Assembly (NCBI GenBank): GCA_039818205.1
Contig: JBCBUK010000007.1
Span: 32,001-96,000 of the forward strand
Length of the DNA stretch: 64,000 nt
Origin: Verrucomicrobiota bacterium
GTDB lineage: Bacteria > Verrucomicrobiota > Verrucomicrobiia > Opitutales > Cerasicoccaceae
Direction: 5' to 3'
A program made the translations under genes and the position numbers. Below, piece after piece: positions 1 through 64,000 of the stretch. Below the pieces are notes generated by a model, which was given only the letters and a program-made list of their open reading frames with translations, was not told the origin of the DNA and ran no database searches. Within the stretch, counting starts at the first letter, position 1. Each line of letters opens with the position of its first letter.

Positions 1-169
1 TCCCATAGCCGGTCCATCCGATGTCCAAGCCACTTGTACGGAGATTCCAGTCGTTGTGAAATTCCTGGCCATTGCTGAAATCACCATTAACGACAGCGCC
101 TACATGCGCAGGCGACATAAGCAAGGTTAATAAACAAGCGGCGGCAGTAATTGGAAATACTTTAATCAT
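1..169 (-). CDS. 5' part of a secreted protein (continues past the window edge)
   Basis: Manual translation from ATG at 169: MIKVFPITAAACLLTLLMSPAHVGAVVNGDFSNGQEFHNDWNLRTSGLDIGWTGYG. It has a signal peptide and an NGDF motif typical of carbohydrate-binding-like beta-sandwich starts. The frame is open to the edge and is absent from the ORF track. Confidence 0.7.
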   Translation of the reverse strand, partial: MIKVFPITAAACLLTLLMSPAHVGAVVNGDFSNGQEFHNDWNLRTSGLDIGWTGYG

Positions 170-1084
170 TATATATAAATATATATCGTGGGATGAAGAG
201 GCGTACTCTATTGTTTCCCCAAGTCAAAGAAAAAGATTCAGCATAGGTCAATTTCCTACAATAACACCTTTATTTAATTTTTTATATCACATTGTTATCG
301 AACATTCACACAACAAAGAGCATGTCGGCTCGACGTTAAAAATGGAAATTCTAGATTTGGGAAGAGCCTGTCTTCTAAATGTTAGAAACACATCTGCGAT
401 TCCGATACCAGAAACTCCTAGTCAGCAAATGAAATGCCGATCTTTGAAACTCAGATCTCAATCTCAATAAATGTCGCGTCACGGCGATACATACCAAACA
501 GGCTGAACCCCCACTGCGAGCGCATTCTATCCCTGCTGACCACCTAGAAATCCAACACTTTCTTTTCATATCGGCTAATGATTCACCTTTTTGTCACATG
601 AGACAAAGACCAATAAGGATCATCAAAAATGCACAGTTTATTGATACAGAATTATCACATGCAGAATTAGAAATAAGCATCTGTTGCCAAGAGTTGGAGG
701 AGATCTAGCGCCGCACTATTGCAACCAACTGACGGGCCATGGATTGGGCCTGCTGGGCATGGTCACCGTTTCCGCGAAAATCTAGGAATCAGATTGAATT
801 CCTACCTGCGCAGTTCCAAACTTGTATCAGTTAACATATGATTCCAGCTATCAGACACCGGAGCCTCCTATCGAAATCCACGCCTTAGAAGAATCGACAG
901 TTCCAATGCCTGAAAGACAGACTGAGAGCGCAGGGTCCCGAAACCGTCCCATTCTGTAGATACTTGATACGCGACAAGCCTGATCAGGCAATATATCTAT
1001 CGATATAAAAAACCAAAACATACATAGCTATCAATGTGTTACTATTGGGAAGTCTTATACCGATCAGAACCCCGGGATATACCT

Positions 1085-2965
1085 ATGAAACTTATCGCAT
1101 CGTTCGCACTCGCGACCCTCCTCGCTCATGCGTCTCTCATTGGCTCGAGCAAGCCGAACATCCTTTGGATTATCACGGATGACCAACGACCAGACTCGGT
1201 CAGTGTCTATAATCGTGCGGTTTACGGCACCGACGAAAGCCCGCTTGGCTACGTCGAATCGCCCAACATCGACAAGCTCGCAGAAGAGGGCGTATTGTTT
1301 ACTAGCGCCTACTGTAACTCACCCGCTTGTGGTCCGTCGCGTGGTTCCATGCACAGCGGACGCTATCCCTTCCGGAATGGTCACTATGCCTTTGAGACAA
1401 CGCACCAGGCGGCCGACTTTGTCACGCCAACGACCCACCAAACCATGCAAACGCAGGGTTATCAGACGGCGATCATGGGGAAAACTGGGGCATACATCTA
1501 TAACTACCCCGGCTACACCTTTGACGCAGAAGGAATCTACGGCTTGCGCCTCCACTTCAAACATGACCTCCAAAAGAATGGCATCGGCGACCTCTATACT
1601 AGTGTTCAATGGGGTGCTGATTCGAAAGGAGTCCACCGCAACCTTGGCATAACCGAAAACGTCCTTTACCAAGATGGCACCAAGCGCACTTACTTCTTGA
1701 AGCGCAAGGGCGATCCACTGACCAATGCAGACCGAGCTGGGAAGGAACAAAGCAACCAGGAGTTCGAACTCCTCCGTTCCTACACGCGGGGAAACCCGGA
1801 CCTGATTCTAGGTGGAGTTAACCCAAAGCCCGCGGGTGAGACGGTTGATGCTGGCATTGTGCGGGAGTTCAAGAACTACCTGAGCCATGCCAACAAGCGC
1901 TACGAGACTTCATGGGGCAAAGCCATGACGGGGCCCAACACCAATAAGCCACTCTACATCAACCTCGGCTTTCACCTGCCGCACACTCCCGTATTGCCAC
2001 CCAAATCTTATCGCGACCGCTTCGCGCAAAAGGCCTACAAAGTGCCTGAGTTCGATGCGGCAGAGCTCGCGAAGCTTCCGCCACAACTGGCCCATCTTTA
2101 CGAAACGATGAAGATCCTCGGCACGAGCCCGGAAGACGAGTCCGCTGGCCGTGCGTACAACGCAGAAGAAGTTCAGACTGCCATCCAAGACTACTACGCG
2201 TTCTGTGCCTACGGCGATGAGCTGATTGGTGAGGCAGTTGACGCCTTCAAAACGTATTGCAAAGAGAATGACCAGGACTACTTGATCATCTATACGATTG
2301 GCGACCACGGCTGGCACCTGGGGGAACAAGGAATTGAGGCCAAGTTTGGCCCGTGGCGCGAATCCGTGAAAAACGCAGCTTTGGTTGTCTCCTCGGATAA
2401 ATCAAAGTTCCCACCCGGCACCGTTTATGACGGCTTAGTTGAGTTCGTGGATTTTGCGCCAACCATCCTGGCCGCTGGCGGCACCAATATAGAACACGAA
2501 CGCTTCGATTACCTTGATGGCTTTGACCTCGAGCAGGTCTTCCACGGCGGCGCGGTTGACCGTGATTACATTGTCGGAGAAATGAATCTCGTAATTGGAC
2601 CACGTGCCTACCTGCGGAGCAAGGACTTCGCATTCTCAATGCGCACCCGCCCGAACAATGCATTTCCAACCAAAGACAACCTCAACAAAGACATTAAGTG
2701 GGCATTGGAGTGTCCTCCGGAAAAGGCCGAGATGGCGCTCTACGACCTACGCAATGATCCCCTGGAGCGAAACAACGTTGCTGCGACCGCGGAATACGCT
2801 GAGCTCGCGGAATGGTTTCGGCAAAAGTTGGGTAATATCGTACTTGGAGACGGCCGGGTCGAATGTGACTGGATGGAGCGCAATGCCTACAGCGTCAGCA
2901 ATTTCGCCGAAGGCGCCCATGACCACAAGCTCGTCATCCCGGGCGAAATCATTCCTCAAATTTGA
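1085..2965 (+). CDS. Secreted formylglycine-dependent (S1) sulfatase
   Basis: KPNILWIITDDQR, CGPSRGSMHSGRY (CxPxR), DHGWHLGE and LYDLRNDPLERNN motifs. Signal peptide starts at ATG 1085. Confidence 0.93.
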   Translation: MKLIASFALATLLAHASLIGSSKPNILWIITDDQRPDSVSVYNRAVYGTDESPLGYVESPNIDKLAEEGVLFTSAYCNSPACGPSRGSMHSGRYPFRNGHYAFETTHQAADFVTPTTHQTMQTQGYQTAIMGKTGAYIYNYPGYTFDAEGIYGLRLHFKHDLQKNGIGDLYTSVQWGADSKGVHRNLGITENVLYQDGTKRTYFLKRKGDPLTNADRAGKEQSNQEFELLRSYTRGNPDLILGGVNPKPAGETVDAGIVREFKNYLSHANKRYETSWGKAMTGPNTNKPLYINLGFHLPHTPVLPPKSYRDRFAQKAYKVPEFDAAELAKLPPQLAHLYETMKILGTSPEDESAGRAYNAEEVQTAIQDYYAFCAYGDELIGEAVDAFKTYCKENDQDYLIIYTIGDHGWHLGEQGIEAKFGPWRESVKNAALVVSSDKSKFPPGTVYDGLVEFVDFAPTILAAGGTNIEHERFDYLDGFDLEQVFHGGAVDRDYIVGEMNLVIGPRAYLRSKDFAFSMRTRPNNAFPTKDNLNKDIKWALECPPEKAEMALYDLRNDPLERNNVAATAEYAELAEWFRQKLGNIVLGDGRVECDWMERNAYSVSNFAEGAHDHKLVIPGEIIPQI

Positions 2966-3028
2966 TTGAGTGGCCATCGCCTTAGCGGGCTTGGCCACAC
3001 CCTTCTGTTGCACGTTTCACACGTCAGG

Positions 3029-3062
3029 TCTGGTTCGGAAATTGTCCGAGCCGGATTTTTCT
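3029..3062 (+). terminator. Intrinsic terminator after the sulfatase
   Basis: Stem TCTGGTTCGGA/TCCGAGCCGGA (with G-U pairs) followed by TTTTTCT. Confidence 0.6.
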
Positions 3063-3187
3063 ATTTCGACATTCCCAATGCGGCAGTCGTCAAACAATTG
3101 AATAACGTTGCGCCGAAAGGTTGGCGAGTTAAACAGCTTGGGGAAACTGGATCCGCTTTAAGCTGCTACTCCACCTCCAAACTCGAC

Positions 3188-4282
3188 ATGCAACCACCCT
3201 CCCTTGCGAGCCATCCCCCCGGCCCGCTGCCGTCGATGACAGGCCTACGTTTCTTCGCGGCCGTGGTCGTTTTTTTTGAGCATGTCCGCATGCTCCCGGG
3301 GTTGGAATCGTTTGAGATGATCGGCGGTTATGGAGGCATGGGCGTCTCAGTTTTTTTTGTTCTGAGTGGATTCATCATCGCCCACAACTACCTGGGTACC
3401 GAGAAACAACCCAGCAGTTGGAGGGGAACGGGCAATTTCTACCTGAGCCGATTTTCGAAGATCTATCCGCTCCATCTATTGTTTTTATTGATCGCCCTTC
3501 CCCTCGCCTTTCAGAGCAGTACATCCCCCCTCAACCCAAGCTACTTGCCGCAGTTCATCACGTTGGCGGACCGAATTTCACCATGGGGATTTCTCGCCAT
3601 GGGTGACCCACCGAACAAGTTAGCTTGGACGCTAAGCTGCGAGATTTTTTTCTACCTATTGACCCCTTTGCTGTTCGCAGTGATCGCCAAGCTCGGTAAA
3701 CGCCAATTCGCGATACTCTCTGCATTCATCCTGGCCTTCGGCTTGCTCCAAGTCTTCATCTACCACACGGATTTTTTAAAAATTTCACCAAGCGCACTCT
3801 ACGCGACGGGGCCGTTTCGTCTGCTGGATTATCTAGTAGGCATCGCGCTGCTCATTGTGTTGAGAGGCAAGAAGTCACCAGGAAACGCGGCGTTCTTATC
3901 CGGCATAGTTTATTTGGTCATGGTCCGACTGTTCGAACAACACCTCGAATCCTATTTGCCAAGGCACCTCACCTATCTACCAGGGGCTGCCCTTCTCATA
4001 TTCGGCTGCCCCAACACCACCGGCTGGCTCCGCAAGCTCCTAACCAATCGCATATCGATCCTACTCGGCAACGCCAGTTTCGCGCTATACATTTCACACG
4101 AAATTATCTTGCGATACGCGCGTTACGGATTCAGCCAGCTCGACATCCGCTTTGATCCGATCACGGGAGTCATCGTGATCTTAATTGCGTTCGCCGGACT
4201 CCAATTCCTTTCGATCGGGCTATTCCGCTATTACGAACTACCGGTTCAAAAATGGCTGCGATCCAAACTCAGATTACGTTAG
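3188..4282 (+). CDS. Acyltransferase family 3 (OafA/YrhL-like) membrane O-acyltransferase
   Basis: GLRFFAA, GVSVFFVLSGFII, FYLSRFSKIYP, WTLSCEIFFY and LGNASFALYISH motifs, with many TM segments. Start taken at ATG 3188. Confidence 0.9.
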   Translation: MQPPSLASHPPGPLPSMTGLRFFAAVVVFFEHVRMLPGLESFEMIGGYGGMGVSVFFVLSGFIIAHNYLGTEKQPSSWRGTGNFYLSRFSKIYPLHLLFLLIALPLAFQSSTSPLNPSYLPQFITLADRISPWGFLAMGDPPNKLAWTLSCEIFFYLLTPLLFAVIAKLGKRQFAILSAFILAFGLLQVFIYHTDFLKISPSALYATGPFRLLDYLVGIALLIVLRGKKSPGNAAFLSGIVYLVMVRLFEQHLESYLPRHLTYLPGAALLIFGCPNTTGWLRKLLTNRISILLGNASFALYISHEIILRYARYGFSQLDIRFDPITGVIVILIAFAGLQFLSIGLFRYYELPVQKWLRSKLRLR

Positions 4283-4310
4283 AATGGCTAACGATAATTT
4301 TCAATCCTAG

Positions 4311-4344
4311 AGAGGCGCAGCGGAATTACCACTGCGCCTCTTTT
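4311..4344. terminator. Terminator hairpin between convergent genes
   Basis: AGAGGCGCAG...CTGCGCCTCT stem followed by a T run. Confidence 0.65.
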
Positions 4345-4386
4345 AGGGGGTAGAATGAGGGCAATGAACCCTACTGACTAAAATCT

Positions 4387-5136
4387 CTAAGACTCTTTGA
4401 GCAACATATCGGTATCCGACCACAGCTCCCGAAAGGCCTTCGACGCTGCTGAACGTTGATCAAACGCCAACAACGGTTCGCGGTGCAAACCCATCTTCTC
4501 AACGGACGCAGCCATGGGGATTTCGGGCAGAAGAAAACGCCGATCTTTGGACCGGACCTGCTCAATGGTATCCTGGTGCATTTTCTTGCGGCGCTCGACC
4601 ATGGAGAAGAAGGCGCGGAGTTTCTGGGTCTTGAGCCCCTCGTCCTTAAAGAAATCAATAATCTGCCCATAGGTGAGCATCGACAACGTGGTCGGAATAA
4701 CCGGAACGAGGATAACGTCTGCCGCCCGAAAAATGTTCTCACTGAGCAAGGTTACATTCGGTGGTGAATCGATGACAACGAGGTCATAATCACCCACAAG
4801 GCTCTTGAGTGAATCCCGCAAACGTTTCTTCGAACGCTTCGAATGATCGAGCTCAATATCCAAGTTGCGATAAGCCATTGCAGACGGGAGCAGGTCGAGA
4901 TTCTCATAGTCCGACTCCCGGATCTCTCGGTCCAATTTCTTCCCCCCTTGCAACAATCGTTTCGGGCCGTGTTTCTTGTCGGGTCGAACACGAAAATAGT
5001 AGGAAGACGACCCTTGTGGGTCGAGGTCGCAGAGCAGCGTCCGGTTTCCGGCTTCAGCAGCCAAGTAGGCTAAATTGACCGAGGCGGCGGTCTTTCCGAC
5101 TCCTCCCTTAATGTTGTAGACTGCCAATATTTTCAT
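4387..5136 (-). CDS. ParA/Soj-family ATPase (no adjacent parB)
   Basis: Deviant Walker A KGGVGKT, plus DLDPQG and YDLVVIDSPP. Start overlaps the stop of the CHAD gene. Confidence 0.9.
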   Translation of the reverse strand: MKILAVYNIKGGVGKTAASVNLAYLAAEAGNRTLLCDLDPQGSSSYYFRVRPDKKHGPKRLLQGGKKLDREIRESDYENLDLLPSAMAYRNLDIELDHSKRSKKRLRDSLKSLVGDYDLVVIDSPPNVTLLSENIFRAADVILVPVIPTTLSMLTYGQIIDFFKDEGLKTQKLRAFFSMVERRKKMHQDTIEQVRSKDRRFLLPEIPMAASVEKMGLHREPLLAFDQRSAASKAFRELWSDTDMLLKES

Positions 5137-6788
5137 GTTGCTGATTTCCGCTGCACTTTCCTCCGGGTTGCTGATTTTTTGCGGACGGCCTCCGTAGCTT
5201 TTCCATTCGCTTCGCTAACGGGCGATCCTTTTCCAGTCGCCCGAAACAGATGATTCGCTACCGATACTACACGTTCGTCGTCGAGGGACTTGAAGGCATC
5301 TCCAAACTTTATACGCTCGGCTTGGCGCTTACGCTCGAGTTCGGCCACCAAAGCTCCCAACGCCGCACATAGCTGAACAGCCTCAGGCCTTTTTAGGTCG
5401 ATGCTTGCCAAGTAGCTCGTGATTTTTTCCGTCTGCACACACGCATCGTTAAACGAGCCCAATACGTTCTGAATTTTCCGCGAGCGCTTGATCAAAAAAC
5501 CAAACTCATCGGCATCGTAAAGCGATCGAAAGAACTCCAACAGGTAACGGAATTTTTTAAACTGGATACGCAGATCGTGCACCGCCTCATCCGGCGTTTC
5601 CGGCGTGATCTTGCGACCGTCTTTGAGGATGCGCCGAAAGCGCTTTGAAAGTAATCGATTCGCCAAATCGCGGACGGGCACTTCGGCGTCCAGACAATCC
5701 GCTGACGCACTGTCAGCACCCTGCTCCAAGAATGTCTGCCAGGCTTTGAGCTCACGTGTCACTTTGGGCCCCTGGAACTCTCGGGAGAACTTGCGAAAGA
5801 CAGTACGACGTTCCGATCCAAGATCGCCAAAAAACGATTCCAATCCAATCCCCAGACCATCCGGTAACAGTTCTGCGAAATCACCCTGCTCGAGCAAATA
5901 GACATCCAAGTCTCGCAGATTGTTGGTCCGTCGCATGACATCGCCCAACTCCTTTTTGAAGAACATAACCTTATCCTCCGGATAGACGCCTTTGACCAGC
6001 TGTAGAAGCGAACGCGTCCGTCGCAGAGCAACCCGAAAATCATGCAAGAACTCCGAATCAATATCTGCAAGCATTCCCTCTGAATTGGCCTGCATCTGCT
6101 TGAGTGAGGCTTGCAAAATGTAGGTGCACGCTTCCCGCGCACTCATTGAGGGAGAGAGCTTCAACGCGATCTTTGACGTATAGTCCAAGGGCACCACCCC
6201 AGACGCCTCCAGCGCGGAAAAGACATAGTGACGCGTATCCTTGTGAATCTCCAATCCCCGCTGCCGGATCTTCTCCGATAATTCCCAAGCATCACCCTCG
6301 TATCCTTTGAGTTGGACCACACGAATAAGCCGCTGAAACGGCATCGCTTTTTGCCCTGGTACCGGGCGCGACAAGGTTTCAAGCTCTAAGCGAACGGTCG
6401 TCTTCCCGTCTTTGTTCTCGACCCGAAAAAACTCCACTTCGCGAACAAACTCGGCCCGCGGCATTGCAGCTCGAATTGAAAGCAGGCCTTCAACTTTGTC
6501 ACGCAAAGCTCCTTCAGAGAAGTCAGCGGGAAAAAGCGCCTTTTTGTTCCCAGTCAATTCTCCTTGCGCAATCAGCTCATCGCCTTCTCGGCGATGCAGC
6601 TCATAGGATTTACGATCTCGCAATAAAACGAGATTGGCCGAAAGTAAGCGCCAGTCAAAGGTGTCAAGAATCGTCCACCGGCGTCGCTGTTTTTCTCCTG
6701 CAACCACTGACATTTCCGCCTTCAGTTCCCGCATGAGTTTTCGTCCGGCATCGGACATGGGCAGGATAAAGTTTGAAGCAGTTCTCAC
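5133..6788 (-). CDS. CHAD domain protein (polyphosphate-binding) with degenerate CYTH-like N-terminus
   Basis: LHDFRVALRRTRS, LRDLDV, VHDLRIQFKKFRYLLE and QNVLGSFND CHAD motifs. N-terminal DTFDWRL. Confidence 0.9.
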   Translation of the reverse strand: MRTASNFILPMSDAGRKLMRELKAEMSVVAGEKQRRRWTILDTFDWRLLSANLVLLRDRKSYELHRREGDELIAQGELTGNKKALFPADFSEGALRDKVEGLLSIRAAMPRAEFVREVEFFRVENKDGKTTVRLELETLSRPVPGQKAMPFQRLIRVVQLKGYEGDAWELSEKIRQRGLEIHKDTRHYVFSALEASGVVPLDYTSKIALKLSPSMSAREACTYILQASLKQMQANSEGMLADIDSEFLHDFRVALRRTRSLLQLVKGVYPEDKVMFFKKELGDVMRRTNNLRDLDVYLLEQGDFAELLPDGLGIGLESFFGDLGSERRTVFRKFSREFQGPKVTRELKAWQTFLEQGADSASADCLDAEVPVRDLANRLLSKRFRRILKDGRKITPETPDEAVHDLRIQFKKFRYLLEFFRSLYDADEFGFLIKRSRKIQNVLGSFNDACVQTEKITSYLASIDLKRPEAVQLCAALGALVAELERKRQAERIKFGDAFKSLDDERVVSVANHLFRATGKGSPVSEANGKATEAVRKKSATRRKVQRKSAT

Positions 6789-7270
6789 GTTGCAGCCTTT
6801 TCTTCAATGGTCCATTGTGAAAATGGTCGTTCGGCCAGGGCAGCATTCGCATACTTTGGATCGTCCGTTACCTCGCGTTGAACCCAAGCGGGCAACTCAA
6901 CGGATTCTTCCTCATGGTCCAACTCAACTTCGGCCACAACAAGCCCTCGGTTCTCCCCGTCAAAGACATCAACCTCCCAGCAATGTTTGCCATGCTTGAT
7001 TTCATGCCGGGTTTTCTCGATAATTGGCTTCCGGCAAAGCTGGCGGAGCATCTCCTGACCCTGTTCTAGTGGGATGGGATATTCGAACTCCAGCCGACTC
7101 ATACCATTCGATGGGCCTTTGATCGTGAGAAAACATTGATCCCCACTAACGCGCACCCGAACGGTCGCACGGTTCATGTCAACGTATCCCTGTTCCAAGC
7201 GAGTACTGACCGGAGCCGCAGGCAGCTGACTCGGATGGGCAATGAACTTTCTTTCTATTTCAAGCGGCAT
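6785..7270 (-). CDS. CYTH/triphosphate tunnel metalloenzyme
   Basis: EIERKF, QGY, RVR, LTIKG, EFEYPIP, IEKTR, WEVD and AEVEL motifs. Start at MPLEIERKF. Confidence 0.92.
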   Translation of the reverse strand: MPLEIERKFIAHPSQLPAAPVSTRLEQGYVDMNRATVRVRVSGDQCFLTIKGPSNGMSRLEFEYPIPLEQGQEMLRQLCRKPIIEKTRHEIKHGKHCWEVDVFDGENRGLVVAEVELDHEEESVELPAWVQREVTDDPKYANAALAERPFSQWTIEEKAAT

Positions 7271-7407
7271 CTCAGATTTAAATTGTAACAATAGCGAAAC
7301 GCAAACGTTTCACATCCGTAAAGAAATCATCATCCGTGCAAAAAATTCCAAGCAATTAAATGTTACAATTTTTTGGTCCGCTCATCAGAGCCTCTAAGCC
7401 ACCAATT

Positions 7408-10350
7408 TTAGCTGGGGATCCAAGCCTCACGTAGAATTTCGATTGGGTGCTTTGCGACTACCGCGCCACCGTCAAGGATCTGATGGCGGCATGAGGTGCC
7501 AGCAGCCGCGATAATATCATCATGACCGGCCGCGCGAACGGCGGGCAGCAATACCAACTCAGCGACTTTCATTGATAGTTGATAGTGTTCGTGCTCGTAG
7601 CCAAAGGAACCTGCCATCCCACAACACCCGCTGGGAATCAGCACGACCTCGTAGTTCTTTGGAAGTGAGAGCGTCTCTATCGAGGGAGTCGCACGAGCAA
7701 GTGCTTTTTGAAAGCAGTGGCCGTGAAAACGGATCGTAGCCGATCGGTGAGTGAAGGATTCTTCCGAAATATTCCCCCTTTCCGCCTCGGCGGCAAAGAA
7801 CTCTTCAAAGAGTAAACATTGAGGTGCCAATGATTCCGCAATCGCCCGTCGATCACCACGAGCAAGTTCGATCGCGTCATCGCGATAGGTCAAGACCGCC
7901 GACGGCTCAATACCGACCAAAGGCTTTTCTTCGGAAACCTTTCCAGCCAATGCGTCTAGGTTGGACTCAATAATCTCTTGAGCTCGACGCACGAAACCCT
8001 TCGACAGCCAGGTGCGCCCGCTCTCGCTGATGGGTGCCAGCTCGACGCGATAGCCTAGGCGCTCCAGGAGCTCCACGGCCTGGATTCCAATCGAAACATC
8101 CAGGTAATTGGTGAACTCGTCGTTGAATAGCCACACCTCGCCGACACTTCCGGCATTCTCGTGCGCCCGATGCCATTTGAACCAGGAACGCAATGTCTGC
8201 CCGGGCAGGCGCGGGATTGACCGATCCGGGTGAAATCCCATCAAAAAATTAAATCCCTGCCGCAAAGGTTCATTCCCGACAATCCAATTCCAGAACCAGG
8301 GCGCGACATGCGCGATGCGTTGCCCCCCCACAAAATTTGCTATTCGTTTCGCACGGGCCGGCGCTTCATGGATATCATAGTAGTGCTGGGTAAACTCCGC
8401 CTTCAGCTTCGCCATATCAACATTTGATGGGCACTCCGTTTTGCAGGCCTTACACGATAAGCAAAGATCGAGAACTTCCTGAACCTCATCATCACCAAAA
8501 GCCTTGAGGGCATTGCCATCTGACTCAGTGAGCACCTGCCGCATCAAATTTGCTCGAGCACGAGTTGTCTCCTTTTCTCGACGAGAAACCATATAACTGG
8601 GGCACATCGTTCCCCCGGCCAAATGACTTTTTCGGCAATCGCCTGATCCGTTACACCGTTCAGCAGCTCGCAGCAGTCCGTGGCTATCCGAATAATCGAA
8701 GAGCGTTTCGTATTCCGGCGTTTCATGTTCGGGCGAATACCTGAGCTGGGTATCCATTGGTGGTGAGTCAACGATCTTTCCTGGGTTGAATCGGTTGTCA
8801 GGATCAAAAGCCTGTTTGACGCGTCGCATCATTTCGTAGCACTCCTCGCCCACCATCAACGGGATGAACTCCCCGCGCAAGCGACCGTCCCCGTGCTCGC
8901 CGCTCAGCGATCCTTGGTACTTCCTAACGAGTGCGGCAATGTCCTCCGCAACACTCCGGAACTTCTTCACACCATCCTCTGTTTTTAGGTTGAACAGGGG
9001 TCGCGTATGGAGCTCTCCCGAACCCGCGTGCGCATAGTATACACAATCGATCTCGTGCTTCTCGCGCATAATGCGATCAAATTCCTCGATGTAGGCGGGC
9101 AGATCGGCAACGTCGACAGCGGTGTCTTCGACCACTTCTCGCGGTTTTGCGTCGCCCGGAACATTATTCATCAGGCCCTGCCCTGCCCGCCTAAGCTCCC
9201 ACACTTTTGACTGCTCAACCCCTCGGAGAACCGGAAAATGATACCCAAGGTCCGCCGCTTTTAAATCGGCTATCAGGCCCTCAACGTCAGTAGTCAGCGT
9301 CTCCTCTGAGTCTCGCCGAATCTCGACAACGATGATCGCGCCAGGATCCCCTTGGACAAAGAAACGATTCTGGATGTGTTCCCGATTTCGCTTCGTCGCT
9401 TCAAGAATGTGCCGGTCAATAAGTTCGACCGCTGAGGGCTGGTAGCCGAGGGAAATACCCACTGATTGGAGGGACTGACCAACGGACTCAAAATGCACAC
9501 AGAGCAGCGCGCTATGGGCGGGGGGCAAAGGCTCACAAGAAAGTTCATATTCCACGCCGAAGAACAGCGTGCCTTCAGAGCCCGCGATCAGGCGGCACAT
9601 ATTGAACGGCTCTTCAGCATCCGGGACGAACACGTCCGCATCCATCAACCTATCCAGAGCGTAGCCCGTGTTGCGACGTGGGATACTCGCCTTGGGGTAG
9701 TGATCACTGATCAATTGTCGATTGTGCGAATCCGCAAGAAGCGCCCGACAGGTGCGATAAATCTCGGACTCGAGATCATTGCCCGAGCACTTTTTCTCAA
9801 AATCCTCAGCAGTGATTGGCCCAAACTCGACCTCGGACCCATCGCTCAGAAAACCACGGCAGCGCATCAAGTGATCACGAACGCTACCGTAAACCACAGA
9901 ATTTGACCCACAAGAGTTGTTGCCAACCATGCCGCCGATCATCGCCCGATTCGCGGTCGAAGTCTCGGGACCGAACAACATGCCGTAAGGCTCGAGCAAC
10001 CGATTCAGTTCATTGCGGACGACGCCTGGCTGCACCCTCACGCGCCTCAATTGGTCGTCCACGCCCAGGACCTTTGACATCGCGCTGAAATCGACCACCA
10101 AACCGTTTCCAACAACCTGGCCAGCTAACGACGTTCCGGCTCCACGCGGGATCAGTGGGCACCGCTGGGCCATTGAGAATTGAATGATCGTCTGGACATC
10201 CTCGTCGCAGTGTGGAAACACCACGGCCTGTGGCATCTCCTGGTATTCAGAAGCGTCGGTAGCGTAGATCCGACGAATCAGACTGGTGGCATCAACCTGC
10301 CCGTGTAGGTGGTTGTCGAGTTCAGCGAAAACAGACTGAGGTAGCAACAT
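7408..10350 (-). CDS. FAD-binding/Fe-S oxidoreductase (D-2-hydroxyacid dehydrogenase, GlcD-GlcF/YdiJ-like fusion)
   Basis: YATDAS, PRGAGTSLAGQ, GSEGTL and GEHGDG motifs. CxxCxxCxxxCP cluster and C-terminal CCG motifs. Confidence 0.9.
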   Translation of the reverse strand: MLLPQSVFAELDNHLHGQVDATSLIRRIYATDASEYQEMPQAVVFPHCDEDVQTIIQFSMAQRCPLIPRGAGTSLAGQVVGNGLVVDFSAMSKVLGVDDQLRRVRVQPGVVRNELNRLLEPYGMLFGPETSTANRAMIGGMVGNNSCGSNSVVYGSVRDHLMRCRGFLSDGSEVEFGPITAEDFEKKCSGNDLESEIYRTCRALLADSHNRQLISDHYPKASIPRRNTGYALDRLMDADVFVPDAEEPFNMCRLIAGSEGTLFFGVEYELSCEPLPPAHSALLCVHFESVGQSLQSVGISLGYQPSAVELIDRHILEATKRNREHIQNRFFVQGDPGAIIVVEIRRDSEETLTTDVEGLIADLKAADLGYHFPVLRGVEQSKVWELRRAGQGLMNNVPGDAKPREVVEDTAVDVADLPAYIEEFDRIMREKHEIDCVYYAHAGSGELHTRPLFNLKTEDGVKKFRSVAEDIAALVRKYQGSLSGEHGDGRLRGEFIPLMVGEECYEMMRRVKQAFDPDNRFNPGKIVDSPPMDTQLRYSPEHETPEYETLFDYSDSHGLLRAAERCNGSGDCRKSHLAGGTMCPSYMVSRREKETTRARANLMRQVLTESDGNALKAFGDDEVQEVLDLCLSCKACKTECPSNVDMAKLKAEFTQHYYDIHEAPARAKRIANFVGGQRIAHVAPWFWNWIVGNEPLRQGFNFLMGFHPDRSIPRLPGQTLRSWFKWHRAHENAGSVGEVWLFNDEFTNYLDVSIGIQAVELLERLGYRVELAPISESGRTWLSKGFVRRAQEIIESNLDALAGKVSEEKPLVGIEPSAVLTYRDDAIELARGDRRAIAESLAPQCLLFEEFFAAEAERGNISEESFTHRSATIRFHGHCFQKALARATPSIETLSLPKNYEVVLIPSGCCGMAGSFGYEHEHYQLSMKVAELVLLPAVRAAGHDDIIAAAGTSCRHQILDGGAVVAKHPIEILREAWIPS

Positions 10351-10541
10351 CTCGAAAGATTAAAATCAACCCAGGTCGTCCCTGGCAAGCGGCCTTTCCA
10401 AAGGCACTCGGTAAGACTCTGTAGACTATCTTCGAATTTTGACCCTATTCCCCCAGGGAAATTAGATCAGGCGGGACTATTCACCTATAACCACGACTCA
10501 TACTGTCGATTAGTAATATAGAACAAGAAACCTCGATTCCG

Positions 10542-10775
10542 ATGAAAACCAAACGCCCATTTCTCGTCCGTCGGTCAACACCGTTTGACACCAGCCGATC
10601 GAGTTTTTTCCGCCACTACATTGCGGAGCGCGAGGCGTTTCGAGCGTTCAAAGCGACCGCTCTCCAGACCTGTGGAGAAGAGGCTGATGATCAACGAGTT
10701 TTGTTTACATGGATCCGTAATCACCAATGGGAATGGGTTGACCAGCACAAAACCATTCGTTGCCCAAGCGACTAA
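10542..10775 (+). CDS. Small protein resembling the short verrucomicrobial DUF4032-like family
   Basis: Pattern SS.FR.Y.AERE....K......G......VL..WI..H...W. It fills an intergenic gap with an AT-rich upstream region. Confidence 0.55.
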   Translation: MKTKRPFLVRRSTPFDTSRSSFFRHYIAEREAFRAFKATALQTCGEEADDQRVLFTWIRNHQWEWVDQHKTIRCPSD

Positions 10776-10801
10776 ATTCCTCGATCGGACCCTGCCGCTG
10801 G

Positions 10802-11341
10802 CTACTCCTCGCAGTCGACTACGATAAACGTGGCATCGTATAGCAAGCGATCCTCATGGTAGAGGCGAAAGCGCCATTCACCGGTTCCCCGCTCGAACTC
10901 TTCGTCGAAAAAATAGTAGTAATCGAAATAACCATATCCTCCTTCGGGATAAATCGGTTGCATGCGGTCGACGCTACTCCGGGTCTCGCCGTTTGGAAGC
11001 GTCATTGGTGGAAAATCGACCACCAAGTGCAATTCCTCAACCCCTCGGGGGACGTTGTCGATACCGAGTTCGATGCCAAGTCCGTGTTTCATGCAATTGG
11101 GAACTACCCAAGTGTTGTGGTCCAAAATGACCCAATCAGATTGCATTACGAGACCGCTAGGCGCGTCAGGGGCAACCTCAGTCTGGCCCTCGCTCGTCCG
11201 CTTGACGTGGCCATAAAAGTAGGGATCGATCTGAAACGGCGGCTCATGGAGCCAACTGGCTAGAATCAGAAGAACCAATCCCGCTGCACTAAAAACTTTC
11301 ATCAAACGCGAGATTGTTACCATGTAAGACGGGTTTTCCAC
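10802..11341 (-). CDS. DUF3859-like membrane-anchored protein
   Basis: N-terminal TM segment, then PPMTLPNG and YFFDEEFERGTGEWRFRLY...DATF. Start uncertain (GTG 11341 or ATG 11323). Confidence 0.7.
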   Translation of the reverse strand: MENPSYMVTISRLMKVFSAAGLVLLILASWLHEPPFQIDPYFYGHVKRTSEGQTEVAPDAPSGLVMQSDWVILDHNTWVVPNCMKHGLGIELGIDNVPRGVEELHLVVDFPPMTLPNGETRSSVDRMQPIYPEGGYGYFDYYYFFDEEFERGTGEWRFRLYHEDRLLYDATFIVVDCEE

Positions 11342-11384
11342 TAAAATATGCCAATAATGCGACTTTTCGGCCGAAAAATTAGGC

Positions 11385-11414
11385 TTGCGGTTCGGTAAAT
11401 CGCTCAGCTAGCCT
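11385..11414 (+). promoter_or_regulatory. Possible sigma70 promoter of rho
   Basis: TTGCGG-N18-TAGCCT directly upstream of the structured leader. Confidence 0.35.
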
Positions 11415-11421
11415 CATAGTC

Positions 11422-11502
11422 AACGAATGCTACTGCGGGTAAACCGCACGAGTGCGAAACAGTAAAATACGCCAATACGGCGTTCCTCTCGCACTCATCG
11501 TT
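11422..11502 (+). ncRNA. Candidate structured RNA leader of rho
   Basis: Nested stems AACGA/TCGTT, TGCGG/CCGCA, GAGTGCGA/TCGCACTC and ACGCC/GGCGT, followed by a pyrimidine-rich tract. Confidence 0.45.
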
Positions 11503-11573
11503 ATTTCTCCGGTCTACTTTGCCGGTTCTTCCTATTCTCGATGCGGTTATCGCGTGATTGCCGCCTTGTATCT

Positions 11574-12734
11574 ATGAGTGATTCCGAAACCCAGATTTCC
11601 ACAAAAAATGGCCATGCGGACAGCAGCACCATAACGGTTGAAGGCGTATTTGAGCCGGCCAGCAACAAATCCGGCCAGCTCCTTGACCCCGGAAAAAATG
11701 GACGTCCGCGGCGCACTGACCCCTTCGTGCCCCGCGAAATGATTCGCCGCTTCAAGTTAAAGCGCGGCAGCTGGATCACCGCGAGCGCTGAGCACAATGA
11801 CCGTTTTCCCAATCCCAAAGTAAAGTTCATTGAGAAAGTTGACGGACTGACCGTCGACGCCAGAAAACAGTGCTACCCGTTCCAACAGCTGACGACCATT
11901 GCCCCGGATGATCAAATCAAGCTTGAGTGCAAAGACAATCGCCTGACCACCCGCGTAATCGATATGTTTACGCCAATTGGAAAGGGCCAACGGGGTCTGA
12001 TTGTTGCGCCACCGCGCACGGGAAAAACCACACTTCTCAAAGACATTGCTGAGGGCGTTCACGAGAACCACCCAGAGATCCTCGTAATGGTGTTGCTCGT
12101 CGATGAGCGCCCGGAAGAAGTCACCGATTTCAAGCGCGACCTCGATTTTGCCGAGATTTATGCGTCGTCCAATGACGAAGACATTACCAACCACATCCGC
12201 GTGGCAGACATCGCGATTGAGCGCGCAAAGCGCCAGGTCGAAGTTGGCAAAGATGTGATCTTGCTGCTCGATAGCATCACCCGCCTTTCGCGGGCCCACA
12301 ACTCGTCCAAAGGCGGCGGTGGTAGAACAATGACTGGTGGTCTCGACATTCGAGCCCTAGAAAAACCACGGCAGCTGTTTTCCTCCGCACGAAATACTGA
12401 AGAAGGTGGCAGCCTAACGATCATCGCTTCGGCTCTAATCGAAACCGGCTCCCGGATGGACGATCTGATCTTTCAAGAGTTCAAAGGCACCGGAAACATG
12501 GAGATGGTTCTCGATCGCAAAGCCGCTGAACTGCGTCTGTGGCCGGCCATAAACATCAATGCGTCCGGCACCCGAAAAGAGGAACTCCTGCTAGATGCCG
12601 ATACGCTGGACAAGGTTGGCTTTTTCCGTCGTGCGTTGTCACCAATGAAACCATTGGATGCTACCGAGACTTTGATCGAGCGCATGGGCACAACCAGCAG
12701 CAATGCTGAGTTTCTGCGGCTGCTTGATATGTAG
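11574..12734 (+). CDS. rho: Transcription termination factor Rho
   Basis: PIGKGQRGLIVAPPRTGKT, LLVDERPEEVTD, LDSITRL, ETGSRMDDLIFQEFKGTGNME and SGTRKEELL motifs. Confidence 0.96.
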   Translation: MSDSETQISTKNGHADSSTITVEGVFEPASNKSGQLLDPGKNGRPRRTDPFVPREMIRRFKLKRGSWITASAEHNDRFPNPKVKFIEKVDGLTVDARKQCYPFQQLTTIAPDDQIKLECKDNRLTTRVIDMFTPIGKGQRGLIVAPPRTGKTTLLKDIAEGVHENHPEILVMVLLVDERPEEVTDFKRDLDFAEIYASSNDEDITNHIRVADIAIERAKRQVEVGKDVILLLDSITRLSRAHNSSKGGGGRTMTGGLDIRALEKPRQLFSSARNTEEGGSLTIIASALIETGSRMDDLIFQEFKGTGNMEMVLDRKAAELRLWPAININASGTRKEELLLDADTLDKVGFFRRALSPMKPLDATETLIERMGTTSSNAEFLRLLDM

Positions 12735-12758
12735 CCGTCGGCAACGATTGAGCGGCAT

Positions 12759-14243
12759 CTATTTTTTCTCGTTCACCGGGTCGATAGCCGCCAACTCATA
12801 GAATATCTTTGCATCTGGAAGCGACTGCTTGAGTTGCTCAACTCCCTCGGAAGAGATCTGAGTTCCTGACAAGTAGATGGATTGCAAGCCACCCAACCGG
12901 GTAAGCGATTCGATACTCTTGTCCGTCAACTCAGTGTTGTATAAATTGATCGACTGTAGGCTACTCGGCGGAGATTTCCTCAACCAAACGGCACTAGCAT
13001 CATCAATTGCAGTGTTGGAAAGATCCAATCGCTCCAATCGTTTCATGTTCGGGATCAGCTGTCCCAACGCCTCTCCACTGATCTGTGTCTGCGAAAGGTC
13101 GAGATCGACGACGTAGGGCGCAATGACCTCGATCTCCTCCAGTATATCGTCGTTCAAAACGTTCCTTAGGTTGACCGCAGTGAAAGCCAATTCGCGGCCT
13201 TCGGGACCGAAGCGCGAGATGCACTTTCCGTATCGGTCCTCAAACGCAACGATTTGCTCGATGACTTTCGAATCCAAGGGACTTTCCAAGACAACCTCGA
13301 GCTCGGTGCCCGATTGCTCAACAAGCCACTCCACCAAATCCGATGGCAGATTGGCATCGGCAATCCGCATCTCCTGCGATGCTCCGCCTGCAACCCAGGC
13401 ATCGATCACCTGAATTTCCTCCTCGGTCAGCTGCGTTTTACCAACTGGTGGCATGTGGAGATCATCGGATTCCGGCAAGTGGATATAAACCGAAAGCAAG
13501 CTCTCCTCGAGGGACCCGGGAACCAAGGACGTACCCGTGTAGCCACCGGCAATCATACCCTCTAGAGAGTCCAAGACCAACCCACCCTTTTGCTTACCGG
13601 TGCTGGAATGACAATAAACGCACTTGTCTTCGATTATAGGAGCGACCACATCCTGAAACACAAACTGCCGCTGAATCGGAATCTCCTTTACTGGAGCCGC
13701 AGGTTCGATTTTCAACGGCTCCAGTGGGTCTCCGTGCGTGATCAAACCGCCATAGTGCCCGGTGACGACCAACAGTACACCAACACCATACAGCGACGCG
13801 AGGAAGTTAGTCGACTCGAGGCCTTTCGCTACGGCTACCAACGCGATGGCTCCACAACCCAGCGCGAAACCAAGGCCCCACCAAAGGTGGTTGTTCACGA
13901 GCTCTCCCTGGTAGTCGCCCTGCAGGTAGAGCATCAAACCCGCTCCCGCGGCGAGGTAAGCCGTAACAACGCCAAAGGCCAGCATCGGACCGATCCCTTG
14001 GATCCGCCAGGCTGTTCCATTCCAGTCGGAAAGTGCGTTGAGTGTCACCGCGAACAGCAAGTAGATAAATATGCCAATCGGGAGGTGAAGCAGCAAGGGG
14101 TGCATGTTTCCAGCAACCTGAAACAGTGCCGGCAACGATTCAACGGTTTGGTTGGTGGCAAACAAAGCCATCAATACCAAGCCAACCGAACAACATGCGA
14201 CCACTGCCGCCAGGACAGTTAAGTGGAAGGGCCAATGCTTCAT
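12759..14243 (-). CDS. Membrane protein with DUF2231-like TM domain, planctomycete cytochrome c domain and C-terminal LRRs
   Basis: HPLLLHLPIG, GHYGGLITHG, CVYCH heme motif, HMPP and LDLSxTxI leucine-rich repeats. Confidence 0.85.
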   Translation of the reverse strand: MKHWPFHLTVLAAVVACCSVGLVLMALFATNQTVESLPALFQVAGNMHPLLLHLPIGIFIYLLFAVTLNALSDWNGTAWRIQGIGPMLAFGVVTAYLAAGAGLMLYLQGDYQGELVNNHLWWGLGFALGCGAIALVAVAKGLESTNFLASLYGVGVLLVVTGHYGGLITHGDPLEPLKIEPAAPVKEIPIQRQFVFQDVVAPIIEDKCVYCHSSTGKQKGGLVLDSLEGMIAGGYTGTSLVPGSLEESLLSVYIHLPESDDLHMPPVGKTQLTEEEIQVIDAWVAGGASQEMRIADANLPSDLVEWLVEQSGTELEVVLESPLDSKVIEQIVAFEDRYGKCISRFGPEGRELAFTAVNLRNVLNDDILEEIEVIAPYVVDLDLSQTQISGEALGQLIPNMKRLERLDLSNTAIDDASAVWLRKSPPSSLQSINLYNTELTDKSIESLTRLGGLQSIYLSGTQISSEGVEQLKQSLPDAKIFYELAAIDPVNEKK

Positions 14244-14246
14244 GAT

Positions 14247-15683
14247 CTACGCAAGAATCCCTTTGATAAGATGCCCGTGAACGTCAGTCAACCGGAAGTC
14301 GCGACCTTGAAACCGGTAGGTGAGTCGCTTGTGGTTTACACCCAGCAAATGGAGCATAGTCATGTGCAAGTCGTGGATAGACGTCGGATTCTCTGTCGCC
14401 GCGTAGCCGAGCTCATCAGTTGATCCGTAGACCGTTCCTCCCTTGATTCCACCGCCAGCGAGGAAGATGGAAAAGCCCTTGATGTGGTGATCACGACCAA
14501 TGCCGTGCCCCTGCCCCTGTGCCATCGGTGTCCGGCCAAACTCGCCACCCCAAATAACGAGAGTATCTTCAAGAAGGCCGCGCATCTTGAGATCCTTAAT
14601 CAGTGCCGCAGTCCCTTGGTCCACATGCTTTGCTGCCTTAGGGAAGCTACTGCGCAGATTACTATGATGATCCCAGCCACGATGGTATAGTTGAATAAAG
14701 CGGACACCACGTTCGGCGAGCCGACGGGCCATCAAGCAATTCGAAGCAAAGCTACCATCGCCCGGCCGACAACCATACAAATCAAAGACATGCTCAGGCT
14801 CACCGGTAAAATCGGTCAACTCTGGGACAGCTGACTGCATCCGATAGGCGAGCTCATACTGGGCGATGCGGGCTGCAATTTCCTGATCATGACTCTCCTC
14901 CATTTGCAATTGGTTGAGCTCATTAACCGTGTGGATCAACTGCTGCTGCGCATGGCTATCAACCCCCTTGGGATTCTTGACGTAGTGAACTGGATCGCCC
15001 TTAGACTGAAGCTGAACGCCTTGAAATTTACTCGGCAAGAAACCGTTGTGCCATTGCTTCGATGAGATGGGTTGTCCCTGCCCTCCGCCAACGCTCGTCA
15101 GGACCACATAGCCCGGCAGATTCGCCGACATCGAACCCAAACCATAGAGCGTCCAAGCACCCATACTCGGCCGACCTGGAATGATCGACCCGGTATTAAA
15201 GAATGTGTGAGCTGGGTCATGGTTAATTTGCTCAGTATACATCGAACGCACGACTGCAATATCGTCCGCGACGCTTCCGATATGAGGGAGCATATCGTTT
15301 ACCATCATCCCGCACTCGCCCCGCTGCGAGAAGCCAAAATTTGGCCCCATGACCTTGAGTTCTGAGCCTTGAAGCTGCGCCAATTGTTCGCCCTTGGTAA
15401 AGGATTCTGGCATTGCTTGGCCATCCAGCTTCTCCAGGTCCGGCTTGTAGTCAAAGGTCTCCAAGTGGGATGGTCCTCCCGCCATGCACAGGTGGATAAC
15501 CCGCTTCACCTTTGGGCGAAGATCAGTCCCCTCGCCGAGGGTGCCCTTCCATATCTTGTCACCCGCCTCCGAGGCCAACAGGTCTCCACAAGCTAACGCT
15601 CCCAAACTAGTCAATGAGTGACGGAGGAAAGTACGTCGGTTAATCCGGCTCTTGACCGCTTCAAATAGTTGTTGATCGTCCAT
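14247..15683 (-). CDS. DUF1501 family protein (Tat-type N-terminus)
   Basis: NRRTFL, MAGGPSHLETFDYKP, WDHH, WGGEFGRTP, GRDHH and FQGRDFRLTDVHG motifs. Confidence 0.92.
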   Translation of the reverse strand: MDDQQLFEAVKSRINRRTFLRHSLTSLGALACGDLLASEAGDKIWKGTLGEGTDLRPKVKRVIHLCMAGGPSHLETFDYKPDLEKLDGQAMPESFTKGEQLAQLQGSELKVMGPNFGFSQRGECGMMVNDMLPHIGSVADDIAVVRSMYTEQINHDPAHTFFNTGSIIPGRPSMGAWTLYGLGSMSANLPGYVVLTSVGGGQGQPISSKQWHNGFLPSKFQGVQLQSKGDPVHYVKNPKGVDSHAQQQLIHTVNELNQLQMEESHDQEIAARIAQYELAYRMQSAVPELTDFTGEPEHVFDLYGCRPGDGSFASNCLMARRLAERGVRFIQLYHRGWDHHSNLRSSFPKAAKHVDQGTAALIKDLKMRGLLEDTLVIWGGEFGRTPMAQGQGHGIGRDHHIKGFSIFLAGGGIKGGTVYGSTDELGYAATENPTSIHDLHMTMLHLLGVNHKRLTYRFQGRDFRLTDVHGHLIKGILA

Positions 15684-15689
15684 TGGAAA

Positions 15690-18600
15690 TTAGTAACGGG
15701 TTATGGTTTCGTTCAAATTGAGTACCGCACGGCAGACGCTCATCCAGGCAGCTAGTTCAGTCGCTGGCAGTGACGCATCAATCTGATGCTGACCGATTCC
15801 TAGAAATTCTTTTGCTGCGTTCGGGGCTGCTGAGAATCGTTCTTGTTCAACCAAGAGCAGATCACGCAACAGCGTTTCTTCCTGCTCCGATGGTTCACGG
15901 GCCAGGACTCGAACAAACGCACTATGGATCCGATCTGAGTCTCGATCACTGACTTGGTATACCTGCTCAGCAAGTGCCTTTGCCGCTTCGAGAAAGGTTG
16001 GGTCGTTCAATAGGTTAAGCGCCTGCAATGGCGTATTCGACAAGGGTCGATCAACCGCACATTCATCGCGACCCGGGGCATCAAAGGCTACCAACATCGG
16101 GTGAAGGAAGGTTCGCTGCCAGTGCATATAAACGCCACGCCGATACTGGTTTTCGTTGAGATCGGATTCATAGGTCCGACGCGGGAAATTCAGATGCTCG
16201 TAATAACCCTCCGGTTGATAAGGCTTCACACTAGCGCCTCCAATGCGATCGACCAACAGGCCAGAAGCCGACAAGGCGTTGTCGCGTATAAGCTCGGCGG
16301 GAAGCCGCCGCGGGCTCTGACGGGCGAGCAGACGGTTGTAAGGGTCAAGCTCGAGCAACTCTGGCGAGGCAAGGCTGCTTTGTTGGTAAGCGCGGGAAAG
16401 CACGATGGTGCGAACGATATGTTTCACGTCCCATCCGGACTCAACAAACTCGGACGCCAACCAATCGAGCAGCTCGGGATACACGGGATACTCACCCTGC
16501 AAGCCGAGATCCTCAGGAGCCTTTGAAAGTGCCGTTCCGAAATACTCGCCCCATACGCGATTTACAAAAGCACGCGCGGTCAGAGGATTACCTGGTGAGA
16601 CGATCCACTCGGCGAGGTCTAGTCGGGTAAGCGGTTGGCCCTCACTTGAAGTGCGTTGCTCTGGTAAAAAATGAGGCGTTTCTGGCAAAACAATTTCACC
16701 CGTCTCATCCATCCAGTTTCCGCGATTCAAAACCCTGATCTCCCGCGGCGTCGCACTTATCGTGGCTAGTGTCTTACGACTTCCATTGAGGAATTCGTCC
16801 AGCAAGTCGTACTCGGCACGGAGCCGAACGAGTTCTTCGTTGGAAGAATGCTCAAGCATATAGGCCGTCCTCAACTCTGCCAAAGTGCTCTCGTCGCCTT
16901 CGCCAGCGGTGTATTGATCCAATCGTTCACCGTCTAGTTCACTCAAACGACCAATTGGAACTCTGTTACGCATCGTCAGGAGCTCAATATTCCGGACATG
17001 ATAGGCGTCATCCTCACTGTCCTTGAGCTTTGTACTGACGAATTCTATCGACTGAAGAATTGCCTCTTCGGGTAGATTCAATTCGGAAAATTCGAATCCG
17101 CCATCCAGCCAATGATTCTCGTCTTGAATCTTTGGCTTTCGAATCGTCTCGATGCCTTCGCGCTTGAGCGTGTTGCCCCATACAATAAATTTATCACCGG
17201 TGTCGAAGCCAAGCTGGAATCCCACCTGCGAACCCCAACGAGCGTTGGGTTTTTGCAAGCGAATCTGAAACGTCATGCCATCGACCAGCCCAGCAGGAAT
17301 TTCAAAATCCGTTGCGACCGCCTCCAGTTCATATACCGCTGGTAGGTCCGGTTGCGCATATCCCTTTCGCGCTTTCAGCCAATCTTCAAACTCGGCATCT
17401 GCAACCGTGGAAGCCTCCAAAATCTTTGCTCTCCGCGCGGCCAGCTCAGCTTCGATCTCTTCAACATTCTCTATGAATGTACGATTCGGCACCTCAAACT
17501 TTGGACCATAGTTGCTGCGGTAGGTATCTACGATATGGGCTCCACTGGCTCTTAGATACTCTTCGACATCATTCACCTGATACTGGCCGTTACCATTCCA
17601 TGCGCCTTTCTCCAAGACATCCGCGAAGAACGCAGCAAAGGTATAAAAATCCTTCGCAGTAAATGGATCGTATTTGTGGTCATGACACTCCGCGCACGCC
17701 AACGTCGAACCCAACCAAGCGGTCGAAGTTGTCCGCACCCGTTCCGACTGGTATTTCTTTAGGTATTCCTTATCCTGGATCCCGCCTTCCTCGCTCAGCT
17801 GATTCAGACGACTATAGCTAGCTGCTACTTTCTGCTGCAAAGTTGCGTTTGGCAAAAGATCACCGGCAATCTGTTCGATGGTGAATTGATCGAACGGTTT
17901 ATTCGTATTGAAGGCTTGAATTACATAGTCCCGAAACGGCGTAGCATCCCGGTTTTGGTCGCCGTGATATCCAACCGTATCGGCATACCGAACCGCATCG
18001 AGCCAGCCAATCGCCATTTTCTCGCCATAATGGGGCGACGCTAGCAGCTCATCGACCAAGGCCTCGTAGGCAGTTTCAGATGCGTCTTCCATAAACGCCT
18101 TCGTTTGCTCCGGGGTCGGCGGAAGGCCCGTGATATCCAGGCTGACCCGGCGTAAGAGCGTCGCTTTATCCGCTTCCGGCGAGAAGGCCAACCCACGACG
18201 ATCAAGTCGCTTTTCAATAATCTCATCAATCGATGCTGCGTCGGGGCGCACAACCGGCATATAAGACCAATGCCCTTCATATTCGGCGCCTTCGTCGATC
18301 CATCTTGCAAGCAATTGTTTTTGCTCGTCCGTCAGCTTCCTGTGCGAATCCGGCGGAGGCATCAACATGTCCGCGTCATCGGATAAAATTCGCTGAATCA
18401 TCTCACTGGTTTCCGCACTCCCAGGGACGATTGCGTTCGCTACGATCGCGCTATCGCGGTCGTCCAATCGCAGATCTGCCTTGTTATTTTCGAGGTCAGG
18501 GCCGTGGCAGAAGTAGCAGTTATTCGATAAGATCGGCCGGATATCCCGGTTGAAGCTGATCGGCTCAACGGATGCTACTTTCGGACCGTCCGCAATATCG

Positions 18601-18698
18601 CTACTTTCAGGCTGCTTGGAGCAGCCAGCGATTAGCAAAAAAATCAGAGAGCAAAGGCCTGCAGAAGCCAAAGGGTATGTTAGATGTTTCCATCGCAT
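15690..18698 (-). CDS. PSD1/planctomycete cytochrome c protein (DUF1549+DUF1553), probable lipoprotein
   Basis: LIAGC lipobox, FNRDIRPILSNNCYFCHGPD, WLDAVRYADT, CAECHDHKYDP, NPLTARAFVNRVW and NTPLQAL motifs. Confidence 0.92.
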   Translation of the reverse strand: MRWKHLTYPLASAGLCSLIFLLIAGCSKQPESSDIADGPKVASVEPISFNRDIRPILSNNCYFCHGPDLENNKADLRLDDRDSAIVANAIVPGSAETSEMIQRILSDDADMLMPPPDSHRKLTDEQKQLLARWIDEGAEYEGHWSYMPVVRPDAASIDEIIEKRLDRRGLAFSPEADKATLLRRVSLDITGLPPTPEQTKAFMEDASETAYEALVDELLASPHYGEKMAIGWLDAVRYADTVGYHGDQNRDATPFRDYVIQAFNTNKPFDQFTIEQIAGDLLPNATLQQKVAASYSRLNQLSEEGGIQDKEYLKKYQSERVRTTSTAWLGSTLACAECHDHKYDPFTAKDFYTFAAFFADVLEKGAWNGNGQYQVNDVEEYLRASGAHIVDTYRSNYGPKFEVPNRTFIENVEEIEAELAARRAKILEASTVADAEFEDWLKARKGYAQPDLPAVYELEAVATDFEIPAGLVDGMTFQIRLQKPNARWGSQVGFQLGFDTGDKFIVWGNTLKREGIETIRKPKIQDENHWLDGGFEFSELNLPEEAILQSIEFVSTKLKDSEDDAYHVRNIELLTMRNRVPIGRLSELDGERLDQYTAGEGDESTLAELRTAYMLEHSSNEELVRLRAEYDLLDEFLNGSRKTLATISATPREIRVLNRGNWMDETGEIVLPETPHFLPEQRTSSEGQPLTRLDLAEWIVSPGNPLTARAFVNRVWGEYFGTALSKAPEDLGLQGEYPVYPELLDWLASEFVESGWDVKHIVRTIVLSRAYQQSSLASPELLELDPYNRLLARQSPRRLPAELIRDNALSASGLLVDRIGGASVKPYQPEGYYEHLNFPRRTYESDLNENQYRRGVYMHWQRTFLHPMLVAFDAPGRDECAVDRPLSNTPLQALNLLNDPTFLEAAKALAEQVYQVSDRDSDRIHSAFVRVLAREPSEQEETLLRDLLLVEQERFSAAPNAAKEFLGIGQHQIDASLPATELAAWMSVCRAVLNLNETITRY

Positions 18699-18744
18699 AC
18701 TCTTTTATACCAAGCGAATCACTAATATGACTTAAAAAATCAAC

Positions 18745-20064
18745 TTATTCAAAAACCCTGATCTCGTTCAGGCCACCACCACCCGGTGAGGGATGTGGAC
18801 CCTTGCGGCTGAAGTGACTTTTGCCGGTGAACCGGACGTAACGCGCATCAACGGAATCGAACTCGAACGATTCAAAATCAAAAAATTTCTGATCGTGGTA
18901 TTCTATCGGCTGGAGCACACCTTCGAACAACAACTCAAAGTTCTCTCCATCAGTCGAAACCTCAATGATAAAGCGATCTATCCCGCGGTCGTTGAAATGA
19001 CGATTACGCGTGTTCATCAGGTCAATCCGAGAAATTGGGTAGACGCCGAGCAAGTCCAGTGTGAACTGTCCGGCACGGCCATTCGGTGCCAACCAAAATG
19101 ACCAGTTCCAAGGTGAGCCCGTGTCGTAGAACCGATTGTCCGTTAACGCTGATGGCGGAAAGACCTCGCCGTTATCCGGCACATTGTAATAGCTCTCTGC
19201 GTCAACGGGCTTGCCCAAAGCAAGGTTCTCTTTGGAACGCAGCACCTGTGACTCTCCCGAAAGCTCAAAGGTGCCGTTCACTCGAACCTTTTCACCGTTT
19301 AATTCCGGATGCATTGCCTGATGGCTATTGTTCCCGATAATCGCATACGAATCACCATCAGTCAGACTGATGCTCGTGTCTCGATCGTTGTCAAAGACAA
19401 CCTCGCCCTCATAGACTTCGGTCATGACTATTGTGTCTGTAACGCCATTGCCCACCGTAACGCCAAACTTAGTGCCAAGGTCGGTAAAGCGGCCAGCAGG
19501 CGTCAGCACGTGGAATGTTCCCGGCTTCCCCTGATGGTGAACCGTAATGGTCCCCGAGGACATCTCAATGGTTTGGTTGTCTTGAATCTGAAACACCGCA
19601 GGGCCTTCAATGATCACCTGGGTTTTTCCGGGAAAGTCCAGGGCAATGGCACCTTGCATCAAACTCAAGATTCGGGTCGTGGCCGGCTCACCCAGATTCA
19701 ACTCTGCACCCCGCCAATCAGCATCGCGGGCGGCGGTCAGGTGGACCTCGAGCTCAGGATCCCCACGCAAAGCCAATCCAAGCGCCAACAGCAACAATAC
19801 CGAAGCCGCTATCCCAAACCAGGCTCTGATCGGAACTGAACGGATCTTCGACGCTTTACCCTTTTCTAAAAAGTCAATCTGAGCGGACCCCGAGTTTGCG
19901 CGAATTTCTAAACCGTGGTGCACATCGATCAAGAGCTGGAAGCGTGAGCGCAGTTCTGCATCCGTGCCTAATATGTCCTGCAACTCCTGGAACTCTTGAT
20001 CCGTAATGGAGTCGTCCAAATATTTCCAAACGAGTGGATCGATCTTGTCGGATGGTTGTTTCAT
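18745..20064 (-). CDS. FecR-like anti-sigma factor with C-terminal F5/8 discoidin domain
   Basis: N-terminal YLD...E..EL...L, one TM segment, FecR motifs (VIIEGPA.F, DLGTKFGV, VYEGEV), and C-terminal NLALGKPV...ARYVRF...LNEIRVF. Confidence 0.85.
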   Translation of the reverse strand: MKQPSDKIDPLVWKYLDDSITDQEFQELQDILGTDAELRSRFQLLIDVHHGLEIRANSGSAQIDFLEKGKASKIRSVPIRAWFGIAASVLLLLALGLALRGDPELEVHLTAARDADWRGAELNLGEPATTRILSLMQGAIALDFPGKTQVIIEGPAVFQIQDNQTIEMSSGTITVHHQGKPGTFHVLTPAGRFTDLGTKFGVTVGNGVTDTIVMTEVYEGEVVFDNDRDTSISLTDGDSYAIIGNNSHQAMHPELNGEKVRVNGTFELSGESQVLRSKENLALGKPVDAESYYNVPDNGEVFPPSALTDNRFYDTGSPWNWSFWLAPNGRAGQFTLDLLGVYPISRIDLMNTRNRHFNDRGIDRFIIEVSTDGENFELLFEGVLQPIEYHDQKFFDFESFEFDSVDARYVRFTGKSHFSRKGPHPSPGGGGLNEIRVFE

Positions 20065-20076
20065 TTTCCTGTCCCC

Positions 20077-20613
20077 TTAAGTGTGCATACTGAGTTGGCG
20101 GTGGATGCAGTCAGATAACTGCGAACGGCTCCTGCGAAGCATCTGCGATAGGCCATTTGCAGATCGCCCGGATTTCTCGGCTAAAGCCTCAACCGATAGA
20201 TCACCTTCGTATCGTCGAATCAGCAGATCACGGCGCTCGCCGTCCATTTTTCCCAGGCAGGTATCAAGCGCATCCAGCAGTTCGTTCGAGCTGCTAAAAT
20301 GCGGTTCCTCTTTTGCCAGCAGGTCAATGAGGCTGTCATCAAACTGCAAACGGCTACGCTCCCGGCCATTATCTCTAAAGTGTGCTTTCACCTGAAAGTA
20401 GGCAATGCGGTAGGCCCACTTCAGAAACGTTGTTTCCGGGTCCCAATCCATCCGCTTCTTCCAGATGATTACATTCGTCTTCTGCAGGATATCATCCACA
20501 TCTTGCCGGTGACCAACGAGCTTCCAAATATAGGAACGCAGCGGCGTTTGGGCTTCCGAAATTTCGATTACGAAGGCCTCATCGAGGTCACCATTTGTCG
20601 GGTCAGGGCGCAC
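20077..20613 (-). CDS. ECF sigma-70 factor (Rhodopirellula/Verrucomicrobium type)
   Basis: DVDDILQKTNVIIWKK and FLKWAYRIAYFQV (region 2). Region 4 ends in LRRSRSQLSDCI. Confidence 0.92.
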   Translation of the reverse strand: MRPDPTNGDLDEAFVIEISEAQTPLRSYIWKLVGHRQDVDDILQKTNVIIWKKRMDWDPETTFLKWAYRIAYFQVKAHFRDNGRERSRLQFDDSLIDLLAKEEPHFSSSNELLDALDTCLGKMDGERRDLLIRRYEGDLSVEALAEKSGRSANGLSQMLRRSRSQLSDCIHRQLSMHT

Positions 20614-20998
20614 GGCTAAATTATAATTTGATGATGTCGGCGCGGTGTTGAGCGCACAACGTCGCTAAATATCTATACCACAGGTCCAGCAAATGTGACG
20701 CATATTCTGACGACTTTTTTACGGCTCAAGAATTGGCGAGCCTTAGGCACCATTTGAGGGCTTAAACAAGTTTTTAACAACATCGGATGATCTAATCGGC
20801 ATTTTTTCGCCAAAACGCCGGCCATTCCCCAATCTCCAAACCAAATCGGATCGGACTCGCGGCTAGTAATAATGGGGGCTCGCAAGTTGGTAAACTTTAC
20901 AAACAACCTTGAGCCGAATAGGATTTCAGCGAGAGCGCAAATAGTGACCACTACGGGCTTTACTCGAGAATAGAGGGCGAAAATTGCTTATTTACCCT

Positions 20999-23900
20999 AT
21001 GACAAAACTCAGATCCCTATTCACACTGTTTGTTCTCTCCGCGAGCCTTTGTAGCGCCGCATTCGACCAGTCGAAAGACATTCTGATCGCGCAGTTCGAT
21101 AGTAACGCCGACCCAGATGACATTCATTCGATTGCAGCCCTCGGCTGTATGTTGGCGCACCAGGACTATGCCGGGGTCAACTATTTCGCTGTCGCTGGCG
21201 CCTACGGGATTCAGCGAGATAGCGGCTATATTGAATCCCCGCTATTCTTTCGCCTCGTTTTCGGAGAACAGAATGTCAACTGGACGGATGCTTTTGACAA
21301 CGGCAACCAAACCACCAACTGGGACGCATCGGTCATCCGCATCAAAGACAAGGTGAAGCCAATACTACAAGCCGGAGGCAAAGTCTGGGTTATGGAGGCT
21401 GGCCAGTCCGACATTACCGCCGATTGGGTGCGGGCATTGATTGCTGAAGGCGTTTCGGAGTCATTGATTAAAACAAACGTCACCGTTGTCCAACATAGCA
21501 ACTGGAACGAAGACCACACGACACCAGCCGACCTGGCCTATGTTCGCGACAAGACCAACTATGCGACCATCAATGATGGCAACGGAACCAACACGAGCCG
21601 CGACCCAAGCTCACCGGCAACACCCAGCTACCGCACAACCAACACAACGTTTCAACCCGAGGCTTATAACTCGCCAAATAACAAAGCCCGCGCCTTCTGG
21701 CTCGAGGCAAACTGGGTAATCCTGGACAAGGGACACCTCCCGAGCCATTCATCGATCACCACGGGCGGTGTCGACTTCTCCGACGTTGTTGAAGCGCACT
21801 GGATTTTCGGCTCTCCCACCGACATCAATACAACGCGAAAGTTCTGGGACAAACTCGTCGTCAACACTCCAAGCCCCAACCCAGAGCCCCAGTTCCCCAC
21901 CGGTCGCAACTACGGAGGCGATGTCACTGGCTCCAGCAGCGACCCGTGGATCGAAAGCGGCGGACTGGTTGTCATCGACCCTGAACATGGCGAGCTTCAT
22001 GAAGACTGGCGCACACGTCCAAGCACCTATCTGGATGATCCAACGATGGCTGGCAGTCTGGGCAGTGGCTGGATTGAATGGACCGGCCCACAAAAGTTTA
22101 ACACAACCCTCGACGATAGCGCCGCCAACGGGATCAGCACTCTCCGGTTCGAAATTAAGACCGCCGGAGAATACACCTTTCGCTGGCGCACCAAGCAGTA
22201 CAATGCCGGACAGGCAGGTGACCAAGGCAATGATACCTACGTAAAATTTGAAACTGGCACTCCGATTGAAGCCACCGGCTCAAAGGGAACCAAATACACG
22301 CTCACAAAGTTTACCAAAGTCTGGATTCAAAATAAACAGGCTTGGTCATGGGGTGTGAACTTTGAACCGCACCACGGTGAGTTCGTCAATACCGCTAAAG
22401 TCTTCTACAATGCGGGCGTTCATGAAATCAAACTCGCTGGCCGTTCACGCGGCCACGCGATTGACCGCATCGTCCTGCACCACTCTACGGTGCCGTTCAA
22501 TGCGGCAAATTTCCAGAATGCTCCGGAGTCGGAACGCAGTGGTTCAGGAATCATCTACGATGCCACGGAAGACTTCTCATCCATTAACACGGGCGAAGTC
22601 CCCTACTACGTCGACAACGGCAATGATGCATTGGCGATCAACGCCGGGAACACCAACTACCGCGATAAGTTCGCCCGCGCTCAACTTACCTTCGATGGCC
22701 AATCTGGCCGATACGATATTACCATTACTACGATGACCGAGGAAGATGGTGAGTCGACCTACCGCCTTCTCATCAACGGTAGTGTTATTTCCACCTATCA
22801 AAACCCGCGCGTCGGATCGAGCGCTGACCTCCAACCCAACAACCACACCTGGGGAAATATTCAAATCAACAACGGCGATACGCTTGCCATTGAATCCAAC
22901 TCTGCATCCAACGATATCATTCCCGAGGACGGTGGGTTTGCCTGGGCTCGCGGCCGTTGGCAGCAAATCGAGTTGGTTCCCAATACCACCGGTTCCGGGC
23001 TGTCCGTGAATGCGGGCGACGACGCGACCATTTTCTATCCGCCTGCATCAATCGTGTTGAATGGATCAGCCAGCGATGACACCGGTATCAGCACACTTCT
23101 GTGGACCCAGGAATCAGGGCCCAGCACCGCAAGCCTGACTGGCGAAGCAACGACAACTCTCAACGCATCCAACCTAGTCGAAGGCACCTACGTGTTTCGA
23201 TTGACGGCGACTGACACCGATTCAAATCAGGAATTCGACGAAGTCTCAGTCATCGTTCAGAGCGAACCACCAGCGATTAATCGCGTTTACATCTGGCAAG
23301 AAGACTTCGAAGGCGCGACGCTTGGCGCAATTTCGGGTAACAATGAAACGCTCGTCGGAACCGTTATTCAAACGGCCAATACCTTGGCCAGTGAGGTTGT
23401 TGCCGCACCCGCAGGATTTACATCAGCAAGCGGTAACGTTATACGCCTTTCAACGGGAGCGAATTCGTTTTCCGCCCTACGCTCACCATCCGAGATCGAT
23501 TTGAGCCAATACCATTTCCGAGATGGTGACCGCTACATTCTTGCCTTTGACCTCTATATTCCTGCTGACCTCTCAAGCCCAGTCGGCGCCGTAAACTTCC
23601 GCTGGAAGAATGGCGGCAACACCACCAACGGCCCAACCGAGGTCACCTACGAACAACAAAGCGCTGGCGTTTGGCGCATCGAATACAGCGGCACGTTTCC
23701 AGTCGATACAGGCAACGGTGACTTTCACCCGACCAATGTTCGTCCGTTCATTTGGTTCGATCAAGATGGCTCTGCCGTCAGCGACTTCGCTTACCTTGAC
23801 AACATTGCTTTCCGCATCGAACCGCCCCGCATCACCCGCACCAGTCTTTGGAGCGAGGACTTCGAATCGCTGACTCTCGGGGCTCAATCAGGCAACAACC

Positions 23901-24784
23901 AAACCCTACCGGGGAGTAGCATTCAAACCGCCAATACGCTCGAAAGCGAAGTGGTGAATGCGCCGGCGGAATTTACTTCTGCTTCTGGAAAAGTCATCCG
24001 CTTGACGACGGGGGCCAATAGCTTCTCGGCTATACGACCTTCAATCAGCGAAATCGACCTGAGTGGATACAATCTACAAGACGGCGACCAATTTACCCTG
24101 TCGTTCGATGTATATATTCCGGCCGATCTAGCAGCGCCCGTTGGCTCCGTAAACTTTCGATGGAAAAACGGAAGTAACACTGGCAATGGACCAACCGACA
24201 CCACAAACGGAGTCATCAGCGCAGGCGTTCACCGGGTGGTCTACACTGGTACATTTCCAGTCGACAGCGGCAGTGGTGATTTCATCCCGACAAACGTTCG
24301 TCCATTCATCTGGTTTGACCTAAATGGCGCGGCTGCCAGCAACTATGTCTACTTTGACAATCTCAATCTAGAAATCGCTCCGCCAAGCGGCGGACTAAAT
24401 GGCTTCGAAAAGTTCGAAAGCGACTACTCAATTGCATTTGGTCATGACGGAGACGACGATGGTGATGGCCTAGTTAACCTCCTAGAGTATGCCTTCGGTG
24501 GACATCCCAAGCAAAGTCGAGATGCCGCACATCGGCCAAGGCTCAGGATCGATCGTTCGAACGGCACGGACGTCATGGAATTTGAATTCCGCCGCCTCAA
24601 GGATGAGGAAAGCGGTATCATCTACCGCGTTCAAATCAGCAACGACTTGCGCACCTGGAACAACACAAACCTAACCACTACCGTCGAACCGGATTCGCCG
24701 GAATTCGAAATGGTCAAGCTCGAGATTCCATCTGATGTAATGCCAACCTTCGTTCGCTTGGAGGTTGAAATGGTCATCCCATAA
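20999..24784 (+). CDS. Large secreted modular protein (DxxxDxDD N-domain, CBM-like and PKD modules, tandem duplicated domain, C-terminal verrucomicrobial domain)
   Basis: Signal peptide from ATG 20999, FDSNADPDD, PKD-like VNAGDD...GTYVFRLTATD, two ~180-aa repeats and DGDGLVNLLEYAFGG. Confidence 0.85.
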   Translation: MTKLRSLFTLFVLSASLCSAAFDQSKDILIAQFDSNADPDDIHSIAALGCMLAHQDYAGVNYFAVAGAYGIQRDSGYIESPLFFRLVFGEQNVNWTDAFDNGNQTTNWDASVIRIKDKVKPILQAGGKVWVMEAGQSDITADWVRALIAEGVSESLIKTNVTVVQHSNWNEDHTTPADLAYVRDKTNYATINDGNGTNTSRDPSSPATPSYRTTNTTFQPEAYNSPNNKARAFWLEANWVILDKGHLPSHSSITTGGVDFSDVVEAHWIFGSPTDINTTRKFWDKLVVNTPSPNPEPQFPTGRNYGGDVTGSSSDPWIESGGLVVIDPEHGELHEDWRTRPSTYLDDPTMAGSLGSGWIEWTGPQKFNTTLDDSAANGISTLRFEIKTAGEYTFRWRTKQYNAGQAGDQGNDTYVKFETGTPIEATGSKGTKYTLTKFTKVWIQNKQAWSWGVNFEPHHGEFVNTAKVFYNAGVHEIKLAGRSRGHAIDRIVLHHSTVPFNAANFQNAPESERSGSGIIYDATEDFSSINTGEVPYYVDNGNDALAINAGNTNYRDKFARAQLTFDGQSGRYDITITTMTEEDGESTYRLLINGSVISTYQNPRVGSSADLQPNNHTWGNIQINNGDTLAIESNSASNDIIPEDGGFAWARGRWQQIELVPNTTGSGLSVNAGDDATIFYPPASIVLNGSASDDTGISTLLWTQESGPSTASLTGEATTTLNASNLVEGTYVFRLTATDTDSNQEFDEVSVIVQSEPPAINRVYIWQEDFEGATLGAISGNNETLVGTVIQTANTLASEVVAAPAGFTSASGNVIRLSTGANSFSALRSPSEIDLSQYHFRDGDRYILAFDLYIPADLSSPVGAVNFRWKNGGNTTNGPTEVTYEQQSAGVWRIEYSGTFPVDTGNGDFHPTNVRPFIWFDQDGSAVSDFAYLDNIAFRIEPPRITRTSLWSEDFESLTLGAQSGNNQTLPGSSIQTANTLESEVVNAPAEFTSASGKVIRLTTGANSFSAIRPSISEIDLSGYNLQDGDQFTLSFDVYIPADLAAPVGSVNFRWKNGSNTGNGPTDTTNGVISAGVHRVVYTGTFPVDSGSGDFIPTNVRPFIWFDLNGAAASNYVYFDNLNLEIAPPSGGLNGFEKFESDYSIAFGHDGDDDGDGLVNLLEYAFGGHPKQSRDAAHRPRLRIDRSNGTDVMEFEFRRLKDEESGIIYRVQISNDLRTWNNTNLTTTVEPDSPEFEMVKLEIPSDVMPTFVRLEVEMVIP
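23291..24383 (+). repeat. Intragenic tandem duplication of a ~180-aa domain
   Basis: Two copies (about 23291-23828 and 23846-24383) share WxEDFE, IQTANTL, FTSASG, GANSFSA, YIPADL, VNFRWKNG, GTFPVD and PTNVRPFIWFD. Confidence 0.9.
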
Positions 24785-24831
24785 ATTTCTCTCCCCTAAG
24801 AGAAACTACACCCAACATCCAAACCCAGATG

Positions 24832-24870
24832 AACCCTCGGCGCCAACTCGGCCCGAGGGTTTTTCTTTCT
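24832..24870 (+). terminator. Intrinsic terminator
   Basis: AACCCTCGG...CCGAGGGTT followed by TTTCTTTCT. Confidence 0.7.
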
Positions 24871-24960
24871 TCAATGATGATCGACTCAACGATATCCAAA
24901 GTAACAAAAAAGCCCTCCACCACATGGTAGAGAGCTTCACTCACTAAAACTAGAAATTGA

Positions 24961-25665
24961 TTACTTTCGCTGACGGCGACGGATGACACAGAAGCCGAGA
25001 ACTGCAGCGCCAAAGACCATGGCGTAAGTCGAGGGCTCGGGAACCGCAACAAGCTGAAGGCCATTCACGACGCCAAAAGCACCATTCGAGCTCCAATCGA
25101 TTGTAAACTCTCCGGTGCCACCAATCTCAATGCCGGAAAATAGGACATAGTTCCCACCCTCGGTCCAAGTGCTCGCAGCCGGGGCACTACCGGCAGAGAT
25201 GTTCTCGGTAGTGTCTAACAGGAACGTTCCCCCTTGGCCCGCCTGATCACCTTGAGAAACAATATAGAGGTCCCAAATAGATCCTGAAGTCAGACCAGAA
25301 AACGTCATCGTTTGTGCGGCAGTGCTGGGAGTGAAAGCATAGTTAGCAACGACATCCAATCCGCCCGTAAAGCTAAATACGCCATTGTTCGTCAGCGCCA
25401 CCGAAACGGCCGAGGCATCCCCGTCGGCGCTAAACAGGTTATTGATCGCGTTGTTGCCAAAGGTTGTTACGTGGTTGTTCCAAGTAGTTCCCGTGTAAGA
25501 AGCCGGGGAAACTGGAGCCATTGAATTGAATGCTTGATCTGCTATCGATATCCCAGGGTTAGAGCCTTGGGTTGGGGTTACCAAATTCAAGTTGTAAGTC
25601 TGCGCTTGGGCCAGCGCACCAATCGATGCGCAGAAAGAAATTAAGCCTATGTAGGAGATTTTCAT
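24961..25665 (-). CDS. PEP-CTERM sorting domain protein
   Basis: Signal peptide, then C-terminal VPEPSTYA, a TM segment and RRRQRK. Confidence 0.92.
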   Translation of the reverse strand: MKISYIGLISFCASIGALAQAQTYNLNLVTPTQGSNPGISIADQAFNSMAPVSPASYTGTTWNNHVTTFGNNAINNLFSADGDASAVSVALTNNGVFSFTGGLDVVANYAFTPSTAAQTMTFSGLTSGSIWDLYIVSQGDQAGQGGTFLLDTTENISAGSAPAASTWTEGGNYVLFSGIEIGGTGEFTIDWSSNGAFGVVNGLQLVAVPEPSTYAMVFGAAVLGFCVIRRRQRK

Positions 25666-26060
25666 GAGGTTGTAGAGTTTCTTTGGGTAATGCTCTGAAT
25701 CAAATCGATCTAACTGAAGGAATATGTCAATTGATCGGCAATGTAAAGAAGAATGTATATAACACAGAAATCAGACTTGATCCAAATAACCACCATTTAA
25801 GTGGTCCTGGATCGGTGAGTGCGTTTATGCTCCTAATGGTCAATATCACTTGTTCCAAAGCAGATCACCCGGCAATTTTGAAGTTTTTTGGCAAAAACCT
25901 TTCAACGACTACTATACACGTGCTAGACCCCTAAAACGCAACCAAACCGAAGAAAAACGCAGGAAATTTTGCCAATTTGAGACCAGAAAGCTCAGCCTCA
26001 ACTGCTGGAATATGTTAATTTTTCACCCCTGGATGAACTTAGCTAGCCCATCCTGCCGAT

Positions 26061-28340
26061 CTAGACTTCAAACACCCGAAGCCGAAATACGGCGGCGGGT
26101 GCGCCGTGGGTGGCGCGAACCACCAGTGTCACTCCCGTTGTTTCGCAAACATCATCTAACTCAAACTCGAGATGAGCTGAGTGGTTGTCTCGGACTTCGA
26201 CCAAAATGTTAGAATGATCGTCAACAATATCAAAGTCTTTGACCATGAAGGGCACAACCTCTTCTGGGTGGGTCATCAGTACGGATTCCATCGCGTGATC
26301 CCAATCAGGATCCAGCTCGACGATCATCCGTTTAATGCAGATCGCCTGATCCCAAGCTAAGGTTAGCTCAGGCTGGTCGTCGCCCGGGCTCGCAACCCAG
26401 GCATTTGGCATAGTCGTTGGCCGGGCCGGCCCTACAATTAGATTCTCTGGCTCAAAACTCCGTATTGGCGGTTCGACCCGCATAGCCAGGTTCTGACCGC
26501 CAGGCCGGCGCTGCGGTAGCCAGAATTCGAACTGGTCAATGCCAATGCCGTCCGGCGGGTTCTGTTCACTCGAAGTCGCAACTTTACGATTATACTCGCC
26601 TGATAGCGCAAGAACACCAGTCAATCGCAGCGTACTTAGCTGAACTTTCACCAACGGATTTTCCGCAATTTTGACAAAGCAATAGCCCTCCTTTTCAAGG
26701 TTCGTCTCAAACTGGATTGGTAGCTCCTGGATTCCGGATTCAAGCGGATATCGTTTTGATTCAATCAGCTCGTCTGGAGTAAAGTTTCCGGCCTTCTGCG
26801 ACCGCATCAGCTCGACAATGACCTCAGTCGCCTCCGAGGCGTCGATACTGAAAGTGATCATCGGCACCTTTCCAGCTCGGAAAGGTAGCAACATTGCAAC
26901 GGAAAAGTCCAAACACCTCCAGAGATCAGCAGCTGGCAAAGAATCGAGAACAAACTCCGAGCTCGCCGAGACCGTGGCCTTGGCCGCCAAGTCATGAGAA
27001 TTCTGCGGCTCAACACCGGGAAGAAACTGTCCCAGTCGATCTAACCGCTGTTGCAGCTTTCGCAGGCGGTTGTCCTCGAGGAGATCCCGAGGATTGCAAC
27101 CGCCCTTAAGACATTCAACTGCTGAGGCTCCAACGCCAACGCCACCGGCCGCACAAGTCAGCATAACCCGAGTCGACCCAAAGGCGACGTGGGTGGCACT
27201 GACAATTCGTCCGGCAAGGAACAAGTTGTCGATATTGCGGCTATAGAAGGAACGCAACGGCATCCCATATACGCCCTTTGCGTGCCACTGGGTGCAACCC
27301 GGCTGGTTCGAATAGATCCCGTCGGCCGGATGGAGATCAAGCGCCCACCCACCATGGGCAATGACGTCGTCGAATTGACGCTGTTCGATCAGGTCTTGCT
27401 GTTTGATGATGTAGTCGCCTTCAAAACGTCGACTCTCTCGTTTTCCTGGGACATGCCCAACCCACTCCAGAGTCAAATTCTCTGCGTCCGGGAATCCGCC
27501 AGAGTTTTTGATATAGTCCCAGACGCCATAGGCAACCCGCCACAGCTCCAATTTAATTTCCTCACTCTGGTGAATCGTATCCAGACGGCCGCCGTATTCG
27601 AACCACCAGAAATTACAGCCCTGCATATTGGTTTTGATCTCACGATAGCGCGGTATGGATTCGATGTCCTTTAGAGCCCAGCTCGGTGCCACGTATTTAA
27701 CCGGCTCGCCAATTTCCTTGGAGTAAAAATAAATCGAGTGGCCCAGCAGCTCACCGTAGGCCGCATCGGGAGCAAACAGCTCTCCAAATTCTTCTTTCGA
27801 CTCGGCACCCATGCGAAATGCCGCGCCAGCCAGGAATCCAATAATCCCATCACCCGAGGCATCACAAAAAAGGCGAGCCTTTAGATGATAGCGGGTTGAA
27901 TTCTGCGAACAAAATGCATGAACACCTGCAATCGAATCGGCACCATTTTTCTCCACTTCAACCGCAGCAGTATTCAACAATACGGTCAGGTTCTCTTCCT
28001 CAAAACACTTCTCCAAGAGGATGGTATCGAAGATAATCGGATTACCTTGTCGATTCCGATAAAGATTCTCCTCCAGGATTTCGTTGACCAGGCCGCCTTC
28101 CCGTGACCAGCGGTTGTTGTTGCCCATGTGCGAGGTTGCCCCCAACGCCCACAGACGAACCTCACTAGATGCGTTTCCACCCAAAACCGGGCGATCCTGA
28201 ACCAAAACAGTTTTTAGCCCTTCGCGCGCGGCAGTTACTGCGGCGCAAACGCCGGCGAGGCCACCACCGACCACGACAAAATCAGACTCCAGAACCTCCG
28301 TTCTCAGGGAACGCTCGATTGCTTCTGCCTCAACGATCAT
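26061..28340 (-). CDS. FAD-dependent oxidoreductase (PF12831-type)
   Basis: VVGGGLAGVCAA, QDRPVLGGNASSEVR, DASGDG, GKRESRRF, DLHP and STRVM motifs. Confidence 0.9.
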   Translation of the reverse strand: MIVEAEAIERSLRTEVLESDFVVVGGGLAGVCAAVTAAREGLKTVLVQDRPVLGGNASSEVRLWALGATSHMGNNNRWSREGGLVNEILEENLYRNRQGNPIIFDTILLEKCFEEENLTVLLNTAAVEVEKNGADSIAGVHAFCSQNSTRYHLKARLFCDASGDGIIGFLAGAAFRMGAESKEEFGELFAPDAAYGELLGHSIYFYSKEIGEPVKYVAPSWALKDIESIPRYREIKTNMQGCNFWWFEYGGRLDTIHQSEEIKLELWRVAYGVWDYIKNSGGFPDAENLTLEWVGHVPGKRESRRFEGDYIIKQQDLIEQRQFDDVIAHGGWALDLHPADGIYSNQPGCTQWHAKGVYGMPLRSFYSRNIDNLFLAGRIVSATHVAFGSTRVMLTCAAGGVGVGASAVECLKGGCNPRDLLEDNRLRKLQQRLDRLGQFLPGVEPQNSHDLAAKATVSASSEFVLDSLPAADLWRCLDFSVAMLLPFRAGKVPMITFSIDASEATEVIVELMRSQKAGNFTPDELIESKRYPLESGIQELPIQFETNLEKEGYCFVKIAENPLVKVQLSTLRLTGVLALSGEYNRKVATSSEQNPPDGIGIDQFEFWLPQRRPGGQNLAMRVEPPIRSFEPENLIVGPARPTTMPNAWVASPGDDQPELTLAWDQAICIKRMIVELDPDWDHAMESVLMTHPEEVVPFMVKDFDIVDDHSNILVEVRDNHSAHLEFELDDVCETTGVTLVVRATHGAPAAVFRLRVFEV

Positions 28341-28566
28341 AAAATTTAGCTCGATTAATGTGAATCGTTCGGCTCAACCAGAATAACTACGTAAGCCGAA
28401 GAAGACACCATAACACGAGACGATCGAGTGCTCTAGGCGCATATGCGCAATATGAGTATCCTTTTGCGCCACATAAATTCGAATACCAATCTCAAAAGAT
28501 AGAAACAAAAAATCCGCCGAGCAAACGAGGCGTCTCTATGGCGCCTTGGCGCGCTTGATTAGCCGT

Positions 28567-29280
28567 CTATCGTCGATTGCGCCGCCGTAGAAAACAGACG
28601 GTCAAAGCCGCAACACCGACGATCATCGCATAGGTTGTGGGCTCGGGAATGCGCACGAGCTGCGCGCCGTTAACAATGCGAACGTCCTTGCCTGATGGCG
28701 TGGTCCAATCGATCGACAATGAACCCGACGAATCAGCCTCTACGTTGGAAAAGAGGACGTAGTTATCGCCTTCTACCCACTCAGTTGCCTGCGGGTTCGA
28801 TCCAGTAGCCGACTTCTCGACACCATCGACGGTAAACGTTCCACCCTGCCCGGCAACATCGCCTTGCGATATCAGATAAAGGTTCCAGACCGATTCTGGC
28901 TCCAATCCATCAAAAACTATTTTACGGGGATCTAGTCCCTTCACAAAAGCATAATTTCTAAGAATCTGTTGGTTGGTTTCAAAGCTCCATGCAGCGTCTG
29001 GCGCAATCGATACGGATACCGCCGTCAGGTTACCTACCGAATCGCTTAGATCTTCCATCGTAACCTTCTTAAACAAGATATCCATATTGTTCCAAGCGGA
29101 ACCATCATTGGCGTAAGGAGAAATTGGACTCTCTTCGCTAAAGGCTCGGTCGTCAATCGTTGCCAAAGGATGATGACCCTGAACAGGAGCCACAAAATTT
29201 AGGTTGTAAACCTCCTCGGCCAACAGGCTCGAAACAACAACCGGAAGGATGAGAATCGGTAGGAACTTTCCTTGAATCAT
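28567..29280 (-). CDS. PEP-CTERM sorting domain protein, paralog of 24961..25665
   Basis: IPEPTTYA, TM segment and RRRNRR. Shares YNLN, WNN, NYAF, SQGDxAGQGGTF and EGxNYVLFS with the 24961 gene. Confidence 0.92.
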   Translation of the reverse strand: MIQGKFLPILILPVVVSSLLAEEVYNLNFVAPVQGHHPLATIDDRAFSEESPISPYANDGSAWNNMDILFKKVTMEDLSDSVGNLTAVSVSIAPDAAWSFETNQQILRNYAFVKGLDPRKIVFDGLEPESVWNLYLISQGDVAGQGGTFTVDGVEKSATGSNPQATEWVEGDNYVLFSNVEADSSGSLSIDWTTPSGKDVRIVNGAQLVRIPEPTTYAMIVGVAALTVCFLRRRNRR

Positions 29281-29559
29281 TACTTGGTATCTTGGGAGAT
29301 TAAATCCGAGGTTGGGGATCTCGAACGAAGCTGATTGGGCGGAAGTGGGTCAAAATATACAATCAAAAAATAAAGAAAAACATCCATTAATCCAATAGGA
29401 ACACCCCCGCATTCTACTTACTCGGATCGATTGCTTAGCAACTTAACAAAAGAATATCAGTAAATTCTGAAAAATGTCCTAAGAAAACGCGTTTAGCTGC
29501 GTAAGCCCTTTAGAAACAGCTTCACCGGTGGTGCTAACAACACTAATTTTAAATTCCTA

Positions 29560-30099
29560 ATGGGCAATGATCCAATTACCGAATCCGTTCGCGACCAGCT
29601 TAAAACCGCGGTCGAAACCCACTCGCTCCCTCTTTCGCGCTACGCCTACTCCCTTTGCGGCTGCATCCACCGGTCCCGCGATGCCGTCCAGGATACCTTC
29701 TTGCGGCTCGCCCGGCGGCCAGAACCCGTACAACCGGATGAGCGTCTGGCTCCCTGGCTATTCAAAGTCTGTCGTTCTCGGGTCATCGACCATTTCCGCA
29801 AGGAGGGCAAAATGAGCGAACTCTCCGAAATCGCCGAAATGACCTTACCGGCGGAAGACTCACTCCAACCGAACGACGCCACCGAAACGACGGATAGCTG
29901 CGCTGCGGTTTGGCAGTTCATTGCCAAGCTCCCAGTCAATCAACGCGAAGTCATCCGCCTCAAATTCCAAAACCAAATGAGCTACCAGGAAATAGCCGAC
30001 GTTACCGAGCTATCGGTTAGCAACGTGGGCTACCTCCTGCATACGGCAATGGCCACGCTGCGCCAGCAACTAAAAACCGAAACCGACCTGTTAGCTTAA
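29560..30099 (+). CDS. ECF sigma-70 factor
   Basis: DAVQDTFLRL and WLFKVCRSRVIDHFRK (region 2); LPVNQREVIRLKF..MSYQEIA (region 4). Confidence 0.92.
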   Translation: MGNDPITESVRDQLKTAVETHSLPLSRYAYSLCGCIHRSRDAVQDTFLRLARRPEPVQPDERLAPWLFKVCRSRVIDHFRKEGKMSELSEIAEMTLPAEDSLQPNDATETTDSCAAVWQFIAKLPVNQREVIRLKFQNQMSYQEIADVTELSVSNVGYLLHTAMATLRQQLKTETDLLA

Positions 30100-30111
30100 A
30101 ATTTTATAGTC

Positions 30112-32457
30112 ATGAATTTCGACAAAAACGATCATCGTATTACCGCCTATGCTCTCGGGGAACCCCTCGATCAAGAAGCGCAGGCTTTCATCGACCAGCA
30201 CAAAGATCTGGAAGAATTTCACCAAGCAGTGGCGGACATTCGCGCTACCGCCAAAGCGATCGAACGAACGTTCAGCTTGGAAGCGACTCGGGGCGAAGCC
30301 GTAAGCGAGGCTTCTGTCCTGGAACAACTGAACCAGCAACCAAGTAGGAATGGCCATGGGGAAACCACCGCTTCCAAGCTGTCTCGGTTCGTCGTTTTCG
30401 GTAGCGCGATCGCCGCTGCTTTAGCCCTGATGCTTCTCGTGCAATCGACCATCGATCCAAGCAGTCAACCATTCGGTAGCTCCTCCTCAGTTGAATCCGA
30501 TAACTCTGAGTTGATCGTTTACGAGGAGATTCGGGTCACCATTCCAAGGGAGTTAATTGAAGGAACACCTCAACCAATCAAGGTACCCAACCTTGAGCCA
30601 GCTCCGACCGAGCCACCAAAAATCGTAGTCGCTCTAAAACTGCTGGAAGAACCTGAATCAATCGATCTGGAGTTTCCAGAAGGCGCAGATATATACCTTG
30701 GTTTCAAATCTGAAGATAAGCCGGCCATCGAAGCCGAAGCTCCCGCGATGCCCTATGCGGCTCCAGCGACCAAACCAATGACTGTCATATCGGCGAATGA
30801 ACTCGCCGCATCTGGCGCGCACCTCGAAGAAATCAGAAGACAGAGCGCAGCTTCGGTCGACTTCATGACTTCGAACGATTTCAGTAAATTCTCTGCTGAT
30901 GGTCTCGCAGAACCTTCAGCAGAACCCAAAAGAGAATTAGGAGTTCAAAACGGTTGGAGTTCCACTAGCGAATCAAAGGCCAAGGACGCGGGGTGGAACC
31001 GTGAAGGCTACGACAGCATTGAAGAGAATGAGTTCATTGCACCAAAGGCGCAGCCGATTTCGACGTTCTCGGTAGACGTCGACACCGCGAGCTATGCAAA
31101 CACTCGGCGCTTCATTTCTCAGGGCAGTCTCCCACCGGCTGACGCCGTGCGGATCGAAGAGCTAATCAACTACTTCGACTACGCTTACCCAAATCCCGAT
31201 TGGAATGTCAATGCGCCCAAAGTTGGTCATCCATTTTCGGTAACCACCGAAGTCAGCTCGGCTCCTTGGAACCCCAAACACACCTTGGTGCGCATTGGTT
31301 TGCAAGGCTTTGAAGTCCCTTGGGATGAACGTCCGGCAAACAACCTCGTGTTCCTCGTCGATGTATCCGGTTCGATGGACCAATCCAACAAGTTACCCTT
31401 GGTCAAGCAAGCGTTGACCGAATTGATCCAACGCCTGGATCGTCGAGACCGCGTGGCGATCGTCGTCTATGCGGGTAGCAGTGGCCTTGCCCTTCCGTCC
31501 ACCACCGCCGACAACTACGAGACCATCGAGCATGCGCTAAACAACCTGCAGGCGGGTGGCTCAACCAATGGAGCTCAGGGAATCGAGCTCGCCTACGCCA
31601 CGGCCCAGAAGCACTTCATTGATGACGGCAACAACCGAGTGATTCTCTGCACAGACGGCGACTTCAACGTTGGCGTCAGTGATCGCGGTAGGCTTGTGAG
31701 CCTCATCGAAGAAAAGGCCAAAAGCGGGGTCTTCCTTTCAATCTGCGGATTTGGCCAAGGCAACTATCGCGACGGGATGATGGAAAGCCTGTCGAACAAG
31801 GGTAATGGCAACTACGCCTATATCGATACAGCCAACGAAGCCCGTAAGGTCTTTGGGGAAGACTTAACGAGCACCTTGCTCACGATCGCCAATGACGTGA
31901 AGATCCAAGTCGAGTTTAATCCTGCCAACGTTGGCGCATACCGACTCATCGGTTACGAGAATCGCAAACTTGCCGCGCAGGATTTCAACGATGACAAAAA
32001 GGACGCGGGCGAGATCGGATCCGGCCACTCAGTCACTGCCCTTTACGAAATCATCCCCGTTGGTATCGAATCGGATTTTTCCACGAGCACGGTTGACAAA
32101 CTCAAGTATGGCGAAAACTCGTTGAGCGCACCCGCAACATCCGACTCGGAATTCGCCAATGAGCTGATGACCGTAAAACTTCGCTACAAGCTGCCGGATG
32201 AAGATACCTCTACCTTACTATCCACAGTGATAAACAAACTGGACGGATCGACCGCAACCTCAGCGGATCTTCAATTCGCGTCTGCCGTTGCGGAATTCGG
32301 CATGCTCCTGCGCGATTCCCAGTTCAAGGGCAACTCAGACTGGGATTCGTTAATTCAGCGCGCTCGTCAATCAATTGGAAAGGATCCATCTGGAATCCGT
32401 TTGGAGTTCATCGACCTCGCTCGGCGTGCGCAAGGAATTGCGGAGCAGAACCAATAG
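30112..32457 (+). CDS. YfbK-like vWA/DUF3520 protein with anti-sigma-like N-terminus and TM segment
   Basis: ITAYALGE N-terminus, TM segment, STFSVDVDTASY, VRIEELINYF, MIDAS motif DVSGSM, TDGDFNVG, YRLIGYENR and DAGEIG. Confidence 0.88.
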   Translation: MNFDKNDHRITAYALGEPLDQEAQAFIDQHKDLEEFHQAVADIRATAKAIERTFSLEATRGEAVSEASVLEQLNQQPSRNGHGETTASKLSRFVVFGSAIAAALALMLLVQSTIDPSSQPFGSSSSVESDNSELIVYEEIRVTIPRELIEGTPQPIKVPNLEPAPTEPPKIVVALKLLEEPESIDLEFPEGADIYLGFKSEDKPAIEAEAPAMPYAAPATKPMTVISANELAASGAHLEEIRRQSAASVDFMTSNDFSKFSADGLAEPSAEPKRELGVQNGWSSTSESKAKDAGWNREGYDSIEENEFIAPKAQPISTFSVDVDTASYANTRRFISQGSLPPADAVRIEELINYFDYAYPNPDWNVNAPKVGHPFSVTTEVSSAPWNPKHTLVRIGLQGFEVPWDERPANNLVFLVDVSGSMDQSNKLPLVKQALTELIQRLDRRDRVAIVVYAGSSGLALPSTTADNYETIEHALNNLQAGGSTNGAQGIELAYATAQKHFIDDGNNRVILCTDGDFNVGVSDRGRLVSLIEEKAKSGVFLSICGFGQGNYRDGMMESLSNKGNGNYAYIDTANEARKVFGEDLTSTLLTIANDVKIQVEFNPANVGAYRLIGYENRKLAAQDFNDDKKDAGEIGSGHSVTALYEIIPVGIESDFSTSTVDKLKYGENSLSAPATSDSEFANELMTVKLRYKLPDEDTSTLLSTVINKLDGSTATSADLQFASAVAEFGMLLRDSQFKGNSDWDSLIQRARQSIGKDPSGIRLEFIDLARRAQGIAEQNQ

Positions 32458-32548
32458 CGAAGACCCATTACTAATCAGAGTAAAGCGATCGTCTAGTGGC
32501 GGCCTCGGCAGTGATACGGGGCCGCCTTTATAATCCTTATTTACCAAC

Positions 32549-33874
32549 TCAACTGTCATTGTCCAACTCGATCACCGCACCGTTTGCGATTACCGAACCA
32601 ACCCGTAACCCGCAGACATCATCCAGAAAAACCGGAGTCCGACAATCGGATTCAATCGACTCGATCACGACGTTTTCCAAGGAGACCCCATCCACGTGTC
32701 GCAAATAAAGGCCGTAGCTCGGCAACTGTTTGAGGCAATAGAACTCTGGCCAATGGTCTTTCACAACATCCAGTGTAAACTCGTTAACCTCACGTTGTTC
32801 CGCCATTGCTCGCGTTCCTCCGCCTGCGACAACAAAATGAACATCCCGAAGGGTGATGTCTGAAATTGAGTATCCCGGAAAACCGCTGATAAAAATTGCT
32901 GAGTGCACATCCCCCACTCGGTTATCGATCATCAGGTTGCAAAACGAAAAATGGTGCATCGTCGCCAGGGGCTCAAGAACACCCTCCGGCACCTCACGAC
33001 TCGCTCGTTGTTGACTAAAAGTCATGAAAATTGGCCGCGGTACATTTCGCATCACCAGATTCGAGAAGACCATATTTCGCATCTCGCCACCTTCACATTG
33101 CTGAATCTTGATACCGGCATCATCGATGTCGTGAAATGTGCAATTGCTGACGGCGACCGAATGGATGTCGCCACGCGAGAGCAATCCGATGCGCAGGCCC
33201 GCCCATTGCGTTGAAAAGATGCAGTTAGAAATCACGATATCCCGACAGGGATACTCCGGGCGGGAAGCCTGTAAACAAATGCTATCGTCACTGTTATCGA
33301 AGTTGCAATTGGTGACGCGGACATTGGTGCAACCGTCGAAGTCCAACCCATCGCCATTCAGGTTCACGCGGCTCGAAATCGTGATTCCCACCACTGATAT
33401 ATCATCGCAATACAAGAAGGCAGTCGTCCAAGCCGCCGGGTTGCTCAGACTAATGTTGTTCAACCGCATCTTTCTGCACCGCAGGAGTCTTAGCAACATG
33501 GGCCGTTCGTGAGGGAAATTCTCCTGGTGCCCATTTCCGTCAATCACTCCTTCGCCTTCGATGGCCACCGACTCCAAGTCTTCACCGTAGATCAGGCAGC
33601 GATCCAAACAGTCGGAATCTTTATACAAAAGCTTATACGTGTCGGTCGCATAGTCATCGACCAAGGGGCTTCCCAACAACGTCGTCCCGGGTTCAACTCT
33701 TAGGGTCACGAAACTCTTTAGGCGCAGGGTGCCGGTCAAATAGGCACCGCCGCCGCCAACAACAACGATGCCACCGCCCTGCGCCGAGCAAGTATCAATC
33801 GCTTGCTGAATCAATGGAGCGTTGTTGGTCACTCTATCGTTCTTGGCTCCGAAATCCTTTATATCGTATTGCAT
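32549..33874 (-). CDS. Glycoside hydrolase family 28-like (pectin lyase fold)
   Basis: IKDFGA, IQQAID, YLTGTLRLKS, NGDGLD and DDSICL motifs. No signal peptide from ATG 33874. Confidence 0.85.
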   Translation of the reverse strand: MQYDIKDFGAKNDRVTNNAPLIQQAIDTCSAQGGGIVVVGGGGAYLTGTLRLKSFVTLRVEPGTTLLGSPLVDDYATDTYKLLYKDSDCLDRCLIYGEDLESVAIEGEGVIDGNGHQENFPHERPMLLRLLRCRKMRLNNISLSNPAAWTTAFLYCDDISVVGITISSRVNLNGDGLDFDGCTNVRVTNCNFDNSDDSICLQASRPEYPCRDIVISNCIFSTQWAGLRIGLLSRGDIHSVAVSNCTFHDIDDAGIKIQQCEGGEMRNMVFSNLVMRNVPRPIFMTFSQQRASREVPEGVLEPLATMHHFSFCNLMIDNRVGDVHSAIFISGFPGYSISDITLRDVHFVVAGGGTRAMAEQREVNEFTLDVVKDHWPEFYCLKQLPSYGLYLRHVDGVSLENVVIESIESDCRTPVFLDDVCGLRVGSVIANGAVIELDNDS

Positions 33875-33925
33875 GGTCCTTTGGGGAAACGGAATAGCCA
33901 AAGGGTGCCCAGAAGTCCAGTTCTC

Positions 33926-34372
33926 TCAACGCTCTGCTTCACTCAACTGTTTTAACTTCTCCAGCGCATTGGGCCAACATGTCGTGAACATCTCAACGAA
34001 GGCTTCATCCGTTTCAGTTATGACCAACAAATGACATACTCGATCGACCTCCGTAATAGAGTACTCTTCGGTCGACCCAATCCATTTCGTTGCGTCATCG
34101 CTACTGGTATCTTCGGTACCATCGACACCCAGGATTGCAACATGACGAACACACAATTGCTTGTTGGCTTCAACGCATTCAACCAATGCACGCGTTCCAC
34201 CCATGTTTGGATCAACAAAATCAACGGTTTGACCTTCGACCCATTCACCCCAAAATTGCGAATCTGGAGAAAAAGCACTCGCCCAGGTTTGATAGTTTTC
34301 GGGTTCAACCAGAGCTGCCCAAACAGCACTCGCGGGCGCATGGATAACCGTTGTATGAGTCAGTGTTTTCAT
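33926..34372 (-). CDS. SRPBCC/START-like domain protein
   Basis: IHAPASAVWAAL...YQTWASAF at the N-terminus and WPNALEKLKQL at the C-terminus. Confidence 0.85.
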   Translation of the reverse strand: MKTLTHTTVIHAPASAVWAALVEPENYQTWASAFSPDSQFWGEWVEGQTVDFVDPNMGGTRALVECVEANKQLCVRHVAILGVDGTEDTSSDDATKWIGSTEEYSITEVDRVCHLLVITETDEAFVEMFTTCWPNALEKLKQLSEAER

Positions 34373-34448
34373 TAACCAACAAACTTAAATTAAAGATGGA
34401 TAGACTCTATCCGCAATTAACCAAAAAAGCAACGCCTGTCGCGCGAAT

Positions 34449-35234
34449 CTAAACCTGAGCTTTTGTCACAAAAACAACCGATTCTCCGGCTGTAAGCAGT
34501 TCCCCTTCGACATCAAATACATCGCGAAAGAGATCGTTGTTCAGCGTATCATGGATTGGGCCGGAAGCGAAGGTCTTCCCTTCGCTGAGCACTAAACACT
34601 CATCCGCATAAGCCAGAGCCAAATTAAAATCGTGCAGGATGCAGGCCACACCAACTCCGCGCGATGCCATTCGCTTGGCTTCGCGTAAACAGGCGTGTTG
34701 ATGCGCGACATCGAGGTTGTTAGTGGGTTCGTCCAGGAGCAGGTATCGTTGCTCTAACGAGCCCGCCACTGGCCAGATCTGGGCCAGGCAACGCGCCAGG
34801 TGGACTCGTTGTTGTTCACCACCAGACAATGTCATATAATGCCGATCAGCCAATTCATCAACGTCAGCATCCTTCATCGCTTCGTCCACAATTTCTGATT
34901 GCTCACGCGGCTCATAGGAACCGATGTGCGGCAAGCGCCCCATCTCCACGACTTCGCGCACGGTAAAATTGAAACCCAGGTTCGAGCTCTGCGCGAGCAC
35001 AGCGCGTCGGCTGGCCAAGTTCCGTGCCGAGTACTCAGTTAGCGGTTGCCCATCCAACACCACACTTCCGTGCTGTGGCTCCAATCCTCCACCTAACAGG
35101 CGAAACAAAGTCGTCTTCCCGGCACCATTTGGCCCAAGAATCGCCAGCATACGGCCTGGGGATACACTTACCGAGACATCTTCAAGGATCGACTTCGGGC
35201 CGTAAGCAAAACTCAATTTATTCGCGACAAGCAT
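34449..35234 (-). CDS. hmuV: Heme ABC transporter ATP-binding protein
   Basis: GPNGAGKT, LSGGEQQRVHLARCLAQIW and LLLDEPT motifs; operon context. Confidence 0.9.
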   Translation of the reverse strand: MLVANKLSFAYGPKSILEDVSVSVSPGRMLAILGPNGAGKTTLFRLLGGGLEPQHGSVVLDGQPLTEYSARNLASRRAVLAQSSNLGFNFTVREVVEMGRLPHIGSYEPREQSEIVDEAMKDADVDELADRHYMTLSGGEQQRVHLARCLAQIWPVAGSLEQRYLLLDEPTNNLDVAHQHACLREAKRMASRGVGVACILHDFNLALAYADECLVLSEGKTFASGPIHDTLNNDLFRDVFDVEGELLTAGESVVFVTKAQV

Positions 35235-35238
35235 ATCA

Positions 35239-36297
35239 CTAAACAGTCATTTGACGCCGCCCACCCAACAGCAACAACAAGAAAAACGGACCACCAAGTA
35301 AGGCGGTTAAAATTCCGATCTGCAACTCAGCCGGAGCCGCCACCGTCCGGGCAAAGGTATCAGCAATCAACAGCAGTAATCCCCCGCTGAGCGCACTCAC
35401 TGGCAACAGCAAGCGATGGTCCGGCCCTAAGCTAAGACGAACGATATGCGGAGCCACTAAACCAATGAATCCAATGATGCCTGAGAAGGCAACGGTCACG
35501 CCCACCATCAATGCACTCACGACGATGGCCAATTGTTTCACCCGGTTGACGTTTACCCCCAGGTGGTACGCCTCAAGCTCGCCAAGTAGGAATGCGTTCA
35601 ACGCTTGCCCCAGGCGCAAGGCAACGACCAGGCAGGGAGCCAGGATCACCAGAAGAATGCCGACGCTCGTCCAGGTTGCACCCGCCAAGCTTCCGAGAGT
35701 CCAGAACGTCACCGTCCGCAACTGATCGTCATTGGCCACCAAGGTGACGCATAGCCCAATCAACGCACCGGCGATCGCATTGATCGCAATCCCCGTAAGG
35801 AGCATGGACGCAACGTGAATTCGTCCACCAACTCGTGACAGCTGATATACCAGAAAAGTGACCCCAACGCCGCCGGCCATCGCCATCAAAGGGAGCAGCG
35901 CTAAGTCAAAAAAGTAACTGCTTATGCCGAACGCCGGGAACAACACAATTGCGACAACGGCACCCATGGCCGAGCCACTCGAAACACCGATCAAGCCCGG
36001 GTCTGCCAAGGGATTCCGGAACAAGCCTTGCAAAACTGCGCCTGAAACTGCCAGGCCAGCCCCAATCAAAACCGCCAGAATGATCCGTGGTAAACGGATC
36101 TGCCAAATCACGGAACTGGCCACATTGAGCTCCGGATTCTCGCGACCCAGTAACTTCTCAAACAAGACTGAAAGAACTTCGCCCCAACTGAGCTTCATTG
36201 CCCCGGTGCCCAACGAAATCCCCGCGGCCAGAAAAAGAACCGCGATCAGAATAACGTAAACCCACAGACGGCGAGCACCCTTAATACGCAAAGGCAT
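35239..36297 (-). CDS. hmuU: Heme ABC transporter permease (FecCD family)
   Basis: IRLPR, QGLFRNPLADPGLIGVSSG and GIIGFIGLVAPH motifs. Confidence 0.9.
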   Translation of the reverse strand: MPLRIKGARRLWVYVILIAVLFLAAGISLGTGAMKLSWGEVLSVLFEKLLGRENPELNVASSVIWQIRLPRIILAVLIGAGLAVSGAVLQGLFRNPLADPGLIGVSSGSAMGAVVAIVLFPAFGISSYFFDLALLPLMAMAGGVGVTFLVYQLSRVGGRIHVASMLLTGIAINAIAGALIGLCVTLVANDDQLRTVTFWTLGSLAGATWTSVGILLVILAPCLVVALRLGQALNAFLLGELEAYHLGVNVNRVKQLAIVVSALMVGVTVAFSGIIGFIGLVAPHIVRLSLGPDHRLLLPVSALSGGLLLLIADTFARTVAAPAELQIGILTALLGGPFFLLLLLGGRRQMTV

Positions 36298-36332
36298 CGG
36301 CTAAACAAAGAAGCGTGTTGAGATGAGAACGA

Positions 36333-37208
36333 CTATTGGCTAACCGAAGCAAAGAGCTGGTTCCAACGCGCAATAGACTCGGCCAGCCGCGGGCCGAAAG
36401 CAAGATCATCCATGGGCACGCCATGAACTGCGCCCGCTTGCACTGCTGCAAGCGAGCCCAGCATCGGCATTGAACGGAGAGCGTCAACCGTCGCCTGAGA
36501 TGCTCCGTGTTGATCCGAAATGCCAACCAGAATGATGTCTGGGTTGATCTCAATCAAACTTTCGAGTGAAAGGGTTTTGAATCCGTCAAACCCCGCCGCT
36601 CCATTCTTTCCGCCGGCCAACGAGATCAATGAATCCGAACGCGTTGCTTCGCCACCCGCGGTTCCGGGCGCTCCCAATGAGGGAGGTCGCAGAAAGAAAA
36701 CGACTACCGGCTTGCGGTCCCATGACGAACTCTCCGTACGCGCATCGCCTTCCGCTTCGCGAACCCGTCGGATGATGCCCTCTGCCTGGTCATCTCGATC
36801 CAGCTTCTTCGCAATCGCCTCCACCGATTGTTCCAATGCCTCAATGCTATTGGGCTCCGGACACCAAACCGTGGGAATCGCCAACTGCTTGAGGATCTTT
36901 TTTGCCGCCGGCGGGCCAAGCGATTCGGTTGTCACGACCAAGTCGGGGTCCATCGACAAGATTCCCTCTGGGGAAATATTTCTAATGTATCCAACCTGCG
37001 GCAAATCCTGCGTCGACTCCGGGTAAGTACTGCTAAGATCCACGGCAACCACCTGATCTCCAGCGCCCAACGCGTAGACGATCTCCGTTGCCGCTCCACC
37101 GACCGTCACAATGCGGTCGTAACGAGCACCCGAGGCAAGCTGGGAACACACCAATGGCATAAGAATCGAGACGATCGCGGTGAATTTTACATATTGATAT
37201 TGAGACAT
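36333..37208 (-). CDS. hmuT: Heme ABC transporter substrate-binding protein
   Basis: RIVTVGGAATEIVYALGA, VDLSSTYP and VGYIRNISPEGILS (heme-ligand Tyr). Start uncertain (ATG 37208 or TTG 37226). Confidence 0.88.
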   Translation of the reverse strand: MSQYQYVKFTAIVSILMPLVCSQLASGARYDRIVTVGGAATEIVYALGAGDQVVAVDLSSTYPESTQDLPQVGYIRNISPEGILSMDPDLVVTTESLGPPAAKKILKQLAIPTVWCPEPNSIEALEQSVEAIAKKLDRDDQAEGIIRRVREAEGDARTESSSWDRKPVVVFFLRPPSLGAPGTAGGEATRSDSLISLAGGKNGAAGFDGFKTLSLESLIEINPDIILVGISDQHGASQATVDALRSMPMLGSLAAVQAGAVHGVPMDDLAFGPRLAESIARWNQLFASVSQ

Positions 37209-37276
37209 AATTTCAAAAAGTTGCAATTTTCAGTTGACCCTCGCAAGCTTTTATTGTTCTTGAGTTCCATTCTCAC
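37200..37276. promoter_or_regulatory. Two Fur-like inverted repeats in the hmuT/hmuS divergent region
   Basis: TTGAGACATAATTTCAA (37200-37216) and TTGAGTTCCATTCTCAC (37260-37276); consensus TTGAGA-N5-TCTCAA. Confidence 0.5.
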
Positions 37277-37297
37277 TTACAAAACTAGCAAAACAGC

Positions 37298-38341
37298 ATG
37301 TCGAAACTACTTTCCTCTCCAATCAATGAGCGCTACCGCGATTTGATGAATTCCACTAAAGGCCTACGGCAACGCGACGCTGCTGAGCGTCTCAATGCCA
37401 CCGAAGCCGAACTTGTTGCCGCAAACTGCGGATGCGAATCCACCCAGCTCGATGTCAGCGACTGGATCTCATTTATTAAGGAGCTCAAGCTCCTCGGACG
37501 TGTGATGGTGCTAACTCGTAACGATCACTGCGTCCACGAACGAAAGGGTTGCTACGAATCCATTATTGGGCACGGGAAGCGTATTGGCCTCGTTACTGGC
37601 AAAGACATCGACCTGCGCCTCTTTTTTGAGGCATGGCAGTATGCGTTCGCGGTTACAGCGCCGGGTCGCGGTGGCAAAGCCCTGCAGTCCATCCAGTTTT
37701 TCGATCGCTACGGCAACGCCGTTCACAAGGCATACCCGCAGGAGAGCGATCGCCAAGGAGAATACGAAAGCCTCGTCGAGCGCTTCCGCGCAGCGGAGCA
37801 ATCGGATTCGATTCTCATTGATGCCAAGCCAGCGAAAACATCCCACCCGTCCCTTGAGGAGTCACAACAAGCAACATTCCTTGACGAGTGGGAGAAGCTA
37901 CAGGATACGCATGATTTCTTCCCACTTCTTGGCCGTTACGATGTTGGTCGGCTGCAAGCCATGGAGATTGCCGAGGGACGGTTTACCCGTCGCCTCGACA
38001 CTCAGGCGGCCCGGACCGTGCTTGAGCAAGCGCGTGATCAGGAAGTCTCGATCATGGTCTTCGTGGGCAATGATTCCGCAATTCAGATTCATACCGGACC
38101 GGTGCAAAAATTAGCCATCTCCGGAGAATGGTTCAACGTATTAGACCCCGATTTCAATCTACACCTCAACGAAACGGGCATCGCCAGTGCCTGGCACGTC
38201 ACCAAGCCCACCAAGGACGGCGACGTAAACTCACTGGAGCTCTACGACGCCGATGGTGAGATCATCGCGCAGTTCTTTGGAGCACGAAAGCCAGGAATTC
38301 CGGAGCGATCGGATTGGCGGCAAATCTGCGACGGTCTCTAG
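37298..38341 (+). CDS. hmuS: Hemin-degrading/trafficking factor HemS/HmuS/ChuS
   Basis: RDAA..L...EAELVAA, LTRN..CVHE.KG, IDLRLF, SIQFFD..G.AVHK, DTHDFF, IMVFVGN, QIHTG and FNLHL motifs. Confidence 0.93.
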   Translation: MSKLLSSPINERYRDLMNSTKGLRQRDAAERLNATEAELVAANCGCESTQLDVSDWISFIKELKLLGRVMVLTRNDHCVHERKGCYESIIGHGKRIGLVTGKDIDLRLFFEAWQYAFAVTAPGRGGKALQSIQFFDRYGNAVHKAYPQESDRQGEYESLVERFRAAEQSDSILIDAKPAKTSHPSLEESQQATFLDEWEKLQDTHDFFPLLGRYDVGRLQAMEIAEGRFTRRLDTQAARTVLEQARDQEVSIMVFVGNDSAIQIHTGPVQKLAISGEWFNVLDPDFNLHLNETGIASAWHVTKPTKDGDVNSLELYDADGEIIAQFFGARKPGIPERSDWRQICDGL

Positions 38342-38414
38342 GAGACCAACGCAGGCCCTTCACGGTCATCATGCTCCCAAATCTTTGACTCACACTCATC
38401 ACCACCAATCACTA

Positions 38415-38437
38415 TTGAGACTGAGACACTTTCTCTA
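38415..38437 (+). promoter_or_regulatory. Fur-like box upstream of the PEP-CTERM gene
   Basis: TTGAGACTGAGACACTTTCTCTA resembles the motif in the hmuT/hmuS intergenic region. Confidence 0.45.
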
Positions 38438-38448
38438 AAATAGCTTTT

Positions 38449-39153
38449 ATGGAAAACAAAACAACCATATCCCTCTTGGCTTTGCTGTCAGGATCGACTG
38501 CCTTTGCGACGCTTAACATTGGACTGCCCAATGGCTCGACCACTGAATCGTGGTCGGATCTAAACAGCACCAACTACACCGTCGAAGACGGCTACAACAC
38601 AATCGGCAATTTCGATGCCGGTTGGTCAACGGCAATCGCTTCGGACACCGGAACCGCCACGTTTGACAAACTCGCGGGTACCAACGGCTATCCGGCGAGC
38701 AGCTCAATATACAACTTCGAAGACTTTGCCCCACCCTTTTCGGAACCGGGCGTCTACTTCATCACCGAAGCTTCGCCGATCGCCGGATTGGAAACAGTCG
38801 TATTTCAAACCGACACGGTATTCTCGGATCCCTTCCCACAGCTTCCCGTGTTGAGCTATAACGGTGGCAGCCAAGAGTTGTCGGCAGATCTCACTGATAC
38901 AACGGTGGGTGGATTCAACTTTGCCGGTGACCAATCTCAGAATCTCTCTTTTCAGTGGGACCTCAGCAGCGTGGGCGAAAGCATCACCGATTTTGTTATC
39001 CAATGGCAGTCGCCGAACCACACGGCCAACTTTCAGATGCAATTGGATCAAGGCGACACGTTCGTTGGCGTGATTCCAGAACCATCGCACTATGTTCTTT
39101 TGACCAGCCTATGCGCTGGAACGCTATTGATGCTTCGCAGAAAGAGGTGTTAG
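38449..39153 (+). CDS. PEP-CTERM surface protein in the heme locus
   Basis: Signal peptide, IPEPSHY, TM segment and RRKR. Confidence 0.9.
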   Translation: MENKTTISLLALLSGSTAFATLNIGLPNGSTTESWSDLNSTNYTVEDGYNTIGNFDAGWSTAIASDTGTATFDKLAGTNGYPASSSIYNFEDFAPPFSEPGVYFITEASPIAGLETVVFQTDTVFSDPFPQLPVLSYNGGSQELSADLTDTTVGGFNFAGDQSQNLSFQWDLSSVGESITDFVIQWQSPNHTANFQMQLDQGDTFVGVIPEPSHYVLLTSLCAGTLLMLRRKRC

Positions 39154-39165
39154 TCGAATAATGCG

Positions 39166-39197
39166 CCTGCTGGCGGAAGTCAGCCACCGCCAGCAGG
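39166..39197 (+). other. Intergenic stem-loop without a U-tract
   Basis: CCTGCTGGCGG/CCGCCAGCAGG forms a perfect 11-bp stem. Confidence 0.6.
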
Positions 39198-39216
39198 TAC
39201 CAATTCCTACCATACC

Positions 39217-40521
39217 ATGAAATCAGAAATCGCGACCTTAATCGCGGGCCTCGTCACTGCCCAATCGCTTTGCGCGCAGTTCATTACCCCGGACTACCGT
39301 GAGGACGACTTCGACGAGAACTTTGCCTACTGGGTTGGGTTTGATGTCGCCTATACGCCCGAGCAACCGCCCTACACTGGACTGGGTTTTGACGATGTGA
39401 ATATTCCGTTTGCCGGCGGCAATCAAAATGCCCGTCTCGCCCAAGACGAAGCCGATGCTGCGATCATTACCTCGACCGGCGGAATCTACAGTTTCCAAGA
39501 GGGCTCGACCAGTTACAAGGTCTACGACAATCCTGACTACAGCCCAGGAAGTATATTGTTCCAGACCGCGACGCTTACAGGTAGCCAATCCCTGCCCGAC
39601 CTTTCAAGCGCGAAGCTATTCTACCGCACATCGAGCAGTGGCCCTTGGGTCGAGGCAGATATTCCGATCGCAGCAGCACTGGAAAGTTCAAATTCTACTG
39701 GTGACCAATTCACCGTTTGGGAATGGGACACGAGCAGCCTGCTGATCGCCGACTACTACATACAATTTTCCTATTCGCTGAACCATTCCAGCTTCATTGA
39801 AGCTCAGCTCGACACCCATGAATCCTATGAGCAACAGCTCGACGGTTTCAGCATCAATGTGGATACAAACATTCCATTTGGCCTCCTCTTTGGGGTCATT
39901 GATCGGAGCCCAGAAAAGCTCATCTATAACGCGGGCGAAAGCGTAACGCTCGAAGTCGTGACGAACAGCAGTTTTCAATTTGTGAAGTGGATCGGAGACT
40001 TTGGCGAATCGACTGATAACCCAATGACGATTACGATCGACGACAACTTGGAACTTCAGGCGATCCTTGCTCCAGTGAACTATCAGGTCTGGCGCCAGAT
40101 TGCCTTTCCTGCTGCGCACGGGTCGGGCGCCGACCTCGGCGAAGACTGGGCATCCGATTTCGACTTTGATTTGGACGGGCGTATCAACCTGATTGAGTAT
40201 GCGTTTGGCGGAACTCCGGTTGCTTCAGATTTGGAGACTAAGCAGATCGAACTCCGCGTCATCGAGCTAGAAGGGAAACGCTACCCTGCAATCGAGTTTG
40301 CACAACAAGTTGCTGCCAATGATTTGACCTACGACGTTGCCAGCTCATCTGATCTTCAAAGCTGGCAAACCAACAATGACCCAGGCGCTCCCTTTGTTTC
40401 CGATCCGGAAATCATCTCGCTGAATAACGATGGAACCAAACAAGTCCTTGTACGTTCATTGACTCCCTTGGATTCAGAGAACCAACGCCCGTTCCTACAA
40501 CTGCTCATCCTGGCTGACTAA
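39217..40521 (+). CDS. Secreted protein: domain homologous to 38449, InlB-B-repeat-like module and C-terminal verrucomicrobial domain
   Basis: Signal peptide, YNAGESVTLEV...FQFVKWIGD...NP module and DLDGRINLIEYAFGG. Confidence 0.85.
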   Translation: MKSEIATLIAGLVTAQSLCAQFITPDYREDDFDENFAYWVGFDVAYTPEQPPYTGLGFDDVNIPFAGGNQNARLAQDEADAAIITSTGGIYSFQEGSTSYKVYDNPDYSPGSILFQTATLTGSQSLPDLSSAKLFYRTSSSGPWVEADIPIAAALESSNSTGDQFTVWEWDTSSLLIADYYIQFSYSLNHSSFIEAQLDTHESYEQQLDGFSINVDTNIPFGLLFGVIDRSPEKLIYNAGESVTLEVVTNSSFQFVKWIGDFGESTDNPMTITIDDNLELQAILAPVNYQVWRQIAFPAAHGSGADLGEDWASDFDFDLDGRINLIEYAFGGTPVASDLETKQIELRVIELEGKRYPAIEFAQQVAANDLTYDVASSSDLQSWQTNNDPGAPFVSDPEIISLNNDGTKQVLVRSLTPLDSENQRPFLQLLILAD

Positions 40522-40556
40522 CTCTTTTGAGCGAGGCGTTCAAATGCGGTTACATT

Positions 40557-41387
40557 CTAGCTCGGGATGGGCTTGCGCTTTGTAAAGAGCAGGCCGATCA
40601 CCAGCGCAAATAAGGCAATGGGAGCCAGGCTCAACCAACTGAAAGTATTGATCCCCTCCAAGCGGATATCTTCGATACTGCGGCTGATCGCGCCACCGCG
40701 CCCAAACACGCAGAGGCGATAAGGACGAGAAAGGTTTAAGGTCGGGCCATCACCAAAAGCAACCAATTGATCATCAAGCCAATACTCCCACTGGTCGGGC
40801 TTGACTATAACCCGGATACGATGAGTCCCTTCGGTAGGCCCTCCCCGGTAGAGCCGCAATTGCTCCTCTCCGTTCCGTACCAACAATCCCGCATCCATGC
40901 GATTCTGCACGATTCGGAAAACTAAGCAGTCGGGAGTTGGCTCGTTGGCGAATTCAACCTGATTCGTAAATCTCAACGACAATCCATTTTTGAGGTCTCT
41001 CGGACTAACTTGATCAGCTGCAAGCAATCCGATCTCGAACTGATTTGCGTTAAAGTCGTCAACCCGATCCGTAGAAACCGATGCCTCAAGAAGAAACCCA
41101 TCCTCACTAACAAAGGCACTATTGGTGAACCAGTATGCGCGCGGCCCCGGAAGTTGGCTTTCTTGAAAGTATTCAAGTTTTCCATCCAGTTCGCGCCAGG
41201 AGCCCTTCTGGTTGGACCACTGATGAGCGCGAATCTCGTGCACCAGACCAAAGCCCATTTCGCTATTATCCTCCAAGTTCGATTCGCCAATGAAATCGTT
41301 CTCGTACAGCACTCGTCCCATCAACATCTGGGGAGAGGTCGCAAGAAGAGTCAAAAAAAACGCGCAAATGAACTTCAGGTTCATCAT
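40557..41387 (-). CDS. Exported protein with a C-terminal TM anchor, third gene of the ECF-kinase operon
   Basis: ATG 41387 overlaps the kinase stop (ATGA). Signal peptide, and a C-terminal hydrophobic helix followed by KRK. Confidence 0.8.
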   Translation of the reverse strand: MMNLKFICAFFLTLLATSPQMLMGRVLYENDFIGESNLEDNSEMGFGLVHEIRAHQWSNQKGSWRELDGKLEYFQESQLPGPRAYWFTNSAFVSEDGFLLEASVSTDRVDDFNANQFEIGLLAADQVSPRDLKNGLSLRFTNQVEFANEPTPDCLVFRIVQNRMDAGLLVRNGEEQLRLYRGGPTEGTHRIRVIVKPDQWEYWLDDQLVAFGDGPTLNLSRPYRLCVFGRGGAISRSIEDIRLEGINTFSWLSLAPIALFALVIGLLFTKRKPIPS

Positions 41388-43405
41388 TGATATTTGACCT
41401 CTACCCAATTTGGGATTTTCTGCCAATCCTCAGCTGACAATTGGCCATCTCGAACAATCAAGGTCTCGAGATGGTGCATGGATTCGATTCCGCTAAGGTT
41501 GCACTTCGGTGTCTCTGAAATATCGAGAACCGAAAAATCAAGATTGGCCAGTTTCTTCAGAGAGAACCAAGAATCGGGAACAATTACCTTCACCGAACGT
41601 AGCGGCAATAAACTGAGAAATGGTGACTCCTTGCCTCCGGGAGCGCGGGCGTGCATCACGCTCAATCCCGTTCCGCCGATCACTAGATGTTGGCTGACGG
41701 GATCGTAATTGAAGATACCAGATAACCATTCCTGATTATAGTGTTCAAGCAGTGCCTGAACAACTGGCCCATAGCCTGATTTGTCCTCGCGATGGGCCGC
41801 GTCGAAATAGACCATTTTGGAGAACAAGCCCAGGAAGTTGCTATCCATCAATTTGGCATGTTGAGCACAGGCGATTACTTCATCCAGGCTCGGGCGTACA
41901 GTCTGATTAAATCGGTAATCTTTAAAGCGACTGGCAAGTTCAATAAACTGCGGGTTTACCTCCAAGCCCTGTTGCAGCGCAGTTTCATTGGCGATCTTAA
42001 AGTTCATGCGAATCATTTCGAAATAGAATCGCTGCCGCCAGTACTCCTCCGCATCTGGAAATAGTGTGACATGCTGATCATAGGCTTCCAACAGCGTTCC
42101 CATGACCCAACCGGGGTCGGTGTAAAACATACGATCTCGCACCCTCGCGTAAGTTGCCAAGGTGCCATCAGATAGCTGAGTCAGTGAATCAATCTCGTCC
42201 TGCGCCGTTTCCTTGTAGGTGTCCAGTAGCTGATACTGCGTCTCCGCGCGGCGCTTCTGCTCTTCGACTGCACGAGATAAGGTGTGGCTCGTGAAGGCGA
42301 CAATGGTCGCTGCCATAAACAAGACGCAACACAGCAGTACGTTGCGCTGGACCAAGAGAACCAATCGCTCCCAGAGAAACGGGCTGTCCGCATAGGTTGG
42401 AATGTGGCCCTTGTATCGTTGGATATCCTCCTGCAGACTCTTTACTGATGAATAGCGCTTCTCGGGGTCCGGTGACATTGCTCGCTTGACGATGGCCTTC
42501 AAACCTTTGGTCAAACCAGAGTCTGAATGTTTGATCCGACCGACCTCGATCACCACTCCCTTACGGGTTTTCTCAATCATTTTCTCGATGGACAATCCCT
42601 CCATCGGTGCCGATCGCGTCAAGATACTATAGAGGATGGCTCCAAGGGCGTAGACATCGGTTCGGGCGTCCTTCTCCCCACCTGAGACCACTTGTTCTGG
42701 GGCCATATAGCCTGGTGTTCCTTTAATCTCCCCCAGCAGCGACTTACCGGTGTATCCTTCGAGGTCAATCTCGACTTCGTCAGCCAACTCATGAAAGAGC
42801 TTCGACTCATTCACAACTTTCGCCAAACCCCAATCGCAAACGATCACCTCACCGAAATCATTTACATAGATATTGGCGGGTTTGAGATCGAGGTGAATGA
42901 CGCCTTCACCATGGGCATACGCCACCGCATCACAGATCTTCAGAAAGATATCAAGGTAGTCATTTAACTTAAGTTCATCTCCCTTTGGATTCTCTTTAAA
43001 TACGCGGTCCTCGACCAATTCCTCTAGCGTCGAGCCTCGCATGAGGTCCATGGAAAAAAATGGCCGTCCACCTGGTTCCACGCCAATGTCGTGGATATTA
43101 ATAATATTGGGGTGACTCAATGAAGCGGTCAGCTGCGCCTCCAACAGAAACGGCTCATAGAACACTTTATCCAATCGCTCGTGCAGCCGCCCGATTGCAA
43201 CCTGGCGTTTGGTCTTCGTATCAAAGGCGCGGAAAATCTGTTTCGACCCACCCTCAGCAATAAAAGCCGGGTCTAGATACCGGTCACCCTCGTTAAGCAA
43301 ATCGGCATACGCCGGCGAGAGGTCTTCGGCATTCGGGTCTCCATCGGATGCCAAATCATAGAGAAAACCGAGATCTCGATCCAGGTTATACTCATCCTCA
43401 GTCAT
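41384..43405 (-). CDS. Membrane-spanning Hanks-type Ser/Thr protein kinase with atypical lysine placement
   Basis: HPNI, HLDLKPAN, DWGLAK, GTPGYMAPEQ and DVYALGAILY motifs. One TM segment and an LRR-like C-terminus. Confidence 0.92.
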   Translation of the reverse strand: MTEDEYNLDRDLGFLYDLASDGDPNAEDLSPAYADLLNEGDRYLDPAFIAEGGSKQIFRAFDTKTKRQVAIGRLHERLDKVFYEPFLLEAQLTASLSHPNIINIHDIGVEPGGRPFFSMDLMRGSTLEELVEDRVFKENPKGDELKLNDYLDIFLKICDAVAYAHGEGVIHLDLKPANIYVNDFGEVIVCDWGLAKVVNESKLFHELADEVEIDLEGYTGKSLLGEIKGTPGYMAPEQVVSGGEKDARTDVYALGAILYSILTRSAPMEGLSIEKMIEKTRKGVVIEVGRIKHSDSGLTKGLKAIVKRAMSPDPEKRYSSVKSLQEDIQRYKGHIPTYADSPFLWERLVLLVQRNVLLCCVLFMAATIVAFTSHTLSRAVEEQKRRAETQYQLLDTYKETAQDEIDSLTQLSDGTLATYARVRDRMFYTDPGWVMGTLLEAYDQHVTLFPDAEEYWRQRFYFEMIRMNFKIANETALQQGLEVNPQFIELASRFKDYRFNQTVRPSLDEVIACAQHAKLMDSNFLGLFSKMVYFDAAHREDKSGYGPVVQALLEHYNQEWLSGIFNYDPVSQHLVIGGTGLSVMHARAPGGKESPFLSLLPLRSVKVIVPDSWFSLKKLANLDFSVLDISETPKCNLSGIESMHHLETLIVRDGQLSAEDWQKIPNWVEVKYQ

Positions 43406-43986
43406 TCCAAATTTGTTTTCAGATTCTGAACCTCCTTCAACAAGCGGCTCTTCACACGACGCTTCAACGTATAGACAGTATTGACCGTAACTCCAAGCTC
43501 TTCAGCAATGGCCTCAACCTTCATCCCCTTAATGCTCATTTTGAATACTTGAATCGCATTGCCGCGATAAACCTTCTCGACGTTCGTCATCGCAAGGTTC
43601 GAAAGGTAAATCCCCCACTCCTTATTGACCATTTCTTCAAACTCATCGGTCGCCAAATCGGCTGCCGTTGCTTCAAGGTGATCTTTCTCCGTAGTTGTGA
43701 CTAGTTTATCTCGGCGAATTCGCTTTGCCAGATAGCGACCAGCCTGGTGCCGCACAATCGCACTCAACCAGGTTCGAAACTTCGCCTTCTCTTTTTTATA
43801 GGTCGGCAGGCTTTTCCAAAGCTCGATCAGAATATCCTGTGATAAGTCATCGATATCATCGGGGCGCACGCCAATGCGGTTTAGCAGGTAAAAAATAAAC
43901 CGCCGGTAGTAAAACACGAACTCATCCCAGGCTTCATTGTTTCCGGGCTGGCATGCGCGTTCCAAGAGTGTGTGCCTGGTTTCCAT
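43402..43986 (-). CDS. ECF sigma factor, kinase-associated type
   Basis: TRHTLLER..AWDEF..YY, KFRTWL and IAEELGVTVNTVYTLKRRV motifs. Its stop overlaps the kinase start. Confidence 0.92.
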   Translation of the reverse strand: METRHTLLERACQPGNNEAWDEFVFYYRRFIFYLLNRIGVRPDDIDDLSQDILIELWKSLPTYKKEKAKFRTWLSAIVRHQAGRYLAKRIRRDKLVTTTEKDHLEATAADLATDEFEEMVNKEWGIYLSNLAMTNVEKVYRGNAIQVFKMSIKGMKVEAIAEELGVTVNTVYTLKRRVKSRLLKEVQNLKTNLE

Positions 43987-44368
43987 CTAAGGTCTTGAGT
44001 GGATGCGTTCACGTTCCAGTTCCGAAACACGGTCTGCAACGGTTAGAAATCTAAGGTTAGGAACGTTTTTGACGATCGGATTGTCACTGTAAATATCGGA
44101 ATAGAAGAGCCCATCGTTAAGAATTCTTACTGAGCAACGTATCAATTGTCGAGTCGGTTTGAGGGAACAACCGAGCCCAGAATTGCAGGAAACACTTCAA
44201 TATTCGATAAAGTATCTGATCGAGTGTACAAAACGTCAACAGGTCAAACAATGTATTGATAGCCATGTTTCGCTTAGCGCGGTAACGCAAGGCTAACCGT
44301 TTCATTTCAATACACTTCCGGCGACCAAAATTTCGCTGTAACAAACCTCAATATACATTCAATCACCC

Positions 44369-45013
44369 ATGACAGAATATCTTCGAAAAGCCAAGCCGGC
44401 AAGCGCCCTCTTAGCCGGGATGCTGCTCTGCCCGCTGGCAAATGCTGAACTAATCACCTTTGACTGGGCCGCTGGCTTCCAGAGCAACGTACCGACCACA
44501 ACGTTCTTTGATGTGGATGGTTCTGGCATTGACGTTGAGGTGTCCTTTTCAACGTTCACCCAGGGCAATGGAGCTAACAACCCAGCCAGCAACGGTGGCG
44601 TCGATGGAACCGCTGGCGGATTCCTGGATACCACCGCCGCCACCGGAAGCATCAATTTCGACTCTGATGTTCTGATCTCCCAGTTCTACTGGCGCCCAGC
44701 AAGTGCAGCTGATGCCGCGCCAGTAACCCTTGTTGGTTCGCTCTTGGGAATCGAGCAATGGAGCATCAGCACCATTGTCCCTATTACCGGCGATGCCGAA
44801 CTGATCAATTCAGATCTCCAACTCACAACCGGAAGCTTCGCGAGCGCAATTGACTCAATCAGCTTCAGTCAATCGGTTCTGACGAATTCCAACCGTTTGG
44901 ATGATATCACTTTCACCGTCGCAACGATACCGGAACCAAGCACGTTTGCTCTGATCGGAAGCCTGCTTGCCTTCGGTGCGGTCGTTGTCCGTCGAAGAAA
45001 GAACAATAGCTAA
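44369..45013 (+). CDS. PEP-CTERM sorting domain protein
   Basis: Signal peptide, IPEPSTFAL, TM segment and RRRK. Confidence 0.92.
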   Translation: MTEYLRKAKPASALLAGMLLCPLANAELITFDWAAGFQSNVPTTTFFDVDGSGIDVEVSFSTFTQGNGANNPASNGGVDGTAGGFLDTTAATGSINFDSDVLISQFYWRPASAADAAPVTLVGSLLGIEQWSISTIVPITGDAELINSDLQLTTGSFASAIDSISFSQSVLTNSNRLDDITFTVATIPEPSTFALIGSLLAFGAVVVRRRKNNS

Positions 45014-45041
45014 ATATTACAGTAGGAATATTTAGGGGGTA

Positions 45042-45080
45042 GTCAGGCCAAGGTGAGGACCTTGGCCTGACATTTTCTCT
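45042..45080 (+). terminator. Strong hairpin/terminator after the PEP-CTERM gene
   Basis: GTCAGGCCAAGGT-GAGG-ACCTTGGCCTGAC is a perfect 13-bp stem, followed by ATTTTCTCT. Confidence 0.75.
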
Positions 45081-45167
45081 AAGGTTCCACTGGCTCAAAG
45101 ATAATCCAACGACTGAAAGAGTTCCATTTCGCGCTTTTAATGGCGCCTCGTTGTCATAAGCTGAAGT

Positions 45168-46661
45168 ATGCTTCGATTAATCCCCAACCTCCTTATCGCA
45201 TTAGGAATTACCGTTAGCCTGCCAGGCAACGCCCAAGCACAATCCAAGGACCAACGACCAAACGTCCTGATTATCATGGCCGACGACCTCGGCTACGCCG
45301 ATGTCGGATTCAATGGATCGACCGCTGTGGAAACACCGGTTCTGGACAGTCTCGCCCAGCAAGGTGTGATCTGTGAGAACGGCTACGTCACGCATCCCTA
45401 TTGTGGCCCTTCCCGGGCAGGCTTCATTACCGGCCGTTATCAGGCCCGGTTTGGGATGGAGATCAACGTCACCTACTCCCCCTACGATCAATACTCGGGA
45501 TTACCACTGGACCAGAAAACATTTGGCGACCGCCTCCAGGCGCTTGGTTACCACACCGGCGTCATTGGCAAATGGCACCTCGGTGCGTCACCACCATTTC
45601 ACCCCAACAATCGGGGATTTGATTATTTTTATGGATTCCTGTCCGGAGGCCATTGCTACTTCCCAAGCGGGGTTACTACCAACCATCCCTTGACCCTACC
45701 CAACGGTCAGCCCCACTACAGTGCCAATGAAGGCGGATTCCTTCCCCTCATTCGCAACAACCAAGCCGCCGAGTTCAACGAGTATCTCACATATGCCCTC
45801 AGCCGAGATGCCGCAAAATTCGTCAAAGAATCCGAGAAACCATTTTGTTTATTCCTCGCCTACAACGCGCCACACGGCCCACTAGAAGCGCCGCGGGATT
45901 TGATGGCGAAGTATTCCCACGTCAAGCCATGGCAGCGACAAGCCTACCTTGCGATGATCGACGCGATGGATCAAGGCATTGGCATGGTCGTCGACGCACT
46001 CAAGGAATCCGACAAATTCGACAATACGCTTATTTTCTTTCTTTCAGATAATGGCGGCGTGCAATCCAAGCCAGGCTACGAGAACGAAACCTGGGCGGAC
46101 AATGGACCACTCCGTAATGGCAAAGGCAGCATGCGCGAAGGCGGAAGTCATGTTCCATTTATAGCCCACTGGCCCGATGGAATTCCTAGCGGTGAGCGCT
46201 ACTCCTATCCAGTGTCTTCACTCGACATTACGGCAACCGCCGTCGCACTCGCTGGCAGCAAGGTACAAGATCCTGAGCTGGATGGCGTCAATTTGATCCC
46301 CTACTTCAATGGGAAGAAAACCGGCCCGCCTCACAACGCGATTTTCTGGCGAATCCGGGATGGATCTGCCTGGTGCGTTCGCACGCCGGATGCAAAGTAT
46401 TTGTTTGAGAACCGAGGCGCACCGGGCCCAGAACTCTACGACATGGTCAACGACCCTTTTGAGTCCACCAATCTAATTGAAAAGCGCCCGGAACAACGCC
46501 AACAACTGGCTGCGCTCTGGAATGATTGGAATGCCGACAATCACGCAAATGTTTTACTTCAATCTGGAGAGTATCAAAAGCGACGCCTTCGGATGTATAA
46601 AGAATTGTTTGAAGATCTCGAAGCCAAGGCTGACAAGCGAAAGCCAACCGTGATCGAGTAG
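45168..46661 (+). CDS. Secreted S1 sulfatase
   Basis: PNVLIIMADDLG, CGPSRAGFITGRY, GKWHLG and SDNGG motifs. Confidence 0.95.
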   Translation: MLRLIPNLLIALGITVSLPGNAQAQSKDQRPNVLIIMADDLGYADVGFNGSTAVETPVLDSLAQQGVICENGYVTHPYCGPSRAGFITGRYQARFGMEINVTYSPYDQYSGLPLDQKTFGDRLQALGYHTGVIGKWHLGASPPFHPNNRGFDYFYGFLSGGHCYFPSGVTTNHPLTLPNGQPHYSANEGGFLPLIRNNQAAEFNEYLTYALSRDAAKFVKESEKPFCLFLAYNAPHGPLEAPRDLMAKYSHVKPWQRQAYLAMIDAMDQGIGMVVDALKESDKFDNTLIFFLSDNGGVQSKPGYENETWADNGPLRNGKGSMREGGSHVPFIAHWPDGIPSGERYSYPVSSLDITATAVALAGSKVQDPELDGVNLIPYFNGKKTGPPHNAIFWRIRDGSAWCVRTPDAKYLFENRGAPGPELYDMVNDPFESTNLIEKRPEQRQQLAALWNDWNADNHANVLLQSGEYQKRRLRMYKELFEDLEAKADKRKPTVIE

Positions 46662-46746
46662 CCCGTTTCAACCGCCATCTACTTTAGGAAAGCATCCCGT
46701 TAAAGATGCCGAAAATGTTTACCTTAACCCTAAACATCTCTCAATA

Positions 46747-49700
46747 ATGTTACATTGTATCCGGTTTTTCTCTTGGTTAGCTGTCTGCTGGGTGACGCAA
46801 GCGGCGTCCGCACAGAACATCGTCGTTAGCTCAACCAAACCAACCGGGGACTACGCTATTGATGAGCTAGGACTCGAGGGAGACCCAAAGTCGACGCCCA
46901 TCCGACGCATCGATGATGTTGGCAATGCCCGTGTCTTGGGGCACACGATCAAGGAATCCACGGGGTTTGATCTTGAAAGTTTTATCCTGGTTAGTGCTTC
47001 GAATATCAGTTTCGGAACGACTACTGATATTCGACTGGCGATTCTCGAGGATACCAATAACAGCGATCGTGGCGACACGGTTGTTTACAATGAACTCTTC
47101 GATCTGAATGGCCTGTCTTTTTCTGATGGTGACTACGTCGAATTTCTCCTCGGTAGTGACTTAGCGATCAAAGCCAACACGACTTATGAGATTCAATTCG
47201 CCTACTCTGATCCCGGCTCGACGCATACTAATTTTCTTTTCCGCCGTTCAGAAAATGGCCTCAACAACTATCCTACAGGGACACTTTTGGACGAAAACTC
47301 TTTCCACTTCAACAATCGTGGATTTCCAGTAACCGACGGTTCTCTCGCGTTAAGCGGGCTGGATCGCGATCTATTTTTCGGCCTGACTAAGCCCTCAGCG
47401 GACCCGGACCCCGACCCAGATCCAACTCCGATTCCAACCGACCGCCCCAATATCATCCTTATCTTTACCGATGACCTCGGCTGGGGAGACATCTCACTTC
47501 ACGGCAATACATCCATTAGCACACCTCAAATTGATCGACTCGCTACGGAGGGCGTTCGTTTTACTAACGGATACGTAACTCATGCCTACTGCGGCCCTTC
47601 GCGTGCGGGCATAATGGCCGGTCGCTATCAGCAACGCTTCGGTTTTGAGGCTAACCCGGCCAAGACCGATGACGACATGCTGCTGGGCATCGCCCCCTCG
47701 GAAATCCTTATGCCTCAAGCGCTGCAAAGCGCTGGATATCGGACCGCCTGCATCGGCAAATGGCACCTGGGAGCAACCCCGATTCACCACCCACTCAATC
47801 GCGGCTTCGATGAGTTCTACGGCTTTCTCGATGGTGACGCCAACTACTGGGATGTCGAACAAGGTGGCCGAATCCATAACATATCGCGCGAATACGACTG
47901 GGTTAACGATGTGGGCTACCTCACCGATAATTTCACAGATGCGACGCTCGACTTCATCGATCGGAATCGCCACGACCGCTTCTTCGTCTACCTGTCGCTA
48001 AACGCAGTTCACGGCCCCTTCCAAGCCACGTCTTACTACCAAAGCCTCGTAAACGATCCGAACTTGGATAATTTGCGAAAAGTTCAACTGGCTATGGTGC
48101 TGTCCGTCGAAGAGACCGTAAAGCGCATCCGCCAGAAACTGGCAGACCTCAACCTAACCGAAGATACGCTGATCGTCTTTACGAACGACAACGGGGGCCA
48201 CACCGGAGACAATGGCATGAATTTGCCCCTACGCGGGCACAAGGGCACCCATTTCGAAGGCGGGCTTCGTGTTCCGTTTTTCATGATCTGGCCTGGAAAG
48301 ATACCAGCTGGGACGGTCGTCGACGATCCAGTCATCACTCTTGATTTATATGCCACGTTTGCCAACGCCGCTGGTGTTCAGCCAGAAGACCGTAACCCCA
48401 ACTTAGATGGTGTCGATCTCCTGCCCTATATTCTCGGCCACGAAACCGGCCCGCCCCACGATGCACTCTACTGGCGCGACGGCACTGGTTGGCAATTTAC
48501 GGTCCGACAAGGCAACTATAAATTAAAGGGCGGCGCCGATTCAAATCGCTTTCCACCTTCGATATTTGATGTGGTCAACGATCCCTACGAAACGACTAAC
48601 CTCTACAACTCTCGCCCGGATCTTGCCGCAAGCCTTCGAAGCACCTACAATCAGTGGAACGCGACCTTACCCAGACAAGACTTCGGAAACAATCAAACGT
48701 TCCCCAACCCGATCAGCGGTGGAATCAACTCGCCGGCAACTGCCACGGCCAATGCATCTGGCAACCCGGCCACGATATCGTTCACGACAAACTATGTTGA
48801 TTCCAGTGGCGGCAGTCTCAACTATATTTGGCAAGTCGAGGGAGAGGGAAAAAGCTTCATCCACACACCAACCGGAGCAAGTTCAGTCATCGAATTCAAC
48901 AACTCGGGAAGCTATGAAGTCCGAGTTACGGTGAACAATGGTCGTTTCCTTAAAGAGGATCTAGTAACCGTGAATGTATCCGGTGCGCCATCGGTTCCAG
49001 TTTCCGATATTCCGACCCTCGGACAGACAGTCTGGATCGAATCGATTGCCTCCGGGAAACGGCTGCTCGTCAACAACGACGGTGGCGAGCAGGTTCTTGC
49101 CGACGCCGATCCAATTTATGGCTCCGATCTCAAGCCAGGGATTGGCAGTCAATGGGGCGTTCTCCGAGCGCCAAATGGATATCTATCACTCGTCTCCATT
49201 AAAACCGGGAAACTCATGAAAGTCGGGCCAGCACCCGACTTCGTAATCGCCGCAACCGAAGAACCCAGCGAAACACCGACTGATAGCGCGCAGTTTCAAT
49301 TCCAATCCGAACCAAATAGCCGCTTCTCAATCGTGCCCAAAGTTGCGCCAAGCAGTCGCGTTTCGGTCGACACGGGAGTTGCGCGCAACCCGGCTAGCGC
49401 AACCGGTACCGCCGGCAACTCGAACACGCAATTTACTTTTGGCGCCCTCAAACATGATGTCCCCTACACCATCGAAGTCTCCTCACTCGAAGGACAATCG
49501 TCGGCAACCGCCGTTCAAGAAGGCTGGTTCACTGTCTTTCTGCAACCCTCACTAACACCCGAGATCAATGTCGTCTGGGTGGAAGAACGCTTCCCCGCCG
49601 ATTGGACGGTAGAAGTTCGCAGCATGAGCCACGGCGGAACTTTTGATGCCCAAAACAAAGTCATCAGCTGGGGGCCATTTTTCGGAACATTCCCCAACCT

Positions 49701-50193
49701 CTCGTATGAGCTACGGCTAGACTCCAGCAATGTCGGTGGCTTCAACTTCAGTGGAGACCTTGCCGTTAATTCAATGGCATATCCATCGACTGGAACACGT
49801 CACTTGGCCCCAAAGCAAACGGAGTCACTCACCGATTGGCTATCACGGATCGCGCCAGGGAGCCTTGCCTCCGACCTCCTGCCTAATTCAACCATCACCT
49901 ACGAGATGGCCTATGCCCTGGGCATCGAAGACCCATCAGAGTTTGCTGCCAAAGCGCCTGACATATTCAACCTTCAATCGGACAACGCAATGCCTGAGCT
50001 CGTATTCAAATTTACCCGCTCAAAAACAGATGCTTCCAACTTTGCTCTCGAGCACTCCTCGAATCTTTCGACCTGGGATCCTGTGCCGTTTAGCGAAATC
50101 GACCTGGTGGCTGAGGACGCAATCTCTTGGTGCTACCAGACCACGATCGACCCTGCCCAAGGTCCAAGCTTCTATCGAATCTTTGTCGACTAA
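46747..50193 (+). CDS. Multimodular secreted sulfatase
   Basis: N-terminal unknown domain, DPDPDPDP linker, PNIILIFTDDLG, CGPSRAGIMAGRY and GKWHLG. PKD-like and further C-terminal modules follow. Confidence 0.92.
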   Translation: MLHCIRFFSWLAVCWVTQAASAQNIVVSSTKPTGDYAIDELGLEGDPKSTPIRRIDDVGNARVLGHTIKESTGFDLESFILVSASNISFGTTTDIRLAILEDTNNSDRGDTVVYNELFDLNGLSFSDGDYVEFLLGSDLAIKANTTYEIQFAYSDPGSTHTNFLFRRSENGLNNYPTGTLLDENSFHFNNRGFPVTDGSLALSGLDRDLFFGLTKPSADPDPDPDPTPIPTDRPNIILIFTDDLGWGDISLHGNTSISTPQIDRLATEGVRFTNGYVTHAYCGPSRAGIMAGRYQQRFGFEANPAKTDDDMLLGIAPSEILMPQALQSAGYRTACIGKWHLGATPIHHPLNRGFDEFYGFLDGDANYWDVEQGGRIHNISREYDWVNDVGYLTDNFTDATLDFIDRNRHDRFFVYLSLNAVHGPFQATSYYQSLVNDPNLDNLRKVQLAMVLSVEETVKRIRQKLADLNLTEDTLIVFTNDNGGHTGDNGMNLPLRGHKGTHFEGGLRVPFFMIWPGKIPAGTVVDDPVITLDLYATFANAAGVQPEDRNPNLDGVDLLPYILGHETGPPHDALYWRDGTGWQFTVRQGNYKLKGGADSNRFPPSIFDVVNDPYETTNLYNSRPDLAASLRSTYNQWNATLPRQDFGNNQTFPNPISGGINSPATATANASGNPATISFTTNYVDSSGGSLNYIWQVEGEGKSFIHTPTGASSVIEFNNSGSYEVRVTVNNGRFLKEDLVTVNVSGAPSVPVSDIPTLGQTVWIESIASGKRLLVNNDGGEQVLADADPIYGSDLKPGIGSQWGVLRAPNGYLSLVSIKTGKLMKVGPAPDFVIAATEEPSETPTDSAQFQFQSEPNSRFSIVPKVAPSSRVSVDTGVARNPASATGTAGNSNTQFTFGALKHDVPYTIEVSSLEGQSSATAVQEGWFTVFLQPSLTPEINVVWVEERFPADWTVEVRSMSHGGTFDAQNKVISWGPFFGTFPNLSYELRLDSSNVGGFNFSGDLAVNSMAYPSTGTRHLAPKQTESLTDWLSRIAPGSLASDLLPNSTITYEMAYALGIEDPSEFAAKAPDIFNLQSDNAMPELVFKFTRSKTDASNFALEHSSNLSTWDPVPFSEIDLVAEDAISWCYQTTIDPAQGPSFYRIFVD

Positions 50194-50294
50194 GCGCCAG
50201 GATAAGCAGCAAAGGAATCGACTGCGGGCGACATCACCGGTCGACCCGCAAGCCATTCGACGGATTGATTCGAGCTTGAACGATAGACTAACTA

Positions 50295-52394
50295 TCAAAC
50301 GCCTCGAAGATAAACCACGCGGGAGTTGTGGACACCAAGCTCAACGGGAATATCCTGCGTCCATACCTTGTTCCCAATCGAGAATACCAGGGTGACGCTT
50401 TCAAGAGACTCCAGCAAGGCCTGATACTCTGACTCACTAAGATCCGTGCGCTCCTCTGAGATCAAGTTGAAGCGATCGATCATGAGTCGAAATGAAACCC
50501 GATCATTACGGAACTTTCGAAACACGAGCCGCCGGATGCCGGATTCTCGGCTGAAGTAATTATACAACCAGGAACTCGTTCGAGCCAAACCTGCCGATAT
50601 TTCCTGTGTCCAGATCGTATACTGCTTGAGCGAGTCATCTTCATTTGGATTGTTTGCCATCAGGTTGACGGTCACCTCCTCATCGGCGGGAATTTCAAAA
50701 TCGACTCCCTCATCGAGCTCTCCGGAGATGGCGACGCGATCGCGGTCTTGAATGCGGCTATTCACATACCCAGTCAAACGGCATAGGCGCACATTCATCC
50801 CGTTGATTACCTCAGCAACCTGAACGATCTGCATCATGCCAAGCTCTTCATGATCGAGCAGGTGGCAATGCGCCACAAACTTGCCTACGAAGTCTTCAAA
50901 GCGGGTTCGGAACTTGATACTTCCACCACCAGTCACCGTAAAGGTATCATACCAAACGGGAGTATCTAAAGTCTCTCCATTGACCTCAATCAGCATGTAG
51001 GGGTTCTGGTGAATATGAAAATTGTGATCTTCGTCTGCGCTATTTGTAATCGTCCATTCTTCAACGGCACCCAACTGAATAATATGATCGATACGGCTTG
51101 GGTCCAACAGGCGACCATCCATCTGAAACTCGAGCCCGTTGATTTCGTCATCGACCGTGTTTAGATCAACCGTCCGGGTATTCTCGACCTCACTCGCATC
51201 AATATTGGTTACCTGGACCGGCAGAGTCTCGGGAAGAGGCATGTCGACCGGATCACCCTCGACAATGACTTTCACAAGATTGAGTGCATCCCAAGTCGGT
51301 TCATCATCCGTTGTTGAACGAGGTGCATACGCACCTTTTTGCAAGTAATAGGTTCCCGGTGTATCTGACTTCCAGAGAATCTCGATTCTCTGGCCTGGAG
51401 AAAGCAGGTAATCAGTTTCTTCACGCGGCTCCGCAAACGTGATATTGTCAGTCGCAATCGCGTAGTAGGTTAGATTCTCCGAGCCATCTTCGTTGGTCAT
51501 GTTGATCGGAACAAAGAGCGTTCCCGCCGCATTCGCAATTCGCCAACGAACTAACTCACCGGGTTGCACCGTAATCTCTTGGACACTATCCTCGTCATAC
51601 CCCTGAGTGCAATCCGTCGTTCCAGTCATCGCGGTTTGCCCGTTCACCAAGAGCGCATTGACGCAGGTCGGGAAGGCAGCTTCCGGATCATCGGTGTCGG
51701 TAACCGGTTCCTCAACTTCCCAACGTGCGTTGTCATCGTCGTAGGTCAACTCGAGCACCTGCAAGATCAAAGGGATCTCCCGAGCCGCGGCAACCTCCGG
51801 CACATCGTCGAGCGGCCCGGTGATGATGATCGCGCTAGCCATGCCGCTTCTGACCTGCTGGAAAACGCCCCCATGTTTGTGGGGGTGATACCACGCGATG
51901 CCGCCAGGATGATCCTCGGGAATATGAATATTATATTGGAAAGTAGACCCTGGGTTTATCCGGGTAAATACGTTGTCGCCATTACCCAGCGGCGAGACAT
52001 GCATGCCGTGGGTATGAACATTCGTCGTGTTCCATTGGTGTGGTCGATTCGGATTGGTAACCGTTTCACCATCAGTGTTCGGCGGAAGTTGGTTGCGCAA
52101 CAGAAACTCGATCGTATCGCCGGGGTTCACCTTCCATATCGGCCCAGGAATCATCCCCTCAAACGTGCGCGTATAGATCGTGCCTAAGTTCGCTAAAGTA
52201 TTTTCGGCAAACACCACGTTCAAGTCGCCGCCCAGAACGCCATCAACACTTTCCCAAGTCTGCGGGATAATCAGTGGAGGATTGGTAGAAACTACAGCTT
52301 GTCCCAAAAGACGAGTCGGCATATTCAAGCCAACGTATCCAACGCCAACGGCTTTGATAAATGATCGCCGCGAAACACTAGAATTAATATCCAT
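50295..52394 (-). CDS. Tat-exported multicopper oxidase with C-terminal extension
   Basis: SRRSFIK Tat motif; Cu motifs NVHTHG, WYHPHKHG, HNFHIH and HCHLLDHEELGMM. Confidence 0.93.
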   Translation of the reverse strand: MDINSSVSRRSFIKAVGVGYVGLNMPTRLLGQAVVSTNPPLIIPQTWESVDGVLGGDLNVVFAENTLANLGTIYTRTFEGMIPGPIWKVNPGDTIEFLLRNQLPPNTDGETVTNPNRPHQWNTTNVHTHGMHVSPLGNGDNVFTRINPGSTFQYNIHIPEDHPGGIAWYHPHKHGGVFQQVRSGMASAIIITGPLDDVPEVAAAREIPLILQVLELTYDDDNARWEVEEPVTDTDDPEAAFPTCVNALLVNGQTAMTGTTDCTQGYDEDSVQEITVQPGELVRWRIANAAGTLFVPINMTNEDGSENLTYYAIATDNITFAEPREETDYLLSPGQRIEILWKSDTPGTYYLQKGAYAPRSTTDDEPTWDALNLVKVIVEGDPVDMPLPETLPVQVTNIDASEVENTRTVDLNTVDDEINGLEFQMDGRLLDPSRIDHIIQLGAVEEWTITNSADEDHNFHIHQNPYMLIEVNGETLDTPVWYDTFTVTGGGSIKFRTRFEDFVGKFVAHCHLLDHEELGMMQIVQVAEVINGMNVRLCRLTGYVNSRIQDRDRVAISGELDEGVDFEIPADEEVTVNLMANNPNEDDSLKQYTIWTQEISAGLARTSSWLYNYFSRESGIRRLVFRKFRNDRVSFRLMIDRFNLISEERTDLSESEYQALLESLESVTLVFSIGNKVWTQDIPVELGVHNSRVVYLRGV

Positions 52395-52676
52395 TTACTC
52401 TACAATTTTAATTAGATATGAAGCCGCAATCACTACAGCTTTAGGGGGTTAAACGCCACAAATAGAGTGGCTCTCTCTTTAGAGATATTTCACCGATTGA
52501 TACTTATGAAGGCAATATCAAACAACGTAAAAATCATACAAAAATCGACCTAAATCACCTACTGTAAGCTACTTACACCACACCAAGATTAACATTACTT
52601 AATACAATTGAGAAACAGAGCCATCAAGCGGCAGAGTCCACAGGGGTAATCTCCAACTTGAGCCAATTCGCGGACT

Positions 52677-52994
52677 GGTTCGGAGTTTATCGAAAAAAAG
52701 CTGGGCCATTGGCTCAAGCAGAAGAATACCGATGCGCTCTACCTCGAACCAGGCATTCCTTGTCAACATGGCTCAATCGAATCCTTCAATTCCGGCTTGA
52801 GTGAAGCGTGCCTCAATCGCGAACGGCTCTACAGGCTTACTGAAGTCCGAGTAAAAATTGAAGACTAGGGCCGGAAATACAATCACATCGGCCCCATCGA
52901 TCACTATGGCTGCCTCACGCCACTTGAACTCTCAAAAATCGAAATTTTCCAGCCAGATCAAATTGAACAGTGGAACAGTTTGGGTAACTCGATC
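52677..52994 (+). mobile_element. Degenerate IS3-family transposase 3' fragment
   Basis: Manual translation GSEFIEKKLGHWL...YLEPGIPCQHGSIESFNSGLSEACLNRE...KIED*GRKYNHIGP matches the IS3 GxEF...PGxPxxNGxIESFN...ECLN...YN...PH pattern. It has an in-frame stop and a frameshift. The right boundary is approximate. Confidence 0.8.
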
Positions 52995-53348
52995 CCATTG
53001 GTAACTCTCCGATCCGAAGTGAACGAATTACCTAGGGCCGGTTCATTAAGTTTTCTTAGAATGGCCCCAAAAAGATTACTTTTCAGATACTAGAATCCTG
53101 ATCTTGAGCGATCATTTAAATTGTCCCTTCACCATCAATTTTCCCTAGGTGATATCGATAACCTATTATATTATTTTCCGTTTAGATTTTTTAAATTTTG
53201 TTAATAACTTATAGTTGCTATTAAAACTGACTTAGCGATTTTGAAGGCTCCTCCACTACACTACGATCACTCCAGCAGTGCTGTTGATTGAGTGTATAAT
53301 CAAGATGAACTTCTGTGGTTCATCTAAAACCAAAGAATAAGAAATCAA

Positions 53349-54311
53349 ATGTCACTCAACTGGATTACCAAAAGCATGTACGACGGTGACGTCGCAACAT
53401 TCACCTTCAACGAGCCAATCGATTCTTACTTTGTAGCCATTCGCGGCTATCAACTCGCATTTAGCGGGCACGATCATCACGTAAAGGATATCGAGGTCTC
53501 AATGGCACCCAGCAAAATTTCCGAAACCCAAGTGCAGGTACGCGCTTCGCTTAACCTCGATGATAGTAGCGGCAACAGCGGATACCGCGACTATACCTGG
53601 GCATTTGTTACCGTTGTTGCGCTAGGCAAGCAAAGTTCATCCGCGGGTAATTTGGAACAAATCACCAGTCTTTGCGCGGGTCCGGCTAGTACCCAAATGA
53701 GCTCAACCGTTGAGGCTGCAGCCTCTGCCCTCGGATCCTTTAAATACGCTTTCAGCAAGGACCATCACGTCCAAAAGACCAGTGCATCGGTCTCTTCCAA
53801 AGCTAGCGATCAGATCGTTACTACGCAAGGAAGCGTCATGATGGAAGATAAGTCCGATAACAGCGCAGATTGCAAAAAACTGGAAGCTGGTTTGATCGCA
53901 ACCTTCCTGAACCAACCCGGTTTCGAGATCCGTTTTGCGGATTTCAACCTCGGTTCGACTAACTACGGCAAGGACAACAACAAGACCACCGTAACCTTTG
54001 AACACGATGTTCGGGATGCCGTCGCCCTATTGGCTTCCTATAAGATGAGCTATGGGTCGAAGGACCATCACCTGAAGGGCATCAAAGCCGGAAACATGAA
54101 GTATGATTCCGGGAATAATAGCTACTCGACCAGCGGCGCGATCGAAATCAACGGAAAGGATGTCACCGTCATCAATAACGAAACGATGCATGACAATAGC
54201 AGTCACCAATCCAATGATAATCAAGCAACGTTTCTCGTAATCGCGGCAACCGACTCAGACACTGGAGAACTCAAGGATCTTGGCGGACTCAGAGCTTCAA
54301 CGATCGAATAA
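53349..54311 (+). CDS. Hypothetical protein with three ~100-aa DHH-containing repeats
   Basis: Repeats YQLAFSGHDHHVK...DDSSGN, FKYAFSKDHHVQ...EDKSDN and YKMSYGSKDHHLK...HDNSSH. No signal peptide. Confidence 0.85.
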   Translation: MSLNWITKSMYDGDVATFTFNEPIDSYFVAIRGYQLAFSGHDHHVKDIEVSMAPSKISETQVQVRASLNLDDSSGNSGYRDYTWAFVTVVALGKQSSSAGNLEQITSLCAGPASTQMSSTVEAAASALGSFKYAFSKDHHVQKTSASVSSKASDQIVTTQGSVMMEDKSDNSADCKKLEAGLIATFLNQPGFEIRFADFNLGSTNYGKDNNKTTVTFEHDVRDAVALLASYKMSYGSKDHHLKGIKAGNMKYDSGNNSYSTSGAIEINGKDVTVINNETMHDNSSHQSNDNQATFLVIAATDSDTGELKDLGGLRASTIE

Positions 54312-54327
54312 TCTCTCCCGCTAGTGA

Positions 54328-54361
54328 AAACGGGCGCGGCCCCAACCGGCCGCGGCCGTTT
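54328..54361 (+). terminator. GC-rich hairpin between the DHH-repeat gene and the RHS gene
   Basis: AAACGGGCGCGGCC...GGCCGCGGCCGTTT. Confidence 0.55.
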
Positions 54362-54495
54362 ATCCATACGGATGTTACTGAGCCACACCTTGGCAGTTTT
54401 GGTGCGGTGTGGCTTGGTATCCATCTTTTGCTGAGCAACCCACACATCCATCACGCACTGACTACAATCTCAACACACTACTATTCATATCCGCC

Positions 54496-57400
54496 ATGAG
54501 CAGCTCCGGTTCCAACCCATCCATTCCTGCAATTCGATATTTTCAAATGGGAGACAGCCAGTCTCCGTTCAAGGACAGTGTTAACCTCTTTCGGGGCGAT
54601 ATTAACTGGAGCCTCAATGTGGTATCCATGCCTGCACGTAAGAGCGTGGGCGACCTCGGGGTCAACATCTCCGCGGCCTACCAAAGTCACGTTACCGACG
54701 AAGTGGAGCTCGTAAACCTTACCAATCCAACGAGCCCACTTGGCGTGGGCTGGTCGATGCCGGAAGACAAAATTTCACTCACGTCCGATGCCTCCCTTGC
54801 GATCGCCGCGCGCCAGTATTCCATGGAGAGTAATTCTACTTCGGGTACGCTGATCCTGACCAAGGTTGATGGTGCCTGCTACTACTATCAGCTTTCCAAC
54901 TACCAACCTTGGCTCATTGTTTACGATGCCGATGCAAATCAGTGGACGGTTACCCACGAAGATGGACTCGTCTACATTTATGGGGGTGGCGTTGACCAAA
55001 CCGGTGACGGCTACAACACCAGTGCGGGCAACAGTATCGCTTGGGGTGTCCGCTATGGGAACTGGACTGGAAGCACCAGCCTGACCCCTGCTCTATCCGC
55101 ATCTGCCAAGCCGGAGCAGTTTGCGCAAGAATGGCATTTGGTGCGTATCGAAAACCCTTGGGCCGATACCGTTACCTACGAATACAACAACTTTGAACGC
55201 ACCGGCGACGGTCTCCTTAAAGATGTCGAACAGTTCGTCGGCGACCCGTCAGGTCTTCCCTACACCAAAGCCGTTTACTTAACTGGGGTTACTGATGTAT
55301 TTGGACGGAAGGCGACGTTCCACTACGAAGAAAAGACCTTCGACGATAGTTCTGACGAGGCCCCCAAGGAATTCCAGGCGAGTCATACTGCCACTCCCAA
55401 TAACACCGATCCGAATGCCTACCAGGATCGCTATCAGACCAAGTACCTCGACCGCATTGAACTCGTCGATACCGATGGAGAACCCAATGGTTCCGTCAAG
55501 TTTGACTACTATCCGTTGCAAAATCTTACGACTGAGACCGGGCTCCAGAAAGGCGCGACTTACAAGCGCTACCTCAAATCGATCACCCATAAAACTCCGG
55601 CGGGCATACCCATGCCGGGCTATACTTTTACCTACGGGTGGGATGGCCAAGGAGCAGCGAACAATCCGGGAGCAATCTCAACTATTACCAGCGCAGCGGG
55701 CGGCGTCGCGGGCTACAGCTATGGCGAACAATCACTCGATATATGCAAGCGCGATTTCAAAGTCGATCCACCATCAGATGCCATCATCGGTTCGGGAGAT
55801 CCCATTCCGCGCGTTTGGTTTGGTAACGACTATGCGATCGTAACCTGGTTCAACCCACTGAACAGCAAAGTTTGGCTCGGTGCCTATACTTGGGTTGGCT
55901 ACTGGAAGGAGTGGACGCCCGAAAACCCAATCATATCCGAAGGCGTTTCAACGCTTGATCTCGACAGCATGATCGCATTGCCCGAGTCACAGTGCTTCGG
56001 CTTTTCGTTCAACGACACCAATTCAACCTCCTTATTCTTGTTCAGCCGAGACCCACGGGTGACCGGAGGGTGGAAGGCATGCCCTCAAAACACGCAGGGG
56101 GCCCTATCCTTCAACACCACAGCCGTCAGCTATGCCGCAGGCAATACCTTCATTCTGGCCAGCGCCACTGACCAAAGAAACAATCAAACTAGCCTGACGC
56201 GGATCAATTGGGACTGGGCGCAAGACGATTGGCAGATTGACCAAGACTTCAAGCAAACCGGCGACTTGGTATCGATCGCTGGCTCTGGCGAATACTACGC
56301 GATCACGCAGTGGAATCGTCAGCAAACGACAACCTTTGAGCTATCCTATCATACCCGAGACGCCGCTGGTGCGGTAGTCTGGAATACTTCTGCGGGCCCG
56401 TCGATCGAGAACACTGTTCCGAGCGACCACAAGACTATCCAGTTGGCAACGGGTAGCTCGACGCTGGCAGTCGTCATTCCCACCAGTACAACGAATCAGT
56501 CCACGACCCTAGGCTTATGGATCTACCAATGGGATGAAACCTACACCCTCAGCCAAACCTACCAGGATTCGATCGCTCAGAACCATACACCGAATGGCGC
56601 GGTTCCCTATGGACTCAGCCCACACGTCATCGACAACACTACGGTCGCCTCAGGCGGATTCCTGTTTCGCTACAATGGCGAATCGTGGTTGAAGAACCAA
56701 GAATTTGTCGTCAACAATCCATCAGACAAGAACCTCTACTGGATGGCATATGGTCCCGACTACACCATTCAAACCGTGAATGGCCCGTCGGGCATTACCG
56801 TGAACCTCCTGGCATTTGATCCCGATGACCAGGCGCAAATTGTCTCGTGGGATAACGACCCAATCCAACCGTTACCACTACCAACAACCCCACCTGAACA
56901 GCCGCAGCAGAAGTATCACCCAAGTGCCGGGGGCGGCGACTACTTCACGTCCGGCAATGCCATCTATTTTCGTGGAACGGCAAGCGACTGGGTTTCCTCA
57001 ACCCAAGCTCCCATATTTACGATTGCAGAGGACATCAACACGACGTCGATCATCGACCAGGCGCCAGGTTTTCTCGTCTACCTCATGCCCGATCCGCTGG
57101 ACTACTCCAAGACAAAGACCGTACTGCTCGTTTTGAATAACCAGCAAGTGGTGGGTCTAGGTACCGTCCTAGATGGGACAACCTACAGTCTGCAGGGCAG
57201 TTCGGGCACGGCTTCTAGCGGCACGAATGCCTTCTTCACATTTCCAGCAGCGGGCTCCTATGGCAACCTCGATAAAGCCTCGTCCATCACGCTCTATCGC
57301 TTCGCCGGTGACGATATTATGGGGCCAATCGAACACAACCCGGTTGAGACACTTTCCATTGATAACGGCTACGGTGAAACCCAACCAATCAGCTACTTCT

Positions 57401-60400
57401 TTGATCCGGCCAGTGCAGCCTGTGACGTAACCGGCAAGGTGGTTCAATACTATACATCGACCGAATTTCCAGGATCGGCGACCGTAAATCAGGCTCCTTA
57501 TGGGTCTCGGGTGACCTACTATCTCAATAGCCAAAATAACGATCAGGCCATTGATTACTATATCAACGGCTCGCCCATCACCTCCCAGCTGCTGGATCCA
57601 GCGCTCAACGGTCTGCAGCAGAAAGTGATCACCAAAGATGCCAATGACCAAACCCTCTCCAGCAAGGAATACACTTGGGGGATCTATACCATCCGCAACT
57701 CGAGCCCGACCACACCCGATGCGACACCAGAAAACCTCTTCGGCAGCTATTCCCAACAGCAAGTCGTTACCACCACTCAAGACGGTGTCGCCTCTACAAC
57801 AACCTACGACTACATACCCATCGGTTTCCCGGCTCCCTATTCCGGGCAACCAATTACGCAGTCCGAAACGAACTTCAATGGTCAAGGCGAGCCACAGAAT
57901 TTCGTAACGGCTTATCGCTACGGCTATGAAATCTATCCGGAATTTGCGGCTGGAAACGCACTGAAAACGGTTGTTCAAACGACACAGACGGTCAGCACGG
58001 ATGGCGGTCCGCCCGTCACCATCAGTGTAACCGTCTCTACCTGGAAGAACCATGGTGGAACCAAATGGGCCACTTATCAAAGTATCTCCTGGAACGGTGC
58101 GAGCGACATCAATTTCCCGTTCCCGACAAACGATTCGGTGCCTGCAGGCTGGATCCAGAACAATGCCAACACCCAAGTCAGTGCCAAGGGGCAACCGATT
58201 GAAATGGTCGACACGCAAGGTCGTCCCAACTCTGTTGTGTTTGACGCCAACCTCGAATACACGACCGCTCAGTTTCAGAATGCTTCTGTCGCTGGCGAAG
58301 AGGCCAACTATTGGGGATTTGAATCCAATGAATCCAACCCAGGATGGACACTCGACGATCCGGCAACGATCGTTTCCGACAACGGCTACACTGGTTACCG
58401 TAGCCTCCAAATCAATCAAGGCGGATCGATTGCTCGCACATTTACTCCGAGCAATCAGGACCGAGACTACGTCTACGGTGTCTGGTATAAAACACCAAGC
58501 AGCTACGAAGAATCAGCGGCATCCGCAATCACCTTATCCATTGAGGGCGGTAGCCAACCGACCTCGGTCACCGCTCCGTTTGTTGCAACAGATAACACTT
58601 GGCAACTCCTCTATGTTGTCATGCCACTTTCCTCACTCAATGACGAAGCACCGTTGACAATCAATGCCTCTGCCACCAACGCGGCAAGCCAGCCCGTCTA
58701 CATCGATAGCATTCGCTTTCTGCCGGAGGGCATTAACTTCTCTAGCTACACTTACGAACTCGCACAAGGACAGGTTCTCACTCAAACTGCTAACGGCAAA
58801 CAAGTCGACCGCGTGATCTATGACCAGTTCGGTCAAAACCTGGCAACCGGCGGCTCCTACGAGGATAACTTTAACACCGCAAATCCCAAATTCTCCTCGC
58901 GCCAAATCAATGGAACCTTCGACCCAGCGGAGCCGAATGCGCAGATTCGTATTCAACCACTTAGCGGGGGCAAATCCAATACGTTCTTTGACAACGACAC
59001 CTGGAAATCCACTTGGACCGGCTCCAATGCAGATACGAATTTCGTTGCCGGTGGTGGCCTACTTCAGCACACGAGCGCGACTGAAAGCGATACCCTCACC
59101 CTAAACGATGCGTCGGGAGTCGCGCATAGTACGCTGCTCTTCGAGTTAGCGGGGCCGACCCCCGTTGATGCCTTCGCACCGACCACACCGCTAGGCATTG
59201 CAATCGGCGAAGATACGCAGATGATGTGGGATCCATCGTCGTCTGCCTGGTCATTCACAGTCGCTGGCCAGCCGGTCGTTCCACTCCATGCAGACTCCGC
59301 AACACCGCTTACTTGGTGTTTGGTAGCGCTCGCGAGTAGCGTTCACCTATTCATCAATGGACGCCTATTACTGAGCTACGATTTACCATCGCCACTCACT
59401 GGCGACTTGAAGATTGTTACTGGCGAGAATCGTTTCGCGTTCCGGTCGTTGTCCTACGGCCTCAAACCACAGCTCGCCGTCAACTACAGCGACGGCCAAA
59501 AACAAGATCGGCAAAGCCAATCACTGGTTGAAGGCAACACCCAAGTATTTCAGTCCATCAATGATGCCGCTGGACAGCAAGTAGCTGTCACCAAAACCGC
59601 GCCTGCACGTTTTAACAACGCCACAGATACCTTGCCCTTACTGGCCTACATCGAGGGGTTCGTCGATGTGACTACGTTCCTCGGAAACCTCGACGGAAGT
59701 GGCGTCATGGACGGCTACGTGAGCGACTACTTTGATGGCTCACATGACAACAGCAACGACCAAGGCTACCCGTATAAGCGCACACGATTTGAAGCGGCTC
59801 CAGACGGGCGCCCCATTGAGCAAGGTCTCCCGGGTAAGGATTATGCAATCATCGATTCCGGAACAACCGACCCATCGTCACGCCCAACAGTTCAATTCGT
59901 GTACTCCAACAACTCGGCAACGACCGTTGCCTCTGCCTCAAGTTTGCCAGGTGGATCCTACACGGTAGTTACGCGTATCGATGAAATGAAAAACTCGCTG
60001 CAAAGCCTAGCCGATCAACAAGGTGACACGGTTTTCAAGGGCGCCGGATCCGCAGCAGAAATATTCTCTCGGCAGGTCACGCTCTTTACTGACACCGGGC
60101 GAACAACGCAGTTATTTCAACCCAATTACAATGACTCCGACCTAACGAACAAAGACCAATTCGTTTCATACAAACGCTACGACCACCTCAGCAACCTCAT
60201 TGAGAGCCAGACTCCCGATCGCGGGAAAACGGAGTTCGTTACCACCGACTCCGGCAAGATCCGCTTCATTCTGGACGGCAATGGCACGGCTCAAGGCTAC
60301 TACGTTTACATCAAGTATGATGGCTTGGATAATGTCATCGAGAAGGGGATCATCAATGGCAGTTGGGATCGAAGCCAGTTACAGTCGGTCGCAAACGATG

Positions 60401-62706
60401 CATCTTATCCGACCAACGTTAATGGCCAAGAGATTCAACGTACGGTCGACTTCGTGCAATATGCGGATTCTACCAACGGCATCGGGCAAACCCGACGAAG
60501 CGTCGTCATTGGCCAGAACGATGCGGGGATCACCACCACCACCACACTGAGTTACGACAACTTCAGCCAAATTCAAGACCGCACTGTATCGTTGGAAAGC
60601 AACGGTAGTCCCTTAGCCGAAGACGTTATGGAGTATGTCCACTCGCCAACTGGGCGCGTGCTTGAAATCACCTATCCAGATAGTAGTCCGATCGACAAGG
60701 TCTTCTACCAGTATGACGTTCTTGGCCGCATGACCGGCATTGGCCAAGCACCCGATGATTCCTCCTGGGCGACTTATGGTTACTCACCCAGCGGGAACCT
60801 TGCATCGGAGTCATTCAACGGAGAAACGCTGGACCAAAACATTCAATACAATTCACCAGGCTGGACCGAGAGCGTCCTGAATCCCGACCCGGACAACAGC
60901 TTCTCGGAGTCAATAACCCAGTACCAAAGCAACGGCCTAATCAAGTCGCTCGAAGACGAGCAAATTTCCTCCGGAAGTTCAAACGAACTTCAATTCACGA
61001 GCTCGTACGACACCAGTAATCGTGTGAAGACGATCAATTATGTCTCGCAAAGTGCCTGGGATCTCGACGTTACCCAATATGACTTCAATGGCAACATGCG
61101 CAGCATCACATCAGGGGGCAACCTGCAGCAATTTGCCTTCAACGATGGCACAAACCAGCTCAACAACATTACCAATCAAAGCTCCGGAGAATCCATTGAT
61201 TACGGTTTCGATGATGATGGAAACGTAAAGCACATCTCAAAATCAAACACGAATAGCGCCGAACCACTCGAGCTCACCTACCAGCGCGGCGGGCTCCTGC
61301 CGACCCGCATTGATCTGACAACCAGCAAACAGTCGGTGCTGTTAGACTACGGTAGCCGAGGCTCTCGCGTCAGCAAACAACTGGTGGATGACCAGGGCAA
61401 CATCGTCAGCCAAACCCTTTATACCATCGGTCTCAATAGCCTGCCGCTCGTGAAGACCGTTGATGGTGAATCAACCGCCTACATCCACGGTCTACGCGGG
61501 CTCGTCGCTTTCAAAAGAGCCGATAAACGTTACTTCGTTAGCACCGACCATCAGAGTTCAACGCGGTCGATCTTTGACGAACAGAACACCGTAATCAACG
61601 CCTATGCCTACTCCAACTACGGCGAACGAAAGACCATCGTCGAGGGAGAATCGGGCCTGATCGACTACCTCTTTTCCGGAGAAGAGTTTGATCAGGAAAC
61701 CGGATTATATAACTTTCGGGCGCGCCTGTATGACATCCGCGTTCGACGCTTCCTCGCACCGGACCCAAAGAATGAGTTTGTTTCACTCTACCTATATACG
61801 AGCAGCGACCCGATCAACTTTACTGACCCAACGGGTGAGTCTGAGTTCTTAGATATCTTCACCGAAGTCGCAGCCAGTATCCTGAGTGTCGCCGAGATTA
61901 CTGCCGGTATCGCGATCGACGTGCTAAGTGCGGGAGCCCTGGCCGAAGGCGTTGGAGGTGCCCTACTTGGTGCTGGCCTGGCAACAGGTACCGAAATCAT
62001 CGTATTGGGCGCACAAGGTGAACTGATGTCTGGAAAGCAACTCCTAGAAACCCAAGTAACTGGCTTAGTGGTGGGAGCGGCCACCGCCGGGGTCGGTGCC
62101 GCGGGCGATGCGTTAGCGGACGCGGCCGTCAATCGACTTACCACCGAAGCCACCAGCCAATTGACCAAGAGCGTTATCCAATTCGGCGTGAAGATAACCG
62201 TCGATGCGGTCGGAGGCAGCCTCGCCCAAGGCGCAGGAAAGATGATCGAGAATGGTTTCGAAGGTAATAGCGCCTTTGATGGTGTCGGAACTGAGATGCT
62301 GATTGGTCTGGCCGATGGAGCCATTGGCTCAGTCCTCGGGAATGCTGCTGGAGGCATCAGCAAGAAGCTGGAATTCGGCAAGTTCGGCCGAACCACGGTC
62401 AGTATAATTGCTGGGGTTGCCTCTGGCGGAGCGAGCTCTGCAATCACCTACTTTGCCGAAGGCGATGACTTTACTTGGCTCGACATGGGAATCAATCTAT
62501 CCGCAGGAGCAGTTGGCAGCTTAAGCTCTGGCTTAAAGACAGAAGAAGCGCCAACGGTACCGGCCAACAATGGCGCGGCCAATGCCCCACCAAATCCTGT
62601 CCAGGGAGCACAGCGCCCCCGAGCAAATTCGGTTGATTTCCAACCCAACTATGGAACGTTCTCCGTGGACGCAAACCAAGGTAGAAGGCTGAGTGCCAGC
62701 TTCTAA
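54496..62706 (+). CDS. Giant RHS/YD-repeat protein (TcB-TcC-like cocoon) with Gly/Ala-rich hydrophobic C-terminal tip
   Basis: SpvB-like start VNLFRG...LGVGWS and YD repeats. The RHS core reads TDHQSSTR, FSGEEFDQETGLYNFRARLYD, RFLAPDP and DPINFTDPTG. Start at ATG 54496. Confidence 0.92.
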   Translation: MSSSGSNPSIPAIRYFQMGDSQSPFKDSVNLFRGDINWSLNVVSMPARKSVGDLGVNISAAYQSHVTDEVELVNLTNPTSPLGVGWSMPEDKISLTSDASLAIAARQYSMESNSTSGTLILTKVDGACYYYQLSNYQPWLIVYDADANQWTVTHEDGLVYIYGGGVDQTGDGYNTSAGNSIAWGVRYGNWTGSTSLTPALSASAKPEQFAQEWHLVRIENPWADTVTYEYNNFERTGDGLLKDVEQFVGDPSGLPYTKAVYLTGVTDVFGRKATFHYEEKTFDDSSDEAPKEFQASHTATPNNTDPNAYQDRYQTKYLDRIELVDTDGEPNGSVKFDYYPLQNLTTETGLQKGATYKRYLKSITHKTPAGIPMPGYTFTYGWDGQGAANNPGAISTITSAAGGVAGYSYGEQSLDICKRDFKVDPPSDAIIGSGDPIPRVWFGNDYAIVTWFNPLNSKVWLGAYTWVGYWKEWTPENPIISEGVSTLDLDSMIALPESQCFGFSFNDTNSTSLFLFSRDPRVTGGWKACPQNTQGALSFNTTAVSYAAGNTFILASATDQRNNQTSLTRINWDWAQDDWQIDQDFKQTGDLVSIAGSGEYYAITQWNRQQTTTFELSYHTRDAAGAVVWNTSAGPSIENTVPSDHKTIQLATGSSTLAVVIPTSTTNQSTTLGLWIYQWDETYTLSQTYQDSIAQNHTPNGAVPYGLSPHVIDNTTVASGGFLFRYNGESWLKNQEFVVNNPSDKNLYWMAYGPDYTIQTVNGPSGITVNLLAFDPDDQAQIVSWDNDPIQPLPLPTTPPEQPQQKYHPSAGGGDYFTSGNAIYFRGTASDWVSSTQAPIFTIAEDINTTSIIDQAPGFLVYLMPDPLDYSKTKTVLLVLNNQQVVGLGTVLDGTTYSLQGSSGTASSGTNAFFTFPAAGSYGNLDKASSITLYRFAGDDIMGPIEHNPVETLSIDNGYGETQPISYFFDPASAACDVTGKVVQYYTSTEFPGSATVNQAPYGSRVTYYLNSQNNDQAIDYYINGSPITSQLLDPALNGLQQKVITKDANDQTLSSKEYTWGIYTIRNSSPTTPDATPENLFGSYSQQQVVTTTQDGVASTTTYDYIPIGFPAPYSGQPITQSETNFNGQGEPQNFVTAYRYGYEIYPEFAAGNALKTVVQTTQTVSTDGGPPVTISVTVSTWKNHGGTKWATYQSISWNGASDINFPFPTNDSVPAGWIQNNANTQVSAKGQPIEMVDTQGRPNSVVFDANLEYTTAQFQNASVAGEEANYWGFESNESNPGWTLDDPATIVSDNGYTGYRSLQINQGGSIARTFTPSNQDRDYVYGVWYKTPSSYEESAASAITLSIEGGSQPTSVTAPFVATDNTWQLLYVVMPLSSLNDEAPLTINASATNAASQPVYIDSIRFLPEGINFSSYTYELAQGQVLTQTANGKQVDRVIYDQFGQNLATGGSYEDNFNTANPKFSSRQINGTFDPAEPNAQIRIQPLSGGKSNTFFDNDTWKSTWTGSNADTNFVAGGGLLQHTSATESDTLTLNDASGVAHSTLLFELAGPTPVDAFAPTTPLGIAIGEDTQMMWDPSSSAWSFTVAGQPVVPLHADSATPLTWCLVALASSVHLFINGRLLLSYDLPSPLTGDLKIVTGENRFAFRSLSYGLKPQLAVNYSDGQKQDRQSQSLVEGNTQVFQSINDAAGQQVAVTKTAPARFNNATDTLPLLAYIEGFVDVTTFLGNLDGSGVMDGYVSDYFDGSHDNSNDQGYPYKRTRFEAAPDGRPIEQGLPGKDYAIIDSGTTDPSSRPTVQFVYSNNSATTVASASSLPGGSYTVVTRIDEMKNSLQSLADQQGDTVFKGAGSAAEIFSRQVTLFTDTGRTTQLFQPNYNDSDLTNKDQFVSYKRYDHLSNLIESQTPDRGKTEFVTTDSGKIRFILDGNGTAQGYYVYIKYDGLDNVIEKGIINGSWDRSQLQSVANDASYPTNVNGQEIQRTVDFVQYADSTNGIGQTRRSVVIGQNDAGITTTTTLSYDNFSQIQDRTVSLESNGSPLAEDVMEYVHSPTGRVLEITYPDSSPIDKVFYQYDVLGRMTGIGQAPDDSSWATYGYSPSGNLASESFNGETLDQNIQYNSPGWTESVLNPDPDNSFSESITQYQSNGLIKSLEDEQISSGSSNELQFTSSYDTSNRVKTINYVSQSAWDLDVTQYDFNGNMRSITSGGNLQQFAFNDGTNQLNNITNQSSGESIDYGFDDDGNVKHISKSNTNSAEPLELTYQRGGLLPTRIDLTTSKQSVLLDYGSRGSRVSKQLVDDQGNIVSQTLYTIGLNSLPLVKTVDGESTAYIHGLRGLVAFKRADKRYFVSTDHQSSTRSIFDEQNTVINAYAYSNYGERKTIVEGESGLIDYLFSGEEFDQETGLYNFRARLYDIRVRRFLAPDPKNEFVSLYLYTSSDPINFTDPTGESEFLDIFTEVAASILSVAEITAGIAIDVLSAGALAEGVGGALLGAGLATGTEIIVLGAQGELMSGKQLLETQVTGLVVGAATAGVGAAGDALADAAVNRLTTEATSQLTKSVIQFGVKITVDAVGGSLAQGAGKMIENGFEGNSAFDGVGTEMLIGLADGAIGSVLGNAAGGISKKLEFGKFGRTTVSIIAGVASGGASSAITYFAEGDDFTWLDMGINLSAGAVGSLSSGLKTEEAPTVPANNGAANAPPNPVQGAQRPRANSVDFQPNYGTFSVDANQGRRLSASF

Positions 62707-62788
62707 CTACCGCGACCAAGCAGGGTTCTCCTTGGTCGACTCGCCCCCCTCTTTGGTTGGAAGCCATCGATTACTATTAGGTTGGTTC

Positions 62789-62819
62789 CCCGACTGCGAT
62801 CGCTTCGGTCGCAGTCGGG
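62789..62819. terminator. Strong hairpin between the RHS gene and the tRNA
   Basis: CCCGACTGCGATCG/CGGTCGCAGTCGGG is a 14-bp stem with one G-U pair and no clear U-tract. Confidence 0.5.
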
Positions 62820-63002
62820 ATAATCGCCGCACGCCGACCGAGATCGCTCAACACCTTGCGCAGATAAGGCAGCTCATGGCCTCGCTTCGCGACCAACAAG
62901 GTGTCGCTTGATTCGAGTCCGCAGACGCTACGTTTAACAGACACCGCAGAAACTCACGCACGCCCGCCGAAACATCACTCCCTATTCCTCCAAACCTCCA
63001 GA

Positions 63003-63078
63003 TGGCAGGGAAGCCGGGACTCGAACCCGGAACCAACGGTTTAGAAAACCGCTGCTCTATCCATTGAGCTACTCCCCC
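63003..63078 (-). tRNA. tRNA-Arg(UCU)
   Basis: Reverse complement GGGGGAGTAGCTCAATGGATAGAGCAGCGGTTTTCTAAACCGTTGGTTCCGGGTTCGAGTCCCGGCTTCCCTGCCA folds as a 76-nt cloverleaf with anticodon TCT and an encoded CCA. Confidence 0.96.
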
Positions 63079-63169
63079 AAATTGCTAATAATCAATAATT
63101 TATGACTGAATTTACGTGCCAGACATTCGCCCTCATAACACAATTGTGTAACCCGATATAATCGAGAGC

Positions 63170-63495
63170 ATGCCAAAGCCCGCAAAACCAAGTCAATCCA
63201 CATTCCAAAAGGTTGCTGAGTGCCTGTATATCGTCACGAAACATCGGGGAGTTACTATGCGTTGGTAAAAAACAACGGCAAGCAAATCCGTCGCTCCCTT
63301 AAGACCCGAGATCGCAAGCTTGCTGAACGACGACTACGCGACTTTAAAGAACAGATCAATCGTCTCGATTTAACCGATGGGGAATCTAATATTCTGTTCA
63401 ATCATCCAGCGATAATATGGCACGAGTACATCGCTCCAAACCCGAAGCCTTCCTCACCTCCATGCCGCGCAACAAACATCCCCCAACCGAATTGA
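63170..63495 (+). pseudogene. Frameshifted, truncated tyrosine integrase N-terminus
   Basis: MPKPAKPSQSTFQKVAECLY, then a 2-nt insertion (TATAT), then RHETSGSYYALVKNNGKQIRRSLKTRDRKLAERRL. This is an arm-binding-type N-terminus with no catalytic domain. Confidence 0.75.
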
Positions 63496-63769
63496 TTTCG
63501 AGAGAATCAATCGGACCTAAGAGAGACAAAATGATCCCAACTGCTGTGAGTGCCTGGTCACGCAACCCCTGAGATTGCCCCTTCGAGGCCAGTTTCTTGA
63601 TAAAACCTGGGATAACCAACGATCGGTTCTGGTTGTCGCCATACTTAGATTCATAGTCCAAGCAGTAACGAACCCATTTTATATAGTGAGGCTTTGTCGC
63701 GCCATCAACGCCCAATCTCGAGAGCTCTGCTCGAAATGCCTGGAATGTTTCGAGCGGTAACTCATTCAT
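63398..63769 (-). pseudogene. Truncated N-terminal domain of an extended integron-type integrase
   Basis: HYIKWVRYCLDY..KY...FIKKLASKGQS...QA..AV resembles the SAM-like N-terminal extension of long integron integrases. No catalytic region follows. It is divergent from an attI-like site. Confidence 0.6.
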
Positions 63770-63879
63770 GATATCTCATTACATTATCATATCAAAATGG
63801 AATGATATCTCATTAGAAAATCAAGTTCTTTTGCAATTTTCAGCATTCCACTGGCCCTTTGAGGAATAATATCCCAAAA

Positions 63880-63900
63880 TAAGCTAATAACTTGTTATGA
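63880..63900 (+). other. Putative integron attI site
   Basis: GCTAA-TAACTT-GTTATGA has the same TAA-N6-GTT spacing as attI1. It lies upstream of the integrase remnant and directly before an ORF. Confidence 0.5.
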
Positions 63901-64000
63901 AGACAGAATTCGAATTTACATACTTTGCAGATCCTAAGAATTTTGCCTACATGCACGAAGGCACTCCTAAGTGCAATTTCTGTGGACAAGAAAAAGAATG
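63897..64000 (+). CDS. 5' part of a probable first gene cassette (CbrC/UPF0167-like)
   Basis: MKTEFEFTYFADPKNFAYMHEGTPKCNFCGQEKE..., with an FxYFxDP motif and CxxC. Open to the window edge. Confidence 0.55.
   Translation, partial: MKTEFEFTYFADPKNFAYMHEGTPKCNFCGQEKE

Follow-up and report, generated by a model that had tools for sequence, protein, structure and literature searches.

A bacterial receptor kinase with a WNK-like relocated lysine, encoded in an operon with an ECF sigma factor, belongs to a large lysine-swapped clade

The receptor Ser/Thr kinase described here, encoded in a 64,000-nucleotide stretch of Verrucomicrobiota DNA (referred to below as the window), lacks the β3 lysine of protein kinases and carries a lysine in its glycine-rich loop, as do the eukaryotic WNK kinases. 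The swap is a fixed trait of a large clade of bacterial kinases, and the kinase gene overlaps a gene encoding an ECF sigma factor. We favor, with a probability of roughly 0.6, the reading that the protein is an active receptor kinase in which Lys55 replaces the missing lysine as in WNK, and that it controls its partner sigma factor and thereby turns on the neighbouring sulfatase genes.

The kinase gene is the second of three in an operon located on the minus strand. The operon encodes, in this order, an ECF sigma factor of 194 residues (43402..43986; Pfam Sigma70_r2, 2.7e-14, and Sigma70_r4_2, 1.9e-6), the kinase of 673 residues (41384..43405, an intact ORF), and a predicted membrane-anchored all-β protein of 276 residues (40557..41387, a gene call with an orthologue in the genome of a relative, G008). 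The stop codon of the sigma factor gene and the ATG start codon of the kinase gene share a 4-bp ATGA overlap, as do the kinase stop codon and the ATG of the third gene. The initial annotation had called the kinase and sigma factor ORFs with the same limits and strand, and as overlapping. The operon is divergent from PEP-CTERM and sulfatase genes, from which it is separated by an intergenic region (43987..44368, no strand assigned). On the plus strand follow the genes for a PEP-CTERM protein of 214 residues (44369..45013; Pfam PEP-CTERM, 21 bits for a cut-off of 20.7; TIGR02595), a sulfatase of 497 residues (45168..46661; Pfam Sulfatase, 8.9e-62), and a protein of 1148 residues combining sulfatase and PKD domains (46747..50193; Pfam Sulfatase, 5.8e-60, and PKD, 2.7e-5).

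The cytoplasmic kinase domain (about residues 43-335; 42401..43279, minus strand, as for all kinase features below) was delimited by the Pfam Pkinase match to residues 49-325 and by an AlphaFold2 model. The score obtained with Pkinase (PF00069), 124.5 bits for a cut-off of 31.7, places the protein among the Hanks-type kinases. The modelled fold is bilobal, with PknB (1mru_B) as the best structural match (VIA-align; Z 30.2, rmsd 1.9 Å, 258 residues). In the DNA, the canonical β3 lysine position is occupied by Gly72 (codon GGG, 43190..43192) within QVAIGRL, and Lys55 (codon AAA, 43241..43243) is found within IAEGGSKQIF. A HMMER alignment with PknB of M. tuberculosis (E 3.2e-31) paired Lys55 with the last position of the PknB loop GFGGMS, which is the third glycine position of the GxGxxG motif, and Gly72 with the lysine of VAVK; the β3 catalytic lysine of Hanks-type kinases is thus missing. 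According to DSSP, Lys55 starts strand β2 (residues 55-62) and Gly72 falls within β3 (residues 67-74) of the AlphaFold2 model. The other catalytic residues are all kept: Glu89 in helix αC (43139..43141), Asp173, Lys175, and Asn178 in the catalytic loop HLDLKPAN (His171 to Asn178; 42872..42895), Asp191 in CDWG (Cys190 to Gly193; 42827..42838), the equivalent of the metal-binding DFG motif, and Glu237 in APE. The catalytic loop is non-RD, the arginine of HRD being replaced by Leu172. The exchange of the two residues and the intactness of the αC Glu, HLDLKPAN, DWG, and APE motifs had both been claimed previously; the former is borne out by the DNA and the PknB alignment, and the motifs are all present. 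A Kyte-Doolittle scan detected a sole stretch above 1.6, predicted to be a single-pass transmembrane segment (about residues 347-377; 42275..42367) and modelled as a long helix by AlphaFold2. The predicted ectodomain (41387..42274, from the secondary structure of the AlphaFold2 model) consists of helical repeats (about residues 401-556) followed by an LRR-like β/α region (about residues 561-672), with pLDDT values mostly between 81 and 96. A Pfam scan of the ectodomain returned no match. The Atlas matches of the ectodomain to LRR structures (feature score 0.86, TM 0.40-0.46) are leads only.

In WNK1, as described in the available sections of two publications (PMC12599244, PMC1821047), a cysteine is present at the β3 position and the lysine has moved to β2; the available text of the latter cites the WNKs as the only functional ePK family devoid of the β3 lysine. 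The window kinase resembles the WNKs, as portrayed in these sections, by the replacement of the β3 lysine by a small residue, the presence of a lysine at the third glycine position, at the start of β2, and the retention of the αC Glu and other catalytic residues. By analogy, Lys55 likely takes over the role of the missing lysine, and a small β3 residue would be a requirement for a lysine reaching in from β2. The window kinase differs from the WNKs in being a non-RD (HLD) single-pass receptor with a C-terminal ectodomain, and Pfam detected none of the WNK accessory domains in it. No WNK entry was found among the structure matches listed. The top sequence matches in the PDB were PknB, PknA, and PknS (PDB 9eed; E 4.7e-28), and these do not point to common descent with the eukaryotic WNKs. 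PknB and PknA also headed the lists of structure matches, PknS being third-best with Foldseek. Since the nearest relatives by sequence and by structure are bacterial Hanks-type kinases, the likeness to WNK is convergent, as the initial annotation had guessed.

Two homologue searches identified at least 257 related proteins with at least 290 kinase-domain matches. Among the 290 domains listed, 231 combined the Gly-loop lysine with a small β3 residue, 49 were canonical, one was degenerate, and nine had a gap; none contained both lysines. In the 231 swapped domains listed, Lys55 was invariant (231/231) and the β3 residue was Ala (228), Thr (2), or Gly (1), the latter being the window's own copy. 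In canonical relatives, G, S, or A occupied the Lys55 column and K the Gly72 column. The αC Glu was present in 230/231 of the swapped domains listed, HLD and DWG in 226/231, and the lysine and asparagine of the catalytic loop in 231/231. In these 231 domains, whose overall identity is about 30-35%, the catalytic Asp, Lys, and Asn, the DFG Asp, the αC Glu, and the APE Glu were kept in 226-231 cases. Leu172 was found in 99% of the swapped clade versus 10% of canonical relatives. At the level of genome loci, all 26 clade members were swapped and all 54 outgroup kinases canonical. This pattern is far beyond chance, being recurrent and perfectly complementary to the canonical state. The clade extends over Verrucomicrobiota, Kiritimatiellota, Lentisphaerota, and Planctomycetota, with 64 matches in just one genome of Lentisphaera marina. 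In trees built without the two trait columns, the swapped sequences occupied one side of a branch (SH-aLRT of 99 with LG+G4 and 92 with a mixture model) and formed one clade among bacterial Hanks-type kinases with a DWG motif. The swap is therefore a single evolutionary event, and the 'covariation' of the two residues has no independent statistical value: in the test proposed by the initial annotation, the Gly-loop lysine does track loss of the β3 lysine, by one event and not by repeated co-change. Fixation of the swap throughout such an extensive clade makes activity of the enzyme likely, and the conservation of the catalytic residues is consistent with selection for catalysis. A published description of this clade was not found in the literature searched.

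The alternative that deserves most attention is that the protein is a pseudokinase, either silent or limited to ATP binding, which holds the sigma factor at the membrane in the manner of an anti-sigma factor until ligand binding to the ectodomain releases it; Lys55 would then serve nucleotide binding or stability of the fold only. We regard this as unlikely. The criterion used for pseudokinases was loss of a residue of the Lys/Asp/Asp triad without a compensating residue, usually with more motif decay. The β3 lysine of the triad is formally missing from the window kinase, the invariant Lys55 occupies the site of the WNK catalytic lysine, and the remaining motifs are conserved. According to the available portion of PMC12599244, the bacterial pseudokinase families ActPs1-3, GLW, CP1, DYD, and DLHK also lack the canonical β3 lysine, and such families usually lose several motifs, whereas nearly all swapped domains listed retain theirs, a conservation that is hard to explain without phosphotransfer. 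In the accessible parts of the same source and of bioRxiv 10.1101/2025.01.12.632604, these families are assigned to actinobacteria, proteobacteria, cyanobacteria, and firmicutes and display Arg, Leu/Trp, or other substitutions together with further degraded motifs; a Gly-loop lysine is described there for none of them.

The coupling of the kinase to the sigma factor bears on both readings. The window sigma factor scored 70.9 bits with TIGR02937 (cut-off of 42.9), a generic model and the only one of NCBIfam above its cut-off. An ECF homologue was present within 4 kb at 16 of the 26 swapped-lysine loci versus none of the 54 canonical loci, and the pairing occurred in three gene orders (sigma factor gene upstream, downstream, or convergent). 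The ECF coupling claimed from the window sequence is thus recurrent in the clade. In all ten loci with the sigma factor gene upstream on the same strand, its stop codon was located -4 to +1 nt from the kinase start. Such overlaps and spacing are typical of proteins that bind one another 1:1, for example sigma/anti-sigma pairs, and the coupling suits an enzyme and its substrate no better than a stoichiometric, anti-sigma-like binder. A separate anti-sigma factor was detected neither among 62 neighbouring ORFs (E≤1e-6) nor in the operon of the window (Pfam), as expected if the kinase itself held the sigma factor. A conserved N-terminal extension of the kinase, modelled with low confidence, could dock the partner; its motif PxYxxL...RY is common to the ECF-linked members and absent from Victivallales members devoid of an ECF neighbour. 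The 10 of 26 clade loci without an ECF neighbour, four of which follow clpP-clpX, indicate that ECF control is a trait of a subfamily rather than of the swapped lysine. The clade members without an ECF neighbour retain the same catalytic residues, which argues against the pseudokinase alternative.

The reading that the kinase is active and acts on the sigma factor finds precedents in pairs in which an ECF sigma factor is phosphorylated directly by the adjacent Hanks-type kinase, namely EcfK/PknS and EcfP/PknT (PMC13147305, available sections). In the window, as in the ECF43 pairs EcfP-PknT of Vibrio parahaemolyticus and EcfK-PknS of Xanthomonas citri, a transmembrane Hanks-type kinase adjoins an ECF sigma factor in the absence of any detected anti-sigma gene, the arrangement that characterizes kinase-activated ECF43 systems. 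The window pair differs by its host phyla and by its location at glycan and sulfatase loci, as opposed to type VI secretion (T6SS) or polymyxin resistance. In ECF43 sigma factors, as reported in the accessible text of PMC13147305 and PMC8999054, the acidic DxxD of region 2.2 is lost and a phospho-acceptor Thr is present there. Unlike these proteins, the window sigma family retains an acidic region 2.2 (DDIDDLSQD in the window), the DxxDxxQ motif being kept and Asp47 and Gln50 being invariant in 22/22 partner sigma factors. The argument for activation of ECF43 proteins by phosphorylation, namely that a Thr takes the place of the missing charge, thus does not apply here, the activation mechanism described in the available part of PMC13147305 is not directly transferable, and activation of the window sigma factor would differ from the ECF43 type. 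An intact region 2.2 also suits the pseudokinase alternative, in which no added charge is needed. Of the initial interpretation, the swap, the convergence, and the ECF coupling stand; the covariation amounts to one event and the ECF43 mechanism does not carry over directly. Kinase-dependent phosphorylation has also been proposed, from genomics only, for ECF59, ECF61, ECF62, and ECF217 (PMC7826278, partial text). As in the window pair, the ECF sigma factors of these groups come from the PVC superphylum and are accompanied by a membrane kinase, in most cases at position +1, and by no anti-sigma factor; compared by description, these groups are 100% Planctomycetes, with kinases containing 1 or 5-6 transmembrane segments or WD40/TPR fusions, and the available text makes no mention of a relocated lysine.

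The N-terminus of the window sigma factor (METRHTLL) contains Thr3, invariant in 22/22 partners, and at position 6 a Thr or Ser, also in 22/22. The TRHT sequence singled out in the initial annotation as a candidate phosphorylation site therefore holds both conserved residues. The motif was absent from the four other ECF-like ORFs of the genome. Thr3 may alternatively be a helix N-cap.

A single orthologous locus, that of G008, was found among 30 relatives; in it, the three genes overlap likewise and are again divergent from a sulfatase gene. The kinase orthologue is 54% identical, with the same architecture and operon, the orthologue of the third gene is 51% identical and in the same position, and the sulfatase is 79% identical to the 497-residue enzyme of the window. 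The PEP-CTERM gene is absent from the G008 locus and the sulfatase gene is retained. The window gene for the 497-residue sulfatase is the likeliest target of the sigma factor, and membership of the PEP-CTERM gene in the regulon is doubtful. The third gene encodes a signal-like N-terminus, a predicted all-β body, and a membrane anchor at the C-terminus, after which comes KRK; its AlphaFold2 model was too poor for use (pLDDT 49). The Atlas match of this protein to concanavalin/GH16-like structures is a lead only.

It is also conceivable, although distinctly improbable in our estimation, that the kinase is active but does not phosphorylate the sigma factor, their genes being only co-expressed, with the kinase targeting itself or other proteins and the sigma factor controlled by its own transcription. 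The loci without an ECF neighbour (10/26) and the candidate status of the sigma phosphosites are compatible with this view, as is the failure to find a shared promoter motif upstream of the sigma factor genes (best pair in 4 of 17 sequences, shuffles reaching 3-4) or one common, in the two orthologous loci, to the sequences preceding the sigma factor gene and the sulfatase gene. A sigma-70-like site (TTGACG-17-GATACT) was present at 44239-44211 (minus strand) in the intergenic region, for which no ECF-type motif in common with other loci was detected. The restriction of ECF neighbours to the swapped clade (16/26 versus 0/54 in the outgroup), across three gene orders, the invariance of Thr3, and the direct phosphorylation demonstrated in other ECF-kinase pairs (PMC13147305, available sections) speak against mere co-expression.

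Finally, decay of the window copy with chance loss of its catalytic lysine has a negligible probability and is refuted by conservation of the swap and of the catalytic residues across the clade: although its β3 Gly is unique in a clade otherwise containing Ala or Thr among the matches listed, the 673-residue ORF is intact, 231 listed domains share the Gly-loop lysine and a non-Lys β3 residue, and the G008 orthologue preserves architecture and operon, so that the possibility raised initially, of VAIK-retaining homologues exposing a decayed copy, gave way to a fixed clade trait.

Under the favored reading of an active kinase controlling its sigma factor, the ectodomain, possibly together with the co-transcribed all-β membrane protein, would sense a sulfated glycan or a breakdown product thereof. 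The kinase would then act on the sigma factor, with Thr3, Thr/Ser6, or a Ser/Thr-rich linker as candidate phosphorylation sites. Activation might involve binding, possibly combined with release or activation by phosphorylation, and the activated sigma factor would turn on the nearby sulfatase genes. The close 1:1 coupling of the two genes is compatible with kinase-sigma binding. A broader and more speculative picture, which we consider somewhat unlikely, is that PVC bacteria independently re-invented the WNK layout and that their LRR-type receptor kinases, a huge family, are the main sensors of sulfated glycans, phosphorylate the invariant N-terminal Thr of a dedicated ECF sigma factor, and are perhaps, through a remodelled active site as in WNK, sensitive to an anion, for instance chloride or sulfate. 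If this were true, Thr phosphorylation would constitute a mechanism of sigma factor activation distinct from the ECF43 type.

If the kinases are active, they would be, after the WNKs, a second family with a relocated lysine, very large and of independent origin, making this layout a repeatable evolutionary solution, and would supply small bacterial proteins for its study. PUL regulators of Bacteroidota are the functional counterparts that the kinase-sigma pairs would have. The literature searched did not deal with regulation of the large sulfatase repertoires in the marine glycan degraders of Verrucomicrobiota, Kiritimatiellota, and Lentisphaerota, and the pairs adjoin genes for sulfatases and fucosidase-type glycoside hydrolases in these phyla, which makes them testable candidates for the missing sensors. 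Glycan genes were located within 4 kb at 10 of the 16 ECF-linked loci and encoded sulfatase, GH95, GH43, GH141-like, melibiase, GHL15, and 3-keto-disaccharide hydrolase proteins.

The kinase gene of the window (41384-43405, minus strand; 673 aa) lies between an ECF sigma factor gene (43402-43986, minus strand; 194 aa; Pfam Sigma70_r2 and Sigma70_r4_2) and a third gene encoding a 276-aa protein (40557-41387, minus strand), and 4-bp ATGA overlaps link all three ORFs. The Pfam Pkinase domain spans residues 49-325 of the kinase (124.5 bits against a cut-off of 31.7). Reading of the DNA confirmed the two unusual residues reported in the initial annotation: Lys55 is encoded by AAA (43241-43243, minus strand) and Gly72 by GGG (43190-43192, minus strand). 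In a HMMER alignment with PknB from Mycobacterium tuberculosis (E 3.2e-31), Lys55 aligned with the last position of the G-F-G-G-M-S loop and Gly72 with the Lys of V-A-V-K. In the AlphaFold2 model (mean pLDDT of 82.1), DSSP placed Lys55 at the first residue of strand β2 (55-62) and Gly72 within strand β3 (67-74). The kinase retains the αC Glu (Glu89) and the H-L-D-L-K-P-A-N, C-D-W-G, and A-P-E motifs. This arrangement, with a lysine in the Gly loop and none in β3, is that described for the eukaryotic WNK ('with no lysine') kinases.

Relatives of the kinase were collected by a word-index search (120 listed) and by an exhaustive search of representatives (150 listed; 29,386 representatives at E ≤ 1e-30, ordinary kinases included). 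The combined set comprised 257 proteins with 290 kinase-domain matches among the matches listed. Identity to the kinase of the window was about 30-35% among these matches, with the single exception of one orthologue (54%). Of the organisms bearing a species name, Rubellicoccus peritrichatus provided the proteins nearest to the kinase and the sigma factor among the matches listed. A Gly-loop Lys combined with a small β3 residue, hereafter the swapped arrangement, was found in 231 of the 290 domains listed. The β3 residue of these 231 domains was Ala in 228, Thr in 2, and Gly in 1, the latter being the kinase of the window. Among the same listed matches, 49 domains were canonical (Lys in β3, with Gly, Ser, or Ala at the Gly-loop column), one was degenerate, nine were gapped in one of the two trait columns, and none of the 290 harbored both lysines. 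The swapped domains listed retained the αC Glu (230/231), H-L-D together with D-W-G (226/231), and the K and N residues of the catalytic loop (231/231). Decay of this one kinase copy, which the initial annotation had linked to the retention of V-A-I-K by homologues, is ruled out since the swap is fixed across the clade and the catalytic residues are kept. The covariation of the Gly-loop and β3 lysines, which that annotation proposed to test, was fully complementary among the matches listed, but it has no statistical weight of its own, as one change of state followed by long retention is sufficient to account for it. Retention of all catalytic residues, rather than covariation, is the argument, being consistent with selection for catalysis.

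The genomic context of the kinases was analyzed for the best 80 of at least 605 matching stretches in species-representative genomes. The best 26 of these 80 loci were all swapped and the remaining 54 were all canonical. Additional columns changed alongside the swap, including replacement of the HRD Arg by Leu, a Cys preceding D-W-G, and about a dozen more. Trees were obtained by a quick search on 81 kinase domains following removal of both trait columns. A single branch set all 27 swapped rows apart, with SH-aLRT supports of 99 (LG+G4) and 92 (mixture model), pointing to a single origin of the lysine swap inside bacterial kinases. The mixture-model tree also contained a 28-row set (SH-aLRT of 95) comprising the 27 swapped rows and one canonical row. 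Locus L027, from a Lentisphaeraceae MAG, encodes a canonical kinase (loop G-G-M-G, β3 V-A-I-K), which yet contains H-L-D and D-W-G. If L027 is the additional row, loss of the HRD Arg would be older than the move of the lysine. The best structural match of the kinase was M. tuberculosis PknB (Z of 30.2, rmsd of 1.9 Å over 258 residues, 31% identity), and further top matches included PknA and PknS, the ECF-linked kinase of Xanthomonas. Since the closest structures are bacterial kinases, the likeness to WNK is convergent, as had been guessed from the sequence.

The coupling between the kinase and an ECF sigma factor, first noted in the window, is recurrent. Among the best 80 of at least 605 loci, 16 of the 26 swapped loci versus none of the 54 canonical loci encoded a homologue of the sigma factor no more than 4 kb away. 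The sigma gene was located upstream on the same strand in ten loci, with stop-to-start distances of -4 nt (six loci), -1 nt (one), 0 nt (two), and +1 nt (one). The kinase gene preceded the sigma gene in three Pontiella loci and the two genes were convergent in three loci. NCBIfam identified the sigma factor of the window at a generic level only. Partner sigma factors (22 sequences) were aligned, mainly drawn from the loci, a word-index search with the sigma factor having provided only eight proteins. Thr3 was invariant and position 6 was Thr or Ser in the 22 sequences (T-R-x-T/S-L-L). This N-terminal motif was absent from the four other ECF-like ORFs of the genome. Identity with the orthologous locus of a relative genome, G008, and family-wide conservation support the ATG at 43986 as the start of the sigma gene. 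A 99% identical database entry contains 187 residues instead of 194 and apparently starts about 7 residues later, thereby cutting off the M-E-T-R-H-T-L motif (43966-43986). An unrelated second ECF sigma gene (179 aa) is located 13 nt before the gene for a 781-aa protein containing vWA and YfbK_C domains (29560-32457, plus strand), and the two may form another type of sigma/regulator system.

The ECF neighbor was missing at 10 of the 26 swapped loci found among the best 80 of at least 605. In four of these (L011, L018, L025, and L026, from Victivallales/Lentisphaeria), a shorter kinase gene directly follows clpP-clpX, in the order tig-clpP-clpX-kinase in L018, which looks like a housekeeping context. 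The P-x-Y-x-x-L N-terminal segment common to the ECF-linked kinases was missing from these four kinases. The existence of such kinases indicates that the relocated lysine is older and broader than sigma coupling. At E ≤ 1e-60, the swapped-lysine receptor-kinase profile had one match in the genome of the window, one in an Akkermansiaceae MAG, and seven in a Pontiellaceae genome. With 64 matches at the same threshold, Lentisphaera marina, the source of locus L008, displays a very large paralogue expansion.

An orthologue of the kinase was detected in only one (G008) of 30 relatives of the genome and in none of five genomes of the same genus. G008 harbors the same three overlapping genes, with identities of 76% for the sigma factor, 54% for the kinase, 51% for the third gene, and 79% for the divergent sulfatase. 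The genes divergent from the operon in the window encode a PEP-CTERM protein, a sulfatase, and a sulfatase-PKD protein; the PEP-CTERM gene is not present between the operon and the sulfatase gene in G008. Carbohydrate-active genes were found within 4 kb in 10 of the 16 ECF-linked loci (best 80 of at least 605), including sulfatases (four loci), GH95 (three loci), GH43 together with a GH141-like protein, a melibiase together with a sodium:solute symporter, a 3-keto-disaccharide hydrolase (two loci), and GHL15. The third gene, the PEP-CTERM protein, and two upstream secreted proteins had no homologues in the best 80 of at least 605 loci and were rejected as a conserved module, only the third gene having a homologue, in G008. 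The operon is flanked by two secreted or PEP-CTERM-like proteins, and directly to their left is a cluster for haem uptake (34449-38341) that comprises an ABC ATPase, a FecCD permease, a periplasmic binding protein, and HemS/ChuX. A giant 2765-aa ORF (54409-62706, plus strand) had no Pfam match at E ≤ 1e-5.

The kinase contains one hydrophobic segment (residues 347-377, approximately), followed in the AlphaFold2 model first by a helical region (about 401-556) and then by an LRR-like β/α region (about 561-672), with pLDDT mostly of 81-96. This organization predicts that the N-terminal catalytic domain is cytoplasmic and that the C-terminal part forms an ectodomain. The region past the hydrophobic segment had no Pfam match, and its resemblance to LRR proteins in Atlas matches is a lead only. 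The AlphaFold2 model of the third-gene protein (pLDDT of 49, built from only two sequences) was too poor for a fold search, and the concanavalin/GH16-like resemblance suggested by an Atlas match is likewise a lead.

The model that we consider most likely is that of an active, Lys55-dependent kinase controlling sulfatase and glycan genes through its sigma factor. The kinase is predicted to use Lys55 in place of the β3 lysine. A ligand would signal through the ectodomain, possibly together with the co-transcribed, predicted all-β membrane protein. The kinase would then act on the partner sigma factor as its substrate, at a putative phosphorylation site, and the sigma factor would switch on a regulon including the neighboring sulfatase and glycan genes. 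Two PP2C-type phosphatase genes are present elsewhere in the genome. In ECF43, the group paired with kinases such as PknT and PknS, the phospho-acceptor Thr is reported to stand at the position of a lost region 2.2 charge (PMC13147305; PMC8999054). The family of the window displays the reverse, as the acidic region 2.2 was kept in the 22-sequence alignment, with invariant Asp47 and Gln50. No anti-sigma family was detected in the operon or among the 62 neighboring ORFs scanned. Owing to the intact region 2.2 and to the strict translational coupling of the sigma factor and kinase, binding of the sigma factor by the kinase in an anti-sigma-like manner is kept as a serious rival to phosphorylation-dependent activation, or as a component of it.

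The locus joins known kinds of elements, namely Hanks-type receptor kinases, ECF-kinase pairs, and WNK-type relocation of the lysine. WNK kinases have been presented as the only functional ePK family devoid of K72, a comparable lysine shift being mentioned for one small-molecule kinase subfamily, CAK-chloro (PMC1821047). Bacteria do not feature in a 2026 review of WNK kinases. None of the seven bacterial pseudokinase families, as described in 10.1101/2025.01.12.632604 and PMC12599244, is from these phyla or contains a Gly-loop lysine. The main texts of both articles contain no mention of Verrucomicrobi-, Planctomyc-, or sigma, and that of the former no mention of PVC or Lentisphaer-. One of the 42 families of the bSTK atlas, or its unclassified 'Bac_Unique' group, may include these kinases (10.1101/2025.01.12.632604). 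The kinase-associated ECF groups listed in PMC7826278 are ECF43, 59-62, 217, 267, and 283, of which ECF59, 61, 62, 217, 267, and 283 are assigned there to Planctomycetes or Proteobacteria. Full-text literature searches provided no account of bacterial Hanks-type kinases forming a family with a lysine in the Gly loop, nor any of ECF-kinase pairs from Verrucomicrobiota, Kiritimatiellota, or Lentisphaerota.

The 300-bp regions preceding 17 partner sigma genes were searched for a common bipartite motif, and the best pair was present in 4 sequences, versus 3-4 in shuffles, which is not above chance. Alignment of the regions upstream of the ECF genes of the window and G008 gave a score of 25 versus a shuffle maximum of 27, and no bipartite motif was common to the sigma and sulfatase upstream regions in the window and G008. 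A sigma-70/terminator scan identified two promoter-like sites versus 4.5 expected and is thus not evidence. A hairpin with a 13-bp stem followed by ATTTTCTCT (45042-45071, plus strand) was detected between the PEP-CTERM and sulfatase genes. A similar sequence is present 30-66 nt upstream of the G008 sulfatase gene (score of 31 versus a shuffle maximum of 25). Possible roles of this hairpin of the sulfatase leader are those of a terminator, attenuator, or protein-binding palindrome.
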